In this document: piece by piece, positions 1 through 64,000 of the stretch
Position numbering within the stretch: the stretch's first letter is position 1
Layout: each line of letters opens with the position of its first letter
Assembly (NCBI GenBank): GCA_964187785.1
Contig: OZ076409.1
Coordinates: forward strand, 42,968,001-43,032,000
DNA from: Amphiscolops sp. MND2022
Lineage: Eukaryota
Direction of reading: 5' to 3'
Length of the DNA: 64,000 nt
Made by a program: the position numbers and the translations under genes
The notes under the pieces: model-generated
Databases searched by the model: none
What the model was told of the DNA's origin: nothing
Seen by the model: only the letters and a program-made list of their open reading frames with translations

Positions 1-153
1 GAGAACAATGATTGATTGCGAAGACTTTCAGCAACCTCACACAAGCAAACATTAACCTAAGAGGTCACCCTTGAGACTTTAACAAGACGCCCGCTAGGTA
101 CCAGGATATTTTCCGCCTTGTAAAAAAATTTGGAGAGGGCGAGACTCGAACCC

Positions 154-294
154 TGATATGATTGAAAACACTTTAGGCCCATAATGTTTTATTCAACAAA
201 AACGAACCATTATCTAAAAAGGAAAAAAAACAAAGCATGTATAGTTCAGACAATGGAAAAACCTTAAAACCATTTAAGAGACCACTATACCACA
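154..294 (-). repeat. 3' LTR of the Gypsy element
   Basis: Direct repeat of 5387-5526; reads TGTGG...TATCA on the minus strand. Confidence 0.93.
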
Positions 295-314
295 ATCTCC
301 CCTGCTGGAAAGAG

Positions 315-2760
315 TTAGAGATCAAGTTTCTGAGGAGGCCTTCTCATTCTCTGAGATCTCCTCAAACAGCTTTCTTCTTTGCTTTGATTGTCAGAAACTG
401 GGACAATTTCTTCCTGGGATTCTGCTGGAGGATCCACTGTACATACATCAGGGATTTCATCCACACAATCGTGGTTTTGACTATTAAAATATATCCTGTC
501 CTCGCTCATCTTAGAAGTTGAAACGTCTCCAACAAAGTTCTTCGAAGGAGACGAGTATGGTGCCAAATCCCTCAAAGAAACACTACTATCTCTCCCGTCG
601 GGATATCGAATGCGAGCACATTGGGAGTTCGCTTCCAATAAATTAACCTTTGTAACTAAGGGATCATCTTTTGAATTCCGAATGAATCGCCAAAGAAAAA
701 CAAGTCCAGGTAGGAGAAGCCATGAGGGGAAGGAACTTCCGAACGCCGACTTTCGCTTATGAAGAAAAATCCTCTCATAAGGGGTTTCGTTTGTGGCCGT
801 TGAAAGTAAAGAACGAATAGAGTGAAGCGCATCGGGTAACACCAAGTTTCCATTGATTTAGAGCTATTTCTCTTGATTTGAGAGCAAGCCTAACCGCAAT
901 CCAAATTAACCCGATGAAACGCTCTTATTGCCTATTCCCTTCAAGATTGTATGGTGTAGTGCGACTCATTGAAATTCCTCGCTATGGTAAATACGTTCTC
1001 AATTGCAATGACATGAAAGAAGGACCTCTGTCACTATGAACATAGGACGGCATTCCAAACAAAGACAAAAGCTCATTAAAACAGTGAATAATTGTTTCAC
1101 TAGTCATATCTTTACACAGAAAAGCAAAGGTGAACCTTGAGTATTCATCAACTACTGTCAATATGTAGCTATTATTAGATGCACATTTAGGAAGGAGACC
1201 CTTAAAGTCCACACAGAGACGCTTGAACGGTTGTGTAGCTTTGATGAGAGTTCTATCTTCAGCCTCGAAGAACTGGCGTTTCAACTCAGAACAAACAGGA
1301 CAAAAAGAACAAACTTTTTGAACTTCTTCCAAAGAAAATGGTAAACTTCGTGAACGAATAAAACGATACAGCCGGGTAACGCCAGGATGACACAACGATT
1401 CATGCAAAGACTGAGTAGTAGAAATAGAGGACACTGCGCAAGACACACGCGAAAAGGCATCAGCGACAGTATTTTTGTTGTCCGGTGGGTGTCAATGTCA
1501 TAATTAAAAGCAAGAAGCTCCATCCTCCAACGTTTGATTTTATCATTTTTGAACTTGCTGTGTTTGGTTGCGTCAAACATAACTCACGGATCGTTGATCA
1601 GTGATAAGTGTGAAATGCCTAGTGGATAGCAAATGAGACCACTTCCTGACTGCCTCAATTATAGCTTGAGCTTCTTTTCGACTGCCGAATACTTCAACTC
1701 CGAAGCTGAAAGAGCTTTGGACATAAAAGCAACGAACCTCCCGTTTTGATTCAAGGAGGCAGAAAGAGCGACATCTGATGCATCAGTCTCAACAACAAAG
1801 GGAACATGATCTTCAATGGACTGTAAGGAAACTTTCGCGAGTTCAACTTCAAGAGATTGGAATACATCAAGGCTTTTTGTGATAAAGGAAAAGAAGTAGA
1901 ACGTGAAAGAGGGTAAATTTTATCCGTGAATTGGGGAAGCCATTGAGAATAGTTACCAAACAATTCGAGAAATCGCTTCAAATATTTTATTGTCGAAGGA
2001 GGTTTCAGATCACGTAACGTCTGTAGTCTATCGGGACCGGGTCGAAGGCGACCTTGTGAATTTTCATAGCCTAAAAGTGTAACAGAATCTGTTCGTTGAT
2101 TTGACTTGACATGATTGAAAGTTAAATTGTACTTTGCTGCAGCTTCCAACAATCGAGCTAGTTTGTCATCATGATCCTTTTCACAAAAACCTCCGACCGT
2201 TAAATTATCCAAGTTGGCTAAGGTTCCTTCAAATTTTTCTGTCCTATTGAGTTCATTCACTTTTCGCTGGAAGGCAGCAACCGCATTAGTAGGTCCAAAA
2301 GGAAGTCGCTTAAACTGGAAAAGCTTACCATATGCTTCGAAAGCCGTGAAAGGTTTGTCTTTATATGCAAAAGGAATCTGATCATAGGCACTCTTCAAAT
2401 CCAATGTACTGACGACTGAAAAGTTAGAAAGTTCCAGAACCATGTCGTCAATTCTATGGACTGGGTAAGCATCTAGAATCGTGAATCTATTTATCGTTTG
2501 GGAATAGTCAATGACAAGGCGCTTTTTGTGTCTCTCATCTCTCGTAAGAACCACTTGCGCTCTCCATGGGGAATTACATTCTTCAATTATCCCTGTGGAC
2601 AATAGTTTATTCACTTCTTCTTTGATGAAAGCCTTGCCATCCCATGAATATCGTCTAGATTTATCAGCTATGGGCTTCACATCTGGTGTGAGTATTGTAA
2701 GCAGATCAGCAGGCGAAATGGATGCTTCTGCCAACGCACATTTCTGAGTTGGATTGATTG
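315..2760 (-). pseudogene. pol: pol (RT, RNase H, integrase), frameshifted
   Basis: RT: SPWRAQVV, RLVIDYS, LDLKSAYDQ, LPFGPTNA, NLDN (decayed YxDD). RNase H: V(E)TDAS. Integrase: HESLCHPG..CxxC, VDFKG, VVDEYSRF, HSDRGPSF, TNETPYER. Confidence 0.92.
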
Positions 2761-2793
2761 CTCTTCGCTGCATGTCTGCAGTTCGATTGATTG

Positions 2794-4240
2794 CCCTTGT
2801 TGAAACTGCTTGAACTTTTTGCATGTACTTTAATGTTGCCAGCAACGTTTACTATGATTTTCTAAATTTCTTACGAAAACATTAATGCGGAAATATTTAC
2901 CTGTTGTATTCGAATTTTATCAAGCTCCTTGAAAGATTCTTCAAAGATTTGGCGGAAATTTTAAGCACTGAAGTTTGGCAGGTTTCATCAAGAAGCAGTT
3001 TTAATTTTAAAAGCAAATAAATCGCTCTCATTTTAACAGCCATTTTAATGCAAAATAACTTCAGTCACGTGATAAACTGCAAATTAGCGTCATGTTTAGC
3101 GCCCTATTCGAGAAGCGGTGATCACATCAGATGAGTAGTTGAGAAAACAAAGTGTAATTACAAAGTGATCGTGTCGGTGGGTGATGAAGTGGTATTTTTT
3201 TTCAAATTTAACTGCAGTACCCAGGTTTTCAATCTTTGAGAATCTGTAAAGATCTGCAGGATTTTTTCTGCAGGGTTCTGCAAAGATCGTTACACTGAAT
3301 CTTGAAGATCCATACAGATCTGCAAGATCTTTACAGAAGTGTGCAGATCTGCAAGATCTTTACAGAAGTGTGCAGATTTTTTTAAAGATTTCTGCAGAAA
3401 TATGTTTTTCTGCAGCTTCTAAGGAACCAATATACTGATTTTTGGACTTCTTCAACTACTTCATCGAGTATTTTAGCTAACCTAGGGTCAGTCAGTTGAA
3501 ACTCTCCATCACTCAAAAGTCTTGAGAAGGAAAATTTGTCCCCATCACGAAAAATTTTGTGACGGGAGAAAATGCAGTTTTGGTAAAACACGGTAATTTA
3601 TCCATTTCACTCGAACTTTCCAGAAGTGATTGTTGAACTTTAAGAGGTTCGTTTGCCATATTGACTTCGTTTTGGCCGATAAAATTTGACATGTGGCAAC
3701 CATCTGGGTTGGTCGATGTGTTGATGAAAAGTTGTTTTTGTCATATTTCCTTAACATAGTTTGTTGGAGTATTTTTAGTAATTGCTGTTAACTTGGAATA
3801 CGTTATAGTAATTGTTTGGCTCTGTAAAGATCTGTAAAGATCTGCAAAACTCTACAGATCTGTACAGATTGCTGCAGAAAAATATTTCATCATTTTGCCA
3901 TAAATGAGACTTCTCTCCAGTTTTAAACACTTTTAATATTCGTTTGACATCTCTGTGGGGTTTTTATTGTATTTTTACGTACGTCAGTTTTTTTTCGAAT
4001 CTGCACATATCTGCAAAGATCTGCAAAAATTCTGCAGATCTGCACATATCTGCAAAGATCTGCAAAAATCCTGCAGATCTGCACGGATTCGCAAAGATCG
4101 AAAACCTGGGTATAGAAAATGCAGTTATTCTACAAAATTTACTCTCTAAATTACCACTGAATTTTCTAGGTTTTATAAACAATTACCCTGCATGCAGGCC
4201 TGCAGCATGTAAAAAGTTCCTTGGAGTTTCAACTAGGGTG
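2794..4240. mobile_element. Non-autonomous TIR element (MITE family A) inserted in Gypsy pol
   Basis: Imperfect TIRs of about 32 bp (CCCTTGTTGAAACT..AACTTTTTGCATG / CATGTAAAAAGTT..TTTCAACTAGGG), flanked by TGATTG(C) duplications. Related copies at about 11786-12140, 26600-26940, 30602-30800 and 54190-54723. Confidence 0.8.
3215..4114. mobile_element. MITE family B (CAGT...ACTG termini, Tc1/mariner-like) nested in MITE A
   Basis: TIR CAGTACCCAGGTTTTC / GAAAACCTGGGTA. Subterminal arrays of TGCAGATCT. Absent from the MITE A copy at 54190-54723; inverted copy at 10752-11609. Confidence 0.85.
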
Positions 4241-5348
4241 TGATTGCATCTTTAGCACCTTCAAACTTGAAAGTAACTTGTTTCTGTAGGTTCATAAAGT
4301 CTAACCCCAAAGGAATATCGCAACACAGTGATTTGAGAACAATGACGTGAAAATTCTTGTACACGTTTCCAAAGGCTTTATTTGAAACAATGGATTGCCC
4401 CAGAACAACTCTCGAGCAATCTGTAGATGCCATCTGTACTTTCCGCTCTATCAAATCAACGGGAATAGAATGCTCTTTACCAAAATCCAAAACTTAGAAA
4501 ACTCATCGAGTTGCCGGAATCCAACAAAGCATTAACGGAAATTCTTTCAATAGAAATGACTGTGGTTGACTGAGCTAATCTGGTATGGGGAGGAACCGCG
4601 GCAAGGTGGAATACTGCGGCTGAAACATTTTCCTTGCTTTTGCTGACGTCCCTAGACTTACACGCTTTGGCGAAATGGCCCTTTTGGCCACAGGAATTGC
4701 ATACAGAATTCAACGCTGGACAGTTTTTCCTTGTCGAATGCGTTGCGCCACCACAAAACCAGCAGGACTTCTTCACAGAGGAAACTGCAGCGATAGTAGT
4801 CTCCAGTTCAATAGTCGCAGCGGCAGATACATCATAACTTGGTTTGGTGTAATATTCCAAATTCTGTAAAGCAACATCTTCAGCACGAGCCTGAGAAACA
4901 GCATTCTCTAGCGTAAGTGACGAATTTTCCAATAGCCTGAGGACGAAAGACCGTTTATTAAAGCATCTCGAACCGATTTTTCTCGGTAAACTTCAGCAGT
5001 ACCGCTTTGAAACTTGCTATAGCGACTAAGTTCCTTGAGGCTATGAATGAATTGAACCACCGATTCTCTGGGCTTTCGTTTCCGTGTAGCCAGAAGATGA
5101 CGAGCAAATATAATGTTCTTTTCTTTGATGAAGATTGCCTCCAGAGCTTTTATAGCGTCGTCGTAATTCACTTTATCAGAAACAGCAGGTGCTAGAAAGT
5201 TGGTTAGAACAATAAGTTTGTTTGTATTTTGAGTAGGCAAAACATCGAGAAAGTTTTTGAACGTTTGGTGCCAGTGTTTCGATTCCTTTGAAGCGTTCGG
5301 GGAATCTGGACTGCAATCAAATCGTTCGGGACGTGAAATTTTGTCCAT
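4241..5348 (-). pseudogene. gag: gag and aspartic protease, frameshifted
   Basis: Zinc knuckles CWFCGGATH..C and CNSCGQKGHFAKAC. Protease ALLDSG and LGLDF motifs. Confidence 0.9.
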
Positions 5349-5386
5349 TCTGACTCGAGCCTCGAGATAGTTTATGTTGAATAAAT

Positions 5387-5526
5387 TGATATGATTGAAA
5401 ACACCTTAGGCTCATAAGGTGTTATTCAACATAAACGAACCATTATCTTAAAAGGAAAAAAACAAAGCTTATATAGTTCAGACAACGGAAGAACCTTATA
5501 ACAATTTAAAAGACCACTATACCACA
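5387..5526 (-). repeat. 5' LTR of the Gypsy element
   Basis: Direct repeat of 154-294; TATATAA on the minus strand at 5469-5475. Confidence 0.93.
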
Positions 5527-8500
5527 AGCCCACTATATACTGCCTGATAGGCGAATGCACTACCATTCGTAACAAACTAATTGAAGTGGAGACTTTGGAG
5601 ATTTGGCACAATTTGGAAAAACGCAACAGAGATGATAAGTTTCCTACCCCATGCAGAAAAAATTGTGGGGGCAGACAACTAAAAAAATTCATTGTACAGA
5701 AAACATCGAAAAATTTTGTTGGAATTTTTAATTTAGAAATTGTTCTACAAAATTTTCCGATTTGTCCCACAGTACCCAGAAAGACAATCGGGTCCGTATC
5801 TTCAATCATATATATGATCATATACATCATCTGTTATGTTTTCATATAAATAACCGAAATAATAGATCTGAAAAACATTGTTTGCAATAACATATTTGTT
5901 CTTGACATCATGTATATGATTTTTGAAGTAACAGTTGGAATTTTGGTTCCATGTCCCTCGTTTACCGCGAACTGCGAAATAGTATTTTCGAAAGCCAAGA
6001 CAGAAAAAACGCATCTCCGTGGAGTCTATTCGGACTCGATTCATTGTATAGTAATTTCATTTATGTTTTCATTTCACTTAACGAAGATTTGTGAACATTT
6101 AAACGAACTAAGTTTTCCTTTCAAAGTCATGTTTTCAAATTGAAAATCTTTTTTTTATTTTTTCATACAAACAGAGGGCTTCCAAAAAATTTTTAAATAA
6201 ACATACTTTCAGGGTTTATATATATCATCACTGATGGGTCCCTCTCAACTCGTAGAACGCTTTGACCTTGCAAAAAACAAATAAAATAGGGGTACTTATC
6301 GCTGAATTAAAAGTAAACATGAATGAGATTAGCGTAAAATCGAAATTTAGTGTGTCTTTAAAAAGCTGTTTCCAGTTAGAATTAGTTTTTTTCTGCTCGG
6401 AAGCACTGCCTGATTTTTTTAAAAAAAAACAAGAAGTACTTAAAAGGTGAAATGTTCAAAAGGTGTGGGAAAAGATGACATGAAAACCGAACTAATCAAA
6501 CCATTTAGGACAACTTCACTTCGTCAAACTAAATTTAAAAATTTGAACTCATATTTATTAACAGTTTTGGACTATCTAGCTTGATACGTCAAATCATCAG
6601 CCAAACCAGCAGTTTTTCAAGGAAAACGAAACTTCAATAGACTATTCCAAGTTTTAATTCTTCCAAAAGTGGCCTTTAATTCTTATCAAAATAATCGAGA
6701 CTAAGAAACAGAATATGTGCATCATTCCTTTGCCTGTGATTTTTTTCTTTATTTCTGAAGTACTGAACTCGCTGAGTTATCTGTTTGGAAAGGGAAGTAA
6801 TACTGACGCTTTCAGATAAACTGTACTCTGAAGGAATTTGTCAATTGATAATGGTTCCGTGCCTTCGGAAATGTACTGTTCTAATCAATTTCAGACCTTA
6901 TTCAATCTCTTGGCAATTGAATTTTGTTTTATAGCATTCTGCGCAGCTCAGATCATGGATTTTCATTATATTCATTTATCTATATTTTCAGCTAGTGTTT
7001 AGCCTCAAGTCTCATGTCTGCCACTAACTTTCAGAAACGTTTATTTTGGAGCCTTTCCATAGAATTTTTGCTGATATCGTTGGTTTAAAACACTTTGAAC
7101 TCCATGTTATGTACTCCAGAGTGCCTTGTCCCCAGTGTAAGAACAATGTAATTTTTCAGAAAAACATCACATGTGACAAGTTTTGCTTACGAATTCCATT
7201 CTCTATTTTAAATGTTATATGATATTTTTCGTAGTGCTATTCCCAAAAGCTTTCCTTGTTGTATAAATGATTCGTAAAGCGCTGTCATCCAAAGTGCATG
7301 GATGTTTCATGGATTCCCACAGCATGGCTTGGCATAAATTATGGATGAATCAATTCAGATTTACAAAACCGGTGGTTTCAGAAAGAAGAACCTTGAAAGA
7401 TGATGATTTTGAAATATCATGTATAATTTGTAGTTAGAAACGTAATAAATTCGACATGGTTTCAATTTTTTGATGTCATCATAAAAATTTATGATTCAAA
7501 ATTTTGATTTAATAACATATTTTTGTTGGATATATCCATCAAAAATGTAATTAAATCATAAATTTGTATTCTAGAAAAAAATAGATTTCAACGACTAATT
7601 TCAACAGTGATTTCTATTTTTTGCATATTCCAAGTTCCATTAAACTCAAAGGAAGTCTGCGTTGCCAAAGATATCGGGAAGTGACGAAAACTCGAGAACA
7701 TTGATCAGACAGTAAGTTCAACCTTGAAAGCTCTTTAGCAAAACTTCAAAATCGGTTTTGCTTGAAATTTTTCTGAGCCATCAGAATGATTTCGTGGAAC
7801 GAAAGAAACTTTGCCGGAAGCCGCGCCCTTGATATTATGAGATAATTATAAGAATATAAACAGCAGTTCAAAAGAACAGTTTTTGTTTAAAAGTTCCGTT
7901 AAATTCTCTTTGGTGCAAAAAAGAAACTCTAGTCATGAAAGTCCTCTTCAAAAGTGTCTTCAAAAGTGGACGTTGTGTATAGAAACAATTCGTCATTTTG
8001 TCATCCTTGATTTGAACCTACATTCAGTGAGAGACCTCAAAAAATGGAAAATTCGTCAGATTTGATGGATTGTTTTGTGCAGTGCTCACTTCTTTTGTGC
8101 AATAATATAATGTTCTTTCTTCTCAATAACCTCGAGGTACCTCAAAAATGGCGGGATTTGTTTTTTGAAACTTGCAAATTGGTTTTTTATACTAAATGAA
8201 ACAATTTGTTGATGTCATTTCAGACGAACTTAGTTTCAGTTTTTCCAATTTTTCCTCAACCTGAGAAACTGAGATCAACACTTTTTCGTTCCCACTTCTT
8301 TACAGCCACCCTCCCCCTTTTGAAGATGTTTTAGCCACCCTCCCCCTTTAGGCGATCAAGACCCATTTTAGAGAGAATCTATTCTGTCAATTTCTGTCGA
8401 TTTCTCTACAATCGCTTTTGGAGTAACTGAAGAACGGAATTGAAAATGAAAAGGACTCATCGCGTGTGTCCCAGGCGGCCGCCCGTGATGGGAATATTTA

Positions 8501-8649
8501 TGCAATTCCTAAAGGAGCAGTAGTGACAAACTCCACCCCTACAAACCTACCTCTTCTCTGAGCAACGAGAAGATCCTAGCAAACTAGAAAACTTTGAAAC
8601 ATTAATATGTCATGTAATACCATTGTGATGTCATACATTGTCTCGTTGA

Positions 8650-9771
8650 GACTGTAAACTGCATGTAGAGTTAAATGAAACAATTCATACATGATGTCAT
8701 TTAGAATGTCCTTAAGACATTAGTGGATAAAGCCACCACACCCGTCGCCGCAATTTATATTATTTTGTATTATTTCTAATGTGAGCATGAAAGCAACATC
8801 AGAGACATACCCACAAGCATGGAGTGCTAAAGTGCTTTAATGCAGTGAGTTGATAAAGCAAACATCATGTTACTATTTATAGACGGCTTTGAAATAGCCC
8901 TTTCAAGGCGGCACTGACATCTTTGGCTAGTCGGGTTCACCTTATTTTGATGATGCTATAAAACGGAATTACCCATGAAAACGTCATGCAGCTTTGCTAT
9001 TTTTAGACGATGATTAACCTAAAATTGAAGGTCATGTAATCTCAAGTATATATACCAGAACTCCTGAGAAATGGTGACAATAAATTGTGAAGTTTATAAT
9101 CGAAGTGACAAAAAACCTAAATCTATGAGAGTACACCCATTGTTACAATAATTTAACACTTGGAAATATCTGATTTGAGAAATACAACTTACCAAGTTAC
9201 CAAATTTTCCTCAAAAATACCTTCAAGGAGAAGCAAGAAAGCAAAAGCAAGGCGGTCAAGAGAAGCAGACATAATGTCGGACATAAAGAATATGGACTTA
9301 TGATGGGTACCGGTGATACAATCAGATAAAAATGGATATTGATCAAACGACAGGCTTTTAGAACATGTTAAATAGAGATGATAATGAGGAAGGATACTCA
9401 ATGAGAGGCAATTCCTCACAGGATAATGAAATCAGAAATATGCCTGCAAATAGGAATAATCGTAGCCTAACAAGGGATTCAGACATGTTGTCAGGTGAAA
9501 TGAAATAAAGCATCTCTAATTAGTCTAATAAATGGAATGAATTCCCAAATAGAGTCCGCGATAAGTTCCGCAGTATCCGAGAGAATCATCCCTCAGATGC
9601 AGGGAGTTGTGGTGGCTATAATAAGCAGACAGCTAGAGAGTGTGTCACCACTGTCCAGAAGACCTCAAAACATGGAAGGTGATGAGGGCAGTGTGGATGA
9701 AAACAATATACAAAATAGGAACTTCTGTTCTCGTCAAAACGTAATGGAACCTGAGGTCGAGAGTCCTTACA
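8650..9771 (+). mobile_element. Decayed solo-LTR-like remnant carrying a gag-like N-terminal ORF (left boundary uncertain)
   Basis: Translations PSRRSKKAKARRSREADIMSDIKNMDL and MNSQIESAISSAVSERIIPQMQ resemble the 55005-55604 ORF. Similarity ends at ...CCTTACA (9771). Confidence 0.65.
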
Positions 9772-10329
9772 GCCTGAACTTTAATGATTTTATTTTAAAT
9801 ATCGTCCTGATGATAACCTACTAGGTTGCAATGTTTTGAATATTTGAAATGCTGAAACCTATTTTAGCTGTTACTCCCAGTGGATCATATTGATTTTTTC
9901 ATTCCTGTACGAGTATCTTCTACAGTTTCGAGTCCTCTATAATGCCAAGTGGGTATGTGAGATAAAAATAGGGAGACACTTCCAATTACTCTGCCAATTT
10001 TCAGAAGGTTTTTAGATTTTTGGATCTTGGAATTCGGCACGAAATTGTTACTTCAACGGATTTTAAAACAAAACAAGATAAAAAGTGTGTTAAATATGAT
10101 ACAACATCAATAAACATCAAACATTAAATGGTCAATGTCAGATACTGTCAGTTCGTTTAATTAATTTATTGTTTTGCTTCATGTTGTTTTGTATTTGCAG
10201 CCCCCTGCTACAGTAACATTATTAGTCGAGTTTCTTTTCTTAAAGCGCCCTCTTTAAAGAATACAAGATAACGAGAAATATCACAAACTCAAAACAAATA
10301 TAGTACTGTGATTAAGAAAACGTCCCCGG

Positions 10330-10665
10330 TCGATGTTAGGCCAGATTTTATTGAAATCCGTTGGAAGTTTTGAAAACATCAGAAACAAAATATTTCTTAG
10401 AATTTCATCTAGTTTACATTAGTATTTTTTTCTAAATTCCTGAAACAAATTTGAGAAAGTTACAAATAGCTGATTTTGAGCAAAATTGGGATTTCTTGCC
10501 GTTTTTTCGAATCTTTGACCGTTTTATCCGCAGTTTTTTGACAAATTTTATGCTCAATTAACTCCCACAAAGCTACCGAATTGATGGATATATTTTGTTT
10601 TTAAAAATGATCTACTGCTTCCGAAATATCATGCTCGAAAGGTAAAATTTCCTCAATTTACATGA
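10330..10665. repeat. Dispersed repeat; inverted copy at about 19725-20065
   Basis: Reverse-complement similarity, e.g. TTTGACCGTTTTATCCGCAG vs CTGTGGATAAAACGGTCAAA. Confidence 0.7.
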
Positions 10666-10751
10666 ATTTCACTCAATGCGCCAATCCAAATTGAAAGTGA
10701 GAGGAAATTTTAATTGGCCGAGAACGCCAAAGGGGGACGATTTCTTAACCA

Positions 10752-11609
10752 CAGTTCCCTGGTTTTCGATCTTTGCGAATCTGTGCAGATCTTCAGGATT
10801 TTTGCAGATACGAGCAGATCTGCAGAATTTTTGCAGATCTTTGCAGATATGTGCAGATTCCAAAAAAAACTGACACCATCAGAAACGCAATAAAAACCCC
10901 ACAGGGATGTCAAACGAATACTTAAAAAGTTTAAAACTGGAGAGGTTTCTCATTTATGTCAAAATAATGAAAAAATTTTCTGTAGCAATCTGTACAGATC
11001 TGTAGAGATTACAGATCTGTACAGATCTTTACAGAGCCAAACAATGACCAATAAATTACCATAACGTATTCCAAGTTAATAGCAATTACTAAAAATACTC
11101 CAACAAACTATGTTGCGGAAATATTACAAAAACGACACTTTATCAACACATCCACCCAGAAGGTTTCCAGATGTCAAATTTTATCTGACAAAACGAAGTC
11201 AATATGGCAAACGAGCCTCTCAAAGTTTAACAACCACTTCTGGAAAGTTCGAGTGAAATGGATAAATTACCGTGTTTTACCAAAAACCGCACTTTCTCCA
11301 GTCACCAAAATTACCGGGATGGGGACAATTTTTCCTCCTCAAGAATTTTGAGTGATGGAGAGTTTCAACTGACTGACCTTAGGTCAGCTAAAATACTCGA
11401 TAAAATAGTTGAAGAAGTCCAAAAAGGCAGTATATTGGTTCCTTAGAAGCTGCAGAAAAACATATTTCTGCAAAAATCTTCACACTTCTGTAAAGATCTT
11501 GCAGATCTGTATGGATCTTCAAGATTCAGTGCAACGATCTTTGCAGAACCCTGCAGAAAAAATCCTGCAGATCGGCACAGATTTGCAAAGATCGAAAACC
11601 TGGGTACTG
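10752..11609. mobile_element. MITE family B, full copy
   Basis: CAGTTCCCTGGTTTTCGATC ... GATCGAAAACCTGGGTACTG followed by TA; inverted relative to 3215-4114. Confidence 0.88.
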
Positions 11610-12196
11610 TATGTCAGTGACAATTAATATTTTGTCCAATCCTGAAACCACGCATGGGTCCTCCATAAGAGGATTGGAAGCTATAGAAAATACATGTACA
11701 GTAATAAAAAACATCAATAACATCCACTGGGAGTAACAGCTAAAGTGGCTGCATGCACGGTCAATTTCTGTCAAAAGCACTGCTCGTACACTTGTTGGAA
11801 TTGCTTGAACTTTCTTATACCGTGAAAGTTGCCTACATCGTTACTACGATTTTATAAAACTATTTTGGAAACTTCCATCGACACTTAATTCCCTGTTGCT
11901 TTCAACTTCTATCAAGTTGCTGCTCAAAATTGTCAAGCTGCTGGTGCCGTCAAGTCATGCAGATATCATTGTGCATATGTTTCTACTTTGGATGAAGCTG
12001 AGAATCTTCAAATTTCTGCCATTTTAATGCAAAACACATTCACTCCGCTTGAAAACTGCCAATCATCGTCATATTCAGGGTGCTATTTGAGAAGCGGTGA
12101 TCACATCAGATGATTACTTGAAAAATCGACGTGTGAAACTGGGATAGCAGAAATTCACGGCAAATTTTTGTCAATTTGCCGGCGCTTTTCGCAAAG

Positions 12197-12950
12197 AACA
12201 AGACGGGAACGTCTAAAGTCGGCGCTATATCTAAGGCTCAAAAAAGCGCTAAGTTTTTAAACTTGTAAAAGGGGGGACCCTTTCAGCTTTTTGAAAATCC
12301 AGTCTGTTGCAAAATATCAAAAAAATTGAAGGAGACAATAAAAAAATCGGAATTTTTTTTGAAAAAACTTTCGAAAAAAAACGAAAAATGAGAATTTTGA
12401 AACAGTCTCACAGTGCCGAAAACTAGAGAGGGGGGACTTTTTGTGCTTTTTGAAACTTCAGTTTGCTGCAAAATATCAAAAAACTTGAAGGGGGACCATT
12501 TGGCGACAAAAGAAAAATTTGAAAATTTTTTGAAAAAAATTCAAAAAAAAACGAAAAATGAGAATTTTGAAAGTCTCACAGTGCCGAAAAACTAGAAAGG
12601 GGGACCCTTTGAGCTTTTTGAAACTTCAGTTTGCTGCAAAATATCAAAAAAACTTGAAGGGGGACCGTTTGGCGACAAAAGAAAATTCGAAAAAAAAGTC
12701 GCTTAGTGCCGAAAAAAATTCGAAGGGGGGACCCTGTAGTCCCGTCCGGTTTTGTATCTTACGTTAAAAATTGAGTACACGAAAGGGGGGACCTTTTGCA
12801 GTAACTCAGATGTGATTCCGCTTGCCGGTTCAGTACTTTTAGTAGTTCTGTAAAAAGTGTCCACTACGCATACATTCTGTGGTCTGACGAAAAAAAAAAC
12901 TTGCCACTGTAATAGTCGGGCTCATTTTGATGAAATGCGGCGACTAAAAA
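12197..12950 (-). mobile_element. Helentron-associated non-autonomous element (HINE/DINE-1-like)
   Basis: Asymmetric subterminal inverted repeats AGTCGGCGC/GCG(G)CGACT, terminal hairpin AGACG-ttcc-CGTCT, T-rich ends and internal tandem subunits. Confidence 0.7.
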
Positions 12951-13551
12951 AAACAAGTTCATCAAATATCAAGGAACCGTAATCTTCACTGAGAATAAAG
13001 TACTTAAAAACACTCGTAAAGAACCTTAAATATAATTAGCCTGGACTAGAAACGGATTCTATGAATTTAAATGTCTGTTAATTCTGAAATTTTGGAATCC
13101 AAGAATTTTGTCCATCTTGATAAGTTTCGAACCTGGAGTGATGAGATATCTCCGTAAGATCTTATTAGAAATCTTACCTTGGGATCCACGGCCGCCGAGA
13201 TATAGTAAGAATTTGGCAAGATGCTAACCAAAGTGTCAACCCTGGTACGTAAATAATGAAGATGAAACAATAGAAAATGGATCAAGGATCAGGATAGCCT
13301 ACAATAACTGCTGAAGGGAATGGATTAACTGTGACCATGGCACACACATAACGACGTAGAAGAAGGTTATTTTTCGAGTGGCTTTTGGTTATGAAATAAT
13401 GAGTGGTTTAGAATTGAAATAAAAACATTTCGTCAACATAATGTTCAGTATGACTGACACCAGAAGCTCAAAAAATACAAGCGCTTACTGTGTACTTGGT
13501 AGAAGAAGTTTCTGTTAACCTCGAAATTATTGAAATAATATATGTACTTAC

Positions 13552-13695
13552 TTTGACTTTACGTTCCTCTAGAGGTGTCAGTCGTTTTTCGTGTTTCTTG
13601 AAGAACTTTCGTTTCCTCGCTTGCAGATTGAACCATGTGAACGAGAAGGATTTCACATGAGGTAATGTGGCTTCGATGAATGGATGAAAATCTTC
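13552..13695 (-). CDS. NFI: Nuclear Factor I (CTF/NFI) internal exon, N-terminal DNA-binding region
   Basis: 144-nt phase-0 exon bounded by TTTTTTCAG and GTAAGT. Encodes [48 protein letters not shown], matching the conserved [35 protein letters not shown] signature. Confidence 0.93.
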
Positions 13696-14091
13696 CTGAA
13701 AAAAGTAAAGATACTCGATTGCGTTCCATATAAAGAAGTTAAATCTGTCCAACCTCTTAGAAAAAAACTGTTTCACACAATTTGCTTCCATGTTTATGAT
13801 TCTACAGGTAGACAAAATAATCAAGGAATGCAGATTTTTAGACACGCAAGAAGTGGTTTTTTTTTATTTTATCTTTGGATTGGAAAAGTTCATCTATCGT
13901 TTCATGACGTCATCAACCAGTATATATACAAGACTATTATAAGCGCGCGCAACCGTTAAACCCACATTATTCGTGACATAATTCTCTCATCAGCCGTCGA
14001 GTCACTGCTGCAATTGCTATATCAAAATAAAACTATCCCAAATTTACCGCACCACCCCAACACAAGCACCCGTACTGAGACTCCATTCAAT

Positions 14092-14830
14092 CCCATCACT
14101 GGGCATCCATGGGCCCATCGCAGCCCATCGCAGCCCATCGTAACTTTTTCAGATGTGCATCGATGGACCATCGATGGCCATCGATGGGATTTGAATTATC
14201 GCCCAGCGCATGGGCACTTGTGGAGCATTTTAGGGTTAAATATATCTAATTTTAACCTACTCTCATTTCCTTTTGAGCCTGAGTAAGCTTTCTCGAGCCT
14301 GAAAATCACTTATTTTGGCGCCTTGCCCTTGAATTGTTTGAAAAAAAAATGAAAAACCTGGCAGAATTGCAATTATTCGCATGAAAATGCGACGGAATCG
14401 AGCTTCCATTGCTGAGAAAATCATCTGCTTGTAAGAAGAAAAAAGATCTGAAATATGGAGAAATTTGACTCTTAAAATCTCTTGTATCAAAAAATTTGGT
14501 GTTTTTTCCTCGGAAAATCAACAGAATCCTGTTTTTCACAAAGAAAAATAGTATGGATAACTATGTATAACTTCTTCATTTCCGAATAAAATACTTGGGC
14601 ATCCTCGAAATAAAAACAAAGCTTAAATAGATTGAAAAACTTAAATGGCGAGAGTTTTGTTGAAATTTTGAACATGGCGAAGTCGAACGAATTTTTCTCA
14701 TCGAAAATTTCGATTCCCATCGATGGGTCATCGATGGTCTATCGATGACCCATCGATGGGATCATCGTTAGAAAAACCTCATCGATGCCCTCATTGATGG
14801 TCTGGGACTGCGATAGCCATCGATGAACTG
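14092..14830. mobile_element. Probable MITE with subterminal arrays of CCATCG/ATCGAT palindromes
   Basis: CCCATCG-rich left end and CCATCGATGG-rich right end around an AT-rich core. Confidence 0.5.
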
Positions 14831-16128
14831 CAGATCACCTTTTTGTTATAGCATTCCCCTCACAACCAACAAAAATGAACCAGTTAGTTGTTAGTGACAA
14901 AACTACTGCAACCCCAGGTTTGACCCCCCCAGCACTAACGTTTCTATTGCAGCAAGGTCGCGTATCAATCATGTACTTTATAAAATACATTTGTAAGAAA
15001 GATGTGACCCTTACTTTCAGCTTACAAATAGCGAAAGGGGTGCAGTTATTGGGCCGTCAAACATAACAGGGGCCCGGGGTGACAGAAACTTTAATCAAAA
15101 ATCAGCATTTAATCAAAAAGTTCCAATCGGAAAAGTTATAAATCTTGATTTTCACTTTTATTCAATTTCAACTTTTTGTTTTCTTACCATACTATTTTAT
15201 AGCTTTGATTGCGTCAAAATGGCCTGAGTAGTTCGTTAGTCGGTGGAGAATAAATAAAATAATTTACTAAGGGAGTAAATGCCAAACTGAGAGATTCAAA
15301 GAATTGAGAAACTGTAAATTAATTTAAATAAGTTAAGCACGATTTATTTACAAATATTTGGCACAAAATGTAAGAAAAACAATGCGATTTTGGCACAGAA
15401 GCTCAAGAGTATTATTTCGAATACGAGGTTGTAATGATATATGTATGTGAGAATTACTATTTCTGATGCGACCACAATTAAAAACACACTTCACATTTTA
15501 CGTTTCACGTTTTGGCAAGAGTGAGGCCAGAAGAAAACTCAAGAACTGGACATCGATCTGGATTGGTCACTGATGACTGTAGTCATGACTGACTTCACTC
15601 GCTGAAATAAACGTCTTATAAATTATATTAGTTATGAATTCAGAAATTAATATTTATGTTAATTGATTTCCAGTACCAGTTTTAGTTGTCAAGTTAAAAC
15701 GTGCTTCAAACACTAATCAGGAGCCTTGCCTTGATTTTGATTTTTAAATGACTGACGTGACGTCATTTTCAATAAATTAGCAAATACTAACAACTACTTC
15801 AAGTTTTAGGATTTTGACAAGGAGAAAATATTTTTGAAAATTAGCAAACATCTTCGGTTTCCTGGTTGACCAAACATACTCAACATGCTATGATCATAGA
15901 GTATGATTATACTATGATCACGGTCATTCCATGATCATGATCATGCCAAGACCGTACCATGGCGACCATGTTTCATAGTATGATCCATCATGTTTTATAG
16001 TATTAACGTAGCATGATCATAGTATGAGGAACGATGTATTCTAGATTGAAAATCGAAATGTCGGACATGGCAACCTCTTGTAAACAAAGTTCACAAATTG
16101 CTTACCGAGTCCTTATGCTGTATTTTTG

Positions 16129-17300
16129 CAGGGGTGTAAAAAAGAGTATCTTAGCAAAGATTATCTAGATAACGGTAAATAAGATAATCGACTTTTAAAA
16201 CAAAGTAAAAAAAGATTATCTAATTGGCTTAGCTAACTGGTAATCTAGATTATCTAATTTTCTACTAATGCCAGGCAAGCAAGTGGCCCATTATGTTTAC
16301 GTTTTTGTAGCTGAAGCAAAATTACAAGGAGGATCAACAGATTTGACGACCGAAGAAACAGTTTCTCTCTCTAAATTTAAGAGCATCGATCATTCTTCGG
16401 AAGCATTAGTCCTTCCTAATAATACTTTTCTAGCCGGAAGGGCGCTTCCAAACAAGTTTTAAAAAAGTCCAATATTTCAATATTCAACACAGTGTAAAAA
16501 CTCTTGAACCTTGCCAAGATCTTGCATATTCTTACATATTACCGTTTACTCTTGAAAGTCCTGATAAGATCTTGTTTATTCTTGCTTCACACAAACCTCT
16601 TGAAAGTCTCGATAGTATTCTTGGTAAGAGTCTTGTCAAGAGTGTCAAGAGAAAGGATAAGTTGTAAAACAAAAAACAATTTTGTTTACAAGTAATTTGA
16701 TGTTGTTCACACTACCAGCTACACTATCATTCTTTGAAGTATTGCATATAGGACAACTCAAAGTAGTGAAGTTCAGAAAGTGATAGCTTGGTTTGTAGCC
16801 CGAAAAGCTGCAGCATAATGAGTACGCTGATCAAGCTGCAGTTGACGTCGGTGTTTGTTTGTTTTCATTCACTTTTGTCAGTTCATCTTTTGAATTTCTT
16901 GGCACGATCTTGCAAATTCGTGGATTTCTTGGAAAGAATCTTGGCGAGATTCTTACCAAGAAACCCTAGAATATCGAAGATCCTTATCAAGAGTTGCAGG
17001 AGTTTTTACACAGAGATATATCGGCACGTCGAATATTGCTGAACGACTGTTAAGTGTTGCTGGTAATATATGTACGTCATCGAGATCATCCATGTACCCA
17101 ACAACATTTGAAGAAACCTTTTCTTTAAAAGTGAATCGCAAACTCTGGGACATTAAAATGATAGGTGATATCATTGATTTGTAAATTGGTTTTTAAAGAT
17201 AATCTTAATGATCTAGATGATCTTAATAAGTCAATGTTAGATAATCGGTTATCGCTTTTAATCAAAGATATTATTAGTGATAAGATAATTTACACCCCTG
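16129..17300. mobile_element. Non-autonomous hAT element
   Basis: 12-bp TIR CAGGGGTGTAAA/TTTACACCCCTG. Perfect 8-bp TSD TATTTTTG (16121-16128, 17301-17308). Subterminal AGATAA/TTATCT repeats. Confidence 0.9.
16488..17015. mobile_element. TIR MITE nested in the hAT element
   Basis: CACAGTGTAAAAACTC / GAGTTTTTACACAGAG (14/16 match); internal TCTTG/CAAGA arrays. Confidence 0.7.
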
Positions 17301-20300
17301 TATTTTTGTGTTTGACAAGCCCCCTACTGTATAGTTGGCGTTTTTTTTGTATTTTGACAATTAAAAGATGGAAATTTCCATCTTTTAAATGTCAAAATGC
17401 AAGAAAACGCCAACTATGCAAAAGGGATTAGTTTGAAACTCTGAAACCTACCAGTGCTATTTTTCTAAGCATTGAACCAAAGGCGCAGTTATACTGCCAT
17501 ATTCTTTGCTTTTTTGATGTTTTTTTGAAGAAAAAATGGAAAAACATCAATGGATCAAAAACGGAGTTACTCAAAAATTCAATATACATATCTGCATAAC
17601 TAATCGACGTTTGCAACGAACAATAAGAAATAGAAGAATGATAATTTCCTCAACTCAGCGGGGTCGACGCCGAATGAAGAGTTCTGCTTTTCTAAGTCGG
17701 CGCCCTTTCGGATACTGTCTAGCAAAAGCAAGCTATGGGACCATAACTGCAGCCAAATGATCAAGCAATGTTGGTTTCCAGATGACTTGCTCAAGGTCAC
17801 AAAGGTCAGACTGCTCACCGATGCTTTTTTATTTTGCGTTACCAAATGCGTGTCTCAGTGCTCTTTAGGAGCTATTGTAGCCATGGGCCTATACTGAGTT
17901 CACAGCAAAGTCCCTCAGATCAGTGAACAACGATCATCCAAAAAAATCACATTATAGACCCGCCCATAAATGATTGATGGGACCGAACTTTCAAGCGACT
18001 TCAATCTGTGCGCCATTACTCATAAGCTTTATAGAAGCGTACCTTCTAATAATCATCGAATTTACAATGGTTACAGAGGCATCGACTTCCACTCGGCGTT
18101 GGGCTGCCATGAACATGGTAAGTACCTTTTACCAGTCCGCGATACAAGAAAAGCATCTATACCACGATCAGTAGTGGTGGCATCGACCCAAATGTCACTG
18201 AGCTCTTTTGCACTTCAATCAGACACTTAGAAACAACAATTACAACCACAAATGACTAAGGAAGATCTGATAATGAAGAGGGTTCGTTTGAAGGGTTTTC
18301 CCCCTTCCAGATCAACCTAGTCCCGGAAAGCATCTCTACAAAAGAGTGCCTTTCACCGACAAGTTCACTGACTTCAAGACAGACAATGATGTGTTATAAC
18401 AAGGTTATAACAAGTTGCCACTTCCGAGGAAGCTGAGATGGGATCATACCCCTCATTTAAGGACTGTGCAGGTAATTTTTAAGTCCCCCATGCTGTCAGG
18501 ACTCTTGAAGCTTTAATTCCAGACATCGTCTACTGAGCAACCGTAGTTGACACTCAACAGTAGCTCTCATACTCTGGTGACGGCTCTGCCCTTGAATGCT
18601 AGCTTTACCCACCCGAAGGCAGAACTTTCATTCCACTCGTGGAGGCAACCTCGAACAGAGCCACCAAATGCGTAATTTTTAACACCACCAAGGTGGTGAT
18701 GAAGGACTTACACAAGGCCCAACAACGGTGAATTGAAAGAGATTCGAACCTGATACCGCCCCAGTACAGACAGAATGCTTTAAACTCTTTGGTCACTTCC
18801 AGCGAATTGAAGACGAAACCGACGAAAATCAACTTTAGTCTGATCGTCTGTTTTATACTTCATATTAGCCGACTGAATATTGAAAAAGTCTAGAAAAAGA
18901 CTAGAACCTCCAACTTTTTAGTTGAAAATTCCTATGAAGTAAGAAATGTGTCTGTATCAACCAAAGAGTTTTCTCACAAAAATTTAAGAGACTGCTAAAA
19001 AGTCGGAAACGGCATTGACAAACTTTCTACTAGTGTGCAAAAGTCAAAAACGTCACATTGGAAAACGTCAAAAAGCCAATTGTCAGAAAAGTCTATATGA
19101 CACTATGAGAAACGTCAAGGTAAAAATGAATAATTTGGAGATCTACTGCCGAACAATTTGCCGAAAAATGTCAATGTAAACGAGAAGTAGTTGTTGCAAA
19201 AACGGAGAAAGGTTCTACAAAAACTTAGATTCCACATTTTAAAGAAAACAAAACGCCGGGAACGACATAAGCAGTCGCCCAGCTTAAGGCTCAGAAACAG
19301 CAAAAGTACTCCAAAGCTTCGAGAATTTCACATCACCAAAAAATTCCAAACGGGAGACTCTTTCGGCTTAAAAGGGCTGTTTGCTTTTATCAGCAGCTGA
19401 AACATCAAAGAAGACGGGAACGTCGTAAGTTGGCGCTGTATCGAAGGCTCAAAACGCGCAGTTTTTAAAATATGCGTAAGATGTGGTAATGAAAAACTCC
19501 TGTTTTGGAGCCTCCGTCTCATCCCTACTAAGACACAATATAGTTCGGATATAACGTCGTAAGTTCGGATGTAGCGCTTTACTCTGAATATTACGAAATT
19601 CATCGACTGCATCGAATTTTGTAGATTGTATAGAATTCAATGATATATTTTTTGTTTCAAAAAGATTCTAAATGGAAAAACAATTGCAGTTTTTTTGCCG
19701 CGAAACGCTCATTTCTTATCTTAATGCATGCAAATCGACGAAATTTTACCTTTCGAGCATGATGCTTCGAAAACGGTTGATAATTTTTGAAATCGAAAAA
19801 TATCCATAATATCAGCAGATTTGTGCGAGTTATTTGAGCATAAAACTTGCCAAAAAAACTGTGGATAAAACGGTCAAAAATTTGAACCAACGGAAAAAAG
19901 TCCCAACTTTGACCAAAACCAGTTATATGTAACATTTTTGTCCCAGAAAAAAAATTAAAAATACTAGTATGAACTAGAAGAAATTCTAAGAAACTTTTAT
20001 TTCTGATGTGTTTCAAAATTCTCAACAACAGCCATGGATGAAATGCAATTTTCCCAAACGTGATCGAGGCAAACCAATTGCATTTAGATTCGGTATAAAT
20101 GCAACTTAAGCAGAAAGACGAATCGATTATCTTGAGAAGTTTGCTAATTTGCGACGTATTGCCCAAATGCTGCTAATTATTAAAATTCACTATGTGACTG
20201 TTTTTGGATGTTTTCAAAGTAAATTTCTTTTCGGAGCTCATTGATATGCAGAAATTACAGTTTGTTGTGGTGAAAATACGAAAACGTCATATTTCAGCAT

Positions 20301-20657
20301 AAACAAAAATTGTTGGAAAAATACTGAAGAATTTCGATAACTCTAATCAACTATGGTCAAAGTCAAGAGATAGTTGGTGGTGAAAAGTTCTAACAGTTCC
20401 TATTACGTCTCGTTTTGAAAAGGCGCACGCTGCCGGATGTGCTTGCGCTTAATGATTGCAATCACTGGATAAGTCAACCTTGTTACCCACTTTCGAAAAA
20501 CTGAACGAAAAAGAAATAAATTTAGAAAATGAAGATAATTGAAATGAATTAATTATACCGACGCAACTTTGTTTTCTTTTTCTGTGTTGAGTTTAGAGTT
20601 ATCTGGTAATCCATAATGTTCACATTCTCACCCGGATTTCACTCAATTGTGCACTTG

Positions 20658-21341
20658 TTTTTAATCGGTGCTTTTGAAGAAAAGTGCCCGACTCTTACAG
20701 CGGGTAGTTTTTGTAGACGCGCAAGGTCCACTTTTTTGTTCATTTGTTCAACAACTTGAACTACGGAGGTCAAAACACTCGAACCCCAGAACCTCGTCCA
20801 AAACAAAAAACAAAGCCGACGTTCAGAACCTCGAAAACATACTAAGGGTCCCCCTTTGGCTATTTTGGTGTATTTCACTTGGTTTTTTCGGCACTATGAG
20901 ACTTTTTTCAGTAAAGTTTTTGGGTTGCACCGAAGGCTCCTCCTTCAATTTTTTTTTCGATAATTTGCTACAAAATGGATGTTAAAAACTCAAAAGACCC
21001 CTCCCTCTTTTACATTTTTTGGCACTGTGACACAGTTGAAAAATCTCATTTTGATTTTTTTTTGAAAATTTTTAATGTCTCCAAAGGGTCCCCTTTTTTC
21101 TCATTTTTTTTTGCAACAAACTGGAGTTTTGAAAAACCCAAAGGGTCCCTTTTTTACAATTTGCGCGTTTTGAGCATGGTTGGCATTTTATAAATGAAAT
21201 GAAAAACAATTTCAACGAAAAAACCTGTTTTTTAATCGTTTTAAACTGTTATTCTGTTATTTATCGTAAATAACGCACATTTTCCCAACTCTGGTTTTGA
21301 GCCTTTGATATAGTGCCGACTTTGGCCGTTCCCGGCTTGTT
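20658..21341 (+). mobile_element. HINE/DINE-1-like element
   Basis: 5' TTTTTAATCGGTGC...CCCGACT; 3' GTGCCGACT followed by hairpin GCCG-ttcc-CGGC and TTGTT. Confidence 0.7.
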
Positions 21342-21406
21342 GCAATAAGTATTTGTTTTCCGGAACAACTCATGAACGCCATAATTAGGTATTTAATTTG
21401 AAAAAG

Positions 21407-21841
21407 AACAAGAAGAGAACGGCCCAAGTTGGCGTCATATCTAAGGTTCAATAATATGTGAATTTTTTCATTTATCACACAGTGCCAAAAAATCCCGAAA
21501 GGGTTTTCCCCGAACTCGAAAACAGTTTTTTCTGCACTGGAAACATCGGAAAAAATTAAATTTGCCTTTGAGAAAAATTGAAATTTTTCAAAAAAAGTCA
21601 CATAGTGCCGAAAAACCCAAAGGGGGGACCATTTGGTCTACCCTCTACTTTTGGAAACATTAAAAAACTTGTTTTTTAGTGCGAGACTCGAACCCACGCT
21701 CTCCTGTTTCTGAAAGTCTGAAAATTAGTTGGCGAAGGAGTTGACCAAGAAAACAAGAAAAGTGGACCGATCGCGTTGAACTGACGAAAAAAACTAGCCA
21801 CTGTAAGAGTCGTGCATTTTCTTCGAAAACGCGACTAAAAA
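21407..21841 (-). mobile_element. HINE/DINE-1-like element, tail-to-tail with the previous copy
   Basis: Same termini; contains the tRNA-like GCGAGACTCGAACCC segment. Confidence 0.65.
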
Positions 21842-22844
21842 TATAACATATAGAATATATAGAATAGTGTTTTCAAAACTCAATATTAAATTATATGTGC
21901 TGGTCAAAAATATCGTTTCACTTCTCTATATGGTTCAAATTGTTCTAGTTTTTCCATTTTCCCCACTCCAACTTCATCTCGAAAACATGTCAATTGAAGC
22001 CGTCGTTCAAATCTAATCAATAATTCCAGGAAATTTTTTCATTAACAGAATGCTTCTTCGTGTATGCTTTAGAAGAACATACGTGGTGATATATGTATGC
22101 CCGCACTGTTGAAAAAAGTTGAAAGTTCTAGATTTTGCTAAGGCAAGTTTTATTTGTTTTCGTTGAGTGAAGGTTGTTTCATAAGCAGCAGGATTAAAAC
22201 TGCCTGTTATGTTTGTCCTGCAGCAACCTAAACCTCCATGTTTTGTTTCGATTCTGCTAACTGTTTTTGAGGAGCTGGTTGAATTGAATAAAAGCTTCTT
22301 TCTCTACATGATTTGTTTTCATATGGCAATGGTGCTCATGAATAAAGGGTTGCAATTGAATCTGATGCCTATCTTGCAGTCTCAATAGTCAGTTGAAGAA
22401 TTTGTTGGTAGTTGTCGCTGAAAACATAAATCCAATCGGTGGTGATTTGCTTCAGGTGCCGGAATAGGAAACACACCTGAACAAAGAGAAAAGGGCAAAT
22501 TTGAGAGAAAGTATCGTGCAGTTTCACACTTTTGAAGTCGTAATATGATAAACTTGACTTAACTGATTACCTGGAAAGCCAGGACATGACAGAATCGGAT
22601 ATAAAGAATGCATGTGTGCTTAGAACTCGGTTTTGATTCTGGCAGTTTTAACTTATTAGTAAAATAAACACAGTAATGAAAAACACATTAGGTGAAATTT
22701 GGGGTCAGTTTGCTACTTCATTATTCACTTGTAAATTTTGATGCAAAGTTCTCAAAAGGTTAGGAAATACAAGGATTGGCCTCTTGACGAATTTAATGGT
22801 TATATCGAAACAGTGTCGAAAAATTTCTAAGGAAACGCTTCTAA

Positions 22845-24039
22845 GTTAGTGCAAAGGGTCCCCTCTTTCACTTTTTCCTTTTTAAACGTAACATACAAAA
22901 CCGAACGAGACTAAAGGGCCCCTTTCAGATTTTTTGGCACTGAGCGACTTTTTTCTCGAAAATTTTTGAATGTCTGCAAAGAGCCACCCCTTGAATTTTT
23001 TTGTGATATTTTTGTGGTCCCCTTTTTAACATTTTTGGCACTATGAGACTGTTCAAAATTCTCATTTTTAGTCTAATAAGTTTCACTAAAGAGAAGGTGG
23101 AGGTTCAAAAATATTGCGCTACATCCGAATTTGTGACGGTATAGTTAAATTATATTGCGGTTTACTAATGAGGAGGCGGAGGTTTAAAATCAAGCGCTCC
23201 CATTTGTCTCAGCACGCTAATTCGAACTTTTGACGTTATATCTAAAGTAAATTGCGCTTTACTCAGGAAGAGGCCGAGGTTCGGAAAAAGCACTCCCATG
23301 TAGGCCAGCACGCTATATCCCAACTTTTGAAGAGTTTTCCATGCACGAAAGTCACCCTTTGGAAGTTGTGACACTTTTTGTTAGTTTTAATGAAAAACGT
23401 TCTGCGCATGTTTCTAAAACTTTGCGCATTTTGCGCATTAAGTATAGCGCCGACTTTAGACGTTCCCGTCTTGTTCGACTGATATTAGGTTTTTTCAATA
23501 AATATCCACCAAAAATAATTTTACAAAACTACCCGAGTTTTTGACGTTATATGCGACGTAAGTTGCGTTCCACCAAGGCAGAGGTCGAGGTTTGGAAATA
23601 TTGCGTTATATTCGATATTTTGACGTTATATCAGAACTATATTGCGTTTTACTAAGGAGGAGATGGATGTTCGAAAAAAGAGGTCCCTTTTGTCCTGGCA
23701 CTCTAAATCCGAACTTTTGACATTTCATCCATAGTAAGTTATGTTTTACCAAGGAGGAAGCGGCGATTCACAAATATTGCGCTGTATCCGAATTATGATG
23801 CTATATCGAAAGTGAATTGCGTTTTACTTAGACAAAGGCCGACGTTAAAAAAAGCGCTCCCTTGTAGCTTAGCCCAGCACGTTATATCCGAAGTTTTGAA
23901 CCGTTTTCCGAGCACAAAAGACACCCTTTGTATTGTTCGATACTTTTTTCGAGTTTTTGATCAAATAAAGTTCTGCGCATATTTTAAAAACTTTTTGGGC
24001 CTTAAATGGGGCGCTAATTTGAGACGTCCCCGTCTTGTT
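22845..24039 (+). mobile_element. Two tandem HINE-like 3' parts with ~70-bp internal tandem repeats
   Basis: 3' ends GCGCCGACTTTAGACGTTCCCGTCTTGTT (23475) and GAGACGTCCCCGTCTTGTT (24039). Repeated unit like ATATTGCGTTATATCCGAATTTTTGACG...TTGCGTTTTACT. Confidence 0.65.
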
Positions 24040-27000
24040 GTAGCTTGAAGGACGTGTCCAGTTTTGCACCGAAGCTCTGAAATGAAAAATTGTTTTGGTA
24101 TCAAACAAAGGTCCAGATTGTTTTGGGCACTGATCTCCTGAACAGACGTCCCGAATACATGCCCAAGCTCTAGATAATGCATCCCTTGATGGACGTTACA
24201 TTAAGATCAACTTTTTGCAACCAGATGATTATGAACGCGTTTTTCATTTTTGTCAATTTGAGGAGTGTTCGCTGCTTTTATGGCTTACCAAGTCCGGAAA
24301 ATGGAAATTTCCAAAGCGTCTGAAATTGTTTTTTTTTGTTTTTTTTTCCACGACTTGGAGTCCAAACCCTAACTTTAGTTTGTAGGCGTACTGGACACTT
24401 TTAAATAAGTACTTTTTTACGCCAACTTTTCGTAAGATTTTTTCATCCCGATGTCTCCTGGCCGTATTTAAATTGTTTTGAAGGTATTTTTCAACTACTA
24501 ATCACAATTCTGAAACTTACAAAACTTGTTGGATGCCCTCGGTTTATTTGAACTGATGATGAATTTGGAACGGTCATCACCCTTTTTCCTGACGTTTCTG
24601 TTTTTTGGCATCAAATTTGGCCATCTTGACCGTGTTTGGTATCAACAATGTTTATGGTTTGCTGCGCTTGGAAGTTTGCTGAGCATAGCGTTGCGTTCGA
24701 GCCAGTTGATACCTTCCCTTAAAAACATTTTCTTAGTGCAATGTTGTAACTAACCTCGAGTGTTTACAATCATTTCGACGTCGAATATGGTCGAATAAAG
24801 ATGATTTTTCGATAACGTTGTGAAATTCCCGTTGTTTGAGAATTTTCGCGAGGGTTTCATTTGGAATTTGCCAATTCCGTGCCCTATTTATGTTTTCAGT
24901 ATAGTGCATTCGAGGTTAAACTCGAACAACTGAGAGGCTATTTAATGAAACGTTGCTGAAACTTAAACAGAAACGTCGTGGAAAACGGAAAGTTTTCGCC
25001 CGTCCAGTTTACTGTTCCCAGCACCAATCAAAGCCTTTTCAGTTAGAAAGGGACAAAAATTAGTTTCATCCTTGTTTAGTTGGTGAAACGACTCGTTAGT
25101 AGATCAACTTTCATCGTGCTAGCCTTTCGACTACTGGCAAAAATGTAACGTAAACTTTTTTGCAGAAACTGACTTGCGATTAACAAAACATCAAGACTTT
25201 ATCTGAGACTAGTACGAAATGGTCCAGTCATCGGTGCATCAAATTGGTGGCATTTTAAGCCATTGCATCAACTATTGCGCCATTGATCTCCACCAAATCT
25301 GAGAAATCGATCAATTGTTAGTTTTTAGTCGGCATTTTTTAAAACAAAATGTGACGGACTCTTACAGATGCTAGTTTTTCAGGGGTACAAATGCCAAACT
25401 TTCAGAGGCACAAACAAGTCTCGCAGAAGATAACGACAGAAGGTCGGACAATCACGCGCGCCGCGCTGACCGGCTAACGCACATGATGGAGGAGATGCGA
25501 AGAAGTCTAATTGAATGCAGACTGAACCAGCGTACACTAGAGTCAGCCATAGAATCTGTCAATCTTATGATGTTATGATCACAAACGTGAGGAGCAAGCA
25601 AATCCACGTGTGACCTCCATCACGAGTATTATACAGGATAAAAATTGTCAAGCCGAGGATAAAAGAAGTCAAAGTCTGATCTGATGCATCGTTCAGTCAT
25701 CGGAACGAACGATTGCATGATGGACATATCAAAAGAAGATGGCAGTTCCGCCCATTGGCAAGTCAAAGTTCACTCTCCCGAGCCCGGTTACTCTCCCTCA
25801 AAGATATATTTCACGAACTACGCAACTAACAGAAAACACACACATCATACTGACCGAACTTCTGATCTAAAAAGTTGGAATGAACCCGAAGATGACCACA
25901 TACGAAGTCACAGCGGCGGATCCATTCGAAAGAACAGAATCGGAAAAAACTCACACTGCCACTATCTACAGAGGTGGTTACGCATCCGAATGTGCAGCCA
26001 CTCCTATGGTCTTGATAAACACTCAACTACTTGAGCATCAAGCAAGCGACTGTGACAAGCCTGAAGGAAATACGCTTGGCTCAGAACAGAGATATCCACT
26101 TACGAGCACTCAAAAGTCAAATGAAGTCACTGAGCGGCCCACTCTTTGCTGAAAATGTTAAAGTGTTTTACCGTAGGTTTCGTCATCAGAAAAAAATTGT
26201 TTCTCAACCAGGCTCAGAAACTTAATGGAGATAAGTGATGTAAAGGACAACTCTCTCATAGTTCCAACCGGAAAAAAAAATAAAATTAGGACCGTTTGAG
26301 TACAAATTAACATGAGCACGAAAAGACGCAAACTACATGGAGTTATCAGTTGTGAGCAGGTGGTTTGCTGCTTTTTTCCCTCAGAAGTTGAACATCCATT
26401 GATCAATTTTTTTTCATCTTCATTAACGTACAAGTTAAAATCTCCTAAAATATAATCTTCTAGACAAAAATCACCTCGGTGAAAATCCAAGCCCGTGAAT
26501 GCCCGTTGCGTTCACTACAGTCGAATGAAACTTTTGAATAATGCATTAGAACTCGCTGGGCTTTAAAGGGACTTTACCCGCCTATCTACAATCCCTAGTC
26601 GAAGTTGCCGCGAAGTTTTACAGGCACCTTCAAAAAATGCCGGCTAACTTTTTATAAAACATGGAAAATTCCGGGACCGTGCATGGAAACAATTTGTAGG
26701 ATTACAATGCAGCCTTCACTATTTGAATTAAAACTGAAAACGTTTCCACTTCTTCACCACCGCGATCACTTTGTTTTCACGCGTAGGTTTTCTCAAGTAA
26801 GTACCTTATGTAAACACCGTTAGTCAAACAGCACGCTGAATGTGACGCTACTTTGAAACTTATAATGCGACTGAAATTTATTTGCATTGAAAGTGCGGTA
26901 AAATTGATGACGGTCTCAACTGCTTTCAAAATTAGAACGGAATTGTCACGACCCGCTCCCCCGGTCGTAATTTCACTTGCTGCTCTGGCATACCCGGATT

Positions 27001-27127
27001 CGGCAGAGGACGCGGACAAGGACACAGTAAATACTTTTAAACTTTGCTAAACTAATCAATTTCTACTTACAGTACAGCTAAATAATTGCAGATAATTTTC
27101 CGGACAGAGAATCCAACGTAAGCGTAA

Positions 27128-29727
27128 CGGAAGATTTTCAGAAATGATTCTAAACTAACTAAAAGTTCCGGTCTAAAGTTTTTCACGTACAACGCCACTT
27201 TTATTTCCTGTCTTGATTTCTGAAGTTTCCATACAAATCTAAATACTAAATTAAAACATTTTCGAAAATGAGATCATTTCTTTCTGCTCCACACTGAAAT
27301 GAAAACATTGAGAATAACATTTAACTCCGAGATCCCAAGGGAGTTCATACAATCTAAAATGAAAGAACATACAAAAGTATAGTGGAATTGTATTCCAGTA
27401 TTAAAATAGTTGTCAAATATCCACTCAATACCACAGTCAAGTAGTTTTAAGCAGATGTTTACAACGTTATGACAGCGTCACTCGACTAAACGAGAAACCA
27501 ATACTTCTATTTTTACGGACCAATAGGGTTGCTCCTCAGCTAAATTATTTGAGCTCAAGTCGGTAAAGCCATGCTTGGTTGCCCCTAGCAACGCCAATTG
27601 AATGAGGAAATAAGAATGAATTCGCCTACGCTCTCCGTTCTTGCTCCGCCTGCTATCGCCGCTGCCTAGCTATAACTAATCTTAATACGTACGGAACATC
27701 TACGGAGCGGATTGTAAAATTGTGTTCCGCTGTTCAGATATAGCTGATCTTAATACGTACGGAGCAATTACGGAGCAATATGAGAAGTCATGACTATAAA
27801 GCACTAAACTGAATGAGCATTTAACATTGATCATCCTTTTTCAAATCGACGCATTTAGATAATGTTTTAAGATAAAAATTTCATACAAAACGAACTGTAC
27901 TGTAAGGCAACTTGAAGTATTAACCTGAAAAACAGGTCAAGGGAAGGACACGGTTAACTTACGTTGTAATCAAATTATTTAGCAAAGATTTTCTAGTTGA
28001 AGGAGTTTCCCTACTACACAAAGTATATTTTTGAGAACGAATATGCAACGTAAGGTCAACTAATATCCGAATTATCCTATCGTGATCTTCCAAGTTTGTG
28101 TAACTACCGTAATCATGATTTACTGTTGACGCTTGATATTTATACCATTTCTACTATTTCTAAACCGTTGTTGTTTGGTGTTTGCATCCTTTTCTACTAT
28201 TTTCTAGTTAACTATTAGCCGATATTTTGTGCTATCCATGAATTTGTCAGTGACAAATGTTATATTGTACCAGCGGAATGGTTTCCGTTATAACTATTTA
28301 CCCTCCTTTGTTAATTTGTATCACTGTTGCCACAATATACCACTGTTGCTATCATAACAAGCACTCATGTGTTGATACCGCATTGGCATCGTTTGTTCCT
28401 TTTTAGCATTTAAATATTTGCCATTTCCGGATTATTTTCAGAAATGATTCTAAACTAACTAAAACCTCCGGTCTAAAGATTTCACGTACAACGCCACTTT
28501 TATTTCCGGTCTTGATTTCTGAAGTTCCCATACAAATCTAAATACTAAATTAAAACATTTTCTAAAATGAGATCATTTCTTTCTGCTACACACTGAAATG
28601 AAAACATTGAGAATAACATTTAACTCCGAGATCCCAACGGAGTTCATACAATCTAAAATGAAAGAACATACAAAAGTAAAGTGGAATTGTATTCCAGTAT
28701 TAAAATAGTTGTCAAATATCCACTCAATACCACAGTCAAGTAGTTTTAAGCAGATGTTTACAACGTTATGACAGCGTCACTCGACTAAACGAGTAACCAA
28801 TACTTCTATTTTTACGGACCAATAGCGTTGCTCCTCAGCTAAATTATTTGAGCTCAAGTCGTTAAAGCCATGCTTGGTTGCCCCTAGCAACGCCAATTGA
28901 ATGAGGAAATAAGAATGAATTCGCCTACGCTCTCTGTTCTCGCTCCGCCTGCTATCGCTGCTGCCTAGCTATGCCTAATCTTAATACGTACGGAGCATCT
29001 ACGGAGCGGATTGTAAAACTGTATTCCGCTGTTCAGCTATAGCTGATCTTAATACGTACGGAACAATTACGGAGCAATATGAGAAGTCATGATTATAAAG
29101 CACTAAATTGAATGAGCATTTAACATTGATCATCCTTTTTCGAATCGACGCATCTAGATAATGTTTTAGGATAAAAATTTCATACGAAACGAATTGTACT
29201 GTAAGGCAACTTGAAGTATTAACCTGAAAAACAGGTCAAGGGAAGGACACGGTTAACTTACGTTGTAATCAAATTATTTAGCAAAGATTTTCTAGTTGAA
29301 GGAGATTCCCTACTACACAAAGTATATTTTTGAGAACGAATATGCAACGTAAGGTCAACTCATATCCGAATTATACTATCGTGATCTTCCAAGTTTGTGT
29401 AACTACCGTAATCATGATTTACAGTTGACGCTTGATGTTTATACCATTTCTACTATTTCTAAACAGTTGTTGTTTGGTGTTTGCATCATTTTCTACTATT
29501 TTCTAGTTAACTATTAGCCGATATTTTGTGCTATCCATGAATTTGTCAGTGACAAATGTTATTTTGTACCAGCGGAATGGTTTCCGTTATAACTATATAG
29601 GTTCCTTTGTTAATTTGTATCCCTGTTGCCACGATATACCACTGTTGCTATCATAACAAGCACTCATGTGTTGATACCGCATTGGCATCGTTTGTTCTTT
29701 TCTAGCATTTAAATATTTGCCATTTCC
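27128..29727. repeat. Recent tandem duplication, two units of ~1300 bp
   Basis: 27128-28427 and 28428-29727 are nearly identical; CGGA microhomology at the junction. Confidence 0.95.
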
Positions 29728-29954
29728 GAATTTCTTTTTTCCGTTTCAGTTCCGTTGATATTCTGAGTGTCATACTTTTGCTTCGAACGTTAATTTCCTA
29801 TTTGGGAAGTGGCTAATTGTTCACGCCAGCGTGCATTCGTCGATGGAAATTTCAGCTAGACTTTTATTTTGCCGCAATTTTAAGACTCAAACAGGAAATG
29901 GATTTGCCTGAACAAAAATGATTTCAACAACTGAATAGCGACGCAACTAGGAAT

Positions 29955-30596
29955 TATGATACCTGATTTTATGATGCCGGGCTGAAATAATTTGAATCAT
30001 AAGCTTTTCTTGTTGAACAAACCCGATTTTTGTGATACCTAGGAATTTTTAGGTGAGGAACAAATGATGCCGAAAGGGTATAAATATCTAGAATTTACAT
30101 GTAAAATCAGTTAGTCTTTGTGATATTTTGCTGTTCAAACTGTTCTTTTCAAAACAGAAAATCAATATTTCTTCGAAGAATTCAATTTTGCCGAAGACCT
30201 TGAATTTTCAATCTAAAATGACAACTAGAAGTCAGAAGAGGAAAGCTGTAGCTGAATTAGTTTCTGGAGATTTTGAAGTTTTTGTAGCCGAGCACTCTCC
30301 GTCTGAAAACCTCGTAGCTAGTTCTAGCAAAGTCCCCAGAGTAGAGCCTGAGAGCATAGTTGAGATAAAAACATCTCCAAGGAAAGAAATCATGTCTGAT
30401 TTAACTAAAATACTTGCAGAAAACCAAAAGGAAATGCTTAAACTGATAGCACCTTTGAATAAAAAACAAACTGTCTGTACAAATGTTCAAGACTCTGATT
30501 CTGAGCCAGAGAACGTCTCCGTAACAAGGACGTCCACACCCGTCAAAGTTCACACTGCGACTAGCTCTGAAACAACACCGGTAAATAGTCGTAACA
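29955..30596 (+). mobile_element. Solo LTR (642 bp) containing the start of a gag-like ORF
   Basis: T(A)TGATACC...GTAACA with 5-bp TSD GGAAT on both sides. ORF from ATG 30218 (MTTRSQKRKAVAEL...TPVNSRN) runs past the LTR end. Confidence 0.85.
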
Positions 30597-32430
30597 GGAA
30601 TCTTTATAAAACCTGCAAAACTTTGCACTGCAGAATTGCCGCCAAACTTAGGATGCATCTTATAGGCAGCTTGATAAAATTAAATGAAATCAGTGAAGTT
30701 TTAATGCATGGACGTTTCTTTGTGAATTTTACAAAATCATGGAAAATTAGCTTGGTAACCTACAAAATCATGTAAAAAGTTCAAGCAGTTTCGGCTAGGG
30801 ATAGCACTGTTGCATCGCGAAAATCTTTGTCGAATTCACTTCAGAAAGCGTACAATTGGTCAACCGAAATGAAATTACCATCACTAAATTTGACAGAATT
30901 ATCGCAGCTCCGAGAAAAGAAACTTATCGCAGAAAATTGCTCCATTGTTGAAATTGCATTTGATAACTTACGCAGATAAATACTTGTCGTCCAATAAAAT
31001 ATAATTATTTCTTTCTTTTTAGGCAAAACAATATCAAAAACTTGGTTGTATAATTCGGCGTTGCTCCTTCCGGGGAGCTTCCCTCCTTCTTCGTCACAAC
31101 CAGCCGCTGAACCAGTAATCACACTTCGCTTAACGCTTGCGTTTAGGGTTCTATGGGCAAGTGAACGTAGTTAATCACGATTTTAACCAAGTAGATTTTA
31201 ACTTCGGAGAGTTTGATCTGATACTTATTTCAATCAGAACTCAGAAACTAAAGGTGCCCAAAAATTCCGAATGTGTGATAAAAGTGTGTTTCTAGCTGAA
31301 ACTAGTGAGAACAGCAAAAAGTCCATGTTTTGTGAAATAGAAATTTATCTTGGAAATGTCGAATAGCGTCAAAAGCTGGATTATGATCTGATACAGCTTT
31401 GCAACTTAGGTAAAGATATGAAATATTCAAGGAGCGACGACCGTTTAGTCGCAGTGAATGCACTTAAAGTCCTAGGTCGAACGTATAAGTTTTGTAGAGC
31501 TTTTTTTAGACTCATAAAATGATTTGAAAAATAACTGACGAGATACAAATTTAATAGCCAACTCTCATGTTTTATATGCACCAGTTAAAACTAAAAATTC
31601 AAACTGCTGGTTTTTTCTCCGTCGCTTCATTTGCATTTCACTGTTACGAAAGTAGTCCATGAAGTTTGCAAAAAGTTTTGGGGGTCAGCACTGCAGGACC
31701 AAAAACTTGAATCAACACGAGTCAAAAACTCGGTTTCTTTTATGACTGTTTCACGCTTTGCATAGCGAAGTGTTCATAGAGCTGAAACAAAATTGTTGTA
31801 GCACTAGTCAGGGGATATAAAAATCCCGGTGTTATTTAGGCTTCTTTTCACTCAAAGTTTTAAAATGTTCATTTTTCGTTATGAGTTTTGAGTTTTCCAG
31901 AAGGTTCCACCATTAAGGCTCGAAAGTTGAAGAGGAAAATTAGCAAAAGCCTGCAAATGGAAAATTCGGGTTCTTTAGAAAACACAAGTTAATTTTCGAT
32001 ATCACTCTGTAACTTCAAGTGAAAGTATTCGCATATAAAATAACATAAACTCTTATGCCTAAAACTATCGGTGACCTTTTCTTGGGCATACGAAGTTGTC
32101 GAAATGACATGTCAGTAAGTTTGAGAAAAACTGTTTGAGTTGTGGGTGTTTAGTGAGAAAGTGAATTGTTCATGATCTCATTAGCTCGATGAGATATGTC
32201 GTACGCTTGTAGCATGAGTTTTCAAGATCGGTGATGAAATTCGAACTTTTGAAATGTCTTGGATTCTCAGTGATGTAGTATGTTACATCACCGATTTTGA
32301 CAAAAATATTCACTCATAGATTATTTCAGTCTCACTTGTTGATCGAAAGGTTTGAAAACTTCCCTCTTCTCACACAGAAACTGTTGTTGCGAGCATAATC
32401 CTTCTTACAAATGATGCGTGGAAAAAGTTC

Positions 32431-32614
32431 GAGCTGAAATGAGCATACTTTGTCTTATTGACAATTTTTTCATAATTATGAAGAAAAATTGTCAATAAGA
32501 CAAAGTGCGTTCATTTCAGCTCAAATTATTTTTTATCTGCACTGAGGCTTAGATAATTTACGTCAGCTTAGTCTGGCGAAGATTATCTAAGCCTCAATGT
32601 AGACAAAAATTATT
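32431..32614 (+). other. Two adjacent long hairpins
   Basis: Stems of about 44 bp (32431-32522) and about 35-40 bp (32524-32614), with several G:U-type pairs on the plus strand. Confidence 0.8.
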
Positions 32615-34176
32615 AGTTCCTTTTGCACCTAACATGACGAAAATGTCAAATAGCCTTGAGTGGTGGCGTCGTAATTGAAAAAGAAATAACGGTATTAAAT
32701 TTTCGCCCAATTTTCATCATAGCAACCTTCAGCTAGCAAACTCGAAACCGCTTTTCAATTATTTCAAACATACATAGTCTCCATAGACTCCATAGTCTAT
32801 AATGTATGATTATGCAACGCAGTATATAATCAATTTCTGTTCTATACCGCAAATTATAATTTCATTATAATAAGTGCTAGCTAGAGGTAAACATTAACAT
32901 GAAATTCGGGCTGTTTAGATATCAAAAATTGCATGTGAAAGTTCTTCTCATTTAAGTATTGGATGCATAATTTGTACTGACAAATCGATGTATTGCTCAA
33001 ATTTCTTCTTATTATTCGTACGAAACAGACTAAAAATATATATCGGCGACGAATTACAAATTCGAGAAATACGTCCGTCCTTCAAACCATTTCGCTTTTC
33101 AGCCAATGAAAAGGCCTTCCATTTTTTAGCGAAAGAGCGTTGTTTTCATTTTCACCTCCTTCTGTTCCCGAAAAGTTACTTGCGGTTTGGTAAACATAGT
33201 TAATGAGGCAAATTTCTTTCTCAGAAGAAAGTTGCATTCAAGCGAGAAATTTATTGCGTTTATTGTGTTTTGAATAAGTCTCTGTAATACTTTGCTCATA
33301 AACTTCACTTCCCCAATTCAGCATAAATTCTTACCATTGAAAAGTGTAAATATTTGAATTTATCAAAGCCTGTCCATCTCCCATGTTGACAACGTGCGTC
33401 ATGAAATCATGAAAAGTTAAACATGTTTTCAGGGCTGTTTATACAGTTGTGACTTCTTGGACTAGTTGACAATTTTGCTTTCTTCAATCGTCTAGCTTAA
33501 ATATGATTTTATTCACTTATTCAGTGGTTACGTTATTTTCTCCTTCCTTTGAAATGGAGGCGCTGTTACTTTTTGGTTTGCGGAACCCTTGTTCTCTAAT
33601 TTAGGAAAGAAAACATTCGAATACTTTTATTCAATGAAAGTCAGATTTCTTCTTTTGACCCAAGACGCCACAAACTCTGCTCCATTTTTCTTTTCCACTC
33701 TCACAAGACAATTGCACCTCTTTCGTTTCTTTTCCACGATTCTGTTTGGCACGTGACAGTTTTGTAGCCGCCCAGCGGTGAAAAGAATAAAGTAATCAGC
33801 TTCTAACGCAGCAGCTCAATAACTTAATCAAGACCGTCGTTGCAAGTCAAAGAATCCAATTAGCACGGGAATATTGCCAATTAGCAAAGAATCATCTGCC
33901 TTTGTTAGATTTTTATTTTCTGACTAATTCTCTCTTTTATACTTTGTGTTCCCCGTCACAGCATAGATTAATTAATTATCTATGATAAACGTCTTGAGTT
34001 GTCCTTTGACTTTTTTCAGGCAAAAGGTCAAAATGTGGGTTGAACCTGAAAACCGTTACGCAATGCATCATTTCAACGTTTTAGCACTCTTTCAACACGA
34101 TCAGTATTACCAGATGATCAATCTCGATTAACCTAATTCAGTTGTTCTCGAATTCATCTGCCCAAAAACATTTCCA

Positions 34177-34554
34177 ATGGAACCCGCGACAAACGGCACA
34201 AACGACTCCTCCCATGTTGCTTGTAATTCGAAATTGAACGACCAGGAACAATTTCCTCCCGTTTTTATCTTCATTCTACACTCGACCCAAGTTTTGCTCT
34301 CACTGTCCGCAATATTCGCCAACTTTTTCGTGACTACAGTTCTCTATTTCAAAGACAAACTTTCGGCCACTGAGCTTTTAGTTTTCATTCATTCTCTACT
34401 GGACGGGTCCTATGGACTCTACCTGTTTACAGGTGCGGCCGGATCGCTTTTGAATATTTTCGACCGAATTAAGTGTTCATACCCATCATTTCTTTGTATT
34501 TATACCTACGGTTTGCATACTTTCTTCGTCTTTTCGTCACTAATTCTGGCTTTG
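34177..34554 (+). CDS. Class A (rhodopsin-like) GPCR, first coding exon (TM1-TM3)
   Basis: N-glycosylated N-terminus (NGT, NDS), TM1 ..AIFANFFV, TM2 HSLLDG, Cys at the start of TM3. Phase-0 donor GTGAGT at 34555; possible UTR acceptor TTTTTTCAG at 34019. Downstream exons not found. Confidence 0.75.
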
Positions 34555-36198
34555 GTGAGTTTCCATCAAGTCATTTTTCCACCTACGATCCACGTTCTTT
34601 TTTGCTTATAATCTCAATCGATGTGCCCCCAATTATAATAATTTTTCGACATTGAAGCAGAAAATGAAAAGTCACGCTTGGTTGCCTGAAGTTATGTTAT
34701 TTAAAAAGCTTATTAGAAAGTTTTGCGTGAACGAAAAATCAATTGATAAGCTTATAATCAATTTGAGGATTTCAAATTTTCAAGATTTGAAGGCAGTGCA
34801 AAATAATCAGCCTCCATGTTTACAAAGTGAATATGAGGCAGAAATTCAAGTTAACTTGAGGCAATTATGATGAGGAGGTATAAGCGTGACATTCAGTTCC
34901 TTAAATTTTTTCAAAGTTTTTGAATTAGGTCACAATGAACTCCAATGTAGTGTCAGTACGGTATAAGTCACTAGGACTCTTGAAAACTTCCTCATTGACC
35001 AAAATGAATATTGCCCCAAAGGCTAAACTCATTGCAATGGTAACAAGACGCCACTGAGCAGCGGGTTATTTTCCGCCCCTGAAATAAATTAGCTACGACA
35101 TTTTCTTGCGGATCGAGCGTGGGAACTTCTAAACCTTTTTTGCTTTGAAAAAAACTGAATGTTTGTTCAAATGAAGTATGTTTAGCAGGCAAACTTTTTT
35201 CGTTCATTAACTCCTTGAATGTTCATACTACAAAAACATGCGAAGATTAAGGAGAGAAGCATGAAACGTCTGCATATGAACTTTTTTCTTCCGGCTCTTG
35301 ATTAGGCTCATTTTGTGTAATATGAAAAAAATAGTCAGTTTAAGAAAATTCTCTAGAGGCAATTATTGTGCCTTCTCTCGCTGTGATTATTCATACCCAC
35401 CTAAATTTTCGAGAAATGTATGAATACTGATTACCACGGTTGGAACATGAGAAATGTTTTGTGGGTTTTGGAAGAAAAGATTCAGATTTTTCTTCTAAAA
35501 TAGAACTGGATAAGCTTTGTTCCTCATTCAGTTCGTTTGATATTGTAATCTAAGAAAAAAGTCAGATTAGAAACTCTAAATAATTGCCACTACACCTGCA
35601 AATTTATACGTTTTGGATTTTCGACGTTTTGGAGTTTTTGAATGAAACGCGATTATAATAGAGACTCTTTTTCATTCAATCCTCACGACCTGACCAAAAT
35701 AGTTCTACAGAGTTCTACAAATTTTTATGGCATCAAATTGAACTACTTGGCCTAGGGAACTGAACCAAAAAGGTTGATTTCTCCGCGTGATGAACAATAC
35801 CGGGCAAGACTAAAGGGTCCCCCACTTCAGTTTTTTCCGCATTGTGATACTTTTTTTCATTTTTTCCCAATTTCACTTTTTTTTGATGTTTAGCCACAGA
35901 ATGGTTGTTGAAAATCCGAAAGTGTTCCCCCTTTTAGCGCGACAGGCGCTCCAATTCGGTTCAACTTTTGGGTTTTTCGGGTACTGTAAAAGAATACTTG
36001 ACACTTTGAAGTCCATTTGCTATTTTTGAGCTTTAGATTTGGCGCCGATTCATGCCGTTCCCGGCTTTTATTTCTCAGAACACTGTGAGCTAATATCCAC
36101 CAAAGGTTTCTGAAAAAGGACCAAAATTGCATCGAATTGTCAAAAATTGGATTTTAAAAAATTTTGCTTTTTTTAGACGTACAGAATTCTTTTTGGTA

Positions 36199-37000
36199 TG
36201 TGGAAGTTTTAGATTTTGACGTCTACAAAAGCCCATTGCTTTTGTGCGAAGCACGTACGATCAACAAAACTAGGTTAAATACGCTTTTAAACCGTCGGAA
36301 GAGTGAAAATAGCAGAAAAGGCTGACAATAGCGTGTTTCAATAAGGCTTATTTGGCAAACTAGGTGTTTACATAGAAGAAAAAAACTTCATGGTCAAACT
36401 TACCAAGTTAGTGAGTGATGTCAGCAATGTAATTGTTCGAATCGGCTAATTCAGAGTAGACTTCGTAGAGCGAATTTTACTAAATCCCACTTTAGAGCGA
36501 AAAACTCCTGAGAAACCTTACAGGGAATCCTCACCTTGCCAAATCGAACCCCCCCAGTCAGGGTTTTCTCAAAGACTATAATTTGTAGAGACCTGAAAAT
36601 AAGCACACGTATACCTGAGCTGTTATGCTACGCGCTCAAAAAAACAGAACCAAGCCGAAACCCCCAGCCCCGGGCTATTAGCACTGGAAGTGATCTAGGT
36701 CAACCCCGCTATGAACTCGTCGGCGAAGCACGAAACAAGTTAAATAAGGTATGGAAATGATAGCCCCTAGGATATTAAGCCGTTTGCGCATATTTTCGGA
36801 ACCCCACGACGCGTGTAGGAGGAGCACGGACCCAAATCGCCACCGGTTGACCTGAAGAACAAACATGAAACTTTTCCAATATGTTCATCTACCAACCTTG
36901 AGTAAGAAACATGAAAGATACAGTAATCGACCCACCACGCGCGAAGTAATGTTTGTTTAAGGCACGCGGGTCCGGACGCACGGGCCCGACCGATGAAAGA
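36199..37000. repeat. Dispersed ~800-bp repeat, copy 1
   Basis: Direct, diverged copy at about 42910-43738 (TTTTGACGTCTACAAAAGCCCATTGC...CCGGACGCACGGG). Confidence 0.85.
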
Positions 37001-38216
37001 CATTTGATCTTGGCTTGTAATTTCTCCAACGAACAGGAATGATCAATGTAGTCGATTATTAACAAGAACGAAGCCGTATTTGTAACCCGTGCGGGGGTAA
37101 CTGCCTTAAGTAAACAAACGATACGCATAGCATGTAACTCGGGAACCATTGACCCTAGGACGGTATAACTTGGCATGTAGCAACTTTGGAGAATGACGAA
37201 TAACTTCAAGGTCACCGATGGACCTCAAGGTCATTTTCGATGCAAACCCTGAACATATAGAAAAACTTACGATAAAACTTGTGAATCAGCGTCTTTGCGA
37301 AATAATTTAAGCATTTCAGTTAGGCGAGAGGCTCCGCAGTGGATTGCGCTCATAAGGACGGAAAAGTACCCCTTACACGTAGATAGCAGGTATACCATGT
37401 AATTGAAGGTCATTGTACGATCTGCTCAATATTAGAAATACCTCGGGTATTTAGAATTTTTATTGAAAAGTGAACTTTGTACAACCATTGTTGAAGTGTT
37501 TGTCGTTGGCGGCGAAGTATGCCTGGTTGAAATAAAACTAGGTCGTTGCCATGCCATAAAAGGAATGGAGATACATGAAGTCAAAAACACGCAAATAAAA
37601 GAGCGAAGTCGAAACAACAAAAATGCGGGTGATGAACGAATATATTTGAGGCGGAATTGGAATATACCTGAACAGACAGAACCGAGTTAGAAAGCTGTGA
37701 TTAAGTTGAGTCTCGCGGAGATAATATACTTGTTCGGAATAAAAACCACGCTGATCGACAACAGAGTAAGAAAGCTAGAAGAAAGTTGAGTCTCGCGGAG
37801 ACCAGGGACACTTCTAGAAAATTACGTTGTCGCTAGCTCTGTAGATTTGCTGGCAAATCCGGGACATGTGATTTGGTTGGAGTTGGAGCTTCAACAAGGT
37901 TAAATTGCGCCTAGCGTAGCTGGCTGAGTCGGGATTTGATTGTGATCATATCTTTTTTTCACTGGGATATGAATATAGTATTTGATAAATATATTCGCCT
38001 GGATTTTTGCCATGTTATATTGCCTCATATTCAATTGAAATATTGCAAGCAGAAATCCCATGAGTTGATAGTCGTGAGCCGAACGAGCATTATCTGGAGA
38101 GAGACATTCACATTAAAAGCAAAAGTATTGGCTAACTCACTAAAACAACCTTTTTCTGCTAGGCTTCCAACAGGAGGTTAAACTCTTTCCAAGCCCCGAA
38201 TTGGATTTTCCTACTG

Positions 38217-40940
38217 TGGCGCTCCTGGGTGGGCTACCGGTTCTTTTTGATGTTACTGTGGATGTTTGTGGACTTTGTGAAAGACATCAGATTTATCAGC
38301 CCGAGAGATGGATTCCGAGGAAAGAGATCTTGAGAGGGACCAAGTGGACGTTGGAGAGTTCCCGAGTAGCAATTCCCCCAGCTGGAGAGGGTGGCAGCTG
38401 GAGTTCTTGAGCACGGCCGATCGACTGCAATGGAACTACCAGAAGTGTTGCCAGCAGATATCGGGGTCACTCAGAGGAGAGCTGTGTTTAATGCTTTTTT
38501 GGAAGCCAAGCTCTTTGTTGAAGTAGAATTGGATGAACCTAGTGTGTCGGGTCTTCTTAGCTGAACTGTGCAAGTGATTGGAGTTTGTCAGATTGAACTT
38601 TTTGAAGAACATTTTCTTCTTGAGCTTCGACAGAAAAAAAAGAAGATTGTATCGCGGACTATGCACGAAGAGTGGGTGTTTTCAAGACGCTTGCTCTGAA
38701 AAAATTCGGCGGTGAGCATTAGGCCTCCGGTTGTTTGTCAGGTTTGAACGACGAGTGCCTCCGAGATGTTGTGAAAGATCATGAGCAAATTACCCTGATT
38801 GTTCAAGAGTTGGAACGCCGAGATTGTTTGGAACGGCAGCTGAATGGGCTGTGGGCTAAAATACTTCGAGTTGGACGTCGTTACGCTGAGCCAGAGATTC
38901 AAGAAGAAAGGTTGCTGACAGACAAAAAACACTTTAGCGTTGCCCAATGTAGTGGAAGTTTTCAGACACTTAGGATATTGTCGAAAGAGAAGCAGAGGAG
39001 AAACGTTGCTGACGTGAACAGTTCCAATGCTGCCCGATGCAAGAATGAAGAAACGCAATCAGAGAGCATTGCGCACACCAACGCTGGCCGTGTGGCGAGG
39101 TCAACAACAGCATGGAGAGCCCCATGCTTTGGACGTGAAGACATTGGTGATGAGTACGATGATCTTGTTGGAGAACAAGAAAGAACTGTGTGCAAACAGC
39201 ATCGACGGAGTGAATTGTGGAGCTATTCTGGTGACGAAGAATGGTCAGATGAAGAGAACGATGAGCTCTGGAGCGAGCTGGAAAGTGACGATCACTACGA
39301 TTGTCTGTACGAGCTGCTGAAAATGGAAGCCCTTCGACAGTTTGATGAAAGCAAGAAAGCAGAACTTGCCAGCGGAAACCATGTGAGCCTTGCAGCGCCT
39401 GACAAAAAGTTACAAGTTGATACCTGTCCAAGAAATTTTGATGTGGACGCATGAAGGTGCTGAGCGTTCATCAGTACTAAATGTAAGATCTGGAGAAGCA
39501 ATTGTTCAACGTGTTTGGATAGAGTATGATGTGAGGATAAACGTTCAGATGAATCATATCAATTGGCCAGAACGTGACTTGATTGAAAGCGTAGTGGTTC
39601 GACTGAACAACGAAGCAGCAGTCTCAGATTCTGAATTATTGAGCGTAGAAAGAACAACGCTTTTCAGTGAAAGATGTTCCATCACATTGGAAGTACGAAT
39701 GGAGCTCTCGCAAAGAACTGTTGAAACGTGAGAAGTCGAAAGTGAGAAATGTCCCACGCAAGCAGTCGAATGTGATTTCAAACCCACAGAAGAGCTAGCT
39801 GATTTGGAACTAGAATGTGGGAAGCAAATCAATCAGAACTGGATGTATGTGCGAAAGGCGGAAGCAGAAATGCCGTCGCACGGAATTCAGATCTTAGTTG
39901 TTGATGGTGAACTTCAATGCGACCCGGTGCTCGAGTTGTTAGGACAGCCCCGCAGCATGTGCCAGACTACAACGCCGATATCAAGCTGACGAAAGCAAGC
40001 TGGGCGCGACTCAAGAGCAAAGTTTGGACTTCATTTCTGAGGTTCATGACTGCCTTGTGGGTTCAAGTGAACGTACTGTTTGCCAGTGAAATGTCTTGTC
40101 CGTTAAACGCTTTGCCCAGATGTTCAAACGGATGGTATCAGGTGCTTTGGCCTCCGTCTGTTAATTGGGAACGAGCTGTGTCACGGATGTGAGGATGACC
40201 GGGTGCAGCACAGGCATTGTCTTCCCGAAGCTGCTGCAAAGGCGTGAAATGGAGAGAAGGCGAGGCGCCCTACACCTTCGAACGGAGTGATCGAAGTTGG
40301 TTTCGACGAGAAGGAAATCCTGGAGTTAAGCTGATTCTCTCAGACACTGATAATTCAATTGCGAACACGAGTTTTCTCATCGTTGGCATGGGGAACAGCC
40401 ACTCAGAAGTGAATAGGAGGCGAATGTTGTTCATTAAAGTCTCGAGGATTTGTCTGATGCACTCATGCAACGAGACTGAGATAACATGGGTGCATGAACC
40501 CCGAGAAACAAGTTGTAAATCACCGGAAGACCATGCGAGAGGAAGGCAACTTAATACATGGAACTCATCGAAGAACGTTAATTTGAGAGATGAGCACAGG
40601 ACTGCGAGGGAAGTCTACGACAGAGGAAAAATGAAACTCGACGGTGGCGACACAGACCAAGTGATGTGCAAGGCGATGTCAACTCCAGAAGGGAAGTGGT
40701 TCTGTCTCCCGCGACCCGCAGGAGAGGCCTGATTCAAGACGTGTCAGTGACAGTGGACATTGCGGGGCTGGTGCGGAACAAAAGCAAAATGTGGCTGTGC
40801 CAAGCGCTGATTCTTGCAGCTGGATCAGTCACAGTAAGCACGGATGGGGAAAGCGGAGGAACATGCAGTGCAAAACTCGATGAAAAGATGACCTATTCGG
40901 TGACGACAATGCGTTCACAAGATGCCTCCCCAAAAGACTG
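38217..40940 (+). mobile_element. Degenerate LTR-element internal region (tRNA-Asn PBS, gag-like remnant, no recognisable pol)
   Basis: TGGCGCTCCTGGGTGGGCT (38217-38235) is complementary to a typical animal tRNA-Asn 3' end. It is followed by a frameshifted gag-like ..LRQKK/EDCIADYARRV..SGLNDECLR. Confidence 0.55.
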
Positions 40941-42909
40941 AGAAATCAAATGAACACTGGTGACATGTAATTACAAACCTCAACATTTAACTTTTCTGCT
41001 GGAATTAGTTTTTTCCCTCGGATCTATGTGACCAAGCTAGATGAATTTTTGCATGGCGTAGCATGTTTGTTTTGGGAAAACAATGTTACAGTTTTGAAGA
41101 AAAAATTTTTTCTTTTCGCTGCCTAGAAATAAGTGGAACGTACATGCAGAAGTTCAAGAATGGTCTTTGTTTTTCTCCTTTTCGAGGACCCAACCCGACA
41201 AATTATTTTATTTCATACACGTTAAAACTATGCTTTTAAATTTTGTTTATTCTAAATCGCCGACCCTAACCATTTTTCTAAAACTGTGCCCATGACCATA
41301 CCAACACCCTCTTTTTCATAACTCCCACCCCAGTGCTAAACCTCTCTGTCTTTTCCTCTTTTGAGCCCGCAATAACCCCCCCAATCAAATTGTTTAATAA
41401 TGACCTATTCAGGTGGCACGTGTCTGGTATTCAAAAACCGATGACCGCAAGACCTTACTAGACCTATTAATTTACGCAGTATGTGTTGATGTCTCAGACC
41501 CACGCAACTTTCTGTACCTCCGGAAAAAAAATACTCAGGATTTACTTGAGAAAAGTAAGGACTTAAACAAGTTATGAAAAACGCGAGTCTTACAGTTATT
41601 AATTCGGATGAAATAACATGATGATGACGGGATGATGAGGACATTTTAGATGATACGTTTACAGTAGAAAAAGAGGAGGGGTTCGCTCTCCCATACCGCC
41701 CGAAAGTTTCTGGCGTGCTATCTGAAAACGAAGTTTTTGGGTTCATTGTAGCTCAAACTCGGACACCCAAGGTTCCGTATGAAGATGACAAACTCCACCC
41801 AACCCGGGCTTAGATGGGTTAAGCACAATAAGTTTTCTTCCCCCTCTACGGCTAGCTGCACCTCGTGAACCGCCCCAATTTCCCTACGAGTGATTATAAA
41901 CATTGTGCGAAAATATTGAGACTCTCAACCCAAATTCAGTGAGAAAGGGCCTTGTGCCATGTTGTTGGGCAGAGCGACGAGTAACGATTTTGAACGTTAC
42001 AAAACTCCTTATTACTGTCGACTTAGTGGATACAGGGTGTCCGGATGTTTTCTAGATAAACAAAAGCTAACACTTCAAGATTAGGGGCAGAGCGTCTAAC
42101 TTCATGGTACATTGAGTTGTCAAAAATTGACGGATTTTGCAAAGTAAATTTGGCGATTAACAAAACATTCAACGGCCAAAAAATTCACCTCATAAAGTTT
42201 TACTTCTAAACGTCAATAACTAAGACAGCGAGCAGAGAACCATTGAGGCCGGACCTGAATGTTGCTGAAAGTAATAAGACTACAGGAGACACCTTTGTTT
42301 GCTCGACAAATAGATTTCTAAATCAAACTCGGTATAACGAAGTGCATTATTCATAAAAAAAACTACTCATTACGAGATACTTGCTCTTCTCCACAGGATA
42401 ATTGGCTTTTAGAAAACTCTGCTTTGATTGGCCTCTCGCGGATCGTACCAGGCCTGTACAGCTAGTTTGGCTTAGGTGCTGGCTTGTTGGGGGACCAATC
42501 ATCGTGAAAATATTCTGTCGAGACTATTTTCGTCGAGAAGTAATCACGATACCTCCTCGGACATTACTTTGGAATGAAATATTCGATTTTTTATTTGACT
42601 GGGCAATGAAGCGAAGCCACCGAGAAGAACAAGAGTTCGAGGATGATTGAGTCCTTTGACTCCCCTAGTGTGTAAATGATTGGTGTTATATATGATGTTT
42701 AAATTGCCTATAATATTGTTTTTTTTTATTTTGATGTTATACTGGTTCATGAATACAGTAGATGTTATCAACGATCGGTGTTTTTTTATTAGAAATCATT
42801 TTGACCAGAGCCCAACCTCCTATCATAGCGTGTATGTTCAAACCATGTCCCACGATTCAGCCAACGACGTTAAGTTTATTCGGGAGAATAAAAATCCAGA
42901 AGGAAAGAG

Positions 42910-43738
42910 TGTGGAAAATTTAGCTTTTGACGTCTACAAAAGCCCATTGCTTTTCTGCGAAGCACGTACGATCAACAGAACTAGATTATTTACGCTTTTA
43001 AACTGTCGGAATAGTGAAAATTGCTGAAAAGGTTGACAATAGCGTGTTTCAATAAGGCTTATTTGGCAAATTGGGTGTTTACATAGAAAAGAACTTCCTA
43101 GGCAAACTTACCAAGTTGGTGAATAATGTCAGCAATGAAATTATTCGAATCGGCTAAGTCAAAGTAGATTTCTTAAAGCAAATTTTACTAAGTCTCACTT
43201 TTGAGCGGAAAACTTCTAAGATACCATACAAGGAATCCTCACCTTGCTAAATCGAAACCTCCCCAGTCAAGTTTTCTGAAAGACTATAAATCCTAGAGAC
43301 CTGAAAATTGGCACACGTATACCTGAGCTGTTATGCTACGCGCCCAAAAAAACGGAATCAAATCGACACCCCCCAACCCTGGGCTATTAGCACCGGAAGT
43401 GACCTAGGTCGACCCCCCTATGAACTTGTCGGCAAAGCACGAAACATGTTAGATAAGGTATGGAGTTCATAGCCCCTAGGATATTAGGCCGTTTGCGCAA
43501 ATTTTCGGAACCCCACCGACGCGTGCGTGTAGAAGGAGCACGGACCCAAAGAAAATAAACCCCGAATGTTATGTAAATCGCCACCAGTTGACCCGAAGAA
43601 CATGAAACTTGCCCAAGATGTTCACCAAACCAACCCTGAGTAATATACATGAAAGATACATTAAGCGGCGCACCACGCGCGAGGTAATGTTTGTTTAAGA
43701 CACGCGGGACCGGACGCACGGGATCGACCAAGAAAAGA
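42910..43738. repeat. Dispersed ~800-bp repeat, copy 2
   Basis: Direct copy of 36199-37000. Confidence 0.85.
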
Positions 43739-44864
43739 CCGGAATTGACACAAACTTCAGCCTAAGTTTTTTTCGGCAGTTTATTCAGTTTATTCATGCT
43801 TAGTAAAAGTTTTTTCCCTACTTCGGTGCTAAAGGTTCATCGGAAAGACATTTTCTTATTTTTAGTCAGTGCTGAATCCACCTTTATGTCAATCTTGACT
43901 AATGGTTTTACTTCGTTTTCAATGGGTTGTAAGGGGAGGTTTTACTGACTCAATTTTTCCCGCTTTTGCAGACACGAATTCAACTTCGTCTCAATGATTG
44001 ATATTTTTTGTCAGATCCCCTTTTCCCATACAACTCCTGACAACTAACATTCTTCAGCAAAATGTTGTTGATGGAAATAGCTCCCAACAATTTACAACGA
44101 CCTGAAAGAAGATTTTTTTCACATTCCAAAAAGTTGATTTTTGAGTTGCACGTTCTAAGTACAAAAACTAGGTGTTCCAATCATTGGGACCGAAAACCAA
44201 TTACATCCTCTGTAAGTGGTTTATAAAGTGCTACAAAGTTTTTTCTTTCGCTACCTTTCTATTTCGACTCTTTCACGATTAAAAAAACCCTGAAATAAAA
44301 GAGTCAAAAATCTGGTATCGACTTTTGCAAAAATCTCAAATTTGGAAAGCTCGTACTCATTCTTTTCGAACGGTACACCGTGGGGGCCTATGTACATCGC
44401 TACCCCAAACCATTAGAGTATTTTGCGTTTTAGATGAGGTCTCTATTTTTTTTCAACAAAATTTGGTGGCACTATTTCTGGACACAGTCGTTTTCCAAAT
44501 TTCTGTGGCTTGACCTCCAACTTTAGAGGTCAATATCACAAAACCAGCTCGTTTTTCGAAAAAATTTTCTGCTATAGGCTGTGCACCATACTCTTGTGCG
44601 TCTACCCTGAAAATTTCAGCTCGATATAGCTCAAAACTTGCGGCGGGGGATAGCATTTTTTTGAGGCTGATTTTACTATTTTAAAATAAAATCACAACAT
44701 TCAATTCTTGGGAGTTTTTCGGTAGTGCACAGAAGCGTTCTCTGTCGCCGGGTTTTCCCTGCGAGATGTCCGGGACGCAGCATAGGTGATCAGCTCAACC
44801 CGCTCCTTCCTGCCTTATTAGACCCGAAGACCCAGCACTAACTTTCGCCAGGGTCACAAACTTT

Positions 44865-45481
44865 AACAAGACGGGAACGTCTAAAGTCGGCGCTAAACCT
44901 AAGGCTCAAGAAGCGCAAAGTTTTCTAAATATGCTCAGGACGTATTCATGAAAAGCTTTGAAAACACTTTCGAGACACCCAAAGTGTGCCTTTCATGCTC
45001 GATATGACTGGAAAATCACTGTTTCCCGACTGGGAACAAAAATTGAAATTTTTTTGAAAAAAATTTTTTTGAAAAAAACTACTTCGAAAATGTCGCATAG
45101 TGCCGAAAAATGAAAAGGGCGGACCCTTTGGGACTCAATAACATACATTCTGTTGCAAAATATCAAAATACTCGAATGGGGGGCGCTTTTGAGACCTTAA
45201 AAAATTTTTGAAAAAAATTTTGCACAGTGCCGAAAAAAATTGAAAGGGGGACCCTTTGGTCTCTTCCGGTTTTGTAGGTTACGTAAAAAAAGGTAAAAAA
45301 TGAAAGGGGGACCCTTTGCACTAAGTTTCCATTGGCCTGACTTGGCCTGAGTAATTTTATCAGTTTCTGTAAAAAGTGGTACATACGCGATGAGCTCTGT
45401 GGTCTGACGAAAAAAAAGAAAAAAAACTAGCCATTGTAATAGTCGGGCTTTTTCCCTAAAGAAAAAGGCGCCGACTAAAAA
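44865..45481 (-). mobile_element. HINE/DINE-1-like element
   Basis: AACAAGACGGGAACGTCTAAAGTCGGCGC ... AGTCGGGC..GGCGCCGACTAAAAA. Confidence 0.72.
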
Positions 45482-46006
45482 CATTCAGACTTTTTCATAA
45501 ACTGAGGTACTTTTTCTCAAATAGTTGTTTTTGTTGCGATTTCTTATCATTGTATAAGTTTAAGTGTTCGTTGGTGTTGATTCGCATGGCTTGATGCTTT
45601 CATTGGTTCGATCATTACAACGAATTAATCGTTGACAAAACAAAAGAAAAAGAAAAAACCCAATAACCAAATTAACTAGTCATTAGTGACGATGTTGCTA
45701 CTTGACCAGAACCAAACTCTTTATTTCGTTACCAGTTTTATCATGGGAAATCACGTTACACATGGTCATAAATCCCTTAAAGTAACCAAGTGTTTATAGC
45801 ATGTCTATACAGTTATATCTCATGATCAGTAAGATGTTTCAGTCAAAGAACAGCATATTGGATTTATACATTCTCGTACCTGTAATTTATAGGGCGTTAT
45901 GCAGTTTGTATTAAACAGCATATGCGGTGTTTTGGATGAATCAGCATAATGGTTTAGTACGCGTTTACGCTTATACTTCATACTACGCTCTGCAGAATTA
46001 GTCATA

Positions 46007-46235
46007 AAACAGCATGATGATCTAACTCAGAAACAGCATATACGGAAATCACACAGAAACAACATGATGATCTAACTTAGAAACAGCATATGAGGGAATC
46101 ACACAGAAACAACATTATGATCCAACTTAGAAACAGCGCATGCAGGAATCACACAGGAACAGCATCATGCTCTGACTTAAGGACAGTATATGCAGTAATT
46201 TAAAGAGAGCAGCATGACGTTTACACTCAAAAACA
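46007..46235. repeat. Minisatellite, ~50-bp unit (24+26 dimer of AAACAGCAT-led monomers), about 4.5 copies
   Basis: AAACAGCATGATGATCTAACTCAG-AAACAGCATATACGGAAATCACACAG repeated. Confidence 0.85.
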
Positions 46236-46442
46236 GCATATTGAACACCAGCGAGGCAATACTACCAAATTACATTGCGTTATGCGGTTTTCATAAAACT
46301 GCTAATACAGAATCATAATGACAAACAGCATAAATTGTATAATATTCCGCATTTATCCGCCGCTATCACGGCGCTATTGTTAGACTTTCTAGGGATGTGA
46401 TGTCATGGTTTTTTTTATCCCCTGACCCCAGAAACATGAAGT

Positions 46443-47249
46443 TGTGATGATTCGCATAAAATTGATGGTCATGGTACCAAAAAAACCACCCACTGAAATC
46501 ATTCAGAGAGACCCTTAAAATTACTTTTCCCACAACCATTCAACAAAACACACACACAATACAGTCACTCAATTCCTCAATTAACCCACATTTCCCGAAC
46601 TTTGCAGTTTCTTTTCTGGAAAGATAACACTCACAACTTCATTTTTCATAAGCTCTTTGAAATTCAAAGATTTCCACACGCAACTTTGCTTTTCATCATG
46701 AGAAATGAAAGAAACAAACAATTAAGGAGAGTTGAGTCTCAATCTAGAGACAGAGAAGCAAACTTTTCAGAGAGAAGCATTTTCCAAGGTATTGCGACTT
46801 TAACTAATGTTTCTTAAAACGCTGATAATGTTTTTGACAGTAATCTAGGTAGCGAACTAACAGCCTCATCACAAGTCAGCAATGAGATAGATGTCATTTC
46901 GCAAAGATTGACTGAACAAAACAATACTAAAATGACGCAAATTGAAGAACAGCTAAACAGCACATTTAAGAAAAACTCAAAGAGATTAGAGTAGATAGAA
47001 ACAGTTGCATAAGATCTGATGAAGAGGATGACAAGTATAATAGACCAGGTCCATCTAACGTAGAAAATTGAACTCTCAGGAAAAACACGCATCAAATATA
47101 CCAATATACAGAGACAAAATCAGGATGATCGCTCCAGCCTTCAGAAAAGCATGAGTTAAGACAACCATACACTCACCTGGGAGTTGTGGACGAAACTCTA
47201 GATGAAAACATCATAATAAACGAGAATATACCGGAAGCCGATCATCACA
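46443..47249 (+). mobile_element. Solo-LTR-like remnant with decayed gag-like N-terminal ORF
   Basis: Terminal inverted TGTGATGAT...ATCATCACA. Frameshifted MRNERNKQLRRVESQSRDRE.../...QRLTEQNNTKMTQIEEQLN. No TSD seen. Confidence 0.55.
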
Positions 47250-50200
47250 CTCACTTTATTACTTTATTCACTCATCCACTTCAATTATTAATTACGCTGC
47301 AGAGGGGGCGGCTTTTGTACGCTTTCACGTTGAATCCCAAGCGCTAACATGCGAAAAACGTTAGTTTTGGTCAAATTTAGGCCTTTAACGTTCGCTGGCA
47401 AAAATTTTAAAAACCTCTGAACTGCTGAATATTATTTATTTTTCAAACAACACAAGTTAGACAGTTCATTTATCTTGGCTTCAAGCTATTTTCAAACCTT
47501 TTGGACAATTGTAGCGATCACACAAAATTTTTGAAAGAAATTTAGAAAGTCATTAAAAGAGTCATTTTTGGAAGTTCGTCAAAAATTTTCAAGCACTTGT
47601 TTTCAAAGCCTCCCCCGGCCAAATTTTGTTGTCGCACAAGGCTTATATTTTCAACTTTCCATTGGATGGGCTATCGAATGCTGCAAACTGTTTGTTGCTA
47701 TTTTGTTTCATCTCCGAGAAATCGGTTTGTTTATATTTGATTAAGAGGGGGTATAATTCAAATGTGTGCGGTGGCCGTTTTCTTATTAGCTGTGCGTGCA
47801 GCCACTCACAGCGCGTTCTCAATTTCTTTCCTTTCGCTTTCTAACACGCTTTGGTGACTTGCACTCTATGCTCATACCGCTCACTGTGAAGTTTCACTCT
47901 CGCCTACCGTGAAACTCACGTATTAACATAGCATTTTGACTAACTTTCGGTCAAATCTGTTCGGATTTTGCTTCGCAAATCATATTTCTTCATAAGGAAC
48001 TTAATGAAAGTTGTAACTGACGAAAAAATTCAGTTAGTTTCGAATAGCTCTTAAGGCATTTGGATAGCTCGTTTGTTTGTATTTGCGTCATATTTGCGTC
48101 ATAGGCTCTTAAGCGATGAGGAACTTCACTGCTGTAAATTCCGCTATCAGCGCAATTTTTGAGGAAGGGAGATTCTCCTAGTTGTGGACACCTGTCAACC
48201 TTTTTCGTTTGATAATTCCCCATCCTTTTGTAAGTCAGACCCCAGCAACCCATCCAATGGTTTCCAAAGATGACAGGTGACGACATCAGTACTTGTTCAT
48301 TTACACCTAGTTGTTTCTTCTTTAGTAAGCTCTGAATTACTTGACGAAATATATTTTAATATTTCAAAAATGAAAATAAGAAACAGTTCAAGCTTAGTGT
48401 CTATGTTTGAACTAGAACTAGCGGCAGTAGCTGAAAAAAACTAGGCAAGTTGATCGAATTGAACGGAAGTCCACGTCATGAATGACTGGCAGTTCAGTGG
48501 AGAAAACAGCAAAGTATTGACCGAATAGTCATATCCGCCTGACTCTGTCTTAAGCTGAATGCACACCGTTTTCCTTCAAAGGATTAATTACACATTTAGT
48601 GGTTGTGCTCAATATTTTTTACAAGTATGGGATACGAGTTGAATTGGAAAAAGAACCCAATTTGTAAAACATTAATGCTTTTCGGATGGAAACAATTGGC
48701 CAATTCTCGCAATCAAAAAAAGCATAGAAACATCCAGGCGAGCTAACTAATTCAATGGTTAGAACTGAATAAAATTTCAACCAAATAGTTTTTCAGGATC
48801 CAAATTAGCATTTTTCTTTATCCACAATCACATCAAAATTGTGTTGAAAATTCTGATGCGGTTTATTTGCATTCAGTACGCACCAATTGCATTTGAGAAT
48901 TGTTCAAAAGATCATTACGGCGGTAAGTCCTACGTAGAAGGACTATTTTCAAAGTATGATTGTTGGAACCTACAATTACATAGAAAGTAGTAATCTTAAC
49001 GAAGTTTTTGAAGACAAAAATTCCAAGTCAAGTATGATTTCAAGTTTTAGCGGCAAGGTTAGTAGTTAATCCATGCTACCCATCCTTTGACTTCCATCCA
49101 TGATTCATCGCTCGGCATGTCATGCATGGGCCATGTCATGGAACGTTAATGGGAATCCATGAATCATGGATGATAATGCATGGAATCAATTTTGAAACTC
49201 GGCCAAAGCGGTTTCAAATCGTTGTTGTAACTCTGACAGTGCTTTATAATGAAATCATCTCAGCGAACGCGAACAGTGTAACAATTTGTTCCTCAAAGGA
49301 AAAACTACAGAACTGTTTTGATGTCATGTCCCCATGAAAGAAAGGAAAAAACCAAATTGTACGTAAAGCGTCGAGAGGGCTTCAAGTAAGTACAAATCAC
49401 GATTGCTTCACTTTGTCGTTATTAGCCAATCAGCCAATCATATTCAGTAGAAACTGAACAAAAAGTGAGAGAAGGCAATGAATATACATGACTAAGACAA
49501 CGTAATAGATTGTCATGGTTTCTCCATTAGTCAAACATCAACAGCGAGTGGAGAAAATGACAAAAAACTCATTAACACCTTTAGCTGTAACAACACACAC
49601 ACACTGTTGATCAAAAACCCAAAATGACAGGCAGAATCTCGGAAAAACACTGCAATTATTCACAGACATTCCGATAATCAGTCAAACGTACTTAAACGCT
49701 CTCTTTCTTGTTTCATTTCAGTTACTTTTTGAAAAAATTTTGACTGGTATTATCTTTCTTTGGGGGAATTTGTCTACACTAAATTACTTTTTCAATCATT
49801 AAAACCATTTGAAAGATGAAAAGTTTATTTGATTGGAAAGGAGGATACCACTTTCACGTTAAGAGGAAATAACAATCCAATCTGGCATTTTTTAGCTTGT
49901 GGTAGAAACATTTCCACAGTAATCGCGTATCTGCAAAGTAGTTCCTCATTCTTCACAAAACACTCACAAAATGGACAAAGGAGATGACTGTGAAATAACA
50001 AAAACCTTAATCGTCAGAAATCGATCTTGATTATCGGTTAGGAGGAAGATTTGTAGATTTGCAGTCCAGAATAGAGGAGTCGGAATTTCTTTTGAACGGG
50101 ATTGTGGAAACGGAGGAGCAATAACACTCTTCAAGCAACGGAACGAGACTGCTATGTAGAACAAGCCGGGAACGGCCCAAGTCGGCGGCATATCTAAGGC

Positions 50201-50596
50201 TCAAAAATATCAAAAGGACTTCAAAGTGTCAAGTATTCTCTTCTACAGTGCCCGCATGAGAAAAAAATTGAAAAAAAATTACCGAATTTTTTGAAATTTT
50301 TTTGAAGTTTCCGGTACGTCGCATAGTGCCGAAAAATGTAAAAGCGGGCCCTTTGGGAGTTTTTGAATATCCATTGTTTTGCAAAATAGAAAAAATTGAA
50401 GGGGGACCATTTGCAGACGTTGAGTTGAAAAAGTTTGCGAAAAAATGTCTCACAAAGCCGAAATAACCCGCACAAAAAATTTTTGGTCAAGGGCGAGACT
50501 CGAACGTACGTCCTGCTGCTTGGCAGACGTCAAAAATCCTCAAAAAATCAGAAGCATAAGAAGTTACATTAGTGTGGCAGTTAGTGGAAGCCAGCT

Positions 50597-53500
50597 CGTC
50601 ATGGTTTGGTCCCTGCATGTGGGGACGAGAGCAGTTATCAAAAACCAAACCAACGCGAGGTGGGGAACAACTCACTGAGGGACCAAGGTTCACACGGAGA
50701 ACGTCACACCTCGCACACCCGAAAACGTCGGAGAAAAGCCGCCTTCGACGTCACAAGCCAGGCGATAACGTTGGTTTTTCGGTGGAGGGACCAGGTCAAC
50801 CTGCCTACTGGGCCCTGCTAATCTTGGAGGCAGGAGATGTGGAACAAAACCCCGGGCCTACAAACAGCTCGATATGCAACAAAGAGTTCATCGATGAGAA
50901 ATAAGCAGCAGTATGGTGCCACCTCGGAGGTTGGGTCCACCTGAAATGTACACATCTCAAGAGGATCAGACAGTGGGTCGCAGATTTTGTGTGTCAGAAG
51001 TGCGAGTGGTGCACTAAAGCTATGTCACCGGCGGAGGACCCCACACCCGATCCAGAAACATGAGACGAGAAAAAGAAACGACGACAAAACGAAAAAGCAG
51101 AACGAAGAAGGAGAAGGAAGCACATACGGCATAAAAATTGGGGGAGACGCGAGCCAGCCTGAAAGGAAGAGCAACAGCAACTGAAATCTGGACCTGAAAC
51201 ATACAGCGGGCCAGAGTAGCCTTCCCGAAAAGGAACAGGTTCTGCGAAATCCTGAAAACGATTGGCAAGAGCGCTGCGGAAGTGGTAATGTTAACAAAGA
51301 TGAAAGAAACTGAAACCAGAATGAAGTGGATCAAATCAGAAGACCTGTATGGCGTCCTTGTTCACGGAAAGAAAAACGGGGTGCTGCTTAGAGACGACTG
51401 GGGCAGTTAAGTGGAAAGAACAAGGATGCAAGCGTTACTGTGGAGAAAGATGCACATCAGTCGAAGCGGACGGTACTGGTTTTATAGCAATATATCAGCC
51501 TCTAGGAAACAGCGACGTGGTGGAGTTCGCCGCGTACCGCGAAGAGCTGAACGGCCTAATCCTGAAGTGCAAACAAAAGACAAAGCTGATAATTGGATGG
51601 GGATCTGAACTCGAGCGTTGGTAACGACACAAAGAGAGAAAAGGACGAAGTGGCTGGTCCTTATGGTCTCGGCTCAACGAACTCGGCTGGCGAAAACCTC
51701 ATCAACTGGTGTCACGAACAAAACCTGTCCTTTGTCGAGTCTTTCTTCAACTACAAACGGCGAAGCACGTGGAAATGCCCGGCAAGGGGCACGTGGCATG
51801 AGCTAGACGAGTTGCTAGAGAAACAGCAACAGAGGAGCAGACTAGTGAAGATACGAGAGAACGATATACGAGTTGCTGACGACGACAGACAACACGACAA
51901 AGCGCTCCGAAGACAGAGCCACGGAAGCACCGAAACAACTGGAAGTGAGCATCAGCTACATAGAATTCAAACACGAACTAGCACAGATGAAGGACAGCGG
52001 TATAGACGGAGTAACAGTAAACGCAGTAAAGTCTCTGACAGAGAGCAACAAACACAAACTATTCCAATGCATGTTGAAATTACTGGACAAACCGCCGCTA
52101 ACATTCCCCGACGAAACCAAAGAAGGATGGGTAGTGCCGCTGCATAAAAAAGGCTCCCGAAATGATCTCAACAATTACAGAGGCGTATCTCTGCTGCCGC
52201 TGATTAGCTGCATAGTAGTCAAAATTGTCGCCACAAGAATAAGAGTATGGGCAGAAACACTGGATATACTTGGGGAAAACCAGAACGGTTTCCGCATCGG
52301 CCGATCAACCTGCGACGCCACCCAGATAGTACTCCGAATAGACGAGGAAACCCGCAGAGTTCTCGGATACTGCGAAGTAGTGAAGCAGGGAAGGAAGGTC
52401 TGAGCAGCGAATGGATACCAGCGCGAGGCCTGAGAGAGGGTTGCGCAACCTCACCAACCCTGTTTAATATATACCATGCGGATGCCATGAGAATAGCACA
52501 ATCCAAAAGAAAAGAAAAGGCGAAAGAACAACAATAGGAGTGCGGACTGACATGGACATGGACACCTGGTAACTGCTTACCGGCAGCTGAACCATCAAGA
52601 ATTCTACACAGCAAGAAAAGCGAGACCATAAACATAACAGACACACTGTTCGCAGATGACTCAACGTTAGTCGGATGGACCGATGAACTGGCGACTGGGA
52701 AAGAATTGGTCAAAGAATCCATGCTGGAGTTCGACGAGAAATGCCACGACGGCAAAGAAGATTCCATAGCCTTCGGGACGGTAGGCGCCCAATCAACAAG
52801 AATGCTAGGCACCCTCCTGGGCTGGATAGAGGACTGTAACGCCAGAATAAAACGAGGTAACGCCGCCTGGGCAAAAGTACGCAAATGGCTATGGAGATCC
52901 ACCTTGAGTAAACGAACAAAAGCCTTCGTAATCCAAGCAGTTGTTGAATCAACCATGTTCTTTGACGGTAACGCTCGCTCGTGGAGACTTTCGGACATCA
53001 AGAAACTGCAGAGCGTGGCCGACCGATGCTACAGATTCATATGGAACAACGGGAAAAGCAGGGCTTTGATAAGAATGCAGGAAGAAAAAACCAACAGCTA
53101 TGAAGTACGGCGACAGCTTAACATCACGTCCATACGAACAAAGATCGAAACAAGATGCCTAGAAAGGATTGGACACGTCCTTCGGATGCCCAACAACCGT
53201 CTCACGAAACAAGTCGTTTTGGGGCACTGGAAAAAAGAACGCAGGTCGGAAGGAAGACTGAACGGAGGTATCCTAAACTATTGGAGACGGATAGTGAAAG
53301 AAACCGGCGAGGACTGGACTAACTCAGAAAATTCGTGCAAAGATAGGAAGAGTTGGAAGGCAATCATTTCAAAACTAAGAAAATTCCTCAGAGAATGGGA
53401 AGAATCTATGCGCAAACACACGCGAGGAGAAGAAAAAGCACAAAAAACGCAAATGAGAATAACAAAAGATCTGACATGCCGCTGGGAAGGGTGCGGAAAG

Positions 53501-53933
53501 AAATGCAGAACAAAGACAGGCCTAGTACAACATGAACGAAAGACACAAAGAGTTGACAAAAAAGCACAAATGCCCAAAATGTAGAGCAGAATTCAAAGAA
53601 TACACCAACCTGACAAATCATGTAAAAGCGTGCCGAGGCACAGTAAGAGGAACATGTCCAGACTGCGGAAGAAAAGTGCTACCGACAAACATGGCCACAC
53701 ACAGACGAGAAAACTGCCCAAACCAAAACCAACAACAACGGCAAAAGAGAGACACGAACCAAATAGAAGGAATAGAAATCAACAGATTCACAGGAAAAGA
53801 TGAACGACGATCATGCCCTGAAGGAAGCGGGGCCTGGATCACAGCGAAAAACATGGCCCGACACCGAAATAACAACTGTCCTCGTGGGAAGCAACCAAGG
53901 CCCCTGGAGGGCGTAAATGGAAAATGATGATGA
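50597..53933 (+). mobile_element. RTE-like non-LTR retrotransposon (2A peptide, PHD, APE, RT, C-terminal zinc fingers), decayed with internal deletions
   Basis: 16-bp TSD TTAGTGGAAGCCAGCT (50581-50596, 53934-53949); (ATG)n 3' tail. APE: GDLNSSVG, TWHELD. RT: NYRGVSLL, QNGFRIGRST, GLREGCATSPTLFNIY, LFADD. Also GHVLRMPNNRL and several CxxC..H zinc fingers. Confidence 0.93.
50809..50859 (+). other. 2A-like (StopGo) ribosomal skipping peptide
   Basis: WALLILEAGDVEQNPGP matches the D(V/I)ExNPGP consensus. Confidence 0.9.
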
Positions 53934-54189
53934 TTAGTGGAAGCCAGCTTATAAAGCTTATAAAATCTGTCACTTCGTTGGTTTCAAAAAAAAAGAAAAG
54001 TCACTACTATAGTCTGTGTTTTTCTACGAGAAGCGCCGACTAAAAAACGGAAGTAGTTTCGACTGTTTACTTTAATACAAAAGCAACTGTTGAAATATGC
54101 TGAAGTTGAAGCAGGGGCTCGATACTAGTATCTCAAGGATTGCGATCAAGATAAAAGACACACAATGATCGCAACAAGCGTTTTTTCAC

Positions 54190-54723
54190 TACCCTTGTTG
54201 GACATGCTTTACTTTTTACATGTACTTTAATGTTGCCATCAACTTTTATTATGACTTTCTAAATATCGTACGGAAACTTTAATGCGTTTATATTTCCCTG
54301 TTGTCGCCAACTTATATCAAGCTGCTTTAACGAATCATCAAAGTTTTGGCAGCAATTTCAAGCCGTGAAGTTTTGCAGGTTTCAATATGCATCAGGTCTA
54401 ATTTTAAATGAAGCTGAGACGTCAACACTTTTGCCGCCATTTCAATGCAAATTAACTTCATTCACAATGTAAATAGCAAACTAGCGTCATCTTCAGCGTC
54501 CTATTTGAGAAGCGGTGATTAAATCAGATGAGTATTTGAGAAATCAATGTGTGAATACAACGTGATCGTGTCCGTGGAAGAAGTGTGAAATATTTTCAAA
54601 TTTAATTGCAGTAGTGGAAAATGCAGTGTAATTGTACAAGATTTACCACCGGAACCTTGCTGAATATTTTCTAGGTTTTTTAAAAAATTACCCTGCATGC
54701 AGGCCTGCAGCATTTAAAAAGTT
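54190..54723. mobile_element. MITE family A, copy without the nested insertion
   Basis: Colinear with 2794-3214 plus 4115-4218. Confidence 0.8.
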
Positions 54724-55004
54724 GATTCAATTACAAAGATCTCAGGTTCAAACTTCAACGAACTATACTTCAAAACTTGTCAAACCCTATTTTGCGACCA
54801 AAATATCTGTATTAACATATTGGCCCAACTGATTTGTTATCTAGTTAAAATACCTTTCAATCTCTCAAATTTTTGGATAAACTTTGTTTTCAAAAAAATT
54901 CCTTGCGGTTCTACTGGAGATCGTTTACCTAATTGTAGCGCGGATTTATAATCTCTACCTAAAAAATTTAAACTTAGTTTTCAGTCTCCAAAAATTTGCT
55001 CCAT

Positions 55005-55604
55005 TTAATTTGTGTCGTAAGCACGAGAGTTTGTGCTTGTGAGTCCGTCTTTGGGACGGTCATTGGCCTGTTTGTTCTTAGAATCGTTCCTAGGTTCTGA
55101 GTTTTGCAGTGCTTCGGAATATCCTTCCGGTCTCTCGGCCGGAACGTTCCATCTCTCTTTGGTCAATTGTCCCGACCCGGCCATAACTACATTCTGGATT
55201 TGAGGCAAAATTTGGCTGCTAATTGCCTCATTTATGGCTCTTTGAATCTGAACACTGACACTATTCATCATTTCGTCCATATCTCGAGATATACGTGAAT
55301 TTAACTCACTCGACAATCTATTGATCTCAACGCTCGAACACTCTCTGATTGAATTATGGCCTAATTCGGTATTTGGACTTGGTCCATTATTTCTCGGATT
55401 TGGGAATCCATTCTCATTTTCATCTTCAAATTCATCTCCAAACGAGCTTTCTGGCCTACCGGCCTGATTACTATTCACACTTTCATTTCTCTCATTTCTT
55501 TCAAAATGGTTTTCGCCTAACATAATGTCCAGATTATCAATATCTGATAACATCTCAAGTCCTCTAGACTTTCTCGCTTTCTTTTGCTTTCTAGTGGTAG
55601 GCAT
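55005..55604 (-). CDS. LTR-encoded N-terminal gag-like ORF (truncated at the LTR end)
   Basis: MPTTRKQKKARKSR.. followed by coiled-coil SSELNSRISRDMDEMMNSVSVQIQRAINEAISSQILPQIQ. Stops two codons after ...AYD at the CA terminus. Homologous remnant at 9208-9771. Confidence 0.65.
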   Translation of the reverse strand: MPTTRKQKKARKSRGLEMLSDIDNLDIMLGENHFERNERNESVNSNQAGRPESSFGDEFEDENENGFPNPRNNGPSPNTELGHNSIRECSSVEINRLSSELNSRISRDMDEMMNSVSVQIQRAINEAISSQILPQIQNVVMAGSGQLTKERWNVPAERPEGYSEALQNSEPRNDSKNKQANDRPKDGLTSTNSRAYDTN

Positions 55605-56804
55605 TAAGACAGAACCGGGTTGAATAATTCAATTATCAAAACCGGAAAACTGACAAAAGTCGTTGTATTATTTCGATCTTTATCAAAGTGAAGGTATGAG
55701 ATTAATAATCTTTTTACAGGAATATGGCTATATATACTCGTAAAAAGATGACACTCACATTCCACAAATCCTTTGATCAAGAAAACATCACATGTTTATG
55801 GCCTTAACAGGTCATGTGACAAGTATTATTACGGCATTGGGTTGGGTATTCAACACTTCAAAGCGGATATTTTAGGGTGATGTCCCAATTGGGAAAATTC
55901 CTAGTTTCAGGGTGGTCCTTAGGAATTCAACATCAAAAGAATGATATTTAACGGGGCACACAAGCAGCACCTTCAAGTGTCATGTTTATAAACATCATCA
56001 ACATTACCTTGTCAGCAAATACCAATGTCTATTGAAGGAATGCAAAAAGCATCTCTTCGGAATGCACATGCGACACGTGTCACCACGCGCCTATTATTCA
56101 ACGTAAGGGGAAGCAACTTCAAATAATACATGTCTAATCTATTTAAATACCACTGCATCATTAAATAAGAGTATCTCTCAAAAGGGCCGAAATTGGCCAA
56201 ATCCTGATTAATGGTACAATACTAGGGGGAGGAAGGGTAAAAGACCTTAATCGGCCTTTGATCAGCATCTAGTTTATTCGGTCCGTTGGGGGGTGCGTTG
56301 GTATTATTTTAATATTAAAACACCTTTGAAATGATCCCCAACTAATATGGTTAACTATAAAGTACAGATAATACAGCATCACTCATTGCATCAAGACGGC
56401 CTAAACCGGCCATTTGACCAAGGTACAAAACAATTCGTGGACATTAAGTTAATTGGCCGTATTCGGCCGCTACCAAATCAAAGCTATATTGCACTTGTGA
56501 ATTGGAGCGCTGTGATTGGTTGAGGGAATGAGCTCAAGTGACGTTTTTGGATTATCGCTGAGCGTCACTTGAACTCGTTTCCTATACCGCTTTACAGTTG
56601 CTTATACTAGTATTGCTTTTCGATTCAATCGATTTACATTTCAACTGCACTTTCACAAAGTAGCCTAATTTGGACATCTCCAAAATGTACAATCTTTAAC
56701 AGACTAATATTAACTTCATTCAAATATGAAACTTTTACATGAAAACATACAAAGCAACAACTAATCGTTAAATAAAACTAGTTTTTAAGGTCCATAACCT
56801 GTAT

Positions 56805-57590
56805 TCAGTATTTTGGCAGTGTACTCGGTGTTGGATTTTGTTCTCCTGCCGATGTAGTATAGTTATTTCCGTCACAGGCGGCAGCCTGCGACACTGCGGG
56901 AGCGATGAAAAGTAGACAACCTGCATTCAGTCCATTTATGTACGCTTCTCGCCTCAATTTGGTGACAAATTCGGGTTCCCCGCGCGGCGTTGATCTCTCC
57001 ATGTACCAATTGATCTTCTCGTCTTTAATCTCATCTACTGATTTCCCACATACCATGCACCCAGTATATCTCTGGCTGCTCAGATTGTCATGGGGTCTGG
57101 TATTTTGGATGTGGTAGGACGCATAGAACCCGCTCGTTGATGGTTGGACTAAAGGGATATCTTGACTGGGTCCCCTTTCGTGGTCCGGCGGCGACATCGG
57201 GGACTCTAGAATCGGTAGGATCGTATTACACAGTTCAATGCGTGACTTTTCCATCCTCTTAGGCGGGGCATAGCACCTTTCTAAGTCGAAGTACTTGTGA
57301 TCCATTTTTGGCGTCTTCTCAGCATTTGTACCGGATGTACTTGGTCCGGCTACTGACACATCTTCTTCGGGTATCTCCGAAGTCATTATCCTTCCCCCAA
57401 TGAGCATAGGGCTAGATGTAACTTCTCTCTCTATCCGCGCTATCAGTTGTTCTGTATCGGTGGAACAATCCGTCTCCCAGTCTGATGCTTCGCTCTCGCT
57501 ACTCGATATGTAGATTACAGATTCCTCAGAGCCTTCTGAGTCGAAATCTTCCAAGTCAAATAACTTCCTTGCGAGATTGTATTTACTCAT
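56805..57590 (-). CDS. Accessory ORF, 261 aa, acidic N-terminus and CxxC motif; function unknown
   Basis: Intact ATG-initiated ORF with coding-like GC content; motif CMVCGKSVDEIK. Confidence 0.7.
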   Translation of the reverse strand: MSKYNLARKLFDLEDFDSEGSEESVIYISSSESEASDWETDCSTDTEQLIARIEREVTSSPMLIGGRIMTSEIPEEDVSVAGPSTSGTNAEKTPKMDHKYFDLERCYAPPKRMEKSRIELCNTILPILESPMSPPDHERGPSQDIPLVQPSTSGFYASYHIQNTRPHDNLSSQRYTGCMVCGKSVDEIKDEKINWYMERSTPRGEPEFVTKLRREAYINGLNAGCLLFIAPAVSQAAACDGNNYTTSAGEQNPTPSTLPKY

Positions 57591-57939
57591 GATGACTTTC
57601 TTCGCTATTTTGAGGCTTGTAGATGCAACTGTATCGTGATGAAGTTTTAGGATGGAATGAATTTGTCAAATCCAAAATTTAGCCGAGTAAGGCGTTTTCC
57701 CGAAGTTTCCAATTTGGCGGTTAGACCTTCGGTTAATCGTCCTGATCTGTCATAAACTTTTCAGAATGGAATTCCTTGACTTGTCGGCTCCCTTTGATAA
57801 CATGATGTTTACCCCTCATCAGTGTCATCACTAGAAGAGGTGTGAATGACTCTCAGCTTATGAATATCAACTACACCCGTCTCAAGTGGGTAATTAACGG
57901 GTCGCTTGCAAGCAATTAACGGCGCTTGTCGGATAAAGC

Positions 57940-58080
57940 TCACTGAAATGGCTTCAGCCAATCAAATTTGAGCTTCGATAAATTTGGAAAATTGAATAAT
58001 AAAGATGGCGGAAAATAATAATTTTGAATAACTAAAATGGCAAAAATAATAAATCTAAATAATCCAAGATGGCGAAAATT
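57940..58080. promoter_or_regulatory. Putative bidirectional promoter core (YY1-like and CCAAT motifs)
   Basis: AAGATGGCG at 58002 and 58066, AAATGGC twice, AGCCAATC at 57956; located between the divergent ORFs. Confidence 0.4.
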
Positions 58081-58504
58081 CTAACTAAGGGTAACTGGAC
58101 AAAACGACGAAACAAAACAGGGCAACCGGCCATAACCGGCCCTTTAACTAAATAAGCTGTAAATAACAAAGTCCATTGTACACTTCGCTGGCAGACTCCA
58201 TGTACAGAATAAATATGTAGGTAATCCATAATATTAGTCTGGTAATAATCTTCAGCCACGAACTCCAACTTTCAATTATTTTACCCAATTCCAATTCCAT
58301 TTAATTCTAATCATCTTACATTTGTCTTCTTTTATTTGCAATCCTTTAACTGACATCTGTCCACACACATCCGTAGCGTTTTCATTGTCGCTGTCCGCAG
58401 AAGTATCCTTATCCCCTTCATCTCCGACCGTGAACGGCCGCCACTCAGTTTCTCTACCAGTCAGCCCGAAACAACTCTTGTTGGAGCAACGTCGTTGGAG
58501 AGAC

Positions 58505-61500
58505 ATGTCTTCGAACACAGGTTGGTCTGGTTTTCATATATTGAACTAGTTTAGCTTGATCAGGGCTAGACTTTGTTCACAATAAGCTTCCTGTTCCCAC
58601 TAATAAGCGCGTGATAGCTCATTTTGTTCAAATTCTCAAGTACTTCCGGAAGATTTCTAATGCGGTAAAATGGATTCTTTTCGAGGAAGCATACCGCCAA
58701 ACTTTATCTCTTTTCGTTTAGAGAATCAAACAACCGAAGTTGTCGATGTACCAGCCGAACCTACTGTTACTACTTCAGCAGCTAGTCCCCCAACCGAAAC
58801 TGGCCCACGAATCCAGAATCCCGGTGTGTCCCACGAGCTATCTCTGAGCCGATCAGAAGACGTCACCTCTACTCACAGTGCTGACAGTGACCCAGATGTG
58901 ACATTGTATGCTGAATCCATGGTCCAACGAATGCAGCAGGCACAACTCATCACTGCCCAAGAGAATGATCAGCTCGAATCCGCCCAGCTACATGGTCAAG
59001 AACCAGTCAATGATCCCTCGGGAGTTATGTCAACAACGACTGAGAACCGAAAGTCGAGCACTCCCATTCAGTCAGATGAGGAGGGAATCCAGGAAGCTGA
59101 TCTGTCTGCTTTGGAATCTGCTTTGAGAGTCATTGAGGCCTCTGCGTCTCAGTTGCCCGAACTGAGGAACAGGGACGAGTCAGACCCTTTAGATGGAAGC
59201 GGGGTTCAACCCAAGACCGATGAAGATAACGCCTCGTCCGTTTGTGACGTACCCTCACTCCCTGGCGGTGACCCTAAGATACGATTCACTGAAGAGTTGG
59301 GTGAAGAAGAAGAGTCTACTGGAGAGTCAAGCAGACTGGTCCCTGTGGAACTGTACGGACGTCCCCCATTCGGCCCTGAATCTGAAACTGAATGTGAAAG
59401 GGAAACTAGTTCCGAATGCCAGCCTTTGGGAACTGGAAAAACGCGGACAGCTGGGGGAAGTTCAAGTCAAGACAAACCCCCGGAACTGTCGGGTCGCAGT
59501 AGGGCCATCCTGAAGGAATACTTCGATTCTGCATCCCCAATTAGACTTCCTGTCGGGCACACTACTATCGCCCTCACAGAGCTTCAAATGTATCACCTGC
59601 TGCGTACGCTCACAGACGAGACTCTCCGCCAGTCTTTCAACACCATGGAAAGAATGGTAATAGACGCTGTCCGAGGCACCCCGACTGCTCTCCCTTCACG
59701 CACCTCCCATTTCCAACTCAAGAGAAGGGCACAAACTCCCGGACCTGGGGCTCAAAGTGATTCTGAGTCGGACAGTGACCTTGCCGGAACAGCCTCAGAT
59801 CAGCCAGAATCAAGCAGCGACGACTCTGGTGGGGCTTCTTTCTACGAGGAGAGTGACAGTGCTACTGAGATGGACTTGATAACGAAGTCCTTCAAACAAA
59901 CTCCTTCTCGACCTCTAGTCGGAGGGGTCCAGGCGGACACGTCCAGTAGCCAACAGCATATTTGGCCAGATACTGAGGGTTCCAGTAGTCAGGATACCAC
60001 CTTATATGAAATGCGCGAACAGGCTCAAAAGGACCAACCAGAAGGACACTCTAAATCGAGGAAGAAAAAGGGCAATAAAAGACTTTCCAGGAGAGGTGTA
60101 CCCATGAGAGAAGAATTCTTCTCTAAGATAGGATGGACGAGGTCGTTCATTTCCGGGCCGGCCGATCCCTTGCATAACCCGCTTATGGTCTGGTGCCATA
60201 TTTGCAAGAAGAATTTTTCTATAAAATCAAAGGGGCCCTACGAGATTTTGAGACACCACCGGACAGATCGCCATCTGAGACGTGACCAGAGGTGGCGTTA
60301 CGAACACCTGCGCAGCGTTGACCCAGTCAGTGGCAAAGTGCAGCATCGAGTTAGAGGGGCCAACGGCAAGATCTTGACGAAGATCGAACTGGCCAATCAG
60401 CTGCCCAAATTCATCAAAGCTGAACTGGTGGACATAGGGGAGAGGTTCCCTTTCTACGAGGACTTCATCCGGGGGACCACTACAGCCTTGGTCACACAGG
60501 AAGCGAGAGTGAAAACTCAACTTTGCCTGGTGGGCGATTTCATAAAGACTCTGGGTGACTTATCCGTCCTGAGGAACATGTGGTCTAGGATGGGCGCCTT
60601 TACCAACCACCAAGCCACTGTGTGCGATTTTGATTGGAGCGAGGAACGCATGAGTGTAAGTATATTCCTGGTAATCCATCCACTAATTTGAGAGTTTCCT
60701 TCTAAAATAGTTCCATTTCCTTTTCAGGCCATATTCCAACACTTCTTCACTAGCGCCCTGACCGACATTGCTGAACATGTCACTGCTGAACAATGCTTTG
60801 CTATTGAATTTGAGGCTGCCGGGATATATCGCTACATGAGCGTCAAGTTTTGGAGGGGTCATGAGCTTTGCCGGGTCTTCATTTGCCGAAGTTCCCTTCC
60901 CGCGACTGACGTGACTGGCGAACTGGGGTCTCTAGCCCGATTTTTGTCAGCTGTCTCGACCCAACCGGATGTGGTGGCATGCTCTGGGTGCCACGTTGAT
61001 TTCGCAAAGACGATAGACCAGTCCGACTACTTCCCACAAGGAGTCCAATGCTGTTTCCGCTTCGAACAACTATCATTACCTACTTTGATGCACAAATCCA
61101 AGTATTCTGTCTTTGGCCAAATAGACTTCTTCTCCGTCCTCCAGGCTCTGATGGTGTCTCTGGGTGGCTCTCTGACTGAAGAATGGGCAATGCGAAGTCC
61201 TGAGCTTACTAAAGTAAGTATTTTGCTTCGTCTTTCTTTTAGTAGTCGGGGGTTGGTTAACTTAGGTACCATAACGAACAGTCCCTAATCGGCTAAATTG
61301 GTTTTAACAGGCAGTGACCAGTTTCAAACTCGACATCAGGACTCTGCCGGTTCTCTGTACGGAGCTGGCCAAGGAGTGGAAACCCATACTCCGCTATTTG
61401 ACCGAGCATGCCCCCATTCAAGGAGGTCAAGGAGTCCGTGGCAGGGTTAGATTTGCTTTCATTCCCTTAATGGTATAATCAGATGGTTTCATAATAAGGT

Positions 61501-62877
61501 CTTCAGCCTTTCTCTAGTCTACCAAACTCTTTGTGGAACCTAACGTACGTTTTTCCTTTAAGGCACAGAGCTTCGAGTGGTCCCTAATCTGTGACGAATT
61601 TTTCGTCGTCAAGTTGGAGTTCTTCAACAGGCTCGTGAGCGACTGTAAGTAGTTTACCTTTAGGGCAGTCATCCAGAGTTTTACTCCACTCTAGGTTTTG
61701 CTTTGTGTTTCCAGACGTGGCAAGTTTCCCAGTGAACCTCCAACACAGACGTGATTCCTCCTTTTATCTATGTGGAGAAGTTTGCCAATTCTTAAGTTCA
61801 CTTTGCTCTCGCGTCTATACTCCTGATACGGTGCCTCTAGCGAATGCCTGGTTCCTGTTGCTGCGCTTCCAGACCAGTGAGGCCACTTTCTTGGATGGAG
61901 AGGAATACCTGATCCGTTTGAGGCTCTCTCATAAGGTGTCATCGGCCAGCAAAGCAAAAGCGGAAGGAATGCATTTCGGGAAAAAATCGGAACGCCCAGC
62001 GATCCTGGCTACTACAGAGACTGTGAAGTCCGATTTCATCAAAGACAGTCAGCAATATATACAATACCTGATCAATGAGATCCTTCGGCAGACTGGGCTG
62101 ACTACTAACATTGTGAAGGGGATGGCCGCTTTCGACCCTCTTATCCTGTTCAAGCGACCTATGGAAATAGCCCTGCGGCACTTTGACATTCTCTACAGTA
62201 CCTTCTCTCTCCGTTCTTGGGTCTCCAGTGCTAACGAGTCCTTGTGCCGTGATCAATACATGCAGTTACTTGACCATCTACGTACAGCCTATGACCCAGA
62301 TTTCGACATATCGAGTGTTTCAGCTGATCTGATTGAGTTCCTGTCCGAGTTGGAATTCCTCCGTAATCGTAGCTGTTTGTTCTACTTATTCAAGTTGTGT
62401 TGCTTGTGCGCTACGACTGTCAGTCACACGTACCCTGATGTCACCTTCGGGACAATTTCCACTGCTGGACGTCATAACAGATTGACCGACGTTATTCTTC
62501 CCAGCCAAAGTTACGTGGCTAACGTGCGCGATGCGGTTGCTTTCTGTAGCGACAACGGGAACCTGACCAAGTTCATCGACTTTTCTTCTTCTTTCGGACG
62601 TTCTGCATTTGCCTCTGACTATGATCCTTGGACCTACGTGGACAATTTCGGACGTTCGAAGATTTATAAGTCGTTGCTGGCCTCCTACCGGACAGCACTT
62701 TCCACCCCTCAGAAAACTCTAGTCCGGAGTGCACCAGAGGATCAAAGCTCCGTAGCTGATACATCTGCTGTGAAAGCCCCTTCTAGCACTAAACGAAGGA
62801 AAATGGAACGTCGAGCTTCTCGGGCATCCTCATCGTCCACTGTTGGAGCCATTGAGCCTGGCTCATCTAAAGACTAA
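58505..62877 (+). CDS. Six-exon gene, about 1271 aa: disordered acidic N-terminus, BED-like zinc finger and hAT-transposase-like body (probably catalytically dead)
   Basis: Exons 58505-58520, 58722-60655, 60728-61213, 61311-61445, 61563-61644, 61715-62877. All five introns are GT..AG with compatible phases (1,0,0,0,1), giving a 3816-nt open frame. Finger WCHICKKNFSIKSKGPYEILRHHRTDRH. Exon 1 is the least certain. Confidence 0.85.
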
Positions 62878-63118
62878 CTGTACATATGTATGTATGTACT
62901 TTCAGACTGTAAACTTTGTTGATTTCTTTGTTGTATTTATTCTTTCGTTTGCCCTTGATTTCTGTTTCCTCATTATTTGTATCTTTCACCCCCGTATTTA
63001 TTTATTTTGAGAGGGGTCCTTCATTCGTCCCATTATTCAAAAGATACTAAAGGGACTGGAAAAAAACGGAAAAGAAGGTAATAAGAAAGAACTCCCATTT
63101 TCGGGAAGAATTCAATCT

Positions 63119-64000
63119 TTAGTATCTGAAGTCTTCTGAGTAGTTTGGATTAGGGTTAGGCCTGAGATTATATTTCCCTCCTCTAGGGCTCAGACTTTCA
63201 TTTCTAGCATCGCTTTCGGATATTTCGGGCACGATAATATCATCCCCCCTTTTTGGAGAGGTTTGTGTATCGTTTTCATTCATTGAATTTCTTTCTGAAA
63301 AAATTTCATTATTTTCTGGTCCACCTGCCGTACTCGGAACAGAATTTTCTTGGTTTTTTGGGGAAACGGCCGGATTCGGCCAATCAGATTTGGTATTTTC
63401 TGTCACTGCAGTAGCTTTATCTCTTTCAGTGACGTCATCATCCAAGCGTTCATTCCGGCTGTGTGTCGCGTTGTCGTTGTTTAATTCTCGCGTGATTATG
63501 TAATACGCTTCATTCTCGTTTGCGTCATTTGTATTTTCTGCCGTACTCGGCCGTTCGCCGTTCGGCAAGTTAGTTGGAATAGGTTCGTTGCCTCGTGTAA
63601 CTAGCTGTTCGCCGAAGTCTGTTTCCCACGTTATGACGTATAAATCGTCTTGCGGAATGACAATTTCTTCGTCTGGCTGCAGACGTTGTTCTCGGAAATT
63701 GTCCTCAAGTGGTTGATTGGGAATGAACTTTTTAAGGCGAATACGATGCAAAATGTGAGTTTTGTTTGTATTGATCCTTCGTACTATGTAGTTTTCATTT
63801 GGTAAAACCTTTTGGACTACAAATGGTCCAACCCAACGGTAATCGCGGAATGGAATTTTTGATCCTTGATGATCCGCTTTCGGCTGTAAGACGAAACAGT
63901 AATCATTCTCCTTCAATGGAGCAGCTTTTGCTTTGCGGTCGTAATATTCTTTGTATTTGATGTACGACTGCATAATGTTCTGCTTCGTTTTGTCAATTAG
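63119..64000 (-). CDS. pol: Gypsy pol C-terminus: integrase GPY/F region and long acidic tail (5' partial)
   Basis: KEYYDRKA..RWVGPFVVQKV..NYIVR..HRIRLKKF; ends KYNLRPNPNPNYSEDFRY*. No disruptions. Confidence 0.9.
   Translation of the reverse strand, partial: LIDKTKQNIMQSYIKYKEYYDRKAKAAPLKENDYCFVLQPKADHQGSKIPFRDYRWVGPFVVQKVLPNENYIVRRINTNKTHILHRIRLKKFIPNQPLEDNFREQRLQPDEEIVIPQDDLYVITWETDFGEQLVTRGNEPIPTNLPNGERPSTAENTNDANENEAYYIITRELNNDNATHSRNERLDDDVTERDKATAVTENTKSDWPNPAVSPKNQENSVPSTAGGPENNEIFSERNSMNENDTQTSPKRGDDIIVPEISESDARNESLSPRGGKYNLRPNPNPNYSEDFRY

Follow-up and report, generated by a model that had tools for sequence, protein, structure and literature searches.

The described systems closest to the element reported here are retrotransposons that start reverse transcription with their own RNA. 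In Tf1 and Tf2 of Schizosaccharomyces pombe, the reverse transcriptase (RT) is reported to cleave the self-primer in R (PMC5341516, PMC4600332), and Tf1 cDNA is described as bearing a primer-binding site (PBS) copied from the primer (PMC11042837). In the Tf1/sushi group, three duplexes around the PBS make up the so-called pretzel (PMC10085805). Self-priming has also been predicted from complementarity between LTR and PBS for plant Tcn1 chromoviruses and for the TAR elements of Ty1/copia (Houba, Osr-1), the criterion being a complement of 10 bp or more that begins 0-5 bp past the LTR (PMC6317226). Within the literature searched, self-priming is tied to Tf1/sushi chromoviruses and plant TAR copia elements, and no description of it in a Gypsy clade of animals outside the chromoviruses was found, subscription papers and Repbase reports lying outside that coverage. 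The element analyzed here is like Tf1, Tf2, Tj1 of S. japonicus and the Tf1/sushi elements in that its PBS adjoins the 5' LTR and is complementary to an LTR stretch, in having no tRNA site and in its Ty3/Gypsy domain order (PMC4600332, PMC10085805, PMC5341516).

The window (the whole 64-kb stretch of DNA that was analyzed) contains, from position 5526 to position 154 on the minus strand, a decayed single-ORF Ty3/Gypsy retrotransposon. Its features, in the order of the element strand, are the following.

5387..5526, minus strand: 5' LTR, TG...CA, 140 bp, identical to the 3' LTR in 127 of 141 columns (13 mismatches, 1 gap)
5469..5475, minus strand: TATATAA, candidate TATA box, not conserved
5444..5448, minus strand: AGATA, able to pair with leader positions 5365-5369, not conserved among relatives
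5421..5436, minus strand: putative self-primer in the 5' LTR, of which 5422-5436 is perfectly complementary to the PBS
5400..5423, minus strand: hairpin that immediately follows the putative primer on its 3' side, 9 bp by itself and 7 bp with the duplex
5385..5386, minus strand: AT dinucleotide adjoining the LTR end
5370..5385, minus strand: PBS, leader +2 to +17, complementary to the element's own LTR, without TGG
4242..5348, minus strand: gag (two zinc knuckles; Pfam zf-CCHC) and protease, located by tblastn with P0123 (81-86% identity)
2792..4241, no strand assigned: inserted repeats between protease and RT, about 1.45 kb, nested
315..2791, minus strand: frameshifted RT, RNase H and integrase; intact relatives have no chromodomain
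295..306, minus strand: polypurine tract (...AGCAGGGGAG) and AT before the 3' LTR
154..294, minus strand: 3' LTR, 141 bp, TG...CA, with a second copy of the paired segment at 188-203 that is complementary to the PBS at 15 of 16 positions
149..153, minus strand: target-site duplication, downstream copy GGGTT (upstream copy GGGCT at 5527-5531)

The LTR boundary was set by comparison with the 3' LTR. The TG...CA LTRs, the polypurine tract, the target-site duplication and the domain order Gag-PR-RT-RH-IN (Pfam) are features of Ty3/Gypsy elements, and the best match among solved structures (PDB) is Ty3 Gag-Pol (E 9e-63). The window copy is dead; its coding region is disrupted by frameshifts, which split gag and protease into three pieces, and by the nested insertions. 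The ATG lies 38 nt past the LTR, and the main segments of the window element are 75-86% identical to P0123, which, like P0126, is an intact relative with a single frame of 1,202 residues. The insertion contains a 0.9-kb element (about 3215-4112) that is bounded by 49-bp terminal inverted repeats, has subterminal repeats rich in AGATCTGCA, and is nested in a dispersed repeat (2814-3219 and 4115-4218). A second copy of the inverted-repeat element is located at 10757-11609 (84%), and a copy of the dispersed repeat at 54211-54723. No tRNA was found in the 64-kb window by ARAGORN. Searches of window positions 1-6000 against Rfam (E up to 1) gave three weak microRNA matches, all in the inserted repeat, and no match at the leader, indicating that no known ribozyme is located there.

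Several other mobile sequences may be present in the window. An open frame on the minus strand that leaves the window (63119-64000) has a weak Integrase_p58_C match (E 4e-4) and appears to be the tail of a second, different LTR element. Fragmented plus-strand frames at 51593-53927 resemble a non-LTR retrotransposon with C-terminal zinc fingers, with a weak RVT_1 match at 51849-52403 (E 0.008). Three long plus-strand frames at 58661-62877 (676, 198, and 412 aa), one of which has a Cys/His zinc-finger-like stretch, gave no Pfam match and possibly belong to an unclassified mobile element.

On the element strand, the 5' LTR is followed by AT-TTATTCAACATAAAC, so the preliminary description was right that no TGG occurs there. 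Its claim of a 15-bp match was likewise borne out: positions 5370-5384 are the exact reverse complement of LTR positions 5422-5436, and the complement begins 2 nt beyond the 5' LTR boundary. Position 5421, which lies opposite leader +2, is unpaired in the 5' LTR. The two LTRs each deviate from the PBS at 1 of 16 positions, in different places, and the final hexamer of the paired stretch is AATAAC in the 5' LTR but AATAAA in the 3' LTR. When the LTR was shuffled with its dinucleotides preserved, a match of at least 15 bp arose in 1 of 20,000 shuffles.

Relatives were taken from the best 80 of 348 confirmed metagenome loci and from 11 loci in bacterial genome assemblies, 91 in all. Thirty-one of them extend to the Gag start, and 28 of these have a readable LTR; the unscored three are L054 and L059 (no 5' LTR match) and L071 (incomplete). 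Together with the window element, the scored set comprises 29 loci in 19 families, several of the loci being near-copies from the same assemblies. L081-L091 are eleven contigs of bacterial metagenome-assembled genomes carrying this eukaryotic retrotransposon, most likely as host contamination. L006, L011, L015, L065, L081, L082, and L084 are circularly permuted contigs with a single LTR between the end of pol and the start of gag, which represent either LTRs collapsed in assembly or one-LTR circles. No relatives were found in viral contigs in two scans, and the ESM Atlas gave generic Gag clusters only.

The related proteins number at least 881 in an RT search (E up to 1e-30), and the named sources among the best 120 RT matches are Biomphalaria, Plakobranchus, Mytilus, Trichobilharzia, Oculina, and Hyposmocoma, that is, molluscs, a flatworm, a coral, and a moth. 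RT-RH identity is 39-88% among the 18 families with enough RT, and scored loci are present in every sub-branch of the RT-RH tree (a quick IQ-TREE of clade members only, without outgroup, which includes the 3 unscored loci and 10 proteins without DNA). Chromodomain families (E up to 0.1) had no match in any of 7 full-length relatives, which supports the earlier impression that the element does not look like a chromovirus. Exact 5-bp duplications flank 7 of the 12 related elements examined. Within the clade, LTRs are 140-250 bp and leaders 16-38 nt; the shortest leaders (16 nt; L005, L010) are wholly occupied by the PBS, leaving no space for a second, tRNA-type site. In L008, L009, L024, and L037 (about 2915-3003) the duplex reaches across the Gag start codon, an arrangement that could couple priming and translation.

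The same pairing register was observed in 29 of 29 loci, with register anchors placed on the longest match, a choice that favours pairing: leader +2 lies opposite the last base of a TAAA-type motif that lies 20-67 nt inward from the end of the LTR. Ten or more perfect pairs are present in 28 loci (range 10-18), and L063 has 13 with one G-U; the length and position used earlier to predict self-priming are thus found in 28 of the 29. The longest duplex, of 18 bp, is that of L011 (about 2170-2335), whose leader behind the PBS directly repeats a 17-nt LTR stretch upstream of the primer. CA is followed by AT at the LTR-leader junction in 24 loci, and TGG is absent from the first 8 leader nt of all 29. 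In L044 and L048 the match is retained only in the 3' LTR, and L012 was scored on the 3' LTR only. L012 was also considered as a tRNA-primed exception and rejected, since its apparent TGG precedes the leader, and the leader itself pairs over 12 bp with the 3' LTR of this locus.

Covariation of the pairing across family members, named as a check in the preliminary description, is evident in an alignment of 14 sequences (A4). In the A4 helix, 95.9% of the cells are paired, 10 of 14 pairs have two-sided changes (33 such cells), and one-sided changes are absent from the 14 sequences. None of 500 shuffles, which ignore the relatedness of the sequences, was as high, and the count of pair types alone was reached by 103 of 500. 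Slid-register controls gave 24-50% paired cells. RNAalifold, unprompted, returned the same 13-bp helix and no other, the middle of the alignment being poorly aligned. In addition, the TAAA and CAATTT motifs align without gaps in A4, which provides independent support for the register. Two-sided changes were also observed between close copies (L003/L004 and L005/L010).

The pairing is specific to each family. With one locus from each of 12 families (L048 scored with its 3' LTR), pairing of leader +5 to +14 with the element's own LTR was found in 120 of 120 cells; pairing with the LTRs of other families averaged 6.5 of 10, and none of 100,000 permutations reached the observed total. Over leader positions +2 to +14, 367 of 377 cells are Watson-Crick pairs and 1 is G-U, and G-U accounts for 17 of 139 pairs in the predicted folds just downstream of the duplex. 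The near absence of G-U fits a primer that is copied into the next PBS better than it fits selection on the RNA fold alone.

Several elements of the proposed structure around the duplex were conserved to different degrees. The 9-bp hairpin of the preliminary description is present as an inverted repeat (AACACCTTA, 5400-5408; TAAGGTGTT, 5415-5423), but it has 2 nt in common with the paired segment and is therefore reduced to 7 bp beside the duplex when the fold is predicted. Among the relatives, a hairpin starts directly after the paired stretch in 20 of 28 loci. The 5-bp extension of the PBS pairing (5365-5369 with 5444-5448) can be read as written, but it was rejected as a conserved feature, pairing beyond +16 falling to half of the families or fewer; it is missing from one set of minimum-energy folds, and in another fold it appears in the MFE structure and not in the centroid. 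In 14 of 29 loci the last six letters of the paired stretch are AATAAA or ATTAAA; the remaining 15 have weaker or non-standard hexamers there (GTTAAA, TTAAAA, TTTAAA, and similar). The LTRs of L004 and L085 have another AATAAA downstream of the paired stretch, so the poly(A) signal actually used may be a different one from the paired hexamer. A PBS partner is present behind the 5' LTR only.

The position of TATATAA was as previously described, starting 39 nt upstream of the paired segment, but the motif reads TATACAT in the 3' LTR, and TATAWA was found in 3 of 19 families, a chance level (130 of 500 shuffles were as high). The RNA 5' end therefore cannot be placed from the TATA motif. A loose initiator motif occurred in 10 of 19 families, also at chance level. 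AGTT, a motif chosen after inspection, was found no more than 17 nt upstream of the core in 7 of 19 families (1 of 500 shuffles) and is missing from the window element; it hints at a start just upstream of the stretch.

We consider it likely, at a probability of about 80%, that this clade primes reverse transcription with its own RNA and without a tRNA, as judged from sequence comparison. For the LTR end to be made, minus-strand synthesis must start no more than a few bases from the U5 end, and whatever pairs at +2 is thus the primer site. The proposal of priming without tRNA outside the chromoviruses gains support from a register kept across 19 families, from the lack of TGG in the leaders and from the lack of chromodomains. 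Transcription would start in the LTR slightly upstream of the paired stretch, and the stretch would fold onto the PBS, stacked on the small hairpin that begins directly after it. A nuclease, likeliest the element's own RNase H by analogy with Tf1 and Tf2, would cut at the TAAA/hairpin junction, leaving a 3'-OH 1-2 nt from the U5 end from which RT would make minus strong-stop DNA. Plus-strand synthesis would then copy the primer into a new PBS, which would explain both the two-sided changes and the lack of G-U. Given the frequent AATAAA or ATTAAA at the end of the stretch, a possible secondary role of the duplex is to conceal a poly(A) signal, at the 5' LTR only.

A more specific version of self-priming is unlikely. 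It holds that self-priming was invented independently of Tf1 in a large animal Gypsy clade, in which one duplex both conceals the 5' LTR poly(A) signal and defines the primer. The 3' end of the primer would be made at the signal, possibly not by the element's RNase H but through 3'-end processing by the host, with an R RNA that terminated early being trimmed to the duplex.

The primer could instead be another copy of the stretch, supplied by the 3' end of the genomic RNA or by a short RNA that ended at the 5' LTR poly(A) site and was trimmed by the host to the duplex. The stretch is upstream of the likely poly(A) site and would be part of the RNA 3' end wherever transcription begins; it terminates at the signal hexamer, a Tf1-type pretzel is absent, and TATA and initiator motifs do not place the RNA start. 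Against this, fold-back in cis is predicted with a pair probability of at least 0.99 for four trial start points. Furthermore, it is established retroelement biology that cutting the 3' repeat would impede the first strand transfer. We therefore regard a primer from another copy as decidedly unlikely.

It is very unlikely that the duplex is a regulatory structure only, which masks the 5' LTR poly(A) signal while something else serves as the primer. The restriction of the partner to the 5' LTR would suit such a role, as would the standard hexamers at the end of the stretch, but these are seen in 14 loci and not in the other 15. The partner always begins at +2, the point required for priming, the 16-nt leaders have no room for another primer site, and a pure RNA structure should tolerate G-U pairs, yet a single one was counted in 377 cells.

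A host tRNA fragment, or another small RNA matching by chance, is an even less probable primer. Ty1/copia lineages are known to include elements primed by half-tRNAs without TGG (PMC6317226), but the PBS letters of the present clade vary by family (7-12 of 13 identical between families), each matching its own LTR, and covariation with the LTR would not arise in a site fixed by a tRNA. A chance match or a functionless local inverted duplication has practically no probability left: the sequence is AT-rich and 4 of 2,554 25-mers of the window have a complement of at least 15 bp within the preceding 140 nt, but 29 of 29 loci share one register with two-sided changes, and this covariation refutes it.

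If self-priming by the element's own RNA is true of this clade, tRNA-free priming arose or survived in more lineages than have been described, and with a simpler structure. Whether hairpin or self-priming preceded tRNA priming has been raised as a question (PMC3601003), and an animal clade bears on whether it is the older. Silencing by tRNA fragments is reported to act on the tRNA site (PMC7472051), a target that such elements would not offer. LTR finders that require a tRNA PBS would presumably miss them. The natural two-sided variants constitute a ready test set for the making of a primer from an RNA duplex by RT and RNase H.

The placement of the clade was compared with several known groups. 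Mag elements have a Gag double zinc finger and a 5-bp duplication, and are tRNA-primed with a PBS beginning TGG. Two zinc knuckles, short LTRs and a 5-bp duplication are present in our element and its relatives but are not specific to Mag, and in contrast to Mag, TGG was found in 0 of 29 leaders. The RT motif of the element, SPWRAQV...DYSQTIN, presumably differs from the Mag motifs, which argues against Mag. The label 'Mag-like' in the preliminary description is unverified, the Gag double zinc finger and the short LTRs being the features that fit. The likeness to Mag A extends to short TG...CA LTRs, an AATAAA motif and the lack of a conserved TATA (PMC3601003). MolGy2 is described as a large, widespread Gypsy clade outside the known clades (Thomas-Bulle et al. 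2018; PMC6238403) and is listed in Biomphalaria glabrata and Mytilus galloprovincialis (PMC6238403 supplement 3), both of which have relatives of our element. Mag C is recorded there for both of these species as well, and Cigr-1 for Biomphalaria and just one further species (PMC6238403). MolGy2 is accordingly a candidate name for the clade, by host overlap alone. The words 'PBS' and 'primer' do not occur in the main text of the MolGy2 paper (PMC6238403), and the RT motif of the element was not found in the accessible supplementary files of PMC6238403, PMC8556966, and PMC12471100. The Saci2/lennie clade is reported to have a 4-bp duplication and a tRNA-type PBS (PMC12471100); membership in it was rejected on the 5-bp duplications and the absence of TGG here.

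Compared with the Tf1/sushi elements, the present clade has no chromodomain in 7 of 7 relatives, and its duplex is 13-16 bp long, the Tf1 duplex being 11 nt. The paired stretch ends here at a hexamer resembling a poly(A) signal and is followed by a local hairpin, and the LTRs are very short (140-250 bp), the leaders 16-38 nt and the hosts of the named relatives animals. The two extra duplexes of the Tf1 pretzel were not found in 26 loci, where the longest flanking complements are 2-7 bp, and the consensus fold consists of one helix; the pretzel was therefore rejected as a conserved feature. Taken together, the element is Tf1-like by its predicted working, yet it is not assigned to the Tf1/sushi group, neither a chromodomain nor the pretzel having been found. 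From the plant Tcn1 and TAR elements it differs in lineage and host, representing a non-chromodomain Gypsy clade of animals in which the covariation between LTR and PBS has been counted.

Follow-up and report, generated by a model that had tools for sequence, protein, structure and literature searches.

An antisense, intron-bearing gene of likely hAT ancestry is a fixed part of a Ty3/Gypsy retrotransposon family in Amphiscolops

The origin and role of antisense genes in LTR retrotransposons are an open question. For the plant cases, the available part of one report treats their origin as unknown, the genes resembling no other transposable element (TE), and calls for a search for antisense spliced transcripts (PMC7264820). 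The question is raised again by the window analysed here, a stretch of 64,000 nucleotides from Amphiscolops sp. MND2022, in which an earlier note made from the sequence alone had placed a spliced gene resembling a hAT transposase antisense within a large Gypsy element. Is this gene part of the element, where did it come from, and what may it do there?

Organization of the element

Of a complete Ty3/Gypsy element of 16,315 bp, the window covers the 3' part, and the 5' LTR, gag and the PR, RT and RNase H segments of pol are all situated beyond it. The LTR-like end at 55013 and the minus-strand pol stop at 63119 proposed in the earlier note were both borne out, and the cognate 5' LTR was found past 64000 with the target-site duplication (TSD) that had been guessed, ATTTG. 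The 3' LTR (55013..56893, minus strand) is 1881 bp long with TG...CA ends, starts with TGTCG and is 99.47% identical over 1887 columns to its 1887-bp partner at extended coordinates 69441-71327 (L021:7441-9327). The 5-bp TSD (55008..55012) recurs as an identical five bases after the other LTR, and a 5-bp TSD is present in 4/4 assessable copies. A primer-binding site starting with TGG lies immediately 3' of the 5' LTR in five of six copies, and comparison of this site identified no matching priming tRNA. No purine run of at least 12 nucleotides adjoins the LTR in the three copies scanned for a polypurine tract, the longest being a 7-nt run in one lineage, and the coding sequence of a second extra gene, ORF-X, runs through the expected place. 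These elements constitute a large and recently active family of LTR retrotransposons.

Pfam matches place the pol domains in the order PR-RT-RNase H-integrase after gag, and the best PDB sequence matches of the RT are the Ty3 and foamy-virus RTs. Between PR and RT, a segment resembling dUTPase (E 0.12) was unconfirmed on re-check. The window contains the 3' end of pol (63119..64000, minus strand), comprising the integrase C-terminus, recognized by its domain match, and a tail. The gag gene begins inside the LTR, and a copy of its first ~200 codons is found within the 3' LTR (55013..55628, minus strand), where the translation is that of the first part of the gag frame (580 aa); the same duplicate occurs in other copies of the element. 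The inventory of the earlier note stands for the antisense gene and needs two corrections, as it missed ORF-X and as the pol of the window copy is itself disrupted by an in-frame stop (extended coordinates 65393-65395). Those other TE frames of the window with a Pfam match are fragments, in agreement with their earlier description as decayed.

ORF-X (56805..57590, minus strand) is the sole sense ORF after pol, in the position of the errantivirus env. It encodes 261 aa with an acidic N-terminus, a CxxC motif and a C-terminal end inside the 3' LTR, has no Pfam match and is 31-72% identical in other lineages. Between ORF-X and the antisense gene lies a divergent spacer (57591..58504), a putative bidirectional promoter, which is 70-79% identical where the adjoining coding parts are 56-69% identical, a comparison in which the R-U5 value for C1_53 is affected by a masked run. 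On the other side, the converging stops of the antisense gene and pol are separated by a spacer (62878..63118) that contains TGTA repeats and, on the sense strand of the element, AATAAA; a sense AATAAA or ATTAAA is found between pol and the antisense gene in seven of eight copies.

Structure of the antisense gene

As the earlier note had claimed, six plus-strand exons join at GT-AG sites into a single open frame of 1271 aa. Exon 1 (58505..58520) consists of 16 nt with the ATG, which is preserved together with the splice donor in 4/4 aligned lineages. Exon 2 (58722..60655) encodes an acidic S/T/P-rich region of ~445 aa, followed by a basic patch (residues 451-459), a BED-like zinc finger of the form C-x2-C-x16-H-x5-H (60194..60274), whose four ligands are invariant in 9/9 aligned copies, and a putative dimerization region. 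Exon 3 (60728..61213) would form the N-terminal half of an RNase-H-like core with the catalytic aspartates apparently replaced. Exons 4 (61311..61445) and 5 (61563..61644) continue the open frame between conserved introns, and exon 6 (61715..62877) is predicted to supply a helical insertion domain, the C-terminal part and a basic tail (basic patch at residues 1244-1247). Among 7393 candidates, no annotated, longer relative of exon 6 was found.

The five introns measure 201, 72, 97, 117 and 70 nt, and all are GT-AG on the plus strand, which equals CT-AC on the strand of the element. Introns 2-5 occupy the same codon positions, with GT-AG ends, in distant lineages, and intron 4 is precisely absent from one copy; from this conservation and the one precise loss, we infer that the gene is spliced. 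By established logic, introns that are antisense cannot be spliced from the genomic RNA, so each new copy inherits the gene intact. The family is a natural demonstration that spliceosomal introns survive across deep divergence when they are in antisense.

Linkage to the family and selection

Linkage of the antisense gene to the element family is fixed. The gene is antisense in 21/21 scored close copies and in all 20 sampled copies that share the integrase, which runs counter to the possibility, raised in the earlier note, that other copies of this pol lack it, and the layout is the same in lineages only ~30% identical. Rather than being single-copy, which the earlier note had named as grounds for abandoning its proposal, the gene is present in very many copies, with 108 matches when 107 of 7503 candidates were scored. 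One of two extra copies, L069, has neither ORF-X nor the exon-2 core in the 4.8 kb that precede its match to exon 6. Outside this host, metagenome scans gave no copy, with one bacterial contig being spurious, and no match was found in viral contigs and phages.

The core of the gene evolves with a dN/dS of 0.02-0.07 (0.02-0.06 for the core portion of exon 2) and the acidic part of exon 2 with 0.11-0.15, in a table that leaves out the RT rows and in which the integrase row of C11_72 is inflated by a frameshift. Together with the conserved introns, this purifying selection supports the claim that the element maintains its cargo. Since the genome is rich in hAT elements (150 scored matches), it could be imagined that a hAT transposon is nested in one copy only, or that the gene is a neutral passenger. 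This reading is refuted by a position and orientation that are constant in every copy examined, by the low dN/dS, by introns kept at 30% identity, and by the absence of hAT ends: as noted earlier, no terminal inverted repeats (TIRs) with an 8-bp TSD surround the gene, the longest inverted match being 10 bp and the best flank match 6/8.

Origin of the antisense gene

Ancestry from a hAT transposase is likely, and the evidence for it is concordant while each single test stays below significance. In fold searches with separately modelled exons, the Hermes transposase ranked first of 48,161 for exon 3 (Hermes 153-237; Z 4.5, rmsd 3.1 over 78 residues; model pLDDT 52), and exon 6 matched Hermes 367-609 (Z 5.4, rmsd 5.0) over 164 residues, more than any other alignment in the top 50 rows. 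The two matches are collinear, with Z scores in a range common for unrelated folds. In Atlas, the finger region retrieved ZNF862/ZBED5-type rows at 0.83, taken as a lead only, and exon 6 retrieved hAT-dimer rows at 0.91. The predicted order of parts, running from the finger through the dimer region and the RNase-H-like core to the helical insertion and the C-terminal part, would be that of Hermes (PDB 8edg) and of host genes domesticated from hAT transposases (ZBED, ZNF862 and GTF2IRD2 types).

Searches of the gene against Pfam, PDB sequences and Foldseek gave nothing significant; a zf-BED match reached E 0.65 in only one of nine aligned copies, the hAT C-terminal dimerization motif PF05699 was found in 0/52 members at E 0.1, and PF14291 had no match in the genome or in the controls. 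Profile-profile comparison with an Ac-like alignment of six host hATs and with a 43-member ZMYM1/THAP12-type alignment yielded E 0.02-0.36; the match at E 0.02 covers 13 columns upstream of the transposase proper, while the best local alignment sits on the first catalytic strand. The gene showed no similarity to 12 host hAT loci, and thus its donor was not found among them. Mapped by weak alignments and the residue numbering of Hermes, the putative D-D-E positions hold E, S and a residue unconserved across the family, so that the catalytic triad looks lost. In contrast to hAT transposases, the gene lacks a significant sequence match, a conserved catalytic triad and a TIR/TSD, and has the 445-aa acidic extension.

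Alternatively, the functional gene may be a captured zinc-finger host gene that resembles Hermes by coincidence, as the non-significant sequence and profile tests against hAT families, the unremarkable Z scores and the low confidence of the exon-3 model would allow. This is improbable, because two exons folded apart match Hermes in the correct order, both Atlas queries lead to hAT families, and the best local profile alignment falls on a catalytic strand. Of the earlier proposal that a class I element holds a class II-derived DNA-binding gene, capture and maintenance are upheld, and the hAT source has individually non-significant evidence behind it. Under the hAT reading, a hAT-type transposase gene would have entered a Gypsy-clade ancestor between pol and the 3' LTR, in antisense, the simplest route being the insertion of a DNA transposon; the gene would then have lost its ends and catalytic triad, with the finger and the entire scaffold retained and a long acidic N-terminus carried.

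Palindromic dyads as candidate target sites

The dyad GGCC-N6-GGCC occurs six times in the window against 0.19 expected (0/100 shuffles), and five of the six sites are inside the element: three in the LTR (56185..56198, 56398..56411 and 56455..56468), one in the divergent spacer (58128..58141; like-placed in C1_88, C2_54 and C1_53) and one in the pol tail (63368..63381; like-placed in 6/6 type-A copies). The spacing is 6 in 25 of 28 GGCC..GGCC pairs, many of these sites being orthologous and so not independent, and dyads are retained in LTR parts too diverged to align. The dyad was first spotted by eye and then recovered in an unbiased scan, where it beats the best of 20 shuffles ~30-fold (7.6e-7 vs 2.1e-5); in C11_72, it has only two sites and falls below the top rank. 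Lineages with a different finger have the motif GGAC-N5-GTCC instead (8 and 10 sites vs 0.3-0.4 expected). This suggests that the motif changes with the finger, as seen in one evolutionary contrast between two clades that also differ in gag, pol and ORF-X.

Alternatively, the dyads may serve as RNA hairpins for Gag or ORF-X in packaging or export, which the differences in Gag and ORF-X between the two clades would fit, or as DNA sites of a host factor, with the antisense gene being a maintained accessory gene. Four of the five dyads of the element in the window pair with a probability of ~1 in local RNA folding, and the pair flanking the core is often U-G on the sense strand (17/23 counting wobble). 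Yet any GGCC-N6-GGCC is able to fold, the promoter dyad does not, the spacer is strictly 6 (or 5), other short stems are not enriched, and the positions flanking the core form Watson-Crick pairs at the rate expected by chance (6/23). Host-factor sites, in turn, would not be expected to vary in sequence and spacing between clades of one genome. Altogether, we consider the hairpin or host-factor reading rather unlikely.

Another reading would have the protein act at integration, by binding cDNA or the pre-integration complex as a chromatin tether or for nuclear entry. The whole transposase scaffold rather than the finger alone is strongly constrained, the protein has its two basic patches, and LTR dyads would occur on cDNA. 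However, the ordinary 5-bp TSDs indicate that the integrase performs the joining, and dyads are additionally found in the putative internal promoter and in coding regions. Moreover, integrases 98-99% identical occur in elements whose antisense genes are only 52-56% identical, which argues against a tight integrase partnership and leaves a role at integration unlikely. Of the three functions offered earlier, the motif evidence thus favors autoregulation or anti-silencing over integration targeting.

Comparison with known systems

A search of the literature found no description of an LTR retrotransposon family carrying such an antisense transposase-like gene. The HBZ gene of HTLV-1 is spliced. 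It likewise encodes an antisense nuclear regulator of a retroelement, as mentioned in the available part of PMC11963269, although HBZ is a retroviral bZIP protein driven by the 3' LTR and of an origin unrelated to the gene described here. The Ty3/Gypsy elements Retand, Grande and RIRE2 of plants also have a conserved ORF that lies in antisense between pol and the 3' LTR; gene23 of Grande has its own promoter, and the plant ORFs are suspected to be DNA-binding or regulatory, according to the accessible sections of PMC11963269 and PMC7264820. Retand-type ORFs have TRP28 (PF04195), which has no match in the Amphiscolops gene, and the latter differs from the plant ORFs in its five conserved introns, its 1271 aa, its hAT-like anatomy and its candidate target motif; the term 'intron' is absent from the available text of PMC11963269. 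Accessory coding has also been acquired by Gypsy-type elements such as Juno and Vesta (ORF3) of bdelloids and Burro of planarians, yet the extras listed in the accessible parts of PMC5408684 and PMC6431247 are DEDDy, GDSL, env-like and in-frame polyprotein domains rather than a spliced antisense transposase-derived gene. Unlike for hAT-derived host genes, the domesticating 'host' would here be a retrotransposon, and the family supplies a case with a plausible donor class, hAT.

A putative regulator of its own element

Our preferred reading, to which we assign a probability of about 0.5, is that the protein regulates its own element in trans and in a sequence-specific way, much like VANC of VANDAL (Mutator) and TnpA of Spm/CACTA elements. 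These are fast-evolving, element-encoded regulators with short targets across their own element; the available texts indicate that VANC proteins and their target motifs evolve together (PMC5735166) and that TnpA arose from a transposase (10.64898/2026.08.24.746577). The latter preprint contains neither 'LTR' nor 'retrotransposon'. VANC and TnpA are encoded by DNA transposons of plants and reverse DNA methylation, as far as the accessible portions of these sources describe, whereas the present case involves an LTR retrotransposon, a probable donor of another class and no CpG-methylation signature. CpG in the element is neither depleted nor hypermutable, and VANC-like removal of DNA methylation is therefore unsupported.

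For the regulator, transcription would start from the internal promoter, back to back with ORF-X, and the protein, as a putative dimer, may bind the dyads in the LTR, internal promoter and coding regions of its own subfamily. For comparison, the BED domains of Hermes bind cooperatively to a quasi-palindrome, as stated in the part of PMC10368747 available. The protein would most likely activate transcription or hold silencing off, and the antisense gene, ORF-X and upstream LTR sequence behave as a single module that changes fast over a conserved gag-pol. Somewhat more tentatively, at slightly less than even odds, it could be speculated that, in a clade of animal LTR retrotransposons, an entire hAT transposase has been domesticated to serve these elements as a transcription factor of their own, binding palindromic operators in the element, even in pol codons, and that the cassette of regulator, ORF-X and upstream LTR is exchanged among subfamilies that have gag-pol in common, giving each a private activation or anti-silencing code. 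The two candidate operator sequences render the function testable. If binding proves true, the co-option of transposases as regulators reaches a retrotransposon, beyond host genomes and DNA transposons, and the family would be one of naturally re-specified DNA-binding fingers. Finally, one copy with identical LTRs has a frameshifted antisense gene, which is what a trans-acting protein would lead one to expect.

Architecture of the element

The minus-strand Ty3/Gypsy element carries a selected, intron-bearing antisense gene that is fixed in its clade, together with a lineage-specific palindromic dyad. The element lies only partly inside the window; with the window extended past its end, it proves complete and measures 16,315 bp. 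Its LTR at 55013-56893 (-) pairs with one at 69441-71327 (-; window numbering continued past 64000), the two being 99.47% identical with TG...CA ends, and ATTTG flanks the element on both sides. The matching 5' LTR and ATTTG target site duplication that the earlier note expected past 64000 have thus been located. The 580-aa gag starts about 600 nt within the LTR, with ~200 codons inside it (55013-55628), and the primer-binding site falls within the gag frame; a TGG site directly follows the 5' LTR. No polypurine tract was found next to the 3' LTR (56894-56940), nor in most copies. The pol order is PR-RT-RNase H-integrase, interrupted in the window copy by one in-frame stop. A weak, unconfirmed dUTPase-like signal (E 0.12) occurs between protease and RT (4917-5339, minus strand, of L021, the stretch beyond the window end), the place noted for Burro in PMC6431247.

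A second extra gene, ORF-X (56805-57590, minus strand, element sense; 261 aa), is conserved and reads into the 3' LTR, whose first bases encode its C-terminal motif; at least the first 17 LTR bases are identical in lineages about 30% apart in the antisense gene. In 7 of 8 copies, AATAAA with TGTA repeats is found on the element sense strand just past pol (62878-63118). It could end the gag-pol mRNA ahead of the antisense gene, in which case full-length RNA would need read-through.

The antisense gene and its introns

The antisense gene (58505-62877, plus strand) lies between the pol stop (63119, -) and the 3' LTR, and the proposed six exons hold up, joined across five GT-AG introns into one 1271-aa frame. 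Introns antisense to genomic RNA survive reverse transcription of that RNA. None of the ten splice dinucleotides is lost in 4/4 aligned lineages, where introns 2-5 mostly diverge faster than adjoining exons and contain frame-breaking indels. Among 20 near-identical copies, five of eight splice sites are intact in every copy and the remaining three in 19/20. Introns 2-5, compared in four copies, sit at the same codon and phase in distant ones, their splice sites matching in place at 8/8 in copies C1_53 and C6_P73, 7/8 in C11_P20 (the remaining one not locatable) and 6/8 in C2_54. In C2_54, which has identical LTRs, intron 4 is precisely absent and exon 4 joins exon 5 directly (L064:6519-6730), independently confirming these exon boundaries and suggesting recombination with spliced cDNA; exon 4 of this copy is also frameshifted.

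Distribution and selection

The earlier note asked whether the gene is multi-copy and always beside the same pol. Exon 6 gives 108 matches at 71-100% identity (107 scored out of 7503 candidates), and 21/21 scored DNA candidates cover the whole block from ORF-X through the antisense gene to pol. The 112 scored integrase matches in the 1.07 Gb assembly are all at least 98% identical; 21 coincide by coordinates with known matches of the gene, and 20 of the other 91 were sampled. In every one of the 20, exon 6 is antisense and located where expected (nearly whole in 19, with a deletion in one); identity is 52-56% in 19 and 68% in one. The layout recurs in two lineages at ~30% identity, each with many recent copies and LTR pairs 98.7-99.7% alike over alignable parts. 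In one extra copy (L069), neither ORF-X nor the exon-2 core was found upstream. A library search returned 438 relatives, two of them without a close match in the Amphiscolops sp. genome searched, which hints at other hosts. One element has a 3.4 kb tandem duplication spanning the end of the antisense gene and the 3' half of pol (L030-L031, joined 8588-15333), and in a deletion derivative (L044:1-1201) ORF-X adjoins the exon 6 end, most of the gene being absent.

The proposal that the gene is maintained agrees with a dN/dS of 0.02-0.07 in its core exons, beside 0.04-0.05 for integrase and 0.11-0.15 for its acidic N-terminus; 19 close copies pooled show 294 synonymous versus 67 non-synonymous differences, the pairs being non-independent. 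That the gene is a mere passenger is very improbable. C2_54 and C1_53 match the window at 95-97% DNA identity in integrase and 92-94% in RT, but at only 59-69% in the core of the gene, ORF-X and the upstream LTR. From five pairwise comparisons, this block appears either to have been swapped as a unit or to evolve far faster than pol.

Antisense genes are known in the same interval of plant Retand and Grande elements (PMC11963269, PMC7264820), and transposase-derived regulators in plant Spm elements (10.64898/2026.08.24.746577); further comparison literature comprises PMC5408684, PMC6431247, PMC13547354, PMC10368747, PMC9911081 and PMC5735166. Searches of the accessible full-text literature showed no LTR element whose antisense gene is both spliced and hAT-derived; an earlier annotation, for example in Repbase or a subscription journal, is possible.

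Origin of the encoded protein

Searches for hAT or other homology gave nothing significant in Pfam, PDB-sequence, Foldseek or profile-profile tests, as a non-hAT origin would predict. That origin is nevertheless rather unlikely, and hAT ancestry highly probable, from concordant weak signals that are each below significance. The BED-like finger in exon 2 (C-x2-C-x16-H-x5-H) is invariant. In fold searches with exon 3, Hermes transposase ranks first out of 48,161 chains (Z 4.5, residues 153-237, poor model); with exon 6, none of the top 50 rows aligns over a longer stretch than Hermes (Z 5.4, 164 residues, Hermes 367-609). Both Atlas queries return hAT families. At the inferred catalytic positions, placed by Hermes numbering, the family shows E, S and one unconserved residue. 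The resemblance to a hAT transposase noted earlier holds for these agreeing signals, but not as a significant match or at the apparently replaced catalytic residues; the protein looks like a hAT scaffold that is not a hAT transposase. Neither TIR nor 8-bp duplication is left around the gene, as the first reading had it. Elsewhere, L060-L063 are non-autonomous hAT derivatives present in multiple copies, in which the coding capacity is reduced to the C-terminal dimerisation region.

Dyads and a predicted regulatory role

GGCC-N6-GGCC occurs six times in the window versus 0.19 expected; five sites are inside the element, where the LTR holds three and the divergent spacer and the pol tail one each, and the sole other is at 45334-45347. 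The dyad was first spotted by eye; when inverted 4-mer dyads were afterwards scanned without bias, it ranked first in 4/6 related copies and second in a fifth, after its own nested core, with a p value better than the best of 20 shuffles. Copy C11_72 has two sites only. The spacer is 6 in 25/28 GGCC..GGCC pairs, and the dyad is retained in LTR parts too diverged to align. In the two distant lineages, whose finger is different, GGAC-N5-GTCC takes its place, at 8 and 10 sites versus 0.3-0.4 expected and partly within pol codons. The nested core of this second dyad occurs four times in a further copy, which is partial. Cross-counts of the other type's dyad are 0 in all six GGCC-type copies and 1, 0 and 0 in three GGAC-type copies.

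We put the probability at roughly 0.5 that the antisense gene is a trans-acting, dyad-binding regulator of its own element, as predicted from sequence. It would have been captured by nested insertion and be transcribed from an internal bidirectional promoter, its protein binding the dyads as a dimer. The protein would work in trans, in keeping with a copy whose LTRs are identical and whose gene is frameshifted, and its acidic N-terminus may serve activation or anti-silencing; no CpG methylation signature was found, so silencing, if countered, would be of a different kind. The co-change of motif and finger is one evolutionary contrast in which many sites are orthologous and other element proteins differ too, and 4/5 sites are able to fold as hairpins; that the dyads are recognised by a different factor, or in RNA form, is a lesser possibility. 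Action of the protein at integration is somewhat less probable still.

Other repeats in the window

A decayed, unrelated Gypsy-type element lies in fragments at 315-5405 (-), with zinc knuckle, RT and integrase, and long inverted repeats pair 3215-4110 with 10757-11609. Decayed LINE-like frames at 51593-53584 (+) show a weak RT match and a zinc-finger-like C-terminal end. Further repeats (27181-28779, 36199-43739 and 46007-46256) comprise a direct repeat of 98% identity spaced by 1299 bp, another repeat of 85-91% spaced by ~6.7 kb, and a 50-bp tandem array; several MITE-like families have short termini in common.

What the first reader, a model, noticed from the sequence alone, without database searches (positions are those of the whole stretch)
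60090..62440. Cargo protein looks like a pseudo-transposase: BED-type finger kept, DDE residues apparently lost
Seen: the finger CxxC-KKNFSI-xxG-xxI-xxH-xxxxH, then FAIEFE..YMSVKFW, VVACSG and LFYLFKLCCLC. Established: hAT transposases have an N-terminal BED-type finger, a first catalytic Asp in an (F/Y)SxxxDE strand, and a C-terminal dimerisation region with an ERxFS motif. Inference from spacing: these segments are the degenerate equivalents, with no DE or ERxFS, which suggests a DNA-binding regulator rather than an enzyme. It is fused to about 500 aa of acidic, disordered sequence and has basic NLS-like patches (KSRKKKGNKR, KRRKMERR).
Basis: inference. Interest (0 to 1): 0.75.

Follow-up and report, generated by a model that had tools for sequence, protein, structure and literature searches.

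The report
Retrotransposon carrying a dead hAT transposase
A likely Gypsy retrotransposon carries on its opposite strand a high-copy, predicted five-exon gene whose protein is predicted to fold like a hAT DNA transposase without its cutting residues, and which likely binds repeated palindromes in the element's own LTR to switch the element on.

Summary
The motifs belong to an open, predicted five-exon gene (58670-62877, 1283 aa). Read-through homologues span all four junctions. AlphaFold models of two parts point separately to Hermes. Finger plus RNase H core: Foldseek ranks 1-5, best E 0.004. C-terminal half: longest VIA match, Z 5.5. Both scores are modest. Across the family the first Asp position is Glu (69 of 69), the second is Ser/Gly, CxxH has no His, and the last Glu is absent (0 of 76). 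The finger is the most conserved part (88%). The gene lies antisense between an integrase-like tail and a 1881-bp 3' LTR (55013-56893), with no TIR or TSD, and has hundreds of copies. New here: a GRCC-N6-GGYC palindrome occurs 8 times in the element (5 in the LTR, 2 upstream of the cargo) and twice in the other 55 kb. Most likely this is a DNA-transposon enzyme co-opted by a retrotransposon as its own LTR-binding regulator. Binding, expression and sign of effect are untested.

The parts
58670..60655 (+). Cargo gene exon 1 (aa 1-662): acidic low-complexity N-terminus with conserved islands (aa 1-20, 271-356), basic patch, zinc finger, helical region
60095..60310 (+). BED-like C2H2 finger region (aa 476-547), the most conserved part (88% mean identity); C509 117 of 121, C512 120 of 121, H530 120 of 122, H535 119 of 122
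   Evidence: homologue model aligns to Hermes from residue 23 on
60728..61213 (+). Exon 2 (aa 663-824): predicted RNase H-like core; Glu at the first-Asp position (60812), Ser/Gly at the second (60983-60988), Cys without His at CxxH (61052)
61311..61445 (+). Exon 3 (predicted; donor 61446 preferred over 61473 because homologue P0178 aligns across it)
61563..61644 (+). Exon 4 (predicted)
   Evidence: P0126, P0144, P0170, P0178, P0195, P0259 span exons 4-5
61715..62877 (+). Exon 5: helical insertion-domain-like and hAT C-terminal-like region; Tyr at the expected last-Glu position (62431); basic tail
63119..64000 (-). 3' end of an ORF that runs off the window; integrase C-terminal-like (PF22938 E 1e-4 to 4e-4, under the curated cut-off)
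56805..57590 (-). Second cargo ORF ('gene B', 261 aa, acidic N-terminus, one CxxC, no Pfam family), divergent from the pseudo-transposase; its last codons lie inside the LTR
   Evidence: (cluster of 136 members)
55013..56893 (-). Predicted 3' LTR, 1881 bp, termini TGTCG...CGACA
   Evidence: 3' end: 10 of 15 listed homologues of the LTR ORF reach the same point and then diverge; 5' end: similarity to a solo-LTR-like remnant starts exactly here, 30 of 40 vs 10 of 40 identities
55013..55604 (-). ORF inside the LTR, cut at the LTR end; read as the start of gag (the gag label is recalled, not shown by a call)
55800..56468 (.). Five GRCC-N6-GGYC palindromes in the LTR (55800, 56185, 56243, 56398, 56455)
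58128..58439 (.). Two palindromes (58128, 58426) in the divergent intergenic region upstream of the cargo gene
63368..63381 (.). One palindrome in the low-complexity integrase-like tail

Best explanation
This is a predicted five-exon gene, carried antisense between the integrase-like tail and the likely 3' LTR of a likely Gypsy retrotransposon, whose protein is predicted to be a full-length hAT transposase fold without the D, D, E and CxxH residues and likely acts as the element's own sequence-specific activator by binding GRCC-N6-GGYC palindromes in its LTR. Shown: open spliced frame, family size, loss of the canonical motifs, strong conservation of finger and basic patch, position, absence of TIR and TSD, and the palindromes. 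Predicted: the hAT fold. Inferred steps: (1) an ancestral element took in a hAT transposase gene, from a nested hAT or a domesticated host copy, in antisense; (2) antisense introns are not splice substrates in the genomic RNA (their minus-strand ends are CT...AC), so they survive reverse transcription; (3) the gene is transcribed from an internal promoter between 57591 and 58669; (4) the basic patch takes the protein to the nucleus, where paired fingers bind two 4-bp half-sites one helical turn apart in the LTR and near its own promoter; (5) the acidic N-terminus or the dead core recruits transcription or chromatin factors, giving activation or anti-silencing with feedback.
For: Fold: Hermes at ranks 1-5, best E 3.9e-3, prob 0.90; Hermes, 204 residues aligned, Z 6.8, rmsd 13.7; Hermes 367-599, 160 residues, Z 5.5, rmsd 5.5, against 41-88 residues for the other 49 rows; 24 of 30 Atlas hits in PF05699 clusters, 0.91-0.92; FAM200/ZBED5/GTF2IRD2 clusters, 0.82-0.84, lead only. 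Dead site: Glu at the first position in 69 of 69 proteins that match the strand pattern; S748 105 of 108 and G749 102 of 108; F774 108 of 110; no Glu at 1136 in 76 of 76 rows covering it, no ERxFS in 150 representatives, no [ST]D[GN]A in 106 exon-2 homologues. Selection on the protein: finger 88% vs 22-30% in linkers; a cluster of 84 members at 90% or more, 14 of 15 listed at full length. Cargo status: no TIR with an 8-bp TSD; contig lengths shared with close cargo copies for gene B 4 of 14 and LTR ORF 3 of 14, control 0 of 15. Sites: 8 of 10 in the last 9 kb, 0.93 expected in the whole window; spacing 6 gives 8 sites, other spacings 0-1; 0 of 100 block shuffles reach the score over all dyads. 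Precedent: two Hermes BED domains bind a quasi-palindrome cooperatively (PMC10368747, passages); hAT-derived CGGBPs mostly prefer CGG or CGC (PMC8097297, part 1 of 3).
Against: No sequence-level match to any hAT family or solved structure. No Foldseek hit at E 0.001 or better; the exon-5 model gave nothing in Foldseek; VIA Z values are in the range the tool calls common, and integrases, Hsp70 and actin folds tie with Hermes for the core. The N-terminal model is weak (mean pLDDT 55) and its alignment held misplaced rows. The palindrome was found after looking and relaxed after seeing near-matches; 3 of 6 real control blocks reach similar p-values through other repeats; the distant LTR remnant at 8467-9771 lacks it. 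Gag, RT and the 5' LTR are outside the window, the integrase match is under cut-off, no purine-rich PPT precedes the LTR, and linkage to pol is seen in this copy only. Nothing shows binding or whether the effect is activating.
Confidence: 0.5

Rival explanations
1. The dead transposase binds the same LTR sites on the element's cDNA and acts after transcription, as a nuclear-import or chromatin-tethering partner of the integrase.
For: The whole transposase scaffold is kept, not only the finger, which suits a role in gathering DNA ends; basic patches are conserved; a nuclear-import role has been suggested for plant antisense ORFs (PMC7264820).
Against: The sites lie 425-790 bp inside the LTR's 5' end and near the internal promoter, not at the termini; the acidic N-terminus fits a transcription factor better.
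Confidence: 0.15
2. The protein is a self-limiting repressor of the LTR, or the antisense transcript matters more than the protein.
For: Same anatomy; one site (55800) lies downstream of the TATA-like box at 55990; antisense RNA roles are discussed in PMC7264820.
Against: Protein-level conservation over 26-100% identity argues against an RNA-only role; high copy numbers fit an activator at least as well.
Confidence: 0.13
3. It is a captured ZBED/FAM200-like host regulator that acts on host genes or host silencing machinery, and the palindromes belong to another factor.
For: Four introns; nearest Atlas clusters are FAM200/ZBED5/GTF2IRD2-like; the remnant LTR lacks the palindrome although the finger is nearly invariant among the homologues seen.
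Against: No named host orthologue among the hits; sites are concentrated in the element's own non-coding DNA (7 in 2280 nt vs 0 in 4208 nt of cargo gene).
Confidence: 0.12
4. It keeps a non-canonical nuclease or metal site built from conserved acidic residues.
For: E689 (70 of 76), E691 (73 of 76), E775 (E or D in 88 of 110) and other acidic columns are conserved in exon 2.
Against: No acidic residue at the end of beta4 and none conserved in 1126-1150 (best D 45%); Kat1 DDE mutants lose activity and its CxxH mutant loses hairpinning (PMC4763223, passages).
Confidence: 0.06
5. It is a decayed hAT transposon nested in the retrotransposon and carried passively.
For: Nested insertions are common (general knowledge); the window is full of element remnants.
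Against: Open frame with four intact introns, the same replacement residues across the family, finger far more conserved than linkers, no TIR or TSD.
Confidence: 0.04

Closest known systems
hAT transposases (Hermes; FAM200/ZBED5/GTF2IRD2/KIAA0543-like group)
   Same: Order of parts: finger, helical region, RNase H core, helical insertion, C-terminal region; nearest Atlas clusters.
   Different: No D, D, E or CxxH; no TIR or TSD; about 475 extra N-terminal residues; carried inside a likely LTR element.
Host-domesticated hAT transcription factors (CGGBP1 family, ZBED family; PMC8097297, part 1 of 3 read)
   Same: hAT finger reused for sequence-specific binding; CGG-containing preference resembles the CGGCC half-site.
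   Different: Those are host genes and CGGBPs are mostly truncated; this one is full-length, has hundreds of copies and sits in another mobile element.
Antisense ORFs between pol and 3' LTR of plant Gypsy elements (Grande gene23, RIRE2, Retand TRP28/PF04195; PMC7264820 parts 1-2 of 3, PMC11963269 abstract)
   Same: Position, orientation, own promoter, nuclear and proposed DNA-binding regulatory role.
   Different: Origin of most is stated to be unknown; no PF04195 match here; here the origin is predicted to be a hAT transposase, the gene is spliced, the host is likely an animal, and a candidate site exists.
Spm TnpA and other transposase-derived regulators (bioRxiv 10.64898/2026.08.24.746577; abstract, section 6 and a word search read)
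   Same: Transposon-encoded, transposase-derived, sequence-specific regulator; loss of catalysis as a route to a transcription factor.
   Different: TnpA serves the DNA transposon it came from; the word search found no LTR, Gypsy or retrotransposon in the main text. Here the donor is class II and the carrier class I.
Foamy virus Tas/Bel1 (recalled, no call)
   Same: 3' accessory gene with an internal promoter whose DNA-binding product acts on the LTR and the internal promoter.
   Different: Tas is sense-strand and not transposase-derived; activation here is untested.

Membership tests
hAT transposase (active) | N-terminal BED-type zinc finger | tested here: met
   C-x2-C-x17-H-x4-H conserved in 117-120 of 121-122; model aligns to the Hermes N-terminus. 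No Pfam zf-BED hit, finger pLDDT about 60.
hAT transposase (active) | RNase H-like core interrupted by a helical insertion domain | tested here: met
   two separate models, modest scores; no full-length model.
hAT transposase (active) | DDE triad | tested here: not met
   E (69 of 69), S/G, L/Y/F (0 of 76 Glu); positions by secondary structure and motif spacing.
hAT transposase (active) | CxxH motif | tested here: not met
   C771 102 of 110, position +3 Phe 108 of 110.
hAT transposase (active) | C-terminal PF05699 region with ERxFS | tested here: inconclusive
   Atlas features match PF05699 clusters; 0 of 86 members hit PF05699; ERxFS in 0 of 150.
hAT transposon | TIRs and 8-bp TSD around the gene | tested here: not met
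   85 candidate 14-nt arm pairs with 11 or more matches, best TSD match 5 of 8.
hAT transposase (active) | Oligomerisation through the N-terminal dimerisation domain | not tested
Ty3/Gypsy LTR retrotransposon (carrier) | LTR with TG...CA termini | tested here: met
   One LTR, 55013-56893; ends.
Ty3/Gypsy LTR retrotransposon (carrier) | pol ending in integrase | tested here: inconclusive
   PF22938 22.7 bits vs cut-off 27; core outside the window.
Ty3/Gypsy LTR retrotransposon (carrier) | Two LTRs, TSD, gag, RT, PBS | not testable with these tools
   Outside the window; no genome held; no related loci.
Ty3/Gypsy LTR retrotransposon (carrier) | Polypurine tract before the 3' LTR | tested here: not met
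   The 30 nt before 56893 are pyrimidine-rich on the minus strand.
Plant aORF-3R / TRP28 proteins | Antisense ORF between pol and 3' LTR | tested here: met
Plant aORF-3R / TRP28 proteins | Transposase_28 (PF04195) domain | tested here: not met
   No hit in exons 1, 2, 5 or homologues.

The most novel reading that the evidence does not exclude
A whole lineage of animal LTR retrotransposons has domesticated a DNA-transposon enzyme: a spliced, antisense, catalytically dead hAT transposase serves as a Tas/Tat-like trans-activator that reads GRCC-N6-GGYC operators in the element's LTR and internal promoter. This would be domestication of a class II transposase by a class I element rather than by a host, possibly behind that lineage's high copy number.
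Probability: 0.4. Interest if true: 0.85.

Novelty: new variant of a known kind. Interest (0 to 1): 0.7.

Why it matters
Antisense accessory ORFs of LTR retrotransposons are known from plants, but their origin and function are stated to be mostly unknown (PMC7264820). Here one has a predicted origin (a hAT transposase), a reason why its introns persist, and a candidate DNA site in its own LTR. That makes the 'accessory regulator' idea testable with a gel shift and a reporter. If true, transposase-to-transcription-factor conversion also happens inside other mobile elements and gives retrotransposons their own activators or anti-silencers.

Tried and rejected
No genome is held. No RNA holder was listed, so no reads were laid. 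Search for proteins of 677-2000 aa with exon 5 found none (weak evidence). Related-locus scans found nothing usable: metagenomes (the one locus L001 is a 26-codon match, and tblastn of the spliced protein showed no match there at E under 0.7), viral contigs, prokaryote genomes, phages; alignment A2 was too diverse for the scan. Pfam and PDB sequence or profile searches gave no relevant hit. Foldseek of the exon-5 model against PDB and BFVD gave no match at E 0.001 or better. Splice donor 61473 was dropped for 61446. LTR start 56075 was dropped for 56893. Nine apparent Asp at the first catalytic column of alignment A3 were misaligned exon-1-only rows. No second cargo copy was found in window 1-55000. 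The tree of 48 of 86 exon-5 rows (250 aa or longer; quick method) shows several deep subfamilies but has no outgroup. Literature searches listed no LTR element with a hAT-derived cargo (listings only, open-licence library; Repbase-type records and subscription papers are not covered). Papers seen: PMC7264820 parts 1-2 of 3; PMC11963269 abstract; PMC4763223, PMC10368747 and PMC9911081 passages; PMC13547354 word search with no hits; PMC8097297 part 1 of 3; bioRxiv 2026.08.24.746577 abstract, section 6 and word search (its closed supplements may list further cases). Earlier-findings look-ups returned nothing.
Full report
Observation. The quoted motifs are all present. They fall in three long + strand ORFs that join through four GT-AG introns (60656-60727, 61214-61310, 61446-61562, 61645-61714) into one open frame of 1283 aa from ATG 58670 to stop 62877. 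Homologues in which an intron happens to be readable span each junction: 10 listed for the first, 6 for the second, 1 for the third and 6 for the fourth. The third junction is therefore the least certain. No RNA data could be obtained.

Family. The finger region finds 249 clusters among 761 candidates; the best 120 are 66-100% identical and all come from ENA assemblies without names. Exon 2 finds 106 among 141. Exon 5 finds 423 representatives at the 50% level, and the best 150 reach down to 26% identity. The cluster nearest to exon 5 has 84 members, 14 of the 15 listed at full length. Among 54 divergent full-length exon-1 homologues (of 70), mean identity is 88% over the finger, 65% over the following helical region, 76% and 63% over two N-terminal islands, and 22-30% elsewhere. 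This is an old, diversified, high-copy gene under protein-level constraint.

Fold. Pfam and PDB sequence searches are blank. A homologue that reads through intron 1 (P0053) was modelled. Residues 231-316 form three strands, helix, strand, helix, strand, with pLDDT mostly 74-82; the mean is 55. Foldseek ranks Hermes chains 1-5 (best E 3.9e-3, TM 0.20). VIA gives integrase cores and actin-like folds at Z 6-7 over about 80 residues, and Hermes at Z 6.8 over 204 residues from the finger to the insertion domain. The window's own exon 5 models well (pLDDT 85.8, all helical). Foldseek finds nothing, but VIA lists Hermes 367-599 at rank 6, Z 5.5, with 160 aligned residues against 41-88 for the other rows. 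The Atlas places exon 5 with PF05699 clusters (24 of 30 hits, 0.91-0.92) and P0053 with FAM200/ZBED5/GTF2IRD2 clusters (0.82-0.84, under the tool's lead threshold). Each result is modest, but the two halves land on consecutive parts of the same protein. I put hAT ancestry at about 0.88.

Active site. On the first strand the candidate positions 689 and 691 are both Glu (70 and 73 of 76); position 691 is Glu in 69 of 69 proteins matching the strand pattern. The fourth strand ends in Ser-Gly (105 and 102 of 108). After the fifth strand the Cys is kept (102 of 110) but the +3 position is Phe (108 of 110). The last-Glu position was placed 16 residues before the conserved R1152, by taking that Arg as Hermes R588 (named; the number E572 is recalled). 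It is Leu, Tyr or Phe in most rows, with no Glu in 76 rows, and is followed by Pro in 90 of 104. No acidic column in 1126-1150 exceeds 45%. Kat1 needs the DDE residues for cleavage and CxxH for hairpinning (PMC4763223, passages). The family is thus very likely dead as a transposase, though conserved acidic residues in exon 2 leave a small chance of a non-canonical site.

Setting. The gene's stop is 241 nt from the stop of a minus-strand ORF with an integrase C-terminal-like match (PF22938, under cut-off). No TIR pair with an 8-bp TSD flanks it. Upstream lie a divergent 261-aa gene B and an LTR. The LTR's 3' end is fixed by the ORF it contains: of 15 listed cluster members (63 in all), 10 reach the same AYD motif and each continues differently, always with a residue compatible with an A-starting codon, matching an end at ...GACA, 55013. 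Its 5' end is fixed by a solo-LTR-like remnant at 8467-9771, whose similarity starts exactly at TGTC, 56893 (30 of 40 vs 10 of 40). Contig lengths of listed members are shared with close cargo copies for gene B (4 of 14) and the LTR ORF (3 of 14) but not for a distant subfamily (0 of 15), with the window-identical record left out. Gag, RT and the 5' LTR are outside the window, no PPT was found, and linkage to pol is seen in this copy only. I put cargo status at about 0.85. The antisense orientation explains the introns: on the element's strand their ends read CT...AC, so they would not be spliced from genomic RNA (inference).

Candidate site. Looking for short repeats in the element's non-coding DNA gave GGCC pairs exactly 10 bp apart. 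GGCC-N6-GGCC occurs 6 times in the window against 0.19 expected, 5 of them in the element. GRCC-N6-GGYC occurs 10 times against 0.93, 8 in the element: 5 in the LTR, 2 upstream of the cargo, 1 in the integrase-like tail, none in the cargo gene. The spacers differ from each other and are A+T-rich in the middle (27 of 32), and other spacings give 0-1 sites. None of 100 block shuffles reaches the score over all dyads, but 3 of 6 real control blocks reach similar p-values through other repeats. The motif was chosen after looking, and the distant remnant lacks it. Hermes BED domains bind a quasi-palindrome cooperatively (PMC10368747, passages), and hAT-derived CGGBPs mostly prefer CGG or CGC (PMC8097297, part 1 of 3), so the pairing of this finger with this site is plausible but untested.

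Mechanism. Most likely (0.5) the protein is made from an internal promoter, enters the nucleus, binds the palindromes with paired fingers and activates or de-silences the LTR and its own promoter through its acidic N-terminus or dead core. Rivals are an integration or import partner (0.15), a repressor or RNA effect (0.13), a captured host regulator with host targets (0.12), a non-canonical nuclease (0.06) and a passive nested hAT (0.04).

Comparison. It works like a ZBED/CGGBP-type or TnpA-type transposase-derived regulator and sits like a plant antisense accessory ORF (PMC7264820, parts 1-2 of 3; PMC11963269, abstract; bioRxiv 2026.08.24.746577). It is not a member of active hAT transposases (DDE, CxxH and TIR tests not met) nor of TRP28 proteins. 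Searches listed no LTR element with such a cargo, within the limits of the library. Verdict: a real feature and a new variant of a known kind, interest 0.7; the boldest reading has probability 0.4 and interest 0.85.

Noticed in passing
window 8467-9771 (+): Decayed solo-LTR-like remnant of a distant relative: starts TG and ends CA, flanks GCGTG and GCCTG (4 of 5), with the gene B C-terminus followed by the LTR ORF start in the same order.
   Followed up: yes
window 56894-56925 (-): Where a polypurine tract should be, there is a pyrimidine-rich stretch ending in CAG directly before the LTR's TG, like a splice acceptor; plus-strand priming of this element is unexplained.
   Followed up: partly
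window 56805-57590 (-): Gene B, 261 aa with no known family and a 136-member cluster, runs into the LTR; the LTR also holds the start of another ORF, so it has coding sequence at both ends.
   Followed up: partly
window 58670+810 to +1068 (aa 271-356 of the cargo): Conserved island (63% identity) in the acidic N-terminus with no Pfam or PDB match; a candidate effector domain.
   Followed up: no
window 13468-13863 (-): Nuclear factor I pre-N-terminus exon (PF10524, E 2.6e-23), which points to an animal host. The taxon was not determined; an acoel is only my recalled guess.
   Followed up: no
window 315-5833 (-): Separate, fragmented LTR retrotransposon (zf-CCHC, RVT_1, rve), interrupted by other repeats.
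   Followed up: no
window 50560-53927 (+): Broken LINE-like element with a weak RVT_1 match and C2H2 fingers.
   Followed up: no
window 12195, 19406, 21405, 44863, 50158 and inverse copies (families D9/D16): Abundant short repeat family whose end carries GC half-sites at 10-bp steps, resembling near-matches to the palindrome.
   Followed up: partly
window 3215-4110 and 10751-11610: Long inverted arms (about 0.9 kb, 87-95% complementary) built of GATCTGCA-type repeats, enclosing the solo-LTR-like remnant.
   Followed up: no
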